Shown here: piece by piece, positions 1 to 32,000 of the stretch
Layout: each line of letters starts with the position of its first letter
Numbering within the stretch: the first letter of the stretch is position 1
DNA from: Cylindrospermopsis curvispora GIHE-G1
Lineage (GTDB): Bacteria; Cyanobacteriota; Cyanobacteriia; Cyanobacteriales; Nostocaceae
Assembly (NCBI RefSeq): GCF_014489415.1
Contig: NZ_CP060822.1
Coordinates: forward strand, 598,311-630,310
Length of the DNA stretch: 32,000 nt
Reading direction: 5' to 3'
Made by a program: the position numbers and the translations under genes
Notes under the pieces: model-generated
The model's database searches: none
What the model saw: only the letters and a program-made list of their open reading frames with translations
What the model was told of the DNA's origin: nothing

Positions 1-79
1 ACTACAACAGTTTTCATGAGATTACGGTTTGATCGGCACATTTTATATACGCGAAAACTTTGTCACTTTACATGAGTGG

Positions 80-2026
80 TTAATACTCATAGTCATCCAG
101 ATTGTATACTTCTAGGTCACCATCCATTGATGCACCAATTCCTGCTAGGTCAAAGTTGTCATCTGTGAGCTGAGTGATTTGTCCGGAGAAGAATTCAGCC
201 AAACTTTTAGATGCTTTAGCTACTTGACTCTCATCCCAATTAGAAACTGACCCATTGGATGTAGGTGATTGATTGGTTGTGACTACGGAATCTGGTTCCC
301 TGTTGTGTTGATGGGATGGAGTGCTTGGATGAGGGGTTAACTTATTGACTAGTGGTAGGTTACTAGCTGGATTATTAACTATTGTGTGAACCGTTTCAAT
401 TTTGGGTGATGGGGTTGGTGTGGTTGGTGGTTGATAAACACGAGTGGAATCTTCCGGTGTGGAATTTCTTCTGGTGGTGGTAGCTGGGGAGGAATTTGTC
501 TTTTCTAACTGAATCTGAATATGACGCTGAAAGGTCTGATGAAAGGCATTTTGAATAATCCCTAGGTCTGACTTACCTTTCTCGTACCATGCTTGTTTAA
601 TGCCAATCTTGGCTAAATTACCATCGAATTCTAATAGTTGACTCATCTGACGGAGCATTTCTCTCCTGGATGCTGGTTGAAGATTGGCCAGTACTTGATA
701 CCAAATTTGATTTAGGTCGTATTCGGATGATGGCGGTATTTCTTGTCTTGTTATATTGGGTGTTTTATCAGACCCATTGGGTACTGCTTCTGATGAGCTG
801 GATATAGCTTGTTCTAAACTATGAGGGTTTGGTTGTTGATACGTGTGAGATGGTGGCACATTGTAGTTAGTCCCATTCTGGTTTTGTATAGTCGGTGTAT
901 AGACTGATGGGCTAGATGGAGCTACCATAGAGTTCTGGGTAATAGGTAGTAGTCCTAGTAGTGTCACTTCTAGCCATAAACGTGGCTGGGTGGTACTCTT
1001 TAATTGCACCTCGGCTGTTCTTAATTGTTGCTGTCCACGTAAAATAAATGTTATGTCTAATTTAGCTGCAAAGCTAACTAATTGTTGCCAGGTTTCTTGA
1101 GTACAACTGACTAGATCCTGACGGCTAGAAGCAGTTTTAGCTATCAGTAAATCTCGGTAAAAAGCCCCCAGGTTTTGGAGAATAATTAGGGGTTCTCGAC
1201 CCCTGTCTAAAATCTTGCGCGTGTGATCTAATACTTTCTCACTGTCATTTTGGGCGATCGCCTGTAATAGGGCAAATAAATCCTTTTCGCTAACGGATCC
1301 GACCAGATCCCAAACCTGCTCTGGGGAAACTTCTCCGGGTAATAAAGCCAATTGGTCCAATAAACTTTCAGCATCTCGTAAACCCCCCTGAGATATTTGG
1401 GCCACTAGGGTAATAGCGTCTTGGGAAATAGGGATATTTTCATTATGAGCGATTTTAGATAAATGTTTGACCATTGCTTCCAACTGAATCCGGCGAAAGT
1501 CAAATCTTTGACAACGGGAAATAATAGTTGGCAATACTCTTTGAGGGTCAGTTGTGGCCAGGACAAAAACTACGTGTTTAGGAGGTTCCTCTAAAGTTTT
1601 AAGTAATGCGTTAAATGCTGCTGCACTTAACATGTGACACTCATCAATTACATAAACCTTGTATCGACACTGTACGGGTGCGAATTGGGCTTTTTCTATT
1701 AGTTCGCGAATATTATCTACACCCGTATTACTAGCAGCGTCAATTTCAATCACATCCAGGGAATAACCCTTGGTAATGCCTTGACAAATATCACATACAC
1801 CGCAGGGGGTGGGAGTGGGATGACCACTTTGGAGACAATTTAATGATTTGGCTAAAATCCGGGCACTGGAAGTTTTCCCCGTACCCCTGGGACCTGTAAA
1901 CAAATAAGCTGGAGCAATCTTAACCAAACTAATAGCATTTGTTAGGGTGGTGGCAATTGCTTCCTGTCCAACCAGTTCAGCAAAACTCTTGGGGCGATAC
2001 TTATGGTGTAGGGGCTCGTAGGACAT
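80..2026 (-). CDS. dnaX: DNA polymerase III subunit gamma/tau
   Basis: Walker A GPRGTGKTS, a Zn-module-like CGVCDICQ, and the clamp-loader motifs VYVIDECHML and SRCQRFDF. The ATG at 2026 (MSYEPLHHKYRPKSF) matches the usual N-terminus. The ORF extension to 2110 is probably not translated. Confidence 0.9.
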   Translation of the reverse strand: MSYEPLHHKYRPKSFAELVGQEAIATTLTNAISLVKIAPAYLFTGPRGTGKTSSARILAKSLNCLQSGHPTPTPCGVCDICQGITKGYSLDVIEIDAASNTGVDNIRELIEKAQFAPVQCRYKVYVIDECHMLSAAAFNALLKTLEEPPKHVVFVLATTDPQRVLPTIISRCQRFDFRRIQLEAMVKHLSKIAHNENIPISQDAITLVAQISQGGLRDAESLLDQLALLPGEVSPEQVWDLVGSVSEKDLFALLQAIAQNDSEKVLDHTRKILDRGREPLIILQNLGAFYRDLLIAKTASSRQDLVSCTQETWQQLVSFAAKLDITFILRGQQQLRTAEVQLKSTTQPRLWLEVTLLGLLPITQNSMVAPSSPSVYTPTIQNQNGTNYNVPPSHTYQQPNPHSLEQAISSSSEAVPNGSDKTPNITRQEIPPSSEYDLNQIWYQVLANLQPASRREMLRQMSQLLEFDGNLAKIGIKQAWYEKGKSDLGIIQNAFHQTFQRHIQIQLEKTNSSPATTTRRNSTPEDSTRVYQPPTTPTPSPKIETVHTIVNNPASNLPLVNKLTPHPSTPSHQHNREPDSVVTTNQSPTSNGSVSNWDESQVAKASKSLAEFFSGQITQLTDDNFDLAGIGASMDGDLEVYNLDDYEY

Positions 2027-2331
2027 GGGTAGTCTAGTTTCTATACCAGAATATAATTGAAATTCGACCAGTGAATAGGCTTTAATTCTAGGCAATTGTG
2101 AAACAAACATTATCAGTAAAGATTTAACCGTGTTAAACCTATTTAGTAGAAAACTACAGAAATGGGAGATTCTAATCGGATGCTGCCCAACGATTATAAC
2201 TCACTCTTGAGAAATAGGTTTTCCAACAAAATTTTTGATTTAAAGGAGGTTCCAGAACTCCTACCTGGCTAAAGCTATATAATGTTTACCGGATTGTGTC
2301 AATAAAGGTAAACCTTTGCTTCCAAAATTAA

Positions 2332-2976
2332 ATGATAGAACAGATGTTAAACCGTGTAGTTAAATGGCTTAAACAAATTCTAAAAAGAGTGTTTCAAGCC
2401 TTGTCTTGTCAAAGACGTAGATCTAGCCAGTCGCCACAAAATGGTGAGGAAAAGACTATACCACCCCTAAGTGACACAGATTTAGAATTTTTGTTCACAG
2501 AACTGTTGGCAGGGGTTCGTCAGGCCAAGGGACGCACCTGGGCGCGAAACTGGTTACATCAAATTGAACATCGGGTCACTACTGAGCGATGGTTAGACTG
2601 GTTAGGCAAGTTTGGTAATAAATTATTAAATTCCAAAAATCCCCACAACGAGATAGCATCTCGTCTAGTACAGTTAGGGGAGTTAGATGTGGGTGAGGTA
2701 GGTGATCTAGCCTATGAGGTAGGCATGGAGCTATTAACCCGGACTCCCATAGAACCAATATGGGAATATGACGGACCTGACAGGGAAGTAGTAGAAAGTC
2801 CAGCAGAGGAAAACCTATCCCCAGGAGAACAAATAGTAACTCAGGATGATTTATTGGCTATTTTACGGGAAAATGAACCCCTGCGCCGACAAATATCCCA
2901 AAATCTACAAATAGACTCAGATGATCCCCAGGTGATTCTTGAGGGTATAATCAACCAAGGAAAAGAAAATCTCTAA
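2332..2976 (+). CDS. hypothetical protein (214 aa, acidic C-terminal half)
   Basis: Long ORF with an ATG start, divergent from dnaX. I recognise no motif. Confidence 0.55.
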   Translation: MIEQMLNRVVKWLKQILKRVFQALSCQRRRSSQSPQNGEEKTIPPLSDTDLEFLFTELLAGVRQAKGRTWARNWLHQIEHRVTTERWLDWLGKFGNKLLNSKNPHNEIASRLVQLGELDVGEVGDLAYEVGMELLTRTPIEPIWEYDGPDREVVESPAEENLSPGEQIVTQDDLLAILRENEPLRRQISQNLQIDSDDPQVILEGIINQGKENL

Positions 2977-3262
2977 GTGGCTTGGGCTACCAACCTCCCA
3001 GACTTTTTATTTGTTGTCCAAGAGTTGGAAAAAATTTTTAGATGTGATAGAATAATCTATCTGGAAGATAATATGTGTAAGCCTAGCTTCCGGGCTAGGA
3101 TCAGGTAAGGATGTAAGTGTAGATTTACAAGGAACTGGCAAAGGACCCCCCTGTGGGATAGCTTAACTAGTTTTTTGCTACACTATAAACAATCGCCTTA
3201 TGGCATATAGATCGTTAACTTTGACAAAAACTTACGGAGACTAGAACCAGGAACAAATCAGC

Positions 3263-4294
3263 ATGGTCAATCAGAACTTAACCGCCAAAGAAATTGGATT
3301 TACTCACGAAGATTTCGCTGCTCTACTTGATAAGTACGATTATCACTTCAGCCCTGGTGATATTGTACCAGGTACAGTGTTTAGTATAGAGCCGCGTGGC
3401 GCTCTGATTGACATTGGTGCTAAAACAGCAGCATACATACCTATACAGGAAATGTCTATTAACCGGGTGGATGCCCCGGAAGAGGTCTTACAATCAAATG
3501 AAACGCGGGAATTTTTCATTCTCACTGATGAAAACGAAGATGGTCAGTTGACTCTGTCTATTCGTCGTATTGAATACATGAGAGCATGGGAAAGAGTGCG
3601 GCAATTACAGAAAGAAGATGCCACTGTCCGTTCTGATGTTTTTGCGACTAATCGTGGCGGTGCATTAGTACGAATCGAGGGACTCAGGGGTTTCATTCCC
3701 GGTTCCCATATTAGCACTCGCAAGCCCAAAGAAGAACTAGTAGGGGAACAATTGCCCTTAAAATTCCTAGAAGTGGATGAGGAGCGTAACCGCTTGGTCC
3801 TCTCCCATCGTCGGGCACTGGTTGAACGTAAGATGAACCGCTTGGAAGTGGGAGAGGTAGTAATTGGCACTGTTCGCGGCATCAAACCTTACGGTGCATT
3901 TATTGATATTGGTGGTGTAAGCGGACTACTGCACATCTCTGAAATATCTCAGGAACATATAGACACGCCCCATAGTGTATTTAATGTAAATGACGAAGTC
4001 AAAGTCATGATCATTGATTTAGATGCTGAGAGAGGTCGTATTTCTCTATCTACCAAGCAATTGGAGCCTGAACCCGGGGACATGATTAAGAATCGTGATT
4101 TAGTCTATGACAAGGCTGAAGAAATGGCAGCTAAGTATAGGGAACAAATGTTAGCTAAACAGCAGGGTATTGCCGTTGCACCAGTGGAAGGAGCGGAAAC
4201 CGCACCGGTGGAACAACTAGAAGTAGTTGCCCAAACAGAAGTTCCACCAGCAATTGAAGTGGAAGAAGAAATCCCGTTGGCCGTTGAAGAGTAA
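3263..4294 (+). CDS. rpsA: 30S ribosomal protein S1 (short cyanobacterial form with three S1 domains)
   Basis: Repeated S1/OB signatures: GxVxG...GALIDIG, GFIPGSHIS, GAFIDIGGVSGLLHISE. The C-terminal tail is acidic. Confidence 0.9.
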   Translation: MVNQNLTAKEIGFTHEDFAALLDKYDYHFSPGDIVPGTVFSIEPRGALIDIGAKTAAYIPIQEMSINRVDAPEEVLQSNETREFFILTDENEDGQLTLSIRRIEYMRAWERVRQLQKEDATVRSDVFATNRGGALVRIEGLRGFIPGSHISTRKPKEELVGEQLPLKFLEVDEERNRLVLSHRRALVERKMNRLEVGEVVIGTVRGIKPYGAFIDIGGVSGLLHISEISQEHIDTPHSVFNVNDEVKVMIIDLDAERGRISLSTKQLEPEPGDMIKNRDLVYDKAEEMAAKYREQMLAKQQGIAVAPVEGAETAPVEQLEVVAQTEVPPAIEVEEEIPLAVEE

Positions 4295-4332
4295 CATATC
4301 TGTTGTGGTTATCTACAACAAAACACTTAAAC

Positions 4333-4360
4333 AAGAGGGTAACTCCCCTCTTTTTTGTTT
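4333..4360 (+). terminator. rho-independent terminator after rpsA
   Basis: Perfect 7-bp stem aagaggg/ccctctt (4333-4339 and 4346-4352) with a 6-nt loop, followed by ttttgtttt. Confidence 0.6.
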
Positions 4361-4412
4361 TGCTAACTGGCATTGTTAATCTTAATTAATCTTATAGGGG
4401 TTAGGCTCTAAC

Positions 4413-5147
4413 ATGGCTACTATTAAATGTGGTGAGGTTGTATTTTCAGATATTCAGGCAGTTTTATTCGATAAAAACGGTACTTTAGAAGACTCAGAAG
4501 ATTTTCTAAGATCCCTAGGTCAAAAAGCAGTAAGACTAATAGACGCACAAATTCCCGGTATTGGGGAACCATTGTCAATGGCATTGGGGATTAGTGGAGA
4601 TGTTTTAGATTTAACAGGTTTAATGGCCGTAGCCAGTCGTAAGGAAACGGAAATTGCTGCTGCTGCTTACATTGCTGAAACTGGTAGGGGATGGTTTGAT
4701 TGTTTAAAAATTGCCCGTCAAGCTTTAGAAGAAGCTCATGAATATATTGGACAAAACCCATCCCCTTTATATCCAGGAGTTTTAGATCTGTTTGAGTTAT
4801 TATCATCCCGGGGAATAAAACTGGGGATTCTTTCAGCTGCGACCACTAGAGGAGTGGAGCAGTTTGTCACCTGTTATGGTTTGAGAGACTATCTAGAATT
4901 AGAAATGGGGGTGGATGAAGGCCTTGGTAAACCAGATCCTAGATTGTTTCTACAAGCTTGTGAGACCCTAGGTGTGCAGCCTCAAAATGCTTTAATGGTA
5001 GGGGATTCTATAGGTGATATGCAAATGGCACGAGATGCTAAAGCAGGGGGTTGTATAGGGATTATCTGGAACAATAACTTGGCACAGGTAAGGGGAGCGG
5101 ATGTGGTTATCCATCAACTTACTGACATCCGAGTTTTAACTGATTAA
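4413..5147 (+). CDS. HAD-superfamily hydrolase (phosphoglycolate-phosphatase-like)
   Basis: HAD motifs: I is LFDKNGTL, II is ILSAAT, III is GKPDP and IV is GDSIGD. Confidence 0.8.
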   Translation: MATIKCGEVVFSDIQAVLFDKNGTLEDSEDFLRSLGQKAVRLIDAQIPGIGEPLSMALGISGDVLDLTGLMAVASRKETEIAAAAYIAETGRGWFDCLKIARQALEEAHEYIGQNPSPLYPGVLDLFELLSSRGIKLGILSAATTRGVEQFVTCYGLRDYLELEMGVDEGLGKPDPRLFLQACETLGVQPQNALMVGDSIGDMQMARDAKAGGCIGIIWNNNLAQVRGADVVIHQLTDIRVLTD

Positions 5148-5166
5148 TGGTGGTGATTTGGAAATC

Positions 5167-6378
5167 TCACGGTTTCAATCCAGCAATTTTCTGGACAAAA
5201 TAACCCTCTTGGTATTTTAATTCTCGGGCAATTTTTAATCCCTGCTCAAAAGCTATTAAAGCGTTGGCACTTTCTTCTTTCTGTAAATAAATATCCCCTA
5301 GTTGATCATAGGCTTGCATTAGCCCGTAATAATTTCTGGCTAGGGTTTGGGTTTCTAGTAGAATTTTACTAGCTTGTAATGCTTCTCGAGTTTGATTTTG
5401 GGAACGATAAAGATCAATTAGTTTTTCTAATGCTTCACCAGCACTTAGATACATTTGTAATTGCCAGGCAATAATATAAGCCTCTTGATAACTGTTTAAT
5501 GCTGGTTGGAGAAAGGAAGGATTTTTCGGGATTAGGGACTGATAATTTTCTGCTATTGCTATTTTTAAGCGGGGAATTGCCCCCTGTTTGTCTTGTTGAT
5601 TGTAAATTGATGCCAACTCATTGAGTATGTTAATTGCTTTAAGGGGTTGTTTGCTTTGTTCGAAAATATAAGCCAGTTGTTGTAGGTATTTTAATTGGCT
5701 GGTTTTATCACCTCTATTTGCTGCTAAATTCAGTAGTTCTTGATATGTAATAGCTGCTTGGGAATAATTAAACCAGTTGAGATGTAGCTCACCTATTTGA
5801 TTGAGAGTTTCCACCTCACCAACAGGGTCGTTATCACGTTTGACCAAACCTAGAACCTGCTCATAAACCTTCACTGCTAACTGGGGAGAACGCAAATTTT
5901 GATATGCTACCCCTAGCGATCGCCATAATTGTAAATCAGCACTTTTTTCATTCCGTAACTGGGTTTCAATTTTCCGTAAGCTCTCCGTGATATACTGTAC
6001 TTGTTGTGGATTATTTTCTCCCCAGGCAATTGCACCTACTCTTGATATTGCTTGTACCTGTGATAACAGTCCTAAGAATCGCCTTAGTCGCAATTCTCGA
6101 TTCCATATAGAAAAAGCAGTTTCTTGATCTCCACTTTCTAACCTGATTGTAGCCTGTTGATTCAACTCATCTAAGGCGGCTTCTAAGGTTTTTAATTCTT
6201 CCGTGGTTAATGGTTTTTTTTTGACAGAACTCCTAATGAGGGAGTCTGGTATATTAATTTCTAAGGGATTGGGGGAAAACTTATCTATTGTTGGTTTTCG
6301 ATTTTGTGCCAATGTGACAAAAGTGGACAAATGGCAGATAATGATACTAACTATTACATACTTTAATGATTTGAGCAT
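5167..6378 (-). CDS. secreted tetratricopeptide-repeat protein
   Basis: N-terminal hydrophobic signal (VIVSIIICHLSTFVTLAQN) followed by repeated TPR-like A/Y/L patterns across the protein. Confidence 0.7.
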   Translation of the reverse strand: MLKSLKYVIVSIIICHLSTFVTLAQNRKPTIDKFSPNPLEINIPDSLIRSSVKKKPLTTEELKTLEAALDELNQQATIRLESGDQETAFSIWNRELRLRRFLGLLSQVQAISRVGAIAWGENNPQQVQYITESLRKIETQLRNEKSADLQLWRSLGVAYQNLRSPQLAVKVYEQVLGLVKRDNDPVGEVETLNQIGELHLNWFNYSQAAITYQELLNLAANRGDKTSQLKYLQQLAYIFEQSKQPLKAINILNELASIYNQQDKQGAIPRLKIAIAENYQSLIPKNPSFLQPALNSYQEAYIIAWQLQMYLSAGEALEKLIDLYRSQNQTREALQASKILLETQTLARNYYGLMQAYDQLGDIYLQKEESANALIAFEQGLKIARELKYQEGYFVQKIAGLKP

Positions 6379-6435
6379 AAAGCACCCATCTCCTGTAAAT
6401 AAACCGTGAAATTACCATATTTAGGCCTATCCCTT

Positions 6436-7215
6436 ATGAGTAAACTCATCCCCGCCCTGAGCATCAAAAATTTTAACTTTTATTACAACAGTCGAAAAAT
6501 CCTTGAGGGCGTATCAATGAATATATCTCAAAACAAGATCACAGCCATGATTGGGCCTAGCGGGTGTGGTAAATCGACTTTTCTAAAATCTCTTAACCGT
6601 ATGAGTGAACTAGAAGGAGAAGTGAAATTAGAAGGGACAGTAGAATTTTTTGGACAAAATATCTATGGTAAACGGGTAAATTTAAATCGTCTTCGCCGTC
6701 AGATTAGTATAATCTATGCCATACCAAATCTTTTCCCCATGAGCATCTATGACAATGTGGTCTACGGGGTGAAATTAATTGGCTGGCGTCCCAAAGCAGA
6801 ATTAGATGAAATAGTAGAGATGGCACTCAAGAAGGCAAATATTTGGGAGGAGTTGAAAAATAAACTGCACAAATCGGCCTTAGAATTGTCTATGGGACAA
6901 CAACAAATACTTTGTATTGCCCGATCCCTAGCTGTAAAACCACAGGTACTATTAATAGATGAATTTTGTCTGGGACTAGACCCCATTGCCATTAGAAAGA
7001 TGGAAGAACTCATAGAGTGTTTGCGATCAGAGTTAACAATTGTCTTTATTTCTCACAATATACAGCAGGTTTTACGACTATCAGATTTTACTGCCATATT
7101 TCAATACAATCAAAATCATATTGGGAAGCTGGCGGATTTTGGTCCTAGCAAAAGAATCATAGCCAATAGTTTTCACTATCGGACTCGGGATTCTATAGGT
7201 GGCTATTGGCGATAA
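6436..7215 (+). CDS. PstB-like ABC ATPase, divergent and without transporter partners
   Basis: Strong PstB-type blocks: IGPSGCGKSTFLKSLNRM, FPMSIYDNVVYG and SHNIQQV. The Q-loop, signature motif and residues after Walker B are altered. The ATG at 6436 is preferred over the GTG at 6406. Confidence 0.75.
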   Translation: MSKLIPALSIKNFNFYYNSRKILEGVSMNISQNKITAMIGPSGCGKSTFLKSLNRMSELEGEVKLEGTVEFFGQNIYGKRVNLNRLRRQISIIYAIPNLFPMSIYDNVVYGVKLIGWRPKAELDEIVEMALKKANIWEELKNKLHKSALELSMGQQQILCIARSLAVKPQVLLIDEFCLGLDPIAIRKMEELIECLRSELTIVFISHNIQQVLRLSDFTAIFQYNQNHIGKLADFGPSKRIIANSFHYRTRDSIGGYWR

Positions 7216-7223
7216 GGTAGGTT

Positions 7224-7781
7224 TTAATATTTTAGGAACAAAAAGGAACGAGCTAAGAAAAAGCTGGTAATAGTTTTGGCATCTATATGCTCTCCCCTAT
7301 CAATAGCAGCTTCCAATTCTTCAGGGGTTAAAAATACGGTTTCAATATCTTCGTCTTCATCTTGCTGGGGGGGTGTTTCCAGTTTTTCTAAATCCCGAGC
7401 TAAAAAAGCATAGATAATTTCATCGGAATAACCAGGGGCTAGGAAAAATTCTCCTAACTTGTGCCACTGATGAGCTTTGTAACCAATTTCTTCTTGAATT
7501 TCTCTTTGTACTGTTGTCAAGGGCTTTTCATTGGGTTCCACAGTACCAGCGGGAAATTCTAACAACCTTCCCTGAACTGCAAAACGATATTGGCGCACCA
7601 GAATTAATTTGCCATCATCAGTAACTGGGATGGCTAAAGCACCACCGGGATGACGAATACACTCCCATTCTCCTTCTGACTTGTTAGGTAACCGTAAACG
7701 ACTCACTTCAAAGTCGAATTTGCGACCCTTATGGAATAAACGCTGCTTAAGCAACTGTGGCAATTCTCTACCTAATGGCAT
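7224..7781 (-). CDS. NUDIX hydrolase (ADP-ribose pyrophosphatase-like)
   Basis: Nudix box GTVEPNEKPLTTVQREIQEEIGY. Confidence 0.85.
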   Translation of the reverse strand: MPLGRELPQLLKQRLFHKGRKFDFEVSRLRLPNKSEGEWECIRHPGGALAIPVTDDGKLILVRQYRFAVQGRLLEFPAGTVEPNEKPLTTVQREIQEEIGYKAHQWHKLGEFFLAPGYSDEIIYAFLARDLEKLETPPQQDEDEDIETVFLTPEELEAAIDRGEHIDAKTITSFFLARSFLFLKY

Positions 7782-7875
7782 AATAAAGTTCTAATTTTGG
7801 CAACTACTAGGAATACATACGGGGAGTAAGTGGTACAATCAGGGTCTTTCTGCGGATAATAATTTTCACAGCTGG

Positions 7876-8370
7876 TCAAGCACCACTAACCAAGTGTACA
7901 TCAGAATGGTCTACATTTCTCAATAGATTCCTAATTGTCATTCCAGATATGGGATCTTGCCAATCTCCAGCAATTTCTTCTAAGGGAACTAACACAAAAC
8001 CTCGTTCATACATTCGGGGATGGGGAATTTGCAGGTTAGACTGATTTAAAATTAGGTTATCATACATTAACAAGTCCAAATCTAGGGTTCTTGCTCCCCA
8101 ACGTTCTAGACGCACGCGACCGAACTTTTGTTCTAATGCCAATAAGCTAGCTAATAGATCCTGAGGTGACATTGTCACCTCAAGTATGGCACAAGCATTT
8201 AAATAATCTGGTTGAGGTGGCCCTACAGCCTTAGTTCTATAGAAACTAGATCTAGCTTTTATAAGTAAGTCTGGGGTTTGGGATAATGTATCTAAACATG
8301 CTGATAAGATTTTGGCTGAATCGCCCAGGTTACTGCCTAGGGCAATTGCAGTTTTATGAGTACTCCCCAT
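7876..8370 (-). CDS. folK: 2-amino-4-hydroxy-6-hydroxymethyldihydropteridine diphosphokinase
   Basis: HPPK motifs: IALGSNLG, RTLDLDLL and HPRMYERGFVLVPL. The ATG at 8370 is preferred over the TTG at 8391. Confidence 0.85.
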   Translation of the reverse strand: MGSTHKTAIALGSNLGDSAKILSACLDTLSQTPDLLIKARSSFYRTKAVGPPQPDYLNACAILEVTMSPQDLLASLLALEQKFGRVRLERWGARTLDLDLLMYDNLILNQSNLQIPHPRMYERGFVLVPLEEIAGDWQDPISGMTIRNLLRNVDHSDVHLVSGA

Positions 8371-8418
8371 GTTAACTAGGTCCAAAACCAAGGTTCGGTG
8401 AGTTTTGATCAGTTTTGA

Positions 8419-8613
8419 TTATTCCTTATCAATCTTGGGAACAAAATCAGGACGATCCTTACTTTCCCAACCTGGGGGACGTTTAGAATTGTACCAAGCG
8501 ATTGAACCAATAGTAACCGCAGCAACAAAGCCAACCACATAGACTAAGGTGAAGGCCAATGGAAACTGATTACCAGCGGCCACGGGCGCTGCTTCTAGTA
8601 ATATTAAACTCAT
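8419..8613 (-). CDS. small single-pass membrane protein (64 aa), possibly a photosystem-associated small subunit
   Basis: One hydrophobic helix (LAFTLVYVVGFVAAVTIGSIAW) followed by a charged tail (YNSKRPPGWESKDRPDFVPK). Family assignment is uncertain. Confidence 0.55.
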   Translation of the reverse strand: MSLILLEAAPVAAGNQFPLAFTLVYVVGFVAAVTIGSIAWYNSKRPPGWESKDRPDFVPKIDKE

Positions 8614-8713
8614 GAGTGTTTTATCCCACTGTTTACAATATATGATTTTACTATAACTTTACCGAAAATCAAAGGATGAAAGCTCCTGCATTCATGGATG
8701 GGGACGAAATCGT

Positions 8714-11209
8714 CTAAGAATCAGGTTTGAGTCGTTCTCGCCAAGATGGTTGTCTAGCTGGGGAATTGGGAGAATTATTGACGGAATTTCTATTTTCCCC
8801 GGTTGAGGATGGGACGGTCTGCACATCATAGCGACGACGCCGTCTTCTTCTGGTGGAAGTGGTGTTCTCCTCGGTTGAAGATGGCACAGTCTGCACATCA
8901 TAGCGACGACGCCGTCTTCTTCTGGTGGAAGTGGTATTCTCCTCGGTTGAGGATGGCACAGTCTGCACATCATAGCGACGACGCCGTCTTCTTCTGGTGG
9001 AAGTGGTATTCTCCTCGGTTGAGGATGGCACAGTCTGCACATCATAGCGACGACGCCGTCTTCTTCTAGTGGAAGTATCCTGGTCTTGGTCTAATTGCCC
9101 ATAATTGCGCTCTCTTCTACGACTTTGCCTGGTAGATAAAGTACTGTCTTGAGAGTCTGAGTTATCATCACGGTTAGAAATTTTAAAGCCAGTATTTTTT
9201 TTAGAAATTGGTTGAGCCTTGATTGTAGCTTTGCGCTTTGCCACTCGGGAAGGTCGTGGAAACTTTTCCACTGTCAGGTCTTTTACTGCTCCCTCCATGA
9301 ATTTAGACCAGGTGTAAGCAGCTGTGGAACTGGAACCATAAGTGGGGCGATTGTTATCATTGCCTAGCCAAATTCCTGTTACTATTTGGGGTATGTAGCC
9401 AATAAACCATAAATCCCTTGACTCATCGGATGTACCGGTTTTCCCTGCTACTGGCCTGTCTGGCAATTGGGCGGCCCGTCCAGTACCGTTAGTCACTACA
9501 TTGGTTAACATCTTAGTCACAATACGACTGCTGTCAACATCTAAGGCTCTTTTGGGTTGGAAATTCGCACTCCAAATTACATCACCCTGACGATTAAGAA
9601 TGCGACGAATAGCGTGTGCTTCCGTATGTAAACCTTGAGTGGCAAAGGAACCATAGGCGCTGGTTAATTCTAAAAGGTTAACCTCATTAGAACCAAGAGC
9701 TAAGGAGTAGTTATGTTCTAAAGGTGATTTAATCCCCATGTCTTGGGCAATTTTAATGGTTGGCTCATAGCCAACATCTACTAGCACCTGAAGGGAAATT
9801 GTATTGATGGATAGAGCCAATGCTTCTTGCATGGTCATTAAACCACGGAATTTCTCGCTATAATTCTTAGGTTCATAACCTCTAAATGAAATTTGCCTAT
9901 CCATATATGTGTCGTTTGGATTCTTGCCCGAGGCTATAGCAGCTGCATATACAAACGTTTTAAATGTTGAACCTGGCTGTCTTTGAGCTTGGGTTACTCG
10001 GTTGAACTGAGTTTTCGCAAAATCTTTCCCCCCGACCATGACCTGAATTTCCCCATTACGAGGATTAATGGATACTAAGGCACCCTCTCGAAACCTCCCC
10101 CAGGTTCCTTCGTTTTTCAGTGTTCTTACCAGTACCTTCTCTGCCAGGTTTTGCCAATTTGGGTTTAGGCTAGTTTCTACGGTCAATCCACCCGCAGCTA
10201 AAACATCAGGTTTTAGGTACTTGGGTAGCTGCTGTTGCACGTAGGCGCAAAAATAGGGTGCAGTAACTTGAAACCGTCTGGGTAAATTAGTCTTTACTGT
10301 CAATGTTTGTTGGAGTGCAGACTGTTTTTCTTGGGGTGTAATTACTCCATCTTCCTCCATTCTTTGTAAAACCGTATTTCTTCTGGCTATAGCTCCGGGG
10401 AGATTCTTGTCGGGAGCGTAAATATTGGGTGCAGGAGCAAGACCTGCGATCGTGGCCATTTCTGACAGGTTCAGTTGATCTACTGTTTTGCCAAAATATA
10501 CCCAGCTTGCATCTGCTACTCCGTAAGCACCTGAACCTAAATAAACTAAGTTGAGATAACGTTCTAAAATCTCTTGTTTGCTCAGTTCCTCTTCTATTTT
10601 CTGGGCTAAACGCACTTCCTTGAGTTTGCGCCACAGAGTCCGCTCTTGACTGAGAAAGAGAATTCTAGCCAGTTGTTGAGTAATGGTACTACCACCTTGC
10701 ACAACATTTTGTGACTGGAAGTTACTAACAACAGCCCTAACAATTCCCTGAATGTCTACTCCGTCATGTTGTCTAAATCTTCTATCTTCTGATGCAATAA
10801 AGGCCAACTGCAGTTTGTCTGGAATCTGTTGTATTTTTAACTGTTCCCTTGTTGCTTCTCCTTGCTGCATTAAAACAGTGTTGTCCCCAGCTTTAATGGT
10901 GAGGGTTTGTTGCCTTATCATCGCATTAAGTTCTGATTTGTCTGGTAAGGAACTGTCTACTTTCCGAATACCATAATTGAAACCAATGATGGTAGTACCT
11001 AAACCTAACCCCGCCCAGAACCAAACACGCCGATAAAATGGCTTCCCACTTCTCCCAATTTTCTCTCTCACCACCAATGATAGTTGCTGAATATGCCCAA
11101 CTAACAACCTCAATTTTGGTGGCATGGTCAGGGGCGGTTTTTCATCTGTGGGATTCTCGTTTTTCTGATTATTACCAACTGGCAAGAGTAATTTCTCCTT
11201 ATCAGACAT
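8714..11209 (-). CDS. class A penicillin-binding protein (transglycosylase/transpeptidase) with an Arg-rich repeat tail
   Basis: N-terminal TM anchor. GT51 motifs EDRRFRQHDGVD, GGSTITQQLAR and RKLKE. Transpeptidase motifs STFK and KTGTS. Confidence 0.9.
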   Translation of the reverse strand: MSDKEKLLLPVGNNQKNENPTDEKPPLTMPPKLRLLVGHIQQLSLVVREKIGRSGKPFYRRVWFWAGLGLGTTIIGFNYGIRKVDSSLPDKSELNAMIRQQTLTIKAGDNTVLMQQGEATREQLKIQQIPDKLQLAFIASEDRRFRQHDGVDIQGIVRAVVSNFQSQNVVQGGSTITQQLARILFLSQERTLWRKLKEVRLAQKIEEELSKQEILERYLNLVYLGSGAYGVADASWVYFGKTVDQLNLSEMATIAGLAPAPNIYAPDKNLPGAIARRNTVLQRMEEDGVITPQEKQSALQQTLTVKTNLPRRFQVTAPYFCAYVQQQLPKYLKPDVLAAGGLTVETSLNPNWQNLAEKVLVRTLKNEGTWGRFREGALVSINPRNGEIQVMVGGKDFAKTQFNRVTQAQRQPGSTFKTFVYAAAIASGKNPNDTYMDRQISFRGYEPKNYSEKFRGLMTMQEALALSINTISLQVLVDVGYEPTIKIAQDMGIKSPLEHNYSLALGSNEVNLLELTSAYGSFATQGLHTEAHAIRRILNRQGDVIWSANFQPKRALDVDSSRIVTKMLTNVVTNGTGRAAQLPDRPVAGKTGTSDESRDLWFIGYIPQIVTGIWLGNDNNRPTYGSSSTAAYTWSKFMEGAVKDLTVEKFPRPSRVAKRKATIKAQPISKKNTGFKISNRDDNSDSQDSTLSTRQSRRRERNYGQLDQDQDTSTRRRRRRRYDVQTVPSSTEENTTSTRRRRRRRYDVQTVPSSTEENTTSTRRRRRRRYDVQTVPSSTEENTTSTRRRRRRRYDVQTVPSSTGENRNSVNNSPNSPARQPSWRERLKPDS
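8801..9077. repeat. 72-bp tandem repeat, about 3.8 copies, inside the PBP 3' end
   Basis: Units start at 8801, 8873, 8945 and 9017. Copies 2 and 3 differ at a single base. The unit encodes TSTRRRRRRRYDVQTVPSSTEENT. Confidence 0.95.
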
Positions 11210-11267
11210 AGTTTAAGTGAACTCCTGAGTCGAGTCAACCACAATAATATTAATGTAAAACTAACAA

Positions 11268-11289
11268 ATCTCTCTCTTTTGGGAGAGAG
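11268..11289 (-). terminator. candidate terminator after the TerB-like gene
   Basis: Stem ctctctctc/gggagagag of 9 bp (one G-U pair) with a tttt loop. On the minus strand it is followed by AUUUGUUAGUUUU. Confidence 0.45.
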
Positions 11290-11305
11290 TTTGGGCGAAT
11301 TTGCC

Positions 11306-11728
11306 TTAATTTTGTACATCCACCCAGCGACGGTAAAGTTTTTGAATTTTCCTGAGTAAGGAGGTGTAAATTGTTTGATTATGATCCGAGTTTTTAGCTA
11401 AATCCTGTATTCTTGTTAATAATTTAGCCTCTTCCGTGGCAACCTCACCATCACTGTAGATTAGCCCACTGATGGATTCAATTAAGTCTTGACACTGTTC
11501 CAAACTAGGGCGATCGCCTAAATACTCCCTTACCCATTGATAGCACTGATCTGGTTTAACTTGAACTAACTCGTAGAGCCAAGGTTTGATTTCTGGATCA
11601 GTAGAAAGACCCTTAGAATGGGCTATCTCTCTGAGATATTGTCTTTCCTCTGGCTGAATTCTACCATCAATCCAAGCTGCACCAATGAGAATTTTAACTA
11701 GATTTTTTACGTCGGGATGATTAACCAT
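11306..11728 (-). CDS. TerB-like (tellurite-resistance TerB family) protein
   Basis: Pattern typical of TerB-fold proteins: LIGAAWIDGRIQPEERQYL ... LIYSDGEVATEEAKLL. Confidence 0.65.
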   Translation of the reverse strand: MVNHPDVKNLVKILIGAAWIDGRIQPEERQYLREIAHSKGLSTDPEIKPWLYELVQVKPDQCYQWVREYLGDRPSLEQCQDLIESISGLIYSDGEVATEEAKLLTRIQDLAKNSDHNQTIYTSLLRKIQKLYRRWVDVQN

Positions 11729-11791
11729 TTTGCCTCCTCCAGTAGATTCGGACTCTGGTTAAATGGTACAATAGTTGGGCATATTTTAACT

Positions 11792-13132
11792 CTAATCCTT
11801 GTTTTTTCTTAAACGCACTAAGAAGAAACCGTCCATATTCTGTTGGTGTGGCCACAGCTTTAACCATCCAGGGGAGGAAACATCCAGAAAATCAAAGTTC
11901 GGCTTTTCCATCTCCCACTGGGGATTAACATGCAAAAATTCTCTAACTAGGTCCTCGTTCTCCTGGGGATGCAAGGTGCAAGTAGCATACACCAAAACTC
12001 CTCCCGGCTTGACAAAGTTGGCAGTATAGGATATGAGTTCTTTTTGTATGTGGGCAAGATCTCCTACAGAGCTAGGGTTTTGTCGCCATCGTGCATCAGC
12101 GTGACGATGCATGGTCCCTAAACCAGAACAGGGAGCATCTAACAGTACCCGGTCAGCCACATGGTGGAATTTGGTCAAATTACGACTGTCTCCAGGAAAA
12201 ATTTCAATAGATTGCAAACGGAGACGTTGGGCATTTTCAGTGAGTTTACGTAAGCGAGAAGGAGTGCGATCGCAGGCATATATTTTGCCATTATCGCCCA
12301 TTAATTCGGCAATGTGGGTAGTTTTTCCACCGGGGGCGGCACAAACATCAATGATCACCTCACCAGGCTTAGGATCCAGCAAATGACCAACTAACTGGGC
12401 CCCAGCATCTTGTATGCACCACCATCCCTCAGTGAACCCCGGTAAATTTTGAATTGGTCCAGCAGGGCCCACTAACCTTAACCCCTGGGGTAAGTGGGGT
12501 ATCCTATCCACCAAAATACCAGCCTTTTTAAAAACTGATTCCACCATTTTCACGGAAGCTCGAAGAGGATTTACCCGTAAATCAATCGTGGGAGTTTGAT
12601 TCATCCACTGACAGAGTTTTTCCGTTTCTTCCTGGCCCAATTGTGATAACCAAACCTCAATTACCCAATTGGGAAAGCTGTATAAAATACCTAGTCTTTC
12701 TACCAAATTTTCCGGGAGGATCAGGGGATCAGAGGTCTTTTCTAAAAGACGTATATATTGGCGCAAAAAACCATTCACAAAACCAGTTAACCCAAAGAAG
12801 CCATTTTCTTTTGCCAGTTGTACAGTAGTATTGACAGCAGCAGAAACGGGTATTTTTTGTTGGTAACGCAGTTGATACAAACCCAGATGCAAAATACATC
12901 GCAGATCCCTTGGCTGTTGTTGTGATTTTTTATCAGCAATTTGGTCAATGATTGCATCTAAGCTGCGTTGTCTCCTCACACTACCGTAGACCAATTCTGT
13001 CATTAATCGTCGGTCATGATCAGATAACTTAAACTTCTTTAAAGTGCGATCGATAGCAGTATCAGCATAGGCTCCTCGGTGTACTTCTCTGAGAGCAGTA
13101 AATGCTATTTGTCGAGTAGATAGTGTATTCAT
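11792..13132 (-). CDS. rsmB: 16S rRNA (cytosine967-C5)-methyltransferase
   Basis: NusB-like N-terminal domain followed by SAM-methyltransferase motifs DVCAAPGGKT, DAPCSGLGT and YATCTL. Confidence 0.9.
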   Translation of the reverse strand: MNTLSTRQIAFTALREVHRGAYADTAIDRTLKKFKLSDHDRRLMTELVYGSVRRQRSLDAIIDQIADKKSQQQPRDLRCILHLGLYQLRYQQKIPVSAAVNTTVQLAKENGFFGLTGFVNGFLRQYIRLLEKTSDPLILPENLVERLGILYSFPNWVIEVWLSQLGQEETEKLCQWMNQTPTIDLRVNPLRASVKMVESVFKKAGILVDRIPHLPQGLRLVGPAGPIQNLPGFTEGWWCIQDAGAQLVGHLLDPKPGEVIIDVCAAPGGKTTHIAELMGDNGKIYACDRTPSRLRKLTENAQRLRLQSIEIFPGDSRNLTKFHHVADRVLLDAPCSGLGTMHRHADARWRQNPSSVGDLAHIQKELISYTANFVKPGGVLVYATCTLHPQENEDLVREFLHVNPQWEMEKPNFDFLDVSSPGWLKLWPHQQNMDGFFLVRLRKNKD

Positions 13133-13170
13133 AAAAGGATCCTTAAACCATCTTTAACATGCACGGAACA

Positions 13171-13197
13171 AAGGGAATTGCCCTAGGCAATTCCCTT
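13171..13197 (-). terminator. strong hairpin between the lipoprotein gene and rsmB
   Basis: aagggaattgcc-cta-ggcaattccctt forms a perfect 12-bp stem. The minus-strand downstream tail UUGUUCCG is only weakly U-rich. Confidence 0.45.
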
Positions 13198-13231
13198 ATT
13201 GCACGGTTGTCAAAGGTGCTGTGATATTGAT

Positions 13232-14092
13232 TTATCTTCTTCTGCTACCAAAACCGCCAGAGCGCCGAATGCCAGAAGAACGAGATCCGCTACCAAAACT
13301 ACTACCAGAATTGCGCCGCAGAGAGCTGGACCCCCCGGATGAACGGAGATTACTACCCCCAAAGCCAGATCCGGTGGCTCTACCACCAGTATTAGTCCGA
13401 TTTGTCAATCCACTATTTGATCTAAGAGATCCCGTAGTGCGGAAAACCGTACGATTTCTCACAGCTGCAGGTGGTTGATTATAGCGACTTTGATAACTAG
13501 AAACTGCTGCATTATAGGTAGAACCATATCCACCATGACCATAAATACCACCAGGTTGATAAGCGGGGGGTACGTAGTACTGAGGTCTGAATAACATATT
13601 ACCAATAGCTTGACCCGCTATATTACCAGCTACAGCAGCTGCGAAAGGAGTCCAGAAACTAGACTCTTGACGGACAAAAACCGTTTCCTGCTGTCCGGTT
13701 TGAGGATTACTTCTGGTTTCGGTAACATTATGGACATACTCAATTTTAAAGTCTTCGGTTATATATAAGGCTGGTTGTCCATTTTCCACCTTTAAATAAC
13801 TTTTTTTGCCTTCTTTGACCTCCTCGTCAGTTAAACGAGCCATTTGTAGTTTCTCTGTGGCAAAAGTTGGTGGTTGATTGCCTAGTAAAAATAGGGTATA
13901 CTCACCATTGGCATCGTTATAAGTAACCTGTTGTACTTGATACTGTCCATCATTGAGTTTAGTGGGGGTTGCACTTTGACTACCATTGGAATAAGTGGTA
14001 TTTTGGGAAGCTCCCCCACAAGCAATGGTTGTTAAGCACAAAGTTAGGGCTAAACAAACAATTGTCAGTTTACGCATTATAGTCTTGACCAT
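13232..14092 (-). CDS. putative lipoprotein with a Gly/Ser/Arg-rich C-terminal tail
   Basis: Lipobox LTTIAC after MVKTIMRKLTIVCLALTL. The last ~65 aa are low complexity (GSGFGGSNLRSSGGSSSLRRNSGSSFGSGSRSSGIRRSGGFGSRRR). The start could be 14092 or 14077. Confidence 0.6.
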   Translation of the reverse strand: MVKTIMRKLTIVCLALTLCLTTIACGGASQNTTYSNGSQSATPTKLNDGQYQVQQVTYNDANGEYTLFLLGNQPPTFATEKLQMARLTDEEVKEGKKSYLKVENGQPALYITEDFKIEYVHNVTETRSNPQTGQQETVFVRQESSFWTPFAAAVAGNIAGQAIGNMLFRPQYYVPPAYQPGGIYGHGGYGSTYNAAVSSYQSRYNQPPAAVRNRTVFRTTGSLRSNSGLTNRTNTGGRATGSGFGGSNLRSSGGSSSLRRNSGSSFGSGSRSSGIRRSGGFGSRRR

Positions 14093-14157
14093 TTGAATAA
14101 TTTGATTTTTCCAGGGGGTTATTTTTGATTGCCAATAACTCAAGGTTAACAAGAAAC

Positions 14158-14745
14158 TTAGAGAGGAATCAACTCTGGATAATATTCTAACAAATGATCA
14201 TCTGTCAGTTCATCGCCTAAACGTGCAGGCGAGAAATGAACTTGGATGGCTCTAAGTTTATTTTGGTAGTGTAAGTTAACTAATGATTTTAATCCAGCTT
14301 TCAAGGAAGAAATCTGGGCCAGATTTGTTTCTATTTCTGGCACTTCACCTTCAAAAGCAACTGTGAGCATTACCAGCACATTCCGGGTAACGGGAATAGA
14401 TACCACCTGACCTGGACTGGAACCATTATCCAGGTCAGCTCCATATCTCCCCGCAGAATCAGTAAATAATTCATTTACATAGTCTCCCGCTTCTCCCTCG
14501 TTCCAGAATACATCTCCCTCATTACCAGCAGCAACCCAGCACTGGTCATATCTCAAAAGGGTTTCACATACTGTGACTAGTTGCTCTCCTAGTGATTTTA
14601 AATCACCTTCAGCATCTATTGCTTCTCTAGCAGCCCCATTTAAGACTCCTAAAATTGGTGCCACTTCCTGTCCATGCAGGTGCAAAAATATACGGGAAAC
14701 TACGTAACGTGTTCTACCGATAAATTTATTAAATAAATTAGTCAT
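14158..14745 (-). CDS. conserved hypothetical protein resembling the C-terminal soluble part of DUF1517 proteins
   Basis: As I recall it, the C-terminal block IQVHFSPARLGDELTDDHLLEYYPEL resembles the DUF1517 ending (V.WTPq..gD.Ls.deLl..YPeL). The ATG at 14745 is preferred over the TTG at 14754. Confidence 0.5.
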   Translation of the reverse strand: MTNLFNKFIGRTRYVVSRIFLHLHGQEVAPILGVLNGAAREAIDAEGDLKSLGEQLVTVCETLLRYDQCWVAAGNEGDVFWNEGEAGDYVNELFTDSAGRYGADLDNGSSPGQVVSIPVTRNVLVMLTVAFEGEVPEIETNLAQISSLKAGLKSLVNLHYQNKLRAIQVHFSPARLGDELTDDHLLEYYPELIPL

Positions 14746-14901
14746 TTTTTTCAAAGTTTACAATCCCTACCCCCATTATAGGGCCATACGCTGAAAAACG
14801 CTAGATCTTAGGCATCCGTTTAAATAGTTCTATTAAAGGAGATAGTTTCAGCAGTATAAGGTAAAAGTAAAAAATATATATATTTATGATGATTTATCAT
14901 A

Positions 14902-15429
14902 TTACCTAGCTATTCTGTATTGATATTCTGTTTCGCTAATGAGGTCTTGGGGAGATTCCACACGCTCTAAAAATACTAAACCTTCTAAATGATCATACTC
15001 ATGTTGAAAAATTCTTGCCACGAAGTTGACTAACTCCTGTTTTTGAAAATTACCATTTCTATCAGTATATTCTACTTGAATTCTTTCATACCTGGGGACT
15101 AAACCTCTGATTCCTGGAACACTTAAACAACCTTCCCATCCTTTGGTAATTTCCGTCCCATAACTAACTATTTTAGGATTAATCATTGCCGTTGGCTCCA
15201 TTTCTGGTGCATGGGGATATCTAGGATTGGGACGGGAAGCTACAATAAATAGGCGCAATGACTGGGCTACTTGGGGTGCAGCAATGCCCACACCATTGGC
15301 CTGGGCAACTGTGGTTATTAAATGATCAATTAGTTGTTGTATTTCCCGATCATTAATCCCTTCAATTTCTGCAGCTTTTTGCCGCAATAGGGGATTGCCC
15401 AATTGAATAATTGATGATTTATCAGTCAT
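14902..15429 (-). CDS. def: peptide deformylase
   Basis: Three canonical motifs: GIAAPQV, EGCLSVPG and QHEYDHLEG. Confidence 0.93.
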   Translation of the reverse strand: MTDKSSIIQLGNPLLRQKAAEIEGINDREIQQLIDHLITTVAQANGVGIAAPQVAQSLRLFIVASRPNPRYPHAPEMEPTAMINPKIVSYGTEITKGWEGCLSVPGIRGLVPRYERIQVEYTDRNGNFQKQELVNFVARIFQHEYDHLEGLVFLERVESPQDLISETEYQYRIAR

Positions 15430-15505
15430 ATTTTAACTTCCTATTTCCTACTATTAATTACTCTACTCAGTAGTATAGCATGTTATTTAAGCCCATGCTG
15501 GAAAA

Positions 15506-16684
15506 CTATCTTCGGGATCTTATCGGTAAAGATCCTGGCTCAACAGCTAAATTTACAGTTGTACCATTACGCTCCACTTCTATTGTCAGAGGAGTTCCAA
15601 TTTGACTATTTTCTACTATTTTTTGCACTTCTTCAACTTTAGTAATTAATTGTTTGTTAATACTCTTAATTATATCCCCTGCTCTCAATCCTCCCCGCGC
15701 TGCTGGTGATTGAGGAACAATTCTAACTAAGAATACTCCTTTATCAGTAATAATATTGACCCTATCACCAAATCTACTAACTATTCTATCTTTAATCTCA
15801 GGAGTGAGGGTGATCATTTCTACTCCCAAATAAGGATGATCAACGCGACCATTGGCAATTAATTCTTGGGCAATTTTTTTGACCGTGTTAATGGGAATAG
15901 CAAAACCTAAACCTTGAGCACCTTGAATAATCGCAGTGTTCATGCCTATAGCTTCTCCGCGAGCATTTAAAAGCGGACCACCGGAATTACCTGGATTAAT
16001 CGCTGCATCAGTTTGTAAGTAATCTACCCGTTTATCGCTAGCACCAATGTCAGTGCTAGACCGATCTGTGGCGCTGATAATGCCAGAAGTTACGGTATTA
16101 TTTAAACCCAGGGGATTACCAATAGCAATTACTGCTTCTCCAGGTTGTAAATCACTGGAATTACCTAGAGTTAAAGTGGGTAGATTTTTAGCATTAATTT
16201 GAATAACTGCCACGTCTGTAACTGCATCTTCTCCCAAAACCTTACCATCAAAACTACGTCCATCTTTCAGGGTTACTGTTACCTGATCCGCACCGTCTAC
16301 CACGTGGGAATTAGTTAAAATTTGACCGGAGGCATTAATGATAAATCCTGAACCACTACCTCTTTCTACCCTTTGTTCTGGTCGGGGAAGAGCATCACCA
16401 AAAAATCTACGTAAGAATGGGTCGGAAAACTCCTCTGGCACTTGAGAGGTGACGGTTCTGGCAGAATCAATACGGACAACCGCACTTCCCACTTTTTGCA
16501 CTACTTGAACAATAAAATTGGGATCACCACCAACAGGATCTACTACCACAGTGTTGGACTTGGTGGTTGATTCAACTTGAGGGTTGATTTTTTGTGGTGT
16601 GAGATTTCTGCTGTTTAAATTGGAGCAGCCTGTCACAAGTACGATTAGTCCAGTCATCAATATTGAGCGTTTTAATTGGGCCAT
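15506..16684 (-). CDS. HtrA/Deg-family serine protease with a PDZ domain
   Basis: Catalytic-triad contexts TNSHVV, DVAVI and GNSGGPLLN, followed by a C-terminal PDZ domain. The start at MAQLKRS gives a lipoprotein-like signal (LVTGCS). An alternative ATG lies at 16723. Confidence 0.88.
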   Translation of the reverse strand: MAQLKRSILMTGLIVLVTGCSNLNSRNLTPQKINPQVESTTKSNTVVVDPVGGDPNFIVQVVQKVGSAVVRIDSARTVTSQVPEEFSDPFLRRFFGDALPRPEQRVERGSGSGFIINASGQILTNSHVVDGADQVTVTLKDGRSFDGKVLGEDAVTDVAVIQINAKNLPTLTLGNSSDLQPGEAVIAIGNPLGLNNTVTSGIISATDRSSTDIGASDKRVDYLQTDAAINPGNSGGPLLNARGEAIGMNTAIIQGAQGLGFAIPINTVKKIAQELIANGRVDHPYLGVEMITLTPEIKDRIVSRFGDRVNIITDKGVFLVRIVPQSPAARGGLRAGDIIKSINKQLITKVEEVQKIVENSQIGTPLTIEVERNGTTVNLAVEPGSLPIRSRR

Positions 16685-16817
16685 GGAAGGATGAATGATA
16701 GGAGAAAATAGGTAATTGATCATGAATTTTGTGGTCGAGCTGGTGGGGGGTTGGAAGCATAAGCTAGGATAGCGGAAAATTTGCTAGGATGATCCATCAC
16801 TATCTGTGTTCAGATTT

Positions 16818-17966
16818 ATGAAATTAATTTGCTCTCAAAGCGATCTTAGTACCAATCTTGCCCTGGTCAGTCGTGCAGTGCCATCTAGACCTACCCATCC
16901 CATATTAGCTAATGTACTTTTACAAGCAGATGTAAAGACGAACCAAGTTAGTTTAACAGCTTTTGATTTAAGCTTAGGTATTCGTACTAGTTTCACTGCG
17001 GAGGTGATAGAAGGTGGAGCAGTTGCTCTCCCTGCTAAAATCTTAGTAGATATTACTTCCCGCTTACCAGAGGGGGATATTACTCTGGATGACCAATCAG
17101 GAGACTCTACAGCAGAGGGTATCAATTTTATTCTAAAGCCTAAAAATGGTAAGTATGAACTTAGGTCCATGGGGGCAGAAGAATTTCCTGAATTACCCTT
17201 AATTGAGAATTCCAATCCTATTCAAATAACCACTGCGGCTCTAGTTGAGGGATTAAAAGGTTCATTATTTGCTACCAGTAGTGATGAAACCAAGCAGGTT
17301 CTAACGGGAGTACACTTAACAGTTAAACAGGATGTTTTGGAATTTGCTGCTACGGATGGACATCGGTTGGCGGTTTTAGAAACCATTAATGAACGTCCCC
17401 TGGAAAATGATGAACAACTGGAAGTGACTGTACCTGCTAGAGCACTACGAGAATTACAAAGAATGCTAAATCATAGTGCTTCAGAAGAAGCAGTGTCTTT
17501 GTACTTAGATGAAGGTCAAATAGTATTTGCTTGGCAAAATCAACGTTTAACCAGTCGCACCTTGGAGGGTCAATACCCTTCCTATAGACAATTAATACCT
17601 CGTCAGTTTGAAAGACAACTAGTGTTGGAAAGGAAGCAATTTATTAGCACTTTGGAACGAATTGCCATATTAGCTGACCAGAAAAACAATATTGTTAAAA
17701 TCAGTATGAATACTGGAGACCAGGAAATTACTTTATCTTGTGAAGCCCAAGATGTGGGTAATGCCACTGAGTCTATGCCCGCACAAATTTCTGGCGACGA
17801 TATTGATATTGCCTTTAATGTCAAGTATTTACTGGAAGGATTGAAGGAATTACCATCTACGGAAATTCAGATGCACTTGAATCAAAATCTCACCCCGGTA
17901 ATTTTTACTCCGTTAGGTGGTTTAAAAATGACCTATTTAGCTATGCCCGTACAGTTGAGAAATTAA
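16818..17966 (+). CDS. dnaN: DNA polymerase III subunit beta (sliding clamp)
   Basis: The N-terminus MKLICSQSDLSTNLALVSRAV..RPTHPILANVLL and the overall length are typical of DnaN. The C-terminal MPVQL is typical of clamps. Confidence 0.92.
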   Translation: MKLICSQSDLSTNLALVSRAVPSRPTHPILANVLLQADVKTNQVSLTAFDLSLGIRTSFTAEVIEGGAVALPAKILVDITSRLPEGDITLDDQSGDSTAEGINFILKPKNGKYELRSMGAEEFPELPLIENSNPIQITTAALVEGLKGSLFATSSDETKQVLTGVHLTVKQDVLEFAATDGHRLAVLETINERPLENDEQLEVTVPARALRELQRMLNHSASEEAVSLYLDEGQIVFAWQNQRLTSRTLEGQYPSYRQLIPRQFERQLVLERKQFISTLERIAILADQKNNIVKISMNTGDQEITLSCEAQDVGNATESMPAQISGDDIDIAFNVKYLLEGLKELPSTEIQMHLNQNLTPVIFTPLGGLKMTYLAMPVQLRN

Positions 17967-18087
17967 ATTTGGTAGTCAACTACTCAAAATCGTAATGACT
18001 GTGATATAGTTTGGATAGACTGTAACTAAACTGTCACAAAACCCACGCCGAAAATTTGATATAATGTGCTGAAGGAGAAGTACTTTA

Positions 18088-18678
18088 ATGACTAGTCTTC
18101 GTGTTGGCCAACAGGCTCCCGATTTTACAGCCACAGCTGTGGTAGACCAGGAATTTAAGGCTGTCAAACTTGCTGAATATCGTGGCAAGTATGTGGTCTT
18201 GTTTTTCTATCCCTTGGATTTTACCTTTGTTTGCCCCACTGAGATCACAGCATTTAGCGATCGCTACGAAGAGTTTAAGAAATTGAACACAGAGGTATTA
18301 GGTGTTTCTGTGGATAGTGAATTTTCTCACTTGGCGTGGATTCAAACAGACCGCAAATCTGGTGGTGTTGGCGATTTAAACTATCCCCTGGTTTCGGATA
18401 TTAAAAAAGAAATTAGCAGTGCTTACAATGTTCTTGACCCCGATGCGGGTATTTCTTTGCGTGGTTTGTTTATCATTGACAAGGACGGGGTTATTCAACA
18501 CGCTACCATAAATAACTTGGCTTTTGGTCGCAGTGTGGATGAGACTTTGCGTACTTTGCAAGCAATTCAGCATGTACAATCACATCCAGATGAAGTTTGT
18601 CCAGCTGGCTGGCAACCGGGAGAAAAGACCATGATTCCCGATCCTGTGAAGTCCAAAGTGTACTTTGCAGCAGTATAG
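18088..18678 (+). CDS. typical 2-Cys peroxiredoxin
   Basis: Peroxidatic Cys in [14 protein letters not shown] and resolving Cys in EVCPAGW. Confidence 0.93.
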
Positions 18679-18688
18679 AGTAAAATAG

Positions 18689-18714
18689 ACCAGCGGAGGA
18701 ATTTTTCCGCTGGT
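18689..18714. terminator. bidirectional terminator hairpin between convergent genes
   Basis: Perfect 9-bp stem accagcgga/tccgctggt with an 8-nt loop. T-rich sequence follows on both strands. Confidence 0.6.
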
Positions 18715-18767
18715 TATTCTTGACTTTAGAAGCCCACACTCACCTGTAAGGGAGTGTGTGGAGTATG

Positions 18768-19616
18768 TCACGGGATAGCGTTTCTCAATTGTTTAAGGGT
18801 ACGACCAATACCAACGAAACTTGCGTCTTGAGACAGACGTTTGAGAGTAGGTGGTTTACTTTCGATGACAATACCGTTGTAAGCAGTAATGGCAGCACTG
18901 AGCTTGTCAATGTTGACGCTAAATGCCGCACCCGCTTGTGCAACTGTATTATTACCTTTCCAATCCTTAGTGCTAACTAACATAGCACCGGGTGAAGATG
19001 CAGTAGAAGGTGAGAATAAACCATTCAGGGCATTAACAAGTGCGATCGCGAGCTGGGAACTAATACCCGCCGATGTTAAAGCTGCTGTTATTCTCGCAGC
19101 AGCTTCCGTTACCCCTGGTCGTGCAAGCACGAGGGTGACCAAGTCAGTAGTATTAGCGCTTGTGCCAAGCACTTGAACTATATTGGGAACTAGCTGGTTT
19201 AGGGCTGATTGAACTTCTTGTGTAACCGCTAGGGTTGCACTTTGCCCCTGTCTGGTTACAATTATGCTCTCTGCATTAGGTATGAAAGTGACACCGCTTC
19301 CACCACTAGAACCTCCTGGAGTTGTTTTCCCGGTTGGTGGTTGTACAGGATCTTCTGGGTTTGGTGGTTCCGGTTGTGGTTGTACAGGATCTTCTGGGTT
19401 TGGTGGTTCCGGTTGTGGTCGTTGTACAGGATCTTCTGGGTTTGGTGGTTCCGGTTGTGGTTGTACAGGATCTTGTGGAATTGATGGTGGTGAAGGCAAT
19501 ACATTTCCACTAGGACCTCCTGGTGTTGTGCTACCTCCCTCACTGGTCAATTGCAAAGATGCTAATAAGAACGGGACTAGACTTAAGGTAAAAATGAGAC
19601 TTTTGGGTTTTAACAT
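18768..19616 (-). CDS. secreted protein with a Pro-rich tandem repeat and an Ala/Ser/Thr-rich C-terminal domain
   Basis: Signal peptide MLKPKSLIFTLSLVPFLLASLQL, then PQPEPPNPEDPVQ repeats, then a ~180-aa domain I do not recognise. Confidence 0.65.
   Translation of the reverse strand: MLKPKSLIFTLSLVPFLLASLQLTSEGGSTTPGGPSGNVLPSPPSIPQDPVQPQPEPPNPEDPVQRPQPEPPNPEDPVQPQPEPPNPEDPVQPPTGKTTPGGSSGGSGVTFIPNAESIIVTRQGQSATLAVTQEVQSALNQLVPNIVQVLGTSANTTDLVTLVLARPGVTEAAARITAALTSAGISSQLAIALVNALNGLFSPSTASSPGAMLVSTKDWKGNNTVAQAGAAFSVNIDKLSAAITAYNGIVIESKPPTLKRLSQDASFVGIGRTLKQLRNAIP
19339..19478. repeat. 39-bp tandem repeat (one 42-bp unit), about 3.6 copies
   Basis: Units start at 19339, 19378, 19417 (with a +3 nt cgt insertion) and 19459, and are near identical. 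Confidence 0.9.
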
Positions 19617-19650
19617 GATGATTATCTAATAAACTATAGTACCTATGTAA

Positions 19651-20637
19651 TTACTTAGGTAAAAAATTGAACCCATAGCTGACGCTCAAAGAAAGTATGG
19701 TGCCACCAGGGCTATTATTAGTGATATCCGCACCCTGGGCTGTAATTGTTAAAGGTAAGGTAGGTATGGGAACATAGGAAGCACCAAGGTTAAAACCCAC
19801 TCCACTCCAACCGAAACCTACACCCAATTGGGGTTGAACCTGCATACCCACACTGCCAAACACACCTGTGCTAGCAAATTCTTGTCTAAACGGACCACCC
19901 CCAGCACCGAAAGAGACGGAGATAGGCATTTTATTAACTTCATCATCTGGCTGTAATAGGGAGTAACTAGTAACTACACCATAAACTCCAGAAGGGGTAA
20001 CACCATCAGTACCATACTGGGCAAAATAGTTCCAACCTGCAGCTACGGATACCTGGTTGTTACCCTGGGCATAGACAAGACGATGAACTTTCAGGTCAAA
20101 ACTACCATTGGCACCAAATTTTCTAATACTATTGTTGCTGAAGCCCAATTCCAAGGCAGCAAGTTTGTTAGAGTCCCCTATACCAGCGCCAAGGTTAATG
20201 CCGCCATCATACTGGCCATCTCTAAGTTTACCGGGGGTAGTACCTGTTATTCCTATAAACGCATCACCGGTATTAGCACCAAAAGCACTTACACCCGCAA
20301 AAGTAAGTCCGGGGGGATAGGTGGGCTTTTGCACCTCCCGTGGTTTGGTTTTTACCAGAGGTTCAATTAGCAATTCTTGCCGAATTCTTCTTACTTCTTC
20401 CGGACTGATATTCTCAGCTTGTGAAATCTGTGGGGGAACGGATCTGGTTTCGTAGCCATTCTGATTCGTAACACCCTCTTCCGCAAATACAAGATCTGGA
20501 GACAGTACCAAAGTTAAAAGGATACTGGGCAAGGTTAGGGAGATTGCTGAAAAAACTAAACCCCGGTGATTGTAACCTGATGTAAAATAAGGCTGTGTGC
20601 TGTTCAAAATATTACTCCTCACTGGACATTCTACCAT
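19651..20637 (-). CDS. putative outer-membrane beta-barrel protein
   Basis: Signal sequence, then a Gly/aromatic-rich region with alternating hydrophobic residues in short strands (SLSVSYGFNF, VSVAAGWNYF, GVGFGWSGVGFNLGASY). An aromatic residue lies near the C-terminus. Confidence 0.45.
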   Translation of the reverse strand: MVECPVRSNILNSTQPYFTSGYNHRGLVFSAISLTLPSILLTLVLSPDLVFAEEGVTNQNGYETRSVPPQISQAENISPEEVRRIRQELLIEPLVKTKPREVQKPTYPPGLTFAGVSAFGANTGDAFIGITGTTPGKLRDGQYDGGINLGAGIGDSNKLAALELGFSNNSIRKFGANGSFDLKVHRLVYAQGNNQVSVAAGWNYFAQYGTDGVTPSGVYGVVTSYSLLQPDDEVNKMPISVSFGAGGGPFRQEFASTGVFGSVGMQVQPQLGVGFGWSGVGFNLGASYVPIPTLPLTITAQGADITNNSPGGTILSLSVSYGFNFLPK

Positions 20638-20756
20638 AGTAAATGTTTGCCCGGCTATATTTTGTTGCTATAAACTTTTGCCTAGTGTATCATTAAATTA
20701 CCGGTTCATAAAACTCCTAGTTTTCGTATTTTTGTGATGTTGTTATTTACTTGGAG

Positions 20757-22283
20757 TTATGGTTTAGGTGTTGTTTCGGAATTGTTTGCTGCTGGAGAAG
20801 ATTTTTTGGTATAACGGCGTTCAAAAATTTCTGCGGATTTCTGATAGTCCACCAAGGCGGCTGAAAAATTCCCAGTCAGGGTGTATGCTGTAGCACGATT
20901 AATGTAGGCATTAAAATCATCTGGATCGATTATAATCGCTAAGGTTGATACCTTAATAGAAGCAGCGTAGTCCTTTAGATAGTTAAATACATCACTCTGA
21001 ATCGTATAACCATAACTGTTATTAGGGTCTAGACGAATAGCTTGTTTAGAAGATTCCAGTGCTGCTTGGTACTTACCCAGTTTAATGTAAGCCATACCTT
21101 GATGGGCATAAGCTATAGAATAACTGGGATTGAGCCGAATCGCGCGATTAAAATCCTCAAGAGCGGCCTGATCATTTTGTAACCAGATATAAGTCCAACC
21201 ACGATTCAGATAACCATCCAAATAATTTGGATCCAAGGCAATTACCTGGTTAAAGTCCAAAAGGGCTTCTTCGTATCTTCTAAGCCAACTGAGAGCATAT
21301 CCACGCTTGAAATAAGCTTCTGCATATTTGGGGTCAATTTTGATTGCCTGATCAAAATCATCTAGGGACTCTTTATAACTAAACTGGTCTAGCTTAGTAA
21401 TACCTCTGGCATAAAAATCTCGTGCAGATTGAGGAGAGTTTAAGCGCTGCTGTGGCACTTCCCCAGTGGCGGTGGTATTCCTTTGAATTGGTAGCTCTTT
21501 GAGCAAGGGGTTGTTGAAGTTCAAAAAAGTATTAATGGGAATGCCAGCATTAAATCCCGTTTTCTGTGATACTATTTCTCCCGTTTCTGTTTTACTCTTA
21601 TTCGAGGTGTCTGCTAACCCGTGAATTCCCACCACCCTACCCTTAATATCAAAAACTGGGCCCCCGCTATTACCGGTCAGAGTTATAGCATCGTAAATTA
21701 AACTATAACCATTGATAGAAGTTCTACCGCGAGAAAGAACGATCCCTTTAGTAAAACTGAAGTCCCGAGCTGACCCAATTTTAGTGAACACAGCTGGAAA
21801 TCCGCCCACAAATACATCGGATGCTTCTGTCATTTGGTCAGAATCACCTAAATTGGCTGTGGCATATTCCTGTGTAGCTACAAAGCTAACTAGGGCTAAA
21901 TCAGGATCATTTTTGGTTGACTGTAGGACTATAATGTCTTGTGATTTAATAGGGTATTCTTTGCCATCATTTGTTCTTACAGAATACGCAATGTCTTTAG
22001 CGCAGACGATTTTTCCAGGTCTGTCTATAATATCACAGACCACGTGATTGGCGGTTAGTACAGAATAACGATTACCTTGTTTGGCAATAATTACTCCTGA
22101 ACCACCAGGAGTAACGTCACCCTCCGTATTAATTTGTACAGATGTCTTCTTGGCAATTTGTGCTATATCTTGGATACTGATAGTATCAGCAGCTATTGAA
22201 GTAGTAGATAAAACAGCTGTTACAGCAGTTATAAGAGTTGTTGCTAGTAAGGAGTTATTTGTTATTCCAAGTTTAAAATTCAT
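20757..22283 (-). CDS. secreted trypsin-like (S1, Trypsin_2-type) serine protease fused to C-terminal TPR repeats
   Basis: Triad contexts TANHVV, DLALVSF and GNSGGPVFD. These are followed by about six TPR units (AEAYFKRGYAL, LDGYLNRGWTY, SIAYAHQGMAY ...). Confidence 0.8.
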   Translation of the reverse strand: MNFKLGITNNSLLATTLITAVTAVLSTTSIAADTISIQDIAQIAKKTSVQINTEGDVTPGGSGVIIAKQGNRYSVLTANHVVCDIIDRPGKIVCAKDIAYSVRTNDGKEYPIKSQDIIVLQSTKNDPDLALVSFVATQEYATANLGDSDQMTEASDVFVGGFPAVFTKIGSARDFSFTKGIVLSRGRTSINGYSLIYDAITLTGNSGGPVFDIKGRVVGIHGLADTSNKSKTETGEIVSQKTGFNAGIPINTFLNFNNPLLKELPIQRNTTATGEVPQQRLNSPQSARDFYARGITKLDQFSYKESLDDFDQAIKIDPKYAEAYFKRGYALSWLRRYEEALLDFNQVIALDPNYLDGYLNRGWTYIWLQNDQAALEDFNRAIRLNPSYSIAYAHQGMAYIKLGKYQAALESSKQAIRLDPNNSYGYTIQSDVFNYLKDYAASIKVSTLAIIIDPDDFNAYINRATAYTLTGNFSAALVDYQKSAEIFERRYTKKSSPAANNSETTPKP

Positions 22284-23095
22284 TTTTTCTGTTCTTGAAT
22301 AAAATTAACCACAGTAGCAATGGGGATAGCCCAACTTAAGGACTCGATTCTACGGTAATCTGCTTTGTTGGGTTTAGTTCCATCAGTAAAAATAAAGGCA
22401 TTAATACCTTGAAAGGGATACTTTAATAACCCACTGATACCAACAAGTTCCCCCCGTTGATTTAAAACGGGCCCTCCACTCATACCCTGAGTAAAATCAT
22501 TGGTGAAACCCACCTTATAACCACCAACTAGGGTTTTGCCGAGATACATCTTGATTTTACCCGCTTGTAGCTTGAAAGCGCCCAGTCCCCAATCCCGGGT
22601 TGTTTCTACTTTGGTGATAGTATCACCATTAAAAACAAAATGCCAAGCTGGAAACCCAGATACATACACCACTTCCCCCTCAGATATATTTGGTGACTGG
22701 GAAAACTGCACAGATTGATAGTTTTCCCCACTGGTAAATTCCACCAGTGCTAGGTCTAAAGAATGAGGATTGACTGTTGGTACTTGCTGTGCCTTGTAAA
22801 TCTTACCATCAGGTGTTAAAACTTCATAACCACTCTCAGGACTATCCACTACCACGTGATCATTAGTCAAAACCCTGTAGTTTTGTCCTTTACGGTCGAT
22901 AATCACTCCTGACCCAGATCCAGATTTAGTAAAAATTCTTACTGTTACTTTACTGGCAGTCCTGGCAGCGGCAAATTCAAATCCGGGATGGGGTGTGGAA
23001 GCTAGGAAGTTGGGTACAGTATGAGGATACACAATGGGGGAAAAAATTGTTGCCAGTAATGCCACAGAAAATCTAAAAGATATGGGGTAAAACAC
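22280..23095 (-). CDS. secreted trypsin-like serine protease
   Basis: Triad contexts TNDHVV, DLALVEF and GMSGGPVLN. The start is a GTG at 23095. The stop overlaps the next gene's start in ATGA (22280-22283). Confidence 0.72.
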   Translation of the reverse strand: MFYPISFRFSVALLATIFSPIVYPHTVPNFLASTPHPGFEFAAARTASKVTVRIFTKSGSGSGVIIDRKGQNYRVLTNDHVVVDSPESGYEVLTPDGKIYKAQQVPTVNPHSLDLALVEFTSGENYQSVQFSQSPNISEGEVVYVSGFPAWHFVFNGDTITKVETTRDWGLGAFKLQAGKIKMYLGKTLVGGYKVGFTNDFTQGMSGGPVLNQRGELVGISGLLKYPFQGINAFIFTDGTKPNKADYRRIESLSWAIPIATVVNFIQEQKK

Positions 23096-23149
23096 AGCGA
23101 TTCACTCAAAAAAGGAGCAGTTGATTGATTCTTGTCATTCGGGTAGAAT

Positions 23150-23767
23150 TTACAGTTTGAACCTCCGATCAGAGTTTGCTGGTGGTCTTATTTGGTCGGA
23201 ATCCTGGGGTTTTAGGTCATTTTGGTCGAGAACCTCACTTAATTCAAGTCGCAGACGACTGCTTGTTTCTCGGACAACACCTGCGCTGGAACCTTGTTTA
23301 CTAATTCCCGTCAGTTGCGCCAGAATCTCATTGGCTTTCTGAGCATTTTCTGGTTTAAGAGTAAACAAGAAATTCTGCGCATTACAACCTATTCTACTTG
23401 TTATAGAAGCTATACAAATAACCGTTTCATTGTTAACACGACCTTTAATTAGAGCTACATTTTTCAGACGACCACCATTTTGTTTCACAGCTCGATTAAA
23501 TTTAGGAGTTACCATTTGACAACGGTTTTGAGGAGTATAGTTATCTCCAAAATATTTAGAACCCGCGTCTGTCCAAGTAATTACGGTAATTGGACTACCA
23601 CCGGGACGCTGGCCAACCGTAGCCCAATTGCCATTGCCTTGGGAAACACATGTAAACTTGGTGCCATTGTAACTTTCAGTAGGGGGCTTAGCTTGTACCC
23701 CAGACTGAATCAAAGTTCCTGCTAGGGCTAAATTAGCAACTAGAACTGTCGTGGATAGTTTCATCAT
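23150..23767 (-). CDS. COP23-like secreted protein, paralog 1
   Basis: Signal peptide followed by a core I recognise as the COP23 (circadian oscillating polypeptide) family: YNGTKFTC...WATVGQRPGG..I..W......FG....P..RC..VT..FN.....GG.L.......G.....VIC........C....LFTLKPENA. The core has four conserved Cys. Confidence 0.7.
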   Translation of the reverse strand: MMKLSTTVLVANLALAGTLIQSGVQAKPPTESYNGTKFTCVSQGNGNWATVGQRPGGSPITVITWTDAGSKYFGDNYTPQNRCQMVTPKFNRAVKQNGGRLKNVALIKGRVNNETVICIASITSRIGCNAQNFLFTLKPENAQKANEILAQLTGISKQGSSAGVVRETSSRLRLELSEVLDQNDLKPQDSDQIRPPANSDRRFKL

Positions 23768-23797
23768 GCACCATTCCTTTTTCCCATTATAATTACT

Positions 23798-24493
23798 TTA
23801 CAAACCAGGTTGATTACGTCGGTTATTTTGAACTTTTGGCCTTTTAACAGGTGAAGAAGATGAGCGTCGAGCTGCTAGCACATCACTCAGTTTGACTGTA
23901 ACCCGTTGGCGACTACTTCTTGTTTCGGTAATCACACCTCCTTCCGATCCCTTCTTGCTAATCTCCAGGAGTTGAGATAAAACCTTATCAGGGTTTTTGG
24001 CATTTTCCGGTTTCAGGGTAAATAGGGTATTTTTATCTTGACAACCATTATCTCGGTCGGAAATTACACAAATAACAACCTGACCATTAACATTGCCACT
24101 GGTTAATAAAACATCTTGAAGCCTACCACCACTCTCTTGTACTGCTGTGTTGAACTTGCGGGTGACAATTTGGCACCGGTTTTCGGGGGCAAATTGGCTA
24201 CCAAAATATTTGGAAGCTGATTGAGTCCAAATAATCACAGGTATTGGTTGGCCACCAGGGCGCTGACCAACGGTAGCCCACTTGCCATTACCCTGGGATA
24301 CACAGGCAAATTTCGTCCCATTATAGCTTTCATCACCAGTCGGTTCTGAGTCTGATGGGTTGTCGGATGCAGGAATAGTGGGGGGGTTAGGGGGGTTATC
24401 TCCACTTTCCACTGGCACAGCTCTCACCATGCTAGGATGCCAACCGGCTGATACAGCTATAAGAGTAGCTAAAACTGTTGCTGAAAATTTCAT
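23798..24493 (-). CDS. COP23-like secreted protein, paralog 2
   Basis: Same core as paralog 1, with an added Pro/Asp/Ser-rich linker after the signal peptide. Confidence 0.7.
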   Translation of the reverse strand: MKFSATVLATLIAVSAGWHPSMVRAVPVESGDNPPNPPTIPASDNPSDSEPTGDESYNGTKFACVSQGNGKWATVGQRPGGQPIPVIIWTQSASKYFGSQFAPENRCQIVTRKFNTAVQESGGRLQDVLLTSGNVNGQVVICVISDRDNGCQDKNTLFTLKPENAKNPDKVLSQLLEISKKGSEGGVITETRSSRQRVTVKLSDVLAARRSSSSPVKRPKVQNNRRNQPGL

Positions 24494-24543
24494 ATATCCT
24501 GTTATTTTTTACCAAAGAAGTGTGAAAAGTTCTGAGTTTTCCA

Positions 24544-25200
24544 TCACAGGCCACCTGTAGTGGGTCTGGGAGTTTTGCGGGTTCTGGGTGTTTGTTGAGG
24601 CAAGCGCTTGGCTGCTTTGGAGATAACTTCACCTAGGTTTACTGTGGCACGAGAACGACCTCTTGTTTCAGTAATAACCCCTGCACTGGAACCTCTAATA
24701 CTAATTTGAGTCAGGGTTTCTAAAACCCTATTAGGGTCTTTGGCATTTTCGGGTTTCAGGGCAAACAGGGTATTGTTACCATCACAACCTCCTGTGTCCT
24801 TTAAAGAAAGTGCGCAAATAACAGTTTTGTCACCGACTTCTCCCCAGGTTAAAACTACGTCGTAAAGATTGCCAGCGCTATCTTCTACGGCTTGGTTGAG
24901 ATTGGCTGTGACGATTTCACAACGGCTCTTGGGATTATAATTTTCGCCAAAGGACTGTGCTCCTTTTTTTGTCCACACAATTATGGGAATTGGTCTACCA
25001 GCAGGGCGCTGTCCCACTGTGGCCCAGTTACTACCTTGAGCTACACAAGCAAATCTCGTCCCATTGTATTGACTGGGATCGCTCGGATCAAAGAATGCGT
25101 CATCAGATGATTGGGCTTTTAATTGACCATGTCCTAAACCCAAAATGCTTGATAGGGCTAGGGTAGCCACTAAAAATTTTGCTGAGAATTTGCTACTCAT
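24544..25200 (-). CDS. COP23-like secreted protein, paralog 3
   Basis: The start at MSSKFSAKF (ATG at 25200) is preceded by AAGGAGG. The ORF-track extension to 25275 runs through an intergenic hairpin. Confidence 0.72.
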   Translation of the reverse strand: MSSKFSAKFLVATLALSSILGLGHGQLKAQSSDDAFFDPSDPSQYNGTRFACVAQGSNWATVGQRPAGRPIPIIVWTKKGAQSFGENYNPKSRCEIVTANLNQAVEDSAGNLYDVVLTWGEVGDKTVICALSLKDTGGCDGNNTLFALKPENAKDPNRVLETLTQISIRGSSAGVITETRGRSRATVNLGEVISKAAKRLPQQTPRTRKTPRPTTGGL

Positions 25201-25241
25201 AATATCTCCATACCTCCTTATTTTTATTTTTTGCCGATGGC

Positions 25242-25268
25242 GCGTGGAAAGTTTTGGCTGTTCCACGC
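25242..25268 (-). other. intergenic stem-loop between COP23 paralogs 4 and 3
   Basis: Perfect 8-bp stem gcgtggaa/ttccacgc with an 11-nt loop. No U-tract follows on the transcribed strand. Confidence 0.4.
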
Positions 25269-25298
25269 CTTCCACACTTTTGCAATAGTTGCCAGTCC

Positions 25299-25958
25299 TT
25301 AAACAGAGCCTTTAGTTGATCTGGGAGTTTTGCGGGTCTTGGGTGTTTCTCGGGGCAAGCGTTTGGCCGCTTGCGATACAACCCTACCTAAGTTTACACT
25401 TAACCGACCTCTTGTTTTAGTTTCAGTAACAACCCCTGCACTAGAGCCTTTAATACTAATTTGAGTCAGGGTTTCTAAAACCTTATTAGGATCCTTGGCA
25501 TTTTCCGGTTTCAGCGCAAACAGAGTATTGCTACCATCACAACCTCCTTCGTCTTTTAAAGAAAGTGCGCAAATAACAGTTTTGCCATCATCAAGTTTAC
25601 CCCAGGTTAGGACTACGTCATAAAGATCACCAGCGCTGTCTTCCACTGCTTGGTTAAGATTGGCTGTGACGATTTCACAACGGCTCTTGGGATTATAATT
25701 TTCGCCAAAGGACTGTGCTCCTTTTTTTGTCCACACAATTATGGGAATTGGTTTACCGCCAGGGCGCTGTCCCACTGTGGCCCAGTTACTACCTTGGGCC
25801 ACACAGGTAAATTTAGTCCCATTGTATTGACTGCGATCGCTCGGATCAAAAAATTCATCATCTGATGATTGGGCTCTTAATTGACCATGTCCTAAACCCA
25901 AAATGCCTGATATAGCTAGGGTTGCTGCTAAAAACGCGGCTGAGAATTTGCTGTTCAT
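25299..25958 (-). CDS. COP23-like secreted protein, paralog 4
   Basis: Very similar to paralogs 3 and 5 at both protein and DNA level. Confidence 0.72.
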   Translation of the reverse strand: MNSKFSAAFLAATLAISGILGLGHGQLRAQSSDDEFFDPSDRSQYNGTKFTCVAQGSNWATVGQRPGGKPIPIIVWTKKGAQSFGENYNPKSRCEIVTANLNQAVEDSAGDLYDVVLTWGKLDDGKTVICALSLKDEGGCDGSNTLFALKPENAKDPNKVLETLTQISIKGSSAGVVTETKTRGRLSVNLGRVVSQAAKRLPRETPKTRKTPRSTKGSV

Positions 25959-26013
25959 AATGTCCCCTTGATCTAGTGTTGGTTTTAATGGTGAGATCTT
26001 GCTGGAGCAAAAT

Positions 26014-27237
26014 CTACAGGTTACCTGGTTTGGTGGGACGGGGGCCAGTTCTTAAAGCTCTGAGTGTGCCGGTAGTAGGATTGTACTCATAGGCCTTAGC
26101 GGTTAAGTCTGGGTGGGGACTGACACAATATTGTCTATCACCTATAAAGATGCCAATTACTGGAGTAGAGCTGCAGGAAACAGCTGTTAATTGCCATTTT
26201 CTTAACAGGGCTAAATTCGGGTCGTTGGATGATACTGGTTTCCTGTTCCCTGTAATTTGGATTCCATCTATTTCTACTTCACCTAAAATCCCTGAGTCGT
26301 CAATAGTATTGCCCAGTGCGGAAATGGCAACACCGGTTGTGGCGGCATTATAAATGTTGTAACGACCATTGTTGACGATAACATTGCCACCTGGATTACT
26401 CCGGGTGCCTAGATCGGGGGAAGAATTAAGAGTGATGACTATGCCATCCCGTTCGTTATTCTGAACCACATTGCCGCGTAACAAGGGTTGAGCTGAATCG
26501 GTGATCACTATTCCGTCTCTATTATTAGTGATTTGATTTTTGGTCAAGACTGGTGTGGAATCGTCATTAATGCTTAATCCAAAGCCACTCTTCTCAAATA
26601 CATTATTGCTGATTTTCCCCTTGCTGGATTTAGTTATGGAAATACCGTTGCCATTGTTTGCCGTAAATTGGTTGTTCTCAACGGTAGGATCCCCACCAGC
26701 TGTGACAAATATCCCCTCTCGCAAACTCTGAGCAAATGTGCTATTTTTAATAACTGGGTTAGTGGACTCTACCCATACACCTGTTCCTCTGGGATTTCTA
26801 TTAGTCACGGTTACACCGGCAATTGTGCTGTCTTGTTCTGCCAGAATTGTCACATTTTGTTTGGCAAAACTACGACTGTTGTAGTCACCACCACCGGAAA
26901 TAACTACGGTCTTTCCTTTAGTAGATTCATCACCACGCAAGGTGACCCCCTGTTTAATTGTGAGGGGGAAGGACTCATTACTGTAACTACCTGGAGCTAA
27001 CTGAATTATGGTTCCCGGTTGGGCTTGCTCTAAGGCAAAGGTAATAGTTTTGTAGGGTTTTGCTCCGGAGTTACCAGTGTTTACAACGTTAACGCCATTA
27101 ATGGGATCTACATAGATAACTGGCGCCACTGGAGGCAATTGAGCGCCCACGGGAAGTGTAACTGACAAAGAACCGCAGATGGTCAGGGTTGCCATAACTA
27201 CGGAAGATTTTAGATGTGATTTTGATTTAATGTTCAT
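26014..27237 (-). CDS. secreted right-handed parallel beta-helix protein (DUF1565-like)
   Basis: Signal peptide, then IYVDP..G....GS...PYKTITFALEQAQPGTIIQLAPGSY...FPL.I..GVTLRG. This is followed by repeated NN/GI.I beta-helix rungs (NNGNGISI, NNRDGIVIT, NNERDGIVIT). Confidence 0.75.
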   Translation of the reverse strand: MNIKSKSHLKSSVVMATLTICGSLSVTLPVGAQLPPVAPVIYVDPINGVNVVNTGNSGAKPYKTITFALEQAQPGTIIQLAPGSYSNESFPLTIKQGVTLRGDESTKGKTVVISGGGDYNSRSFAKQNVTILAEQDSTIAGVTVTNRNPRGTGVWVESTNPVIKNSTFAQSLREGIFVTAGGDPTVENNQFTANNGNGISITKSSKGKISNNVFEKSGFGLSINDDSTPVLTKNQITNNRDGIVITDSAQPLLRGNVVQNNERDGIVITLNSSPDLGTRSNPGGNVIVNNGRYNIYNAATTGVAISALGNTIDDSGILGEVEIDGIQITGNRKPVSSNDPNLALLRKWQLTAVSCSSTPVIGIFIGDRQYCVSPHPDLTAKAYEYNPTTGTLRALRTGPRPTKPGNL

Positions 27238-27252
27238 AATGTTCCTAAATGA

Positions 27253-27326
27253 CTCCCTAATTTTGTTGTGTACATCCCAGAGAAAATTGACTAGGGTTTA
27301 ATTGTGAAAGTTCCCGATGCTGATGA
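27253..27326 (-). promoter_or_regulatory. conserved upstream element, copy A (5' of the beta-helix gene)
   Basis: Aligns without internal gaps to 28083-28155 at about 75% identity by my hand count. Exact blocks: taatttt, tacatcc, ctagggtttaa, gctgatga. Confidence 0.35.
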
Positions 27327-27417
27327 CTTATAGTACACTAGTACGGAGTGTGGAGGATTTGGTTTCTAAAGCGGTTCTATAATTTTTACTGCTGGCCATT
27401 TTGTTACCAACTGTGCG

Positions 27418-28077
27418 TCACAGAGTACCTTTAGTGGGTCTATTTACGGGAGTTGTGCGAGTTTTGGGTGTTTGTTGAGGCAATCGCTTGGCTGCTTGTG
27501 AGACAACTTTACCTAGGTTTACACTCAAACGACCTGTTGTTTCACGAACAGTCCCTGCACTAGAACCCTTAATACTAATTTGAGTCAGGGTTTCTAAAAC
27601 CCTGTTAGGGTTCTTGGCATTTTCGGGTTTCAGCGCAAACAGGGTATTGTTACCATCACAACCTCCTTCATCCTTTAAAGAAAGTGCGCAAATAACAGTT
27701 TTGCCATCAGTAAGTTTACCCCAGGTTAAGACTACGTCGTAAAGATTACCAGCACTATCTTCTACCGCTTGGTTGAGGTTAGCTGTAACTAGTTCACAAC
27801 GGCTCTTGGGATTATAATTTTCGCCAAAGGACTGTGCTCCTTGTTTTGTCCACACAATTATGGGAATTGGTCTACCACCGGGGCGCTGTCCTACTGTGGA
27901 CCAGTCGCTACCTTGGGCTACACAGGTAAATTTAGTTCCGTTATATTGACTGGGATCGCTGGGATCAAAGAATGCGTCATCTGATGATTGGGCTTTTAAT
28001 TGACCATGTTCTAAACCCAAAATGCCTGATAGGGCTAGGGTTGCTACTAAAACTGTGGCTGAGAATTTGCTGTTCAT
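27418..28077 (-). CDS. COP23-like secreted protein, paralog 5
   Basis: The start at MNSKFSAT (ATG at 28077) is preceded by AGGAG. It has the same core as paralogs 3 and 4. Confidence 0.72.
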   Translation of the reverse strand: MNSKFSATVLVATLALSGILGLEHGQLKAQSSDDAFFDPSDPSQYNGTKFTCVAQGSDWSTVGQRPGGRPIPIIVWTKQGAQSFGENYNPKSRCELVTANLNQAVEDSAGNLYDVVLTWGKLTDGKTVICALSLKDEGGCDGNNTLFALKPENAKNPNRVLETLTQISIKGSSAGTVRETTGRLSVNLGKVVSQAAKRLPQQTPKTRTTPVNRPTKGTL

Positions 28078-28082
28078 AATAT

Positions 28083-28155
28083 CTCCTAATTTTATTCCGT
28101 ACATCCTAGCAAGAAACTGCTAGGGTTTAAGTATGAAAATGCCTGACGCTGATGA
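28083..28155 (-). promoter_or_regulatory. conserved upstream element, copy B (5' of COP23 paralog 5)
   Basis: Homologous to 27253-27326, as described for copy A. Confidence 0.35.
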
Positions 28156-28368
28156 TTTTTACTGACTCAACCGCAAACTATTATATACTGCTGCTCTGAC
28201 CTTTACTACAAAGGCACCTCTTATATTTACTGAACCCGCCCAGGGAGATGACAAGGACTTATCACCTACAAACAAAAAGTCTTTTAACTAGCATCTAATA
28301 TTGTACTATGCGTGAATTTACTCCGTCAAGAGTAAAAAGTAGAAAATTTAGCATTTTCTACTTTCCTC

Positions 28369-28560
28369 ATGGCATACATACCACTTGAGAAAAGCGGTCG
28401 AATTTCTGGGATTGCATCCAAACACTTTGAGGAGATATGCAGATGAGGGGAAAATCAAAAGCATTAAAAACCCAGCAGGGCAAAGATTGTATATGTGGAA
28501 TCTTATGTCAGGGGTGATTCAATTAGAACTCCCACTATTTGCTACTGTGGGTGAGCTAGA
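28369..28560 (+). pseudogene. frameshifted N-terminal remnant of an IS607-type serine recombinase (TnpA)
   Basis: The reading MAYIP / LRKAVEFLGLHPNTLRRYADEGKIKSIKNPAGQRLY / VESYVRGDSIRTPTICYCG* has to be assembled from three frames. It comprises a MerR-like HTH plus the start of the CYCRVSS catalytic region. No TnpB or remaining recombinase sequence follows. Confidence 0.6.
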
Positions 28561-28561
28561 A

Positions 28562-29527
28562 TCAGAATTTAATTTGCTGTAAATGAGCACGAGGATCATA
28601 ACTACGGATAGCACGCAGTTTCTCGTAATATTCCCGCTCTTGGGGAGTGGGGTCTTTAGGGGGTACAATGGCAATTTTTACCAACTGGTCACCACGACCG
28701 CCCTTGGGTAGGGGCCATCCCTTACCACGTAAGCGCAGAGACTGACCAGAACGCACTCCTGCGGGTAATTTTACGCTGGCATGACCATCAGGTGTGGGAA
28801 CCTGGATGGTCGCACCTAAAGCTGCTTCGTCTGGTGCGATTGGCACTTCGCAAATTAGTTGGTCACCTTCAAGTTGAAAAAATGAATGGGGTGATAGTTC
28901 TGTCTTTAAATATAAATCTCCCCTTTGTCCACTCTTAGGGTTAACTGCACCTTTACCTCTCACCCGTAAACGAGTGCCAGTTTTTGCCCCTGCGGGAATA
29001 CGCACTTCAATGGTTTCATTTCCTAAACTGAATCGTTTTTGCACTCCTGCAAATGCCTCGGCGAAGCTTAGGGTAATGACAAATTCACTATCTTGGGCAC
29101 CCATATCCGGAAAACCAAAGTCTCCAAAACCACCAAAACCACTGGGTCTACCACCGGACCGAGAAGAAGTTGAGCTGCGAGGTCCTACCCCACCAAATAA
29201 ATCATTGAGGAAATCATTAAAACTGCCGTATTGACCAAAGTCAAAACCACTCATATCTACTCCCGCACCACCAGGAAAACCGCCTTCTCCTACTTGTTTC
29301 CAATATTGACCATATTGGTCATATTTTTTCCGTTTATCTGGATCCGAGAGAACTTCATAGGCTTCATTAATCTCTTTGAATCTTGCTTCAGCTTGTTTAT
29401 TTCCAGGATTAACGTCCGGGTGGTATTTACGAGCTAGTTTGCGAAAAGCTTGTTTAATTTCTTCTGGACTGGCAGTTTTACTGATTCCTAAAATTGAATA
29501 ATAGTCTTTAAAATCGGTTCCAGCCAT
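28562..29527 (-). CDS. DnaJ-class co-chaperone lacking the zinc finger (CbpA/DnaJ2-like)
   Basis: J-domain [35 protein letters not shown], a G/F-rich linker, and C-terminal substrate-binding domains. There is no CxxCxGxG repeat. Confidence 0.88.
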
Positions 29528-29672
29528 CTACAAGCCTCCTGTTACAATATAGGCGAAATATAGGTTATGTTTTTTCTAGGATTAAGATGATGATCCTAAA
29601 CTAGCAAAGCATAGCAAAAATTTATTCTGGTTGTCGCTCACATCCAGGGCAATTACCGTACTTTATGGAAAT

Positions 29673-29696
29673 TATCCCCACAAGCTTGTGGGGATA
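29673..29696 (-). terminator. palindromic hairpin downstream of glgC
   Basis: tatccccacaag/cttgtggggata is a perfect 24-nt palindrome. The following U-tract is weak. Confidence 0.4.
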
Positions 29697-29718
29697 AATT
29701 TGTAGGTTAGTTCCCTAA

Positions 29719-31008
29719 CTAGATGATAGTTCCATCGGGAATAACAGCATTTTTTAAAACCACAACTATACCGCTACGGATGTAGAAACCTTGTTTTTCT
29801 CGCTCCGCTTCCTGGACGTTGTCTTTGTTGATTATCCTAACATTATGACCAATGCGAGCATTCTTGTCAATGATCGCTCGGCGAATAATTGTATCCGTGC
29901 CAATACCTAAAGGAATGTCTCCTTTGTCCAGGTTACATACCCTTTCCACTGAAGGTTGATAGAAGTCTGAACCCATAATTAAAGATTCCTCAACTATGGA
30001 ACCTGACTCCACACGCGATCGCACTCCCAATACCGAATGTTGAATGCGGCAGTTTTTCAAGATACAACCTTCACCAATCATGGATTCTTTGATATCACAG
30101 TCCAATAATTTGGAAGGTGGTAGGTAGCGGGCGCGGGTATAAATAGGTGCTTCCTCATCATAGAAGCTAAAGGGGGGGACTGGTTGTTGGGTTAGGGCCA
30201 GGTTAGCATTGTAGAAGGCTTCGATTGTACCTATATCTTCCCAGTAACCATCGAATAGATATGCTTGAACATTGTGATCTTTGGCAGCGTCGGGGATAAT
30301 TTCTTTGCCAAAATCGGTTTTTTCTAAGGACTCCCTCAAAAGTTTAATGAGAACGTCTTTTTTAAAGACATAAATGCCCATAGAGGCAATATAGGGCTGT
30401 GATCGGGCTTCTTCGCTGGTTAGACCCAAAATAGTGGTATCTACCTGCATTTTTGCCAGGGCTTCACCTTTGGGTTTCTCACTAAAGTCAATTACCCGAC
30501 CAGCACTGTCAATTTTCATTAAACCAAAATCCGAGGCCCGACGACCATCTATGGGAATTACCGAAAGGGTAATATCAGCGTTGGTCTCCCGATGGCGCTG
30601 GACAAATAAACGGTAATCCATCCGATATAGATGATCACCAGAAAGAATCAGAAATTCATCTACATCCCATTCCTGTAACATCCAAATGTACTGACGTACA
30701 GCATCAGCGGTTCCCTGGAACCAATTGGGGTTTTCCGGAGTTTGTTGTGCTGCTAGTACCTCTACAAAGCCATCGCTGAAGCCACTAAAATTGTAAGCAC
30801 GAGCAATATGACGATTTAGGGATGCTGAGTTAAACTGTGTAAGAACGTAAATTTTAAAAATCTCTGAATTTATACAGTTACTAACGGGGATATCTATTAA
30901 CCGGTATTTACCAGCCACAGGTACTGCTGGTTTAGCCCTGAGCTTAGTCAGGGGGTACAGTCTTGTACCCGCTCCCCCACCTAGAATAATTGCTAAAACT
31001 CTTTTCAC
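29719..31008 (-). CDS. glgC: glucose-1-phosphate adenylyltransferase
   Basis: The N-terminus [21 protein letters not shown] and the motif FSEKPKG, followed by a C-terminal left-handed beta-helix. The start is a GTG at 31008. Confidence 0.93.
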
Positions 31009-31243
31009 AAAATTTCTCCAGACTACCTTTCAACTCTCATCTTTAGTTTAGGACTATGGGTTACAAATGATAAGAGGGGGGGATCAAAGAATGTTAGCCA
31101 AGAATTTTCAGCAAGTTGATTCAGTGGGTGGGGGAGACGCGGGAAATAAGGTTAAAATGAGTATAAACTATCTTAATTACATCCCTTATTTAATATTTAC
31201 ATGTATCAGCTAGTTATACTCTTAATTGTATTGATTAGTATTC

Positions 31244-31450
31244 CTAAGAAACCACTTGATTTTCTATCTGTAAAAACTGCCAAATAGTACCAATTGTTAC
31301 CACACTATAAACAATCTTTATTTGCTGATTTTGTTTTTGTCGATTGAACTCTTGAGCTGCTATCATTTCTGCTATACACTGTCCTAGTCCAGATTTGAGG
31401 TTTTCATTGGTTGGGTTTCGTATTAAACTCAACCTACAAAGGGGGCTCAA
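31244..31450 (-). pseudogene. possible remnant of a PD-(D/E)XK / HsdR-N-like protein
   Basis: [13 protein letters not shown]...[14 protein letters not shown] resembles the E-x-K ... Q ... G.VT.G..W.F core of small cyanobacterial restriction-endonuclease-like proteins. The ORF is short, starts at a TTG directly after a stop, and lacks the upstream acidic motifs. Confidence 0.3.
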
Positions 31451-31530
31451 ATGTCTTTATCAAGATTAGAATCTTGATGGCTAAAGTTATGTGTTATGCT
31501 GCTAAAAATCTTCACTTTTTACCTGGATTT

Positions 31531-32000
31531 ATGCAGATTCACACACCAGACTGGGTCAAGCACGCCATTTTTTATCAGATCTTCCCTGACAGATTTGCTA
31601 AGGGTAAACAATTTAAACCTAGCTTATTAAGCAATCCCCAATGGGAAGATTGGGATGCTTCCCCCACTTTACAAGGTTATAAAGGTGGAGACTTGTGGGG
31701 TGTTTTAGAAAAATTAGACCATATAGAAAACTTGGGAGTTAACGCTATTTACTTTACTCCTATTTTTCAGTCTGGGAGCAATCATCGTTATCATACCCAC
31801 GACTACTATCAAGTGGATCCGTTATTAGGGGGAAATGGAGCTTTTAGAGAGTTGTTAAACGAGGCGCACAAACGCAATATAAAGATTGTGTTAGATGGGG
31901 TTTTTAATCATGCAAGTCGAGGGATTTTCTTCTTCCATGATATATTAGAAAATGGTCCAAATTCTCCCTGGGTGGACTGGTTTAAAATTCAGGACTGGCC
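31531..32000 (+). CDS. GH13 alpha-amylase-family enzyme (neopullulanase/cyclomaltodextrinase-like), 5' part only
   Basis: The open frame runs to the window edge: [22 protein letters not shown]...[28 protein letters not shown]...[13 protein letters not shown]...[10 protein letters not shown] (GH13 regions I and II). It is absent from the ORF track because no stop falls in the window. Confidence 0.85.

Follow-up and report, generated by a model that had tools for sequence, protein, structure and literature searches.

Classical members of the HtrA family of proteases read the hydrophobic free C-termini of their substrates or activators, and DegS is activated by C-terminal peptides of OMPs, which have a hydrophobic C-terminus. 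In the Prc (Tsp)-NlpI-MepS system of E. coli, a TPR protein hands a specific envelope protein to a protease that reads C-terminal tails. COP23, a cyanobacterial protein whose strong oscillation was recognised in the 1990s, ranks in recent studies among the genes with the highest expression or the strongest regulation in UCYN-A (the nitroplast lineage) and in the spheroid bodies of diatoms. In a preprint summary, the founder COP23 of Synechococcus RF-1 is described as membrane-peripheral, its abundance being governed by rhythmic synthesis together with light- and Ca2+-dependent degradation (bioRxiv 10.64898/2026.04.23.720389); such regulated degradation implies a specific protease. The same preprint calls Alr2313 of Anabaena a COP23 homolog. 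Alr2313 was found in the Anabaena exoproteome (PMC4390845) and is the most down-regulated gene of a sigG mutant (PMC4390870). The COP23 papers in the searchable literature mention neither a linkage to proteases nor a C-terminal tag.

The window analysed here is a stretch of 32,000 nucleotides of Cylindrospermopsis curvispora GIHE-G1. Between positions 18768 and 28104 its minus strand carries ten ORFs of at least 60 aa, one fewer than the 11 genes counted in the earlier note; the intergenic gaps contained only ORFs shorter than 40 aa without support, and no credible small ORF that could serve as an eleventh gene. Listed from the 5′ end of the block, the features are:

28300..28329, minus strand: sigma70-like promoter TTGACG-18-TACAAT, 5′ of the block (10/12 match)
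27418..28077, minus strand: COP23 paralog A, 219 aa from MNSKF, in an ORF that could extend to 28104 (PF14218, E 1.2e-24)
26014..27237, minus strand: accessory DUF1565 right-handed beta-helix protein of 407 aa, encoded first in the cluster (PF07602, E 2.5e-38)
26053..26223, minus strand: C-terminal two-Cys mini-domain of the beta-helix protein, ~55 residues long and spanning 339-395 (HMM)
25299..25958, minus strand: COP23 paralog B, 219 aa (PF14218, E 3.9e-24)
24544..25200, minus strand: COP23 paralog C, 218 aa from MSSKF, in an ORF that could extend to 25275 (PF14218, E 2.2e-26)
23798..24493, minus strand: COP23 paralog D, 231 aa (PF14218, E 1.6e-32)
23150..23767, minus strand: COP23 paralog E, 205 aa (PF14218, E 2.1e-29)
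22280..23095, minus strand: short S1 serine protease, HtrA-like and PDZ-less, 271 aa (Trypsin_2, E 2.8e-22)
20757..22283, minus strand: S1 protease with a TPR module, 508 aa (Trypsin_2, E 1.5e-21; TPR_1, E 3.9e-35)
19651..20637, minus strand: ORF9, a Gly/aromatic-rich, putatively exported protein and possible outer-membrane barrel (no family match)
18768..19616, minus strand: ORF10, putatively exported, whose sequence includes a Pro-rich 13-residue repeat and, towards the C-terminus, an Ala-rich region (tandem-repeat finding)
18689..18714, minus strand: terminator-like hairpin with a 9-bp stem including 6 GC pairs, in the gap separating ORF10 from the convergent peroxiredoxin gene

The gaps within the block are short, as had been claimed (computed at -4 to 180 bp), and the hairpin at 18714-18689 is the sole intergenic terminator-like site on the minus strand of the block. 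Promoter, gaps and terminator position are consistent with transcription of the ten genes as a single operon. The promoter sequence is kept in two relatives, locus L008 and Raphidiopsis brookii (R. brookii, L001), and in L008 it lies directly 5′ of the beta-helix gene; the DUF1565 gene and the COP23-protease core of the window probably share this one promoter. Paralog A is missing from L008, a relative 93-98% identical, and its leader of ~70 nt is a duplicate of the beta-helix gene leader, which marks it as a recent insertion or duplication. As a nitrogen response has been reported for COP23 homologs, a search was made for NtcA sites (GTA-N8-TAC); promoter and leader regions contain none, the window-wide count is that of chance, and NtcA regulation of the block was rejected. 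Rfam recognizes no RNA family anywhere in the window, the duplicated leader included.

Signal sequences had been assigned to all the ORFs. Hydrophobic N-terminal segments are indeed present in 10/10 (maximum KD(12) 1.9-2.5), with an A-x-A-like cleavage site, judged by eye, in 8 ORFs; the assignment is less secure for ORF10, where the site is uncertain, and for the short protease, whose leader is unusual in starting with GTG and lacking a basic n-region. By this hydrophobicity heuristic, all ten proteins are predicted to be exported.

The five COP23-like paralogs of the earlier note are all recovered by Pfam as COP23 (PF14218; E 1e-24 to 2e-32, 85-113 bits vs a cut-off of 27). They fit the family pattern of a single-domain protein of ~200 aa with a hydrophobic leader and a conserved Cys/Trp core; 150 representatives of the family are mostly ~160-270 aa long. 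Four Cys and one Trp are invariant among 79 diverse members, and since the four Cys are invariant the compact COP23 domain is probably disulfide-bonded. The paralogs resemble the COP23 of RF-1 (Synechococcus/Cyanothece RF-1, Rippkaea orientalis) in the PF14218 match, the leader and the four invariant Cys. Unlike that protein, they are arrayed in five copies, belong to a filamentous species with heterocysts and have basic C-terminal tails. Paralog D, which of all window copies comes closest to COP23 in Sphaerospermopsis and Dolichospermum, gave an AF2 model with pLDDT >90 over core residues 60-180. A sequence search of the PDB returned no significant match for COP23, and Foldseek of the paralog D model against the PDB found none either (best E 0.29), solved inhibitors included; known inhibitor folds for COP23 were rejected on this ground.

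The claim of two trypsin-like proteases, one with TPR, agrees with Pfam (two Trypsin_2 domains and TPR_1). In the second enzyme, whose gene overlaps that of the short protease by 4 bp, the protease part spans ~21474-22166 and the TPR part ~20814-21446. The triad H80, D114, S206 of the short protease is invariant in 13 orthologs, and the H80/D128/S206 motifs of the S1-TPR protease are conserved among its orthologs. The catalytic triads of both window lineages are thus intact and catalytic competence is predicted. In a PDB sequence search, the nearest solved relatives of the short protease are the protease domains of DegP/DegQ/HtrA. Like HtrA/DegP/DegQ/DegS (MEROPS S1C), the two enzymes combine a Trypsin_2-type domain, a His-Asp-Ser triad and putative export, and a hydrophobic C-terminal tag is found here on co-encoded proteins. 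The window proteases nevertheless differ from S1C in being PDZ-less (Pfam finds no PDZ domain in either), one carrying TPR and those of other genera also a two-Cys mini-domain, and in forming a dedicated pair encoded with a partner family, COP23. NCBIfam models of HtrA/DegP/DegS score 20-60 bits vs cut-offs of 400-800, over the protease domain only. With no PDZ and scores this far under the cut-offs, classical HtrA membership was rejected.

The arrangement also recalls Prc-NlpI-MepS, by analogy only, in bringing together TPR, a protease and a presumed substrate; the TPR region matches the NCBIfam NlpI model weakly (E 8e-14, far under the cut-off). Here, however, the protease is S1 and not S41, the TPR module is fused instead of residing in a separate lipoprotein, and the presumed substrate COP23 is unrelated to MepS.

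Conservation of the neighbourhood was sampled by 12 exact-protein look-ups, which are not a genome-wide census and leave out the founder COP23 locus of RF-1. A contig scan with the five-paralog alignment, using overly strict patterns, retrieved one locus, that of R. brookii D9. COP23 lies immediately 5′ of an S1 protease in 8/9 COP23-anchored look-ups (a count that includes an S1 ORF cut off in L013) and in 3/3 protease-anchored ones. The order COP23, Trypsin_2, Trypsin_2(+TPR) occurs in Sphaerospermopsis, Oscillatoria acuminata, Pleurocapsales LEGE 06147, Stanieria NIES-3757 and Phormidium yuhuli. In Synechocystis PCC 7509 and three metagenome or draft contigs the second protease is missing or has no recorded TPR, and in Dolichospermum the only protease in the cluster is the TPR-bearing one; a TPR module on the second protease is therefore frequent, not universal. 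Genomes of Nostocales, Oscillatoriales, Pleurocapsales and Chroococcidiopsis-like type contain the core, and the genes flanking it differ at each locus. Judged by gene order, the conserved core is COP23 followed by an S1 protease and a second S1 protease, usually with TPR. It extends across several cyanobacterial orders.

The core is also visible in expression. In Arthrospira, the consecutive genes RS07465 (COP23), RS07460 and RS07455 (serine proteases) were co-downregulated by RNA-seq (PMC13114239), and this triad was among only 21 differentially expressed genes in the study (PMC13114239). We regard a functional link between COP23 and the co-encoded proteases as very probable. The idea of a dedicated envelope system with COP23 and proteases is supported by both the adjacency across orders and the Arthrospira co-regulation. 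Likewise, no described system of such composition had been known to the earlier note, and none emerged: the COP23-protease association was not found in the searchable literature, and the conserved module is undescribed there.

The block as a whole fares differently. It had been suggested to form one system, yet no conserved unit takes in all ten genes, as ORF9/ORF10 and DUF1565 vary. ORF9, annotated as a hypothetical protein (QNP30068.1), has no match in Pfam, NCBIfam or a PDB sequence search. Its single-sequence AF2 model is all-beta, but with a pLDDT of only 34, and its conserved C-terminus ...SYGFNFLPK has an aromatic residue that is not terminal. ORF10 has no Pfam or NCBIfam family match; it is the Pro-rich repeat protein seen earlier, with a repeat of 39-nt period and 3.7 copies at 19330-19478. 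The two genes recur in this order as a pair in L008, L009 and L010; where the pair lies on short metagenome contigs, two in number, its surroundings are beyond the contig ends. Both genes are missing from the corresponding position in Sphaerospermopsis and Dolichospermum. By this distribution, ORF9/ORF10 form a pair of their own, confined to Cylindrospermopsis/Raphidiopsis and near relatives, outside the conserved core, and may be a lineage-specific passenger or add-on.

The DUF1565-like beta-helix protein is likewise verified by Pfam (PF07602, 132 bits vs a cut-off of 20.3; Beta_helix, E 6e-23, 81.6 bits), and TIGR03804 finds four parallel beta-helix repeats; a PDB sequence search gave no significant match. 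Its gene holds the equal position in L001, L002, L003 and L008 and, among the loci examined, accompanies the core only in Nostocales relatives. It has, however, natural fusions with COP23 (P0286 and P0347), and its two-Cys mini-domain, which is followed in the window protein by the tail ...KPGNL and is covered by no Pfam family, recurs elsewhere in the clusters. An HMM built from seven copies, the window copy among them, matches the non-seed S1-TPR proteases of L004, L007 and L011 and the non-seed accessory proteins of L014 and L017 (E 1e-7 to 1e-22); the TPR protease of the window is without it. As far as these comparisons reach, the DUF1565 gene is a lineage-specific accessory, yet tied to the core by fusions and the mini-domain.

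Could the ten genes be mere exported-protein neighbours with no common function, adjacent by shared ancestry or chance? ORF9/ORF10 and the DUF1565 gene, which are not universally linked to the core, would suit such a view. Nevertheless, COP23 and protease genes stay adjacent from order to order with all their flanking genes exchanged, the fusions, the shared mini-domain and a shared tag join the families, and the COP23 and protease genes are co-regulated in Arthrospira (PMC13114239). We therefore consider it highly improbable, and for the core the comparative data largely refute it already.

The shared tag consists of a Pro-rich spacer, Gly or small residues and, at the very end, a hydrophobic residue whose carboxylate is free; paralog C, for instance, ends in ...TTGGL. 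The C-terminal residue of COP23 is I, F, L, W or Y in 111/150 representatives (50% non-redundant). A Gly-hydrophobic end is found in 27/49 cluster proteins vs 7/88 other ORFs of the same loci (Fisher p 2e-9, a test that overstates independence because cluster proteins are paralogous or orthologous). The tag is common to COP23, the protein of the accessory first gene and often the proteases, and is absent from several cluster members, among them both window proteases. Its last residue co-varies per cluster, being L in the window, L002, L003 and L004, F in L012 and L017, and I/V in L014. The TPR-less clusters L014 and L017 still carry the tag, and TPR is thus not a universal reader of it.

An extreme C-terminal motif after a low-complexity spacer, common to unrelated, putatively exported proteins co-encoded with a protease, is reminiscent of PEP-CTERM/exosortase, LPXTG/sortase and GlyGly-CTERM/rhombosortase. 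The tag and mini-domain could accordingly target COP23 and the accessory protein to a peptidoglycan or outer-membrane site, with the proteases as maturases that remove the tag or linker and COP23 as a structural or ligand-binding protein. Several observations are in line with such assembly or sorting: the tag occurs on several unrelated families per cluster and co-varies within the cluster; COP23 is fused to PG_binding_1, to Fasciclin and to a transmembrane segment with GUN4, besides DUF1565; a COP23 gene without protease neighbour (L016) adjoins MurT/GatD; an OprB porin gene lies 3′ of the PCC 7509 cluster, and the possible barrel ORF9 follows that of the window; DUF1565 proteins are present in cyanobacterial vesicle or envelope fractions (PMC11635480); and Alr2313 is exoproteomic (PMC4390845). 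Here, however, the motif is the free C-terminus, with no transmembrane helix or basic anchor of the PEP-CTERM/LPXTG kind; no hydrophobic helix of a sortase/exosortase-type signal follows the Gly-x-hydrophobic tails. The protease is a soluble S1 enzyme, and no dedicated, membrane transpeptidase-like enzyme is encoded in any locus examined. HtrA-like enzymes are moreover typically degradative, and several cluster members are without the tag. Sorting thus seems unlikely to us.

Adjacency is silent on which partner, COP23 or protease, acts on which. COP23 may be an inhibitor or activator of the co-encoded proteases in cognate pairs, with a C-terminus acting like the OMP peptides that activate DegS. 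Cognate pairs are suggested by the order COP23-S1-COP23-S1 in PCC 7509, a 1:1 alternation also seen in L015, and the strict position of COP23 immediately 5′ of the protease agrees with them. So do the compact domain with four invariant Cys, as in many secreted inhibitors, and the hydrophobic free C-terminus resembling HtrA/DegS-activating peptides. Against this, the COP23 model is unlike any solved inhibitor or structure in Foldseek, COP23, which is reported to rank with the most abundant transcripts or proteins and to be degraded rhythmically itself, better fits a substrate or structural protein than a stoichiometric inhibitor, five COP23 face two proteases in the window, and the L016 gene has no neighbouring protease. 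This role is improbable in our judgement. The excess of COP23 over proteases fits substrates; it would also fit decoys or regulators.

We favour a module for envelope proteolysis, its proteases docking on COP23 and processing or degrading it, and put the probability of this mechanism at roughly 0.45. The two proteases would be dedicated processing or degrading enzymes for COP23 and would set its level in the periplasm or envelope. Docking may proceed through the short C-terminal tag on COP23, on the accessory protein and often on the proteases, and also through the mini-domain that the accessory protein shares with the TPR protease. In place of the PDZ of classical HtrA, it would be the TPR module that reads C-terminal tails. 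Both the substrate status of COP23 and the role of TPR are what we infer from these features. A wider form of the module can be put forward only tentatively: an unrecognised cyanobacterial envelope system, in which a lineage-co-varying Gly-Gly-hydrophobic-COOH tag and the mini-domain, on COP23, accessory proteins (beta-helix, PPC and others) and proteases, would be read by a PDZ-less HtrA-like pair controlling COP23 abundance or maturation. If such a tag-dependent system is true, the rhythmic, light-/Ca2+-dependent degradation of COP23 would be explained.

The conserved and co-regulated pairing of COP23 with two putatively exported, triad-intact proteases provides the first concrete mechanistic handle on COP23, and the tag, the mini-domain and the fusions to peptidoglycan-binding, DUF1565 and GUN4 domains provide further ones. 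With the module, HtrA-type envelope proteolysis would also gain a branch that is PDZ-less and bears TPR. For the regulated degradation reported for COP23, the proteases are candidate effectors, with the tag as a candidate degron or site of docking.

The minus-strand block of the window is a COP23 and dual S1-protease module that is expanded to five COP23 copies. The earlier note described an eleven-gene system, whereas the minus strand from 18768 to 28104 holds ten ORFs of at least 60 aa, and a scan of the intergenic gaps of the block gave no credible candidate for an additional gene. What was taken for one large system is instead a widespread module of COP23 (PF14218) and two S1 proteases, with variable accessories. 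The features are as follows.

Features of the block and its flanks
28329–28300, minus strand: sigma70-like promoter, 10/12 match, upstream of the block; sequence kept in two relatives
27418–28077, minus strand: COP23-A, PF14218 by Pfam
26014–27237, minus strand: DUF1565 beta-helix gene, by Pfam
25299–25958, minus strand: COP23-B, PF14218 by Pfam
24544–25200, minus strand: COP23-C, PF14218 by Pfam
23798–24493, minus strand: COP23-D, PF14218 by Pfam
23150–23767, minus strand: COP23-E, PF14218 by Pfam
22280–23095, minus strand: S1 protease, by Pfam
20757–22283, minus strand: S1 protease-TPR, by Pfam
19651–20637, minus strand: ORF9, zero matches in Pfam and NCBIfam
18768–19616, minus strand: ORF10, zero matches in Pfam and NCBIfam
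18714–18689, minus strand: terminator-like hairpin 3′ of ORF10, the sole intergenic one on this strand

Each family named in the earlier note was confirmed by Pfam, and the gaps are as short as had been claimed, ranging from a 4-bp overlap up to 180 bp. The claim that only exported proteins are encoded stands in part: a hydrophobic, Sec-compatible N-terminal segment occurs in 10/10, but the short protease leader is atypical. The leaders are compatible with predicted signal peptides and Sec export of the ten products. The beta-helix protein is identical to QNP30074.1, ORF9 to QNP30068.1 and ORF10 to QNP30067.1, and the short protease matches a C. curvispora protein with 100% identity across 96% of its length.

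The gene order of Raphidiopsis brookii D9 is identical as far as the TPR protease. In Sphaerospermopsis and Dolichospermum, a DUF1565 gene is followed by two COP23 genes, the protease(s) and the same peroxiredoxin as in the window. Beyond Nostocales, the order COP23, Trypsin_2, Trypsin_2 with TPR also recurs in unrelated surroundings in Oscillatoria acuminata, Pleurocapsales LEGE 06147, Stanieria NIES-3757 and Phormidium yuhuli. In variants from Synechocystis sp. PCC 7509 and three more contigs the second protease is missing or its TPR is not recorded, and a COP23-S1-COP23-S1 order is found among them. A distant COP23 of Nostoc sphaeroides has an S1-like ORF, interrupted by the contig end, 500 bp downstream, and another distant COP23 gene, which has no protease beside it, is followed at once by MurT/GatD-like genes for peptidoglycan amidation (locus L016, 5001–7778). 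Altogether, COP23 and protease were adjacent in 8/9 look-ups anchored on COP23 and 3/3 anchored on the protease. Of the conserved neighbourhood that was expected, the COP23/S1-protease core recurs across orders, but ORF9 and ORF10 are missing from the Sphaerospermopsis and Dolichospermum clusters. That COP23 and the protease pair are functionally linked is well supported (probability roughly 0.85), and the complete absence of such a link is very improbable.

These loci show several further features. The COP23-D and S1-TPR orthologs of R. brookii D9 (10001–10776 and 12376–13897) are each broken into two overlapping ORFs, which indicates frameshifts through pseudogenisation or draft-assembly errors. 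An AhpC/TSA peroxiredoxin flanks the cluster in the window (18088–18678, plus strand), Sphaerospermopsis (13627–14919) and Dolichospermum (12611–13797), and lies three genes upstream in O. acuminata (5334–5888); either retained synteny or a weak association in function could account for it. A transposase stands directly upstream of COP23 in Oscillatoria (IS66-type, 7668–9119, between COP23 and a mini-domain accessory gene) and in P. yuhuli (DDE_5/DDE_Tnp_1, 4855–6000). Immediately after the PCC 7509 cluster comes an SLH and OprB porin gene (12909–14672), in parallel with the possible barrel ORF9 after the window cluster. ORF9 is Gly/aromatic-rich and all-beta in a predicted model that is unreliable. 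ORF9 and ORF10 co-occur as a pair in a close metagenomic relative (L008) and two short metagenome contigs, and in Cylindrospermopsis and Raphidiopsis they are annotated as hypothetical proteins. The best view of them is a lineage-specific pair added onto the module and possibly co-transcribed with it.

A leader of about 70 nt (CATCAGC...AAACCCTAG...AAAATTAGGAG) is present twice on the minus strand, before COP23-A (28078–28152) and before the beta-helix gene (27238–27322); neither an Rfam family nor an NtcA box was found in searches of the leader. L008, 93–98% identical, carries the entire block except COP23-A and has one copy of the leader, and the repeated leader in the window therefore marks a recent insertion or duplication. 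On this comparison COP23-A was inserted behind the promoter and ahead of the beta-helix gene, with duplication of the leader, and the number of COP23 copies is therefore in flux. Just upstream of the promoter lies a divergent 65-aa ORF (28385–28582, plus strand) with a MerR-type HTH (PF00376, E 1.8e-8), overlapping the 3′ end of dnaJ by 21 nt. The matching spacer differs in sequence in both L008 and R. brookii D9 and in L008 is also far shorter, so that a conserved regulator is less likely here than a remnant, for instance one left by an IS607-like element or an excisionase.

The literature describes COP23 as a circadian, membrane-associated protein whose function is unknown. Its transcript has the strongest light/dark difference in UCYN-A (PMC6315102), and it responds to nitrogen in Epithemia diazoplasts and Anabaena (Alr2313) (bioRxiv 10.64898/2026.04.23.720389). 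The same preprint describes light- and Ca2+-dependent degradation of RF-1 COP23. Alr2313 was detected in the Anabaena exoproteome (PMC4390845) and is the most down-regulated gene of a sigG mutant (PMC4390870). In Arthrospira platensis RNA-seq, the 21 differentially expressed genes include three consecutive loci whose fold changes are almost the same: one COP23 domain protein and two serine proteases; the linkage passes without the authors' comment (PMC13114239). No paper linking COP23 to proteases, TPR or DUF1565 was found in the openly searchable literature.

A COP23 profile was searched against 1.8 billion protein representatives and matched 747 proteins, mostly stand-alone and of about 200 aa. 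Among the longer ones are two DUF1565 beta-helix fusions, by which the beta-helix gene is functionally tied to COP23 although its linkage is lineage-restricted. Fusions to Fasciclin and to two PG_binding_1 domains (P0342) also occur; the latter, together with the MurT/GatD neighbour, points to a putative peptidoglycan-associated location of COP23. Another match, P0271, joins COP23, a transmembrane segment, a coiled coil and GUN4 in one protein. A second GUN4 near COP23 is the TPR-GUN4 gene right after the R. brookii D9 cluster (14293–15192, minus strand); a connection to signalling or tetrapyrroles may lie behind this, or it may be coincidence. The 26 partial matches in P0254 (2428 aa) were rejected as spurious, since this highly repetitive protein looks like a low-complexity tandem repeat with no relation to the family.

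In COP23 proteins a leader precedes a four-Cys domain of 140 residues, which is followed by a low-complexity spacer and a short terminal motif. The last residue is I, F, L, W or Y in 111/150 non-redundant representatives, usually preceded by Gly, Ser or Asn, and among close homologs from Nostocales the ending is Gly-Leu or Gly-x-Leu in 116/120. Accessory proteins and many proteases carry the same ending, and the last residue agrees within a cluster: L in the window, Sphaerospermopsis, Dolichospermum and Oscillatoria, F in P. yuhuli and L017, and I/V in L014 (both other COP23-anchored loci). A Gly-hydrophobic end was found in 27/49 cluster proteins versus 7/88 of the remaining long ORFs at these loci (Fisher p 2e-9, optimistic because the compared proteins are not independent). 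A tag of this kind might belong to a system that sorts or matures envelope proteins, which we regard as unlikely.

A two-Cys mini-domain (W.L....C....V.I.I.G..YC..P..L....Y.Y.....L.P) makes up the final ~60 folded residues of the beta-helix protein in the window. The TPR proteases of Sphaerospermopsis, Oscillatoria, Stanieria and Pleurocapsales carry it too, at the C-terminus or on the C-terminal side of the TPR region. It is also found one to three times in the first-gene proteins, otherwise unrelated, of the clusters in Oscillatoria, L014 and L017, and it has been lost from the window TPR protease. There is a reasonable chance that this logic of tag and mini-domain is new.

The two window proteases are paralogs with 33% identity, and every ortholog examined from either lineage retains the His-Asp-Ser triad. 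Their protease domains are akin to those of DegP/DegQ/HtrA, but unlike classical HtrA neither has a match to a PDZ domain. The TPR module is similar to generic TPR arrays that bind peptides, for instance those of OGT, TOM70, Hop and PEX5. Tentatively, at somewhat below even odds, the proteases would dock on COP23, with processing or degradation as the outcome, and so set its envelope level; the C-terminal tag and mini-domain would be docking elements, and the TPR would take the role of the PDZ domain. This is the favoured mechanism, and it agrees with the high abundance of COP23 and with its reported regulated degradation. Against it count the window's own proteases, which have no C-terminal tag, and the clusters that are tagged without a TPR. 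Alternatively, COP23 would be a cognate regulator or inhibitor of the proteases, which seems doubtful. Under the favoured mechanism, the module would count as an HtrA-type or adaptor-type system of dedicated envelope proteolysis.

Follow-up and report, generated by a model that had tools for sequence, protein, structure and literature searches.

The question raised by this locus of Cylindrospermopsis curvispora GIHE-G1 is why secreted proteins with unrelated folds, encoded side by side, end in the same kind of C-terminal tail. The locus was analyzed within a stretch of 32,000 nucleotides (GCF_014489415.1, NZ_CP060822.1:598311-630310), referred to here as the window. An initial annotation had proposed that a basic, Pro/Thr-rich tail serves as a shared sorting, anchoring or processing signal, with the neighbouring TPR-protease as its reader or processor. 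This interpretation held in part: the shared tail was confirmed, the definition of its motif had to be replaced, and the protease is still a plausible reader.

Proteins of two unrelated families share a C-terminal tail

The C-termini of six minus-strand genes were read off from the ORF translations of the window, and the ends previously quoted for four COP23 paralogs and the DUF1565 beta-helix protein were reproduced exactly (Table 1). All five COP23 paralogs of the window scored above the Pfam gathering score of PF14218 (85-113 bits, cut-off 27), while the beta-helix protein matched DUF1565 (PF07602, 132 bits, E=2.5e-38) and Beta_helix (PF13229, 82 bits), both above gathering score, so that by Pfam the tail carriers belong to two unrelated families. 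An N-terminal signal-peptide-like sequence was read on all of the tail carriers and partner proteins. In the beta-helix protein, the helix (residues 47-314) is followed by a linker, a two-Cys module and the tail. The atypical F-K-L end of cop1 is preserved in its relatives at loci L001, L006 and L023, which end in ...GFKL. For COP23 and the module protein alike, AlphaFold predicted a disordered tail that does not dock back onto its own domain.

Table 1. Features of the gene cluster and its surroundings, in coordinates of the window
Feature	Position	Strand	Description
Terminator-like hairpin	18689-18714	-	9 pairs + T-rich tract; directly after the last gene of the unit; consensus scan only
Candidate accessory gene	18768-19616	-	secreted; PEDPVQPQPEPPN repeats; end ...LKQLRNAIP
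Candidate accessory gene	19651-20637	-	secreted; beta-barrel-like; end ...YGFNFLPK
S1-TPR protease	20757-22283	-	secreted; Pfam Trypsin_2 + TPR_1; six TPR, residues ~287-490; GNSGGP; no PDZ
Short S1 protease	22280-23095	-	secreted; Pfam Trypsin_2 E=2.8e-22; HtrA/Do-like; no PDZ
COP23 paralog 1 (cop1)	23150-23767	-	Pfam COP23; end ...SDRRFKL, terminal L without Gly, atypical
COP23 paralog 2 (cop2)	23798-24493	-	Pfam COP23; tail ~23801-23860, end ...NNRRNQPGL
COP23 paralog 3 (cop3)	24544-25275	-	likely start ATG 25200; end ...KTPRPTTGGL
cop3 disordered tail	~24547-24600	-	AF2: core pLDDT ~85, final 18 residues <50
COP23 paralog 4 (cop4)	25299-25958	-	Pfam COP23; tail ~25302-25355, end ...KTPRSTKGSV
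DUF1565 right-handed beta-helix protein	26014-27237	-	secreted; end ...GPRPTKPGNL
Tail of beta-helix/module protein	26017-26052	-	RTGPRPTKPGNL-COOH; pLDDT <50
Two-Cys module, unannotated	26053-26226	-	~55 residues; own HMM; no Pfam/NCBIfam model
COP23 paralog 5 (cop5)	27418-28104	-	likely start ATG 28074; signal peptide; Pfam COP23 E=1.3e-24
cop5 tail	~27421-27480	-	end ...PVNRPTKGTL
Promoter-like site TTGACG-18-TACAAT	28300-28329	-	upstream of cop5; consensus scan only

The conserved core of the tail is glycine and one terminal hydrophobic residue

The motif had been described as a basic, Pro/Thr-rich R-P/S-T-x-G-x-L, a definition that did not survive comparison across the families. Used as an exact regular expression, it was restricted to Cylindrospermopsis/Raphidiopsis proteins and a single Dolichospermum-like COP23 (...KPTTGGL), and it was found in 0/150 representatives of the COP23 family (clustered at 50% identity); therefore the R-P/S-T part is specific to few lineages. 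The R-P-T-K stretch is absent from the beta-helix ortholog of Raphidiopsis brookii, which ends in ...RGNSIIRPGL. A basic linker was likewise a feature of a single Nostocales clade; most COP23 tails are acidic or neutral (mean net charge -1 over the last 25 residues in most lineages, with Asp frequent at -3), and therefore the conserved element is not electrostatic.

What is conserved is a disordered linker followed by Gly and one hydrophobic residue (L, I, F or W) with a free C-terminus. All 45 beta-helix/module orthologs compared retain G-G-L or a near variant as their linkers drift, with L in 97%, G in 91% and G in 84% at positions 0, -1 and -2. In Nostocales, about 90% of COP23 proteins end in G-L (L 91% and G 88% at positions 0 and -1, n=117). 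Among the 150 representatives, the last residue is I, F, L, W or M in 109, against a background of 26.7% (binomial p = 1e-31), and 53 have Gly at -1. In the loci retrieved for comparison, 39/56 COP23 and 17/19 module proteins end in a hydrophobic residue and have Gly at -1 or -2, compared with 8/247 (3%) of other ORFs (Fisher p = 8e-28 and 6e-19, respectively, uncorrected for relatedness). In some loci the two proteases, short S1 and S1-TPR, have the same tail as well, and similar tails were seen on one DUF3747 protein and at the periplasmic end of one Ser/Thr kinase. The final two or three residues are kept across the orthologs of both families as the linkers diverge, which upholds the earlier view of a C-terminal signal common to unrelated folds and marks this signal as selected.

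A two-Cys module is the second tail carrier

The beta-helix protein had been named as the second carrier. The tail is indeed present on it; on sequence grounds, the true carrier is the two-Cys module, fused here to a beta-helix and stand-alone in other cyanobacteria. The module has the signature W-x-L-x4-C ... Y-C-V-x-P-H-P-x-L ... Y-x-Y-N-x-x-T-G-x-L and was detected with our own HMM, in one to three copies, in DUF1565 proteins, stand-alone secreted proteins, S1-TPR proteases and COP23 fusions. Its AlphaFold2 model (pLDDT 82-88) has one helix and four strands. The module matched no family in Pfam or NCBIfam and no fold in the PDB, and no solved relative was found for it or for the COP23 fold. 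The closest DUF1565 paralogs (561-564 residues) have an SLH domain where the window's subfamily has module and tail.

The tail-bearing genes are accompanied by two HtrA-like proteases

The gene order module protein - COP23 (one to five copies) - S1 - S1-TPR recurs in cyanobacteria, and the two protease genes lie 3' of COP23 in about 9 of the 12 lineages with enough flank. In loci L039-43, COP23 and the module protein carry G-F tails and no S1 gene is adjacent; L029/30 and L035 keep the tail without a module protein, both proteases of L029 bearing it as well. DUF1565+COP23 fusions were found twice (P0173, P0194). One database protein, P0251, joins COP23, Trypsin_2 and TPR in a single chain; it retains an internal segment resembling a signal peptide and may reflect an error of gene calling instead of a real fusion. 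In every Dolichospermum-type or Raphidiopsis-type locus, the cluster is adjoined by the candidate accessory gene at 19651-20637, on the opposite side in the Dolichospermum type, and the one at 18768-19616 is always paired with it; neither product matched a family in Pfam or NCBIfam. The promoter-like site upstream of cop5 could be the start of a ten-gene unit.

Both S1 genes encode an HtrA/Do trypsin-fold domain with a His-Asp-Ser triad (in the short S1, His in ...NDHVV, Asp in ...LDLALV and Ser in GMSGGP), and the stop of the short S1 gene overlaps the start of the S1-TPR gene by 4 nt. The catalytic G-[MN]-S-G-G-P is kept in all lineages compared. The closest PDB sequences to the protease domains were HtrA, DegP, DegQ, HhoA and DegS; NCBIfam HtrA models, including degP_htrA_DO, scored far below cut-off (52-59 bits vs 416), and searches of Pfam and NCBIfam found no PDZ domain in either protease. 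PDB matches to the TPR part were generic, with NlpI among the weak NCBIfam TPR matches. The S1-TPR protease of the window has no C-terminal module, which is present in its Dolichospermum orthologs. A canonical HtrA-type protease, labelled s1 by our own HMM, is also encoded in the window at 15506-16723; in other loci it is unlinked to the cluster.

The suggestion that the TPR-protease reads or processes the tail stays plausible, being favoured by gene adjacency in about 9/12 lineages and by the COP23+Trypsin_2+TPR chain. It drew no support from four other comparisons. Positions on the TPR concave face were no more conserved than others (mean entropy 1.67 vs 1.41), with the Asn at position 6 of TPR3 invariant; the charge of the groove correlated weakly with that of the tail (rho -0.61, uncorrected for phylogeny, non-groove charge correlating at least as strongly); the residues lining the S1 pocket did not track terminal L, F or I; and one lineage, L039-43, retains the tails in the absence of a neighbouring S1 gene.

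Different families of one locus end in the same residue

Inside each locus the terminal residue is the same in the different families, either all L (Nostocales-type loci, L025, L028, L046) or all F (L037/38, L039-43 and L029/30, the last with COP23 ..SMF, S1 ..LVF and S1-TPR ..FMF). Family-wide, the terminal residue of COP23 is labile, with 60 parsimony changes over 136 tips. The L-lineages form a single COP23 clade, so that only about three lineages contribute independently to the agreement; a conservative p is ~0.005-0.02. This result suggests a co-evolving dedicated partner, and a terminal residue (L, F, I or W) that is fixed per lineage points to a protein pocket.

The tail differs from known C-terminal signals

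Several known signals were considered and rejected. Neither COP23 nor the beta-helix protein has a C-terminal hydrophobic helix, so the tail is not of the PEP-CTERM/exosortase type, as had been noted before, and no NCBIfam CTERM model matched. An LPXTG/sortase signal does not fit, P-T-x-G occurring in few lineages only and with no helix after it; nor does a GlyGly-CTERM/rhombosortase signal, because only one residue separates Gly-Gly from the stop codon. PEP-CTERM, LPXTG and GlyGly-CTERM are likewise C-terminal signals on unrelated secreted proteins of one genome, but they require the motif to be followed by a hydrophobic transmembrane helix and a basic cluster, whereas COP23 and module proteins stop after one hydrophobic residue; no sortase-type gene lies within the cluster. 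A type I secretion signal was dismissed since the carriers have N-terminal signal peptides and the cluster holds neither RTX repeats nor an ABC exporter. The OMP beta-signal (Y-x-F) was set aside because -1/-2 is Gly or small and the preceding 10-40 residues are disordered and Pro/Ser/Thr-rich.

Closer parallels come from receptors that read free C-termini. TPR domains bind such peptides through a carboxylate clamp (EEVD of Hsp70/Hsp90 with Hop/CHIP, the PTS1 signal SKL with PEX5), the ligand being a short motif at the free C-terminus of proteins with unrelated folds. Similarly, the Gly-hydrophobic motif tips a tail predicted to be disordered (pLDDT <50), its conservation is anchored at the C-terminus, and a TPR protein is encoded alongside. 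Unlike those ligands, it is neither acidic nor SKL, it belongs to the cyanobacterial periplasm, and the TPR part, with its putative groove binding, is fused to a serine protease. Recognition by HtrA proteases (DegS PDZ with OMP Y-x-F; DegP/DegQ PDZ1) also combines a periplasmic HtrA-like domain with hydrophobic-ended partners; the cluster proteases, however, lack PDZ, one having TPR repeats instead, and G-hydrophobic sits on a folded, natively secreted partner, not on the exposed beta-signal of a misfolded OMP. E. coli Prc (Tsp) with its TPR adaptor NlpI is likewise a periplasmic protease with a TPR part and substrates with non-polar C-termini, but Prc is an S41 protease with PDZ and NlpI a separate lipoprotein, whereas here the protease is S1/HtrA-like, the TPR is on the same polypeptide and its homology is only generic. 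Proteasome activators dock a terminal hydrophobic motif (HbYX; GQYL of Mpa/Bpa), on the flexible tail of unrelated proteins, into a pocket of the protease complex; this is an analogy of principle only, those systems being cytoplasmic, with another protease class and another motif.

Proposed role of the tail and alternative explanations

We tentatively propose, as a reading with a substantial chance of being right, that the tail is a C-terminal short linear motif docking secreted proteins to a common receptor inside the gene module, most likely the protease pair. The docking element would be the flexible linker of ~10-40 residues ending in Gly and a hydrophobic residue with free carboxylate; this element is carried by those secreted members of a conserved periplasmic gene module of cyanobacteria that are not catalytic. 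The PDZ-less HtrA-like pair could receive it through the TPR domain or the substrate cleft, and once docked the proteins would either be kept at the protease or handed over to it, to undergo regulated turnover or processing. In favour of this reading are the conserved end on drifting linkers, the occurrence of one tail on unrelated folds, the within-locus agreement of the terminal residue, the adjacency and overlap of the protease genes, the fusions that connect the families, the HtrA-like domains with intact catalytic motifs, and the predicted disorder of the tails.

A different reader is unlikely: the tail could be a general periplasmic tag recognized by PDZ-containing HhoA/HhoB/HtrA or Ctp/Prc proteases, with the cluster proteins as abundant clients. 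PDZ domains of HtrA and Prc proteases do bind hydrophobic C-termini, the canonical HtrA-type protease is encoded in the window, L039-43 carry tails without an adjacent S1 gene, and the tails of the DUF3747 protein and the kinase hint at a more general reader. However, that HtrA gene is not linked to the cluster elsewhere, S1/S1-TPR adjacency is conserved, fusion proteins exist, and the agreement of terminal residues suggests a dedicated partner. Anchoring of the proteins to the envelope by the tail, in place of an SLH cell-wall anchor, is a quite improbable option: peptidoglycan, LPS or membrane would be bound through the charged linker, with the terminal hydrophobic residue inserting or capping. 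This option would fit the SLH domain of the nearest DUF1565 paralogs, the strongly basic linker of the window's clade and the first description of COP23 as a cell membrane protein, as cited in a preprint (bioRxiv 10.64898/2026.04.23.720389). The mostly acidic or neutral linkers of other COP23 lineages speak against it, as do the insufficiency of a single hydrophobic residue after Gly-Gly for membrane insertion and the pocket implied by the fixed terminal residue.

We likewise give little credence to self-assembly, in which the tail would plug a pocket in a neighbour's COP23 domain or module to build a head-to-tail periplasmic or surface matrix that proteases only trim. Both abundant structural partners bear the tail, it is flexible and predicted not to bind its own domain, and the module occurs in one to three copies, also on the protease; yet the loci without a module protein keep the tail, with L029 placing it on both proteases, no computed result points to a COP23 pocket, and neither fold has a solved relative. 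That the resemblance has no function and reflects low-complexity composition, shared paralog ancestry or short gene conversion is very improbable. Of the window's four canonical COP23 tails, three do belong to recent paralogs, 83-86% identical, and the R-P-T-K stretch missing from R. brookii could be local coincidence or micro-conversion. A strong argument against this is the persistence of the last residues in hundreds of orthologs from two or more families as linkers drift; the pattern is also rare in background ORFs. Moreover, the beta-helix gene and the COP23 genes are not near-identical in their tail codons, and the DNA 3' of the genes is unrelated, therefore recent recombination is not the cause of the resemblance; conversion of a patch of ~9 nt is possible.

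Returning to docking at the protease pair, the data show the motif, its conservation and predicted disorder, the synteny and the agreement of the terminal residue; we infer beyond them that a single reader would exist, that it would be this pair and that degradation would be the outcome. The tail looks like a hitherto undescribed docking or degradation tag, probably used by the two neighbouring HtrA-like proteases, and we found neither a paper nor a curated model that describes it. For docking at this pair it also counts that a COP23 homologue of Anabaena is present in the exoproteome (PMC4390845), and that COP23 of Cyanothece RF-1 is reported in the same preprint (bioRxiv 10.64898/2026.04.23.720389, citing its ref. 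53) to undergo rhythmic, light- and Ca2+-dependent degradation, which calls for a dedicated degradation route. A bolder and rather unlikely extension is that Gly-hydrophobic-COOH is a dedicated periplasmic address code of cyanobacteria, in which TPR would stand in for PDZ in the HtrA-type protease pair, capturing COP23 and module tails for a degron route, and the terminal residue (L, I, F or W) would co-evolve with the receptor in each lineage. If the address-code reading is true, this degron route would lie behind the rhythmic degradation reported for COP23.

The tail-encoding gene block

The ORFs of the window showed that ten genes, all on the minus strand, are arranged in one block, with intergenic gaps of 23-180 nt and a 4-nt overlap between the two protease genes. 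In this block Pfam recognised five COP23 domains (PF14218; paralogs cop1 to cop5), a DUF1565/Beta_helix protein, two Trypsin_2 domains and TPR repeats. The last two genes, here called the accessory pair, had no model in Pfam or NCBIfam. By consensus match only, the block has a promoter-like site ahead of cop5 and a strong terminator-like hairpin after its last gene. The nearest database relatives were from Cylindrospermopsis/Raphidiopsis, at 92-97% identity.

The accessory pair was always a neighbour of the cluster in genomes of the Dolichospermum and Raphidiopsis types. It was located downstream of S1-TPR, the gene for the S1 protease fused to TPR repeats, in the Raphidiopsis type (the window and locus L006), and upstream of the DUF1565 gene in the Dolichospermum type; locus L003 had it twice. 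Elsewhere in the window, an 831-residue class A penicillin-binding protein has four near-identical tandem repeats (TSTRRRRRRRYDVQTVPSSTEENT) at its C-terminus, and a 306-residue protein has a hydrophobic segment at its N-terminus and a long C-terminal region rich in Gly/Ser/Arg (...GSRSSGIRRSGGFGSRRR). A canonical HtrA/HhoA-type protease gene, 4 kb away from the cluster, was unlinked to it in other loci.

Table. Coordinates of the features in the window and in related loci (L numbers).
Feature	Location	Coordinates	Strand	Remark
cop5	window	27418-28104	-	1st in transcription order; COP23 (Pfam)
DUF1565 beta-helix protein	window	26014-27237	-	2nd; DUF1565/Beta_helix (Pfam)
Two-Cys module of beta-helix protein	window	26053-26226	-	
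cop4	window	25299-25958	-	3rd; COP23 (Pfam)
cop3	window	24544-25275	-	4th; COP23 (Pfam)
cop2	window	23798-24493	-	5th; COP23 (Pfam)
cop1	window	23150-23767	-	6th; COP23 (Pfam)
Short S1 protease	window	22280-23095	-	7th; Trypsin_2 (Pfam)
S1 protease fused to TPR repeats	window	20757-22283	-	8th; Trypsin_2 + TPR (Pfam)
Beta-barrel-like protein	window	19651-20637	-	9th; no family model; end ...YGFNFLPK
Proline-repeat secreted protein	window	18768-19616	-	10th; no family model; end ...LKQLRxAI[PK]
HtrA/HhoA-type protease	window	15506-16723	-	
306-residue protein	window	13232-14152	-	
Class A penicillin-binding protein	window	8714-11209	-	
Accessory pair	L003	4080-9275		
Accessory pair	L005	2869-4632		
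Accessory pair	L006	10920-11720		
Module	L003	13812-15779		
Module	L028	1909-2925		
Module	L042	5335-5907		
Module	L046	9048-9950		
DUF3747 protein	L025	16302-16940	-	
Membrane Ser/Thr kinase	L033	7621-9663	+	
CHAT-TPR protein, ShlB/FhaC-type transporter	L037	5045-9601	-	
SppA (S49) peptidase	L042	3322-5130	+	
1663-residue TPR protein	L042	8501-13492	-	
Plasmid COP23	L047	7896-8450		Calothrix sp. PCC 7716
Plasmid COP23	L048	7839-8345		Nostoc carneum

A free Gly-hydrophobic C-terminus is the conserved feature

The C-termini quoted in the initial annotation matched the ORFs exactly, and none of the tail carriers had a hydrophobic stretch near the C-terminus, in agreement with its statement that no hydrophobic helix is present. 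All carriers had a signal-peptide-like N-terminus. The tail had been described as a basic motif, R-P/S-T-x-G-x-L; this pattern was found in Cylindrospermopsis/Raphidiopsis and in one Dolichospermum-like COP23 protein, and in 0 of 150 COP23 representatives clustered at 50% identity, so the exact motif was rejected as a general signal and G-hydrophobic-COOH was put in its place. Among these representatives, 109 ended in I, F, L, W or M (41, 33, 21, 13 and 1, respectively), against a background of 26.7% in unrelated ORFs (binomial p = 1e-31); Gly stood at -1 in 53, and the segment preceding the motif was rich in Pro, Ser, Thr and Asn. This segment was acidic or neutral in most lineages and basic in one Nostocales clade, and basic charge was therefore also rejected as a conserved feature. 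In the Nostocales COP23 proteins (n = 117), the last three residues were GGL (57), RGL (28) and SGL (15).

For the beta-helix protein, the same end was examined in 45 orthologs of 394-423 residues (Dolichospermum, Anabaena and Aphanizomenon-type). All 45 had a hydrophobic end after Gly, with L in 97%, G at -1 in 91% and G at -2 in 84%, and the 10-15 residues ahead of it were variable. The nearest DUF1565 paralogs (561-564 residues) ended in an SLH domain instead, and the motif was never seen in them. Conservation among the orthologs of both families indicated that the real motif consists of a disordered linker, Gly and one hydrophobic residue at a free C-terminus. In the related loci, counted with kinship ignored, 39 of 56 COP23 proteins, 17 of 19 proteins with the two-Cys module described below and 8 of 247 other ORFs ended in a hydrophobic residue and had Gly at -1 or -2.

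Linker charge was opposite between clades, strongly basic in Dolichospermum/Raphidiopsis (K/R-x-G-L) and mostly acidic elsewhere, and Asp stood at -3 in 23% of COP23 tails (representatives P0121-P0270), as in D-T-G-F and D-N-G-I. A linker with G-G-hydrophobic also ended a secreted DUF3747 protein of L025 (...NSLQGGL) and the periplasmic C-terminus of a membrane Ser/Thr kinase directly upstream of COP23-S1-S1-TPR in L033 (...SQPSGGI). Two plasmid COP23 homologues were divergent, had no G-hydrophobic tail and lay in another gene context.

At the DNA level, the tails of the beta-helix gene and the COP23 genes used different codons (for Arg, as an example, CGT versus AGA), and the sequences downstream were unrelated. 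Recent recombination was therefore rejected as the origin of the tail, and the resemblance lies at the protein level rather than in a recent DNA copy, although a 9-nt patch exchanged between the genes may be a partial source of the likeness.

A small two-Cys module is the second tail carrier

Just ahead of the beta-helix protein's tail, some 55 residues form a segment in which two cysteines are invariant and whose consensus is W-x-L-x4-C ... Y-C-V-x-P-H-P-x-L ... Y-x-Y-N-x-x-T-G-x-L. This small unannotated module is the second tail carrier. An HMM built from the segment in this analysis found it in every DUF1565 ortholog, C-terminally in the S1-TPR protease of Dolichospermum-type loci (one or two copies; not in the window), at the C-terminus of some COP23 fusion proteins, and in stand-alone secreted proteins of 140-340 residues with no other recognisable part. 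These stand-alone proteins again had a linker and G-hydrophobic end, and were encoded directly upstream of COP23 in other cyanobacteria (L025, L028, L037/38, L041-43 and L046), with three module copies in that of L028. A profile search with the module, of a kind in which short profiles are limited by the word index, gave one match. AlphaFold predicted one helix and four strands for the module (pLDDT 82-88), and comparison of this fold with the PDB gave no significant match. Since L029/30 and L035 keep the tail without a module protein, the module is not a universal reader of it.

Gene order and terminal residues in related loci

We labelled the ORFs of 46 related loci from genomes and metagenomes with HMMs made in this analysis. 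The recurrent order was an optional module protein, COP23 in at least one copy, S1 (the short protease, about 275 residues) and S1-TPR, as seen in the Raphidiopsis and Dolichospermum types, Scytonema (L046), L025, L028, L029/30, L033, L035 and L049. The contig of L028 stops after S1, and no S1-TPR gene follows S1 on that of L049. The S1 gene of L037/38 lies on the other strand, beside a CHAT-TPR protein and a TpsB-type transporter, and no S1 gene adjoined COP23/module in L039-43. The COP23 and module neighbours in L037 were the CHAT-TPR protein and a ShlB/FhaC-type transporter, with no adjacent S1-TPR; those in L042 were an SppA peptidase and a large TPR protein. Scans with a single protein query gave two loci in genome contigs, and the scan of viral contigs gave none.

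Database fusion proteins joined the families independently of the tail, namely DUF1565 with COP23 (P0173, P0194) and COP23 with Trypsin_2 and TPR (P0251). An internal signal-peptide-like segment persists in the latter, which may therefore be an artefact of gene calling. COP23 with GUN4 was a further architecture in the set P0251, P0173, P0194 and P0157 of COP23 family representatives.

Different families shared one terminal residue per locus. L was terminal in all Nostocales-type loci, in L025 (module protein ..NSL, COP23 ..NEL, S1 ..MGL), in L028 (..SGL, ..GGL, ..RGL) and in L046 (..TGL, ..TSL), and F was terminal in L029/30 (COP23 ..SMF, S1 ..LVF, S1-TPR ..FMF), L037/38 (..GGF, ..MGF) and L039-43 (..QGF, ..TGF). 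In the COP23 family this residue changed often, with 60 parsimony changes over 136 tips. The L-lineages form one COP23 clade, and L037 and L042 form another; a conservative count gave about three independent agreements (p about 0.005-0.02). Such agreement hints at a receptor pocket that the families share and that co-evolves with them.

Tail structure and the protease pair

AlphaFold modelled cop3 from an alignment of 57 sequences and the module with its tail from one of 16; the cores were confident, and in both models the tail had pLDDT below 50. Docking of the tail onto its own domain found no support, since confidence for the tail was low in both models; the tail is predicted to be flexible, as a short linear motif that another protein reads would be. 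Against the PDB, the fold of COP23 gave no significant match.

The nearest protease domains for both S1 domains were those of HtrA, DegP, DegQ, HhoA and DegS, and the His, Asp and G-[MN]-S-G-G-P motifs were kept in every lineage examined. Both proteases lack PDZ, through which HtrA proteases normally recognise hydrophobic C-termini, and one has six TPR repeats instead. The reading of free C-terminal peptides is a well-known role of TPR domains, with EEVD/Hop and SKL/PEX5 as examples, so the earlier suggestion that the TPR-protease reads the tail is, by analogy, a reasonable one. Concave-face positions of the TPR domain were no more conserved than others, groove charge correlated weakly with tail charge and non-groove charge did so equally, and the residues surrounding the S1 pocket did not track L, F or I, results compatible with this reader or another. 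Concave-face aromatics numbered 6-8 in the Dolichospermum/Raphidiopsis clade versus 3-6 elsewhere.

Discussion

The tail motif and its gene context are well supported, and the protease pair is a candidate reader. In kind, the tail is best classed with C-terminal short linear docking motifs, a known class, and it belongs to none of the systems compared. PEP-CTERM, LPXTG and GlyGly-CTERM are defined by a transmembrane helix after the motif, whereas none follows here; the outer-membrane-protein beta-signal is a terminal beta-strand pattern that this tail lacks; and type I secretion signals do not fit carriers with N-terminal signal peptides. Alike in principle are EEVD/TPR, PTS1/PEX5, outer-membrane-protein tails with the DegS PDZ domain, Prc/NlpI, and the HbYX and GQYL docking motifs. 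Pfam and NCBIfam held no curated model for COP23 tails or the module, and the literature searched did not mention a COP23 C-terminal motif, the module or a periplasmic TPR carboxylate clamp.

The reading with the best support is that the tail serves as a docking or degron motif at the C-terminus, by which the non-catalytic members of a periplasmic system, and sometimes the proteases too, would be tied to one receptor that they share; the PDZ-less HtrA-like protease pair is the likeliest candidate. Such a reading fits the rhythmic synthesis and degradation of COP23 in Cyanothece RF-1, where degradation is light- and Ca2+-dependent according to the secondary account in bioRxiv 10.64898/2026.04.23.720389 (its reference 53), and the detection of Alr2313, the homologue in Anabaena, in the exoproteome (PMC4390845). 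Conservation across the whole family leaves practically no room for chance or paralogy. An envelope anchor taking the place of the SLH domain is weakened as an explanation by a linker charge that is not conserved. One rival, a general tag of periplasmic proteins that ordinary PDZ proteases would read, draws support from the like tails of the DUF3747 protein and the kinase, and self-assembly among COP23 and module proteins, by insertion of the tail of one into a domain of another, is a further rival.

The analysis offers three handles for experiment, all of them conserved: the C-terminal tag, a partner module without database description, and the PDZ-less HtrA-like protease pair. The finding would add a case of a bacterial protease reading substrate C-termini through TPR repeats or another non-PDZ device, and annotators would gain a simple rule by which to recognise proteins of the COP23/module/protease periplasmic system.
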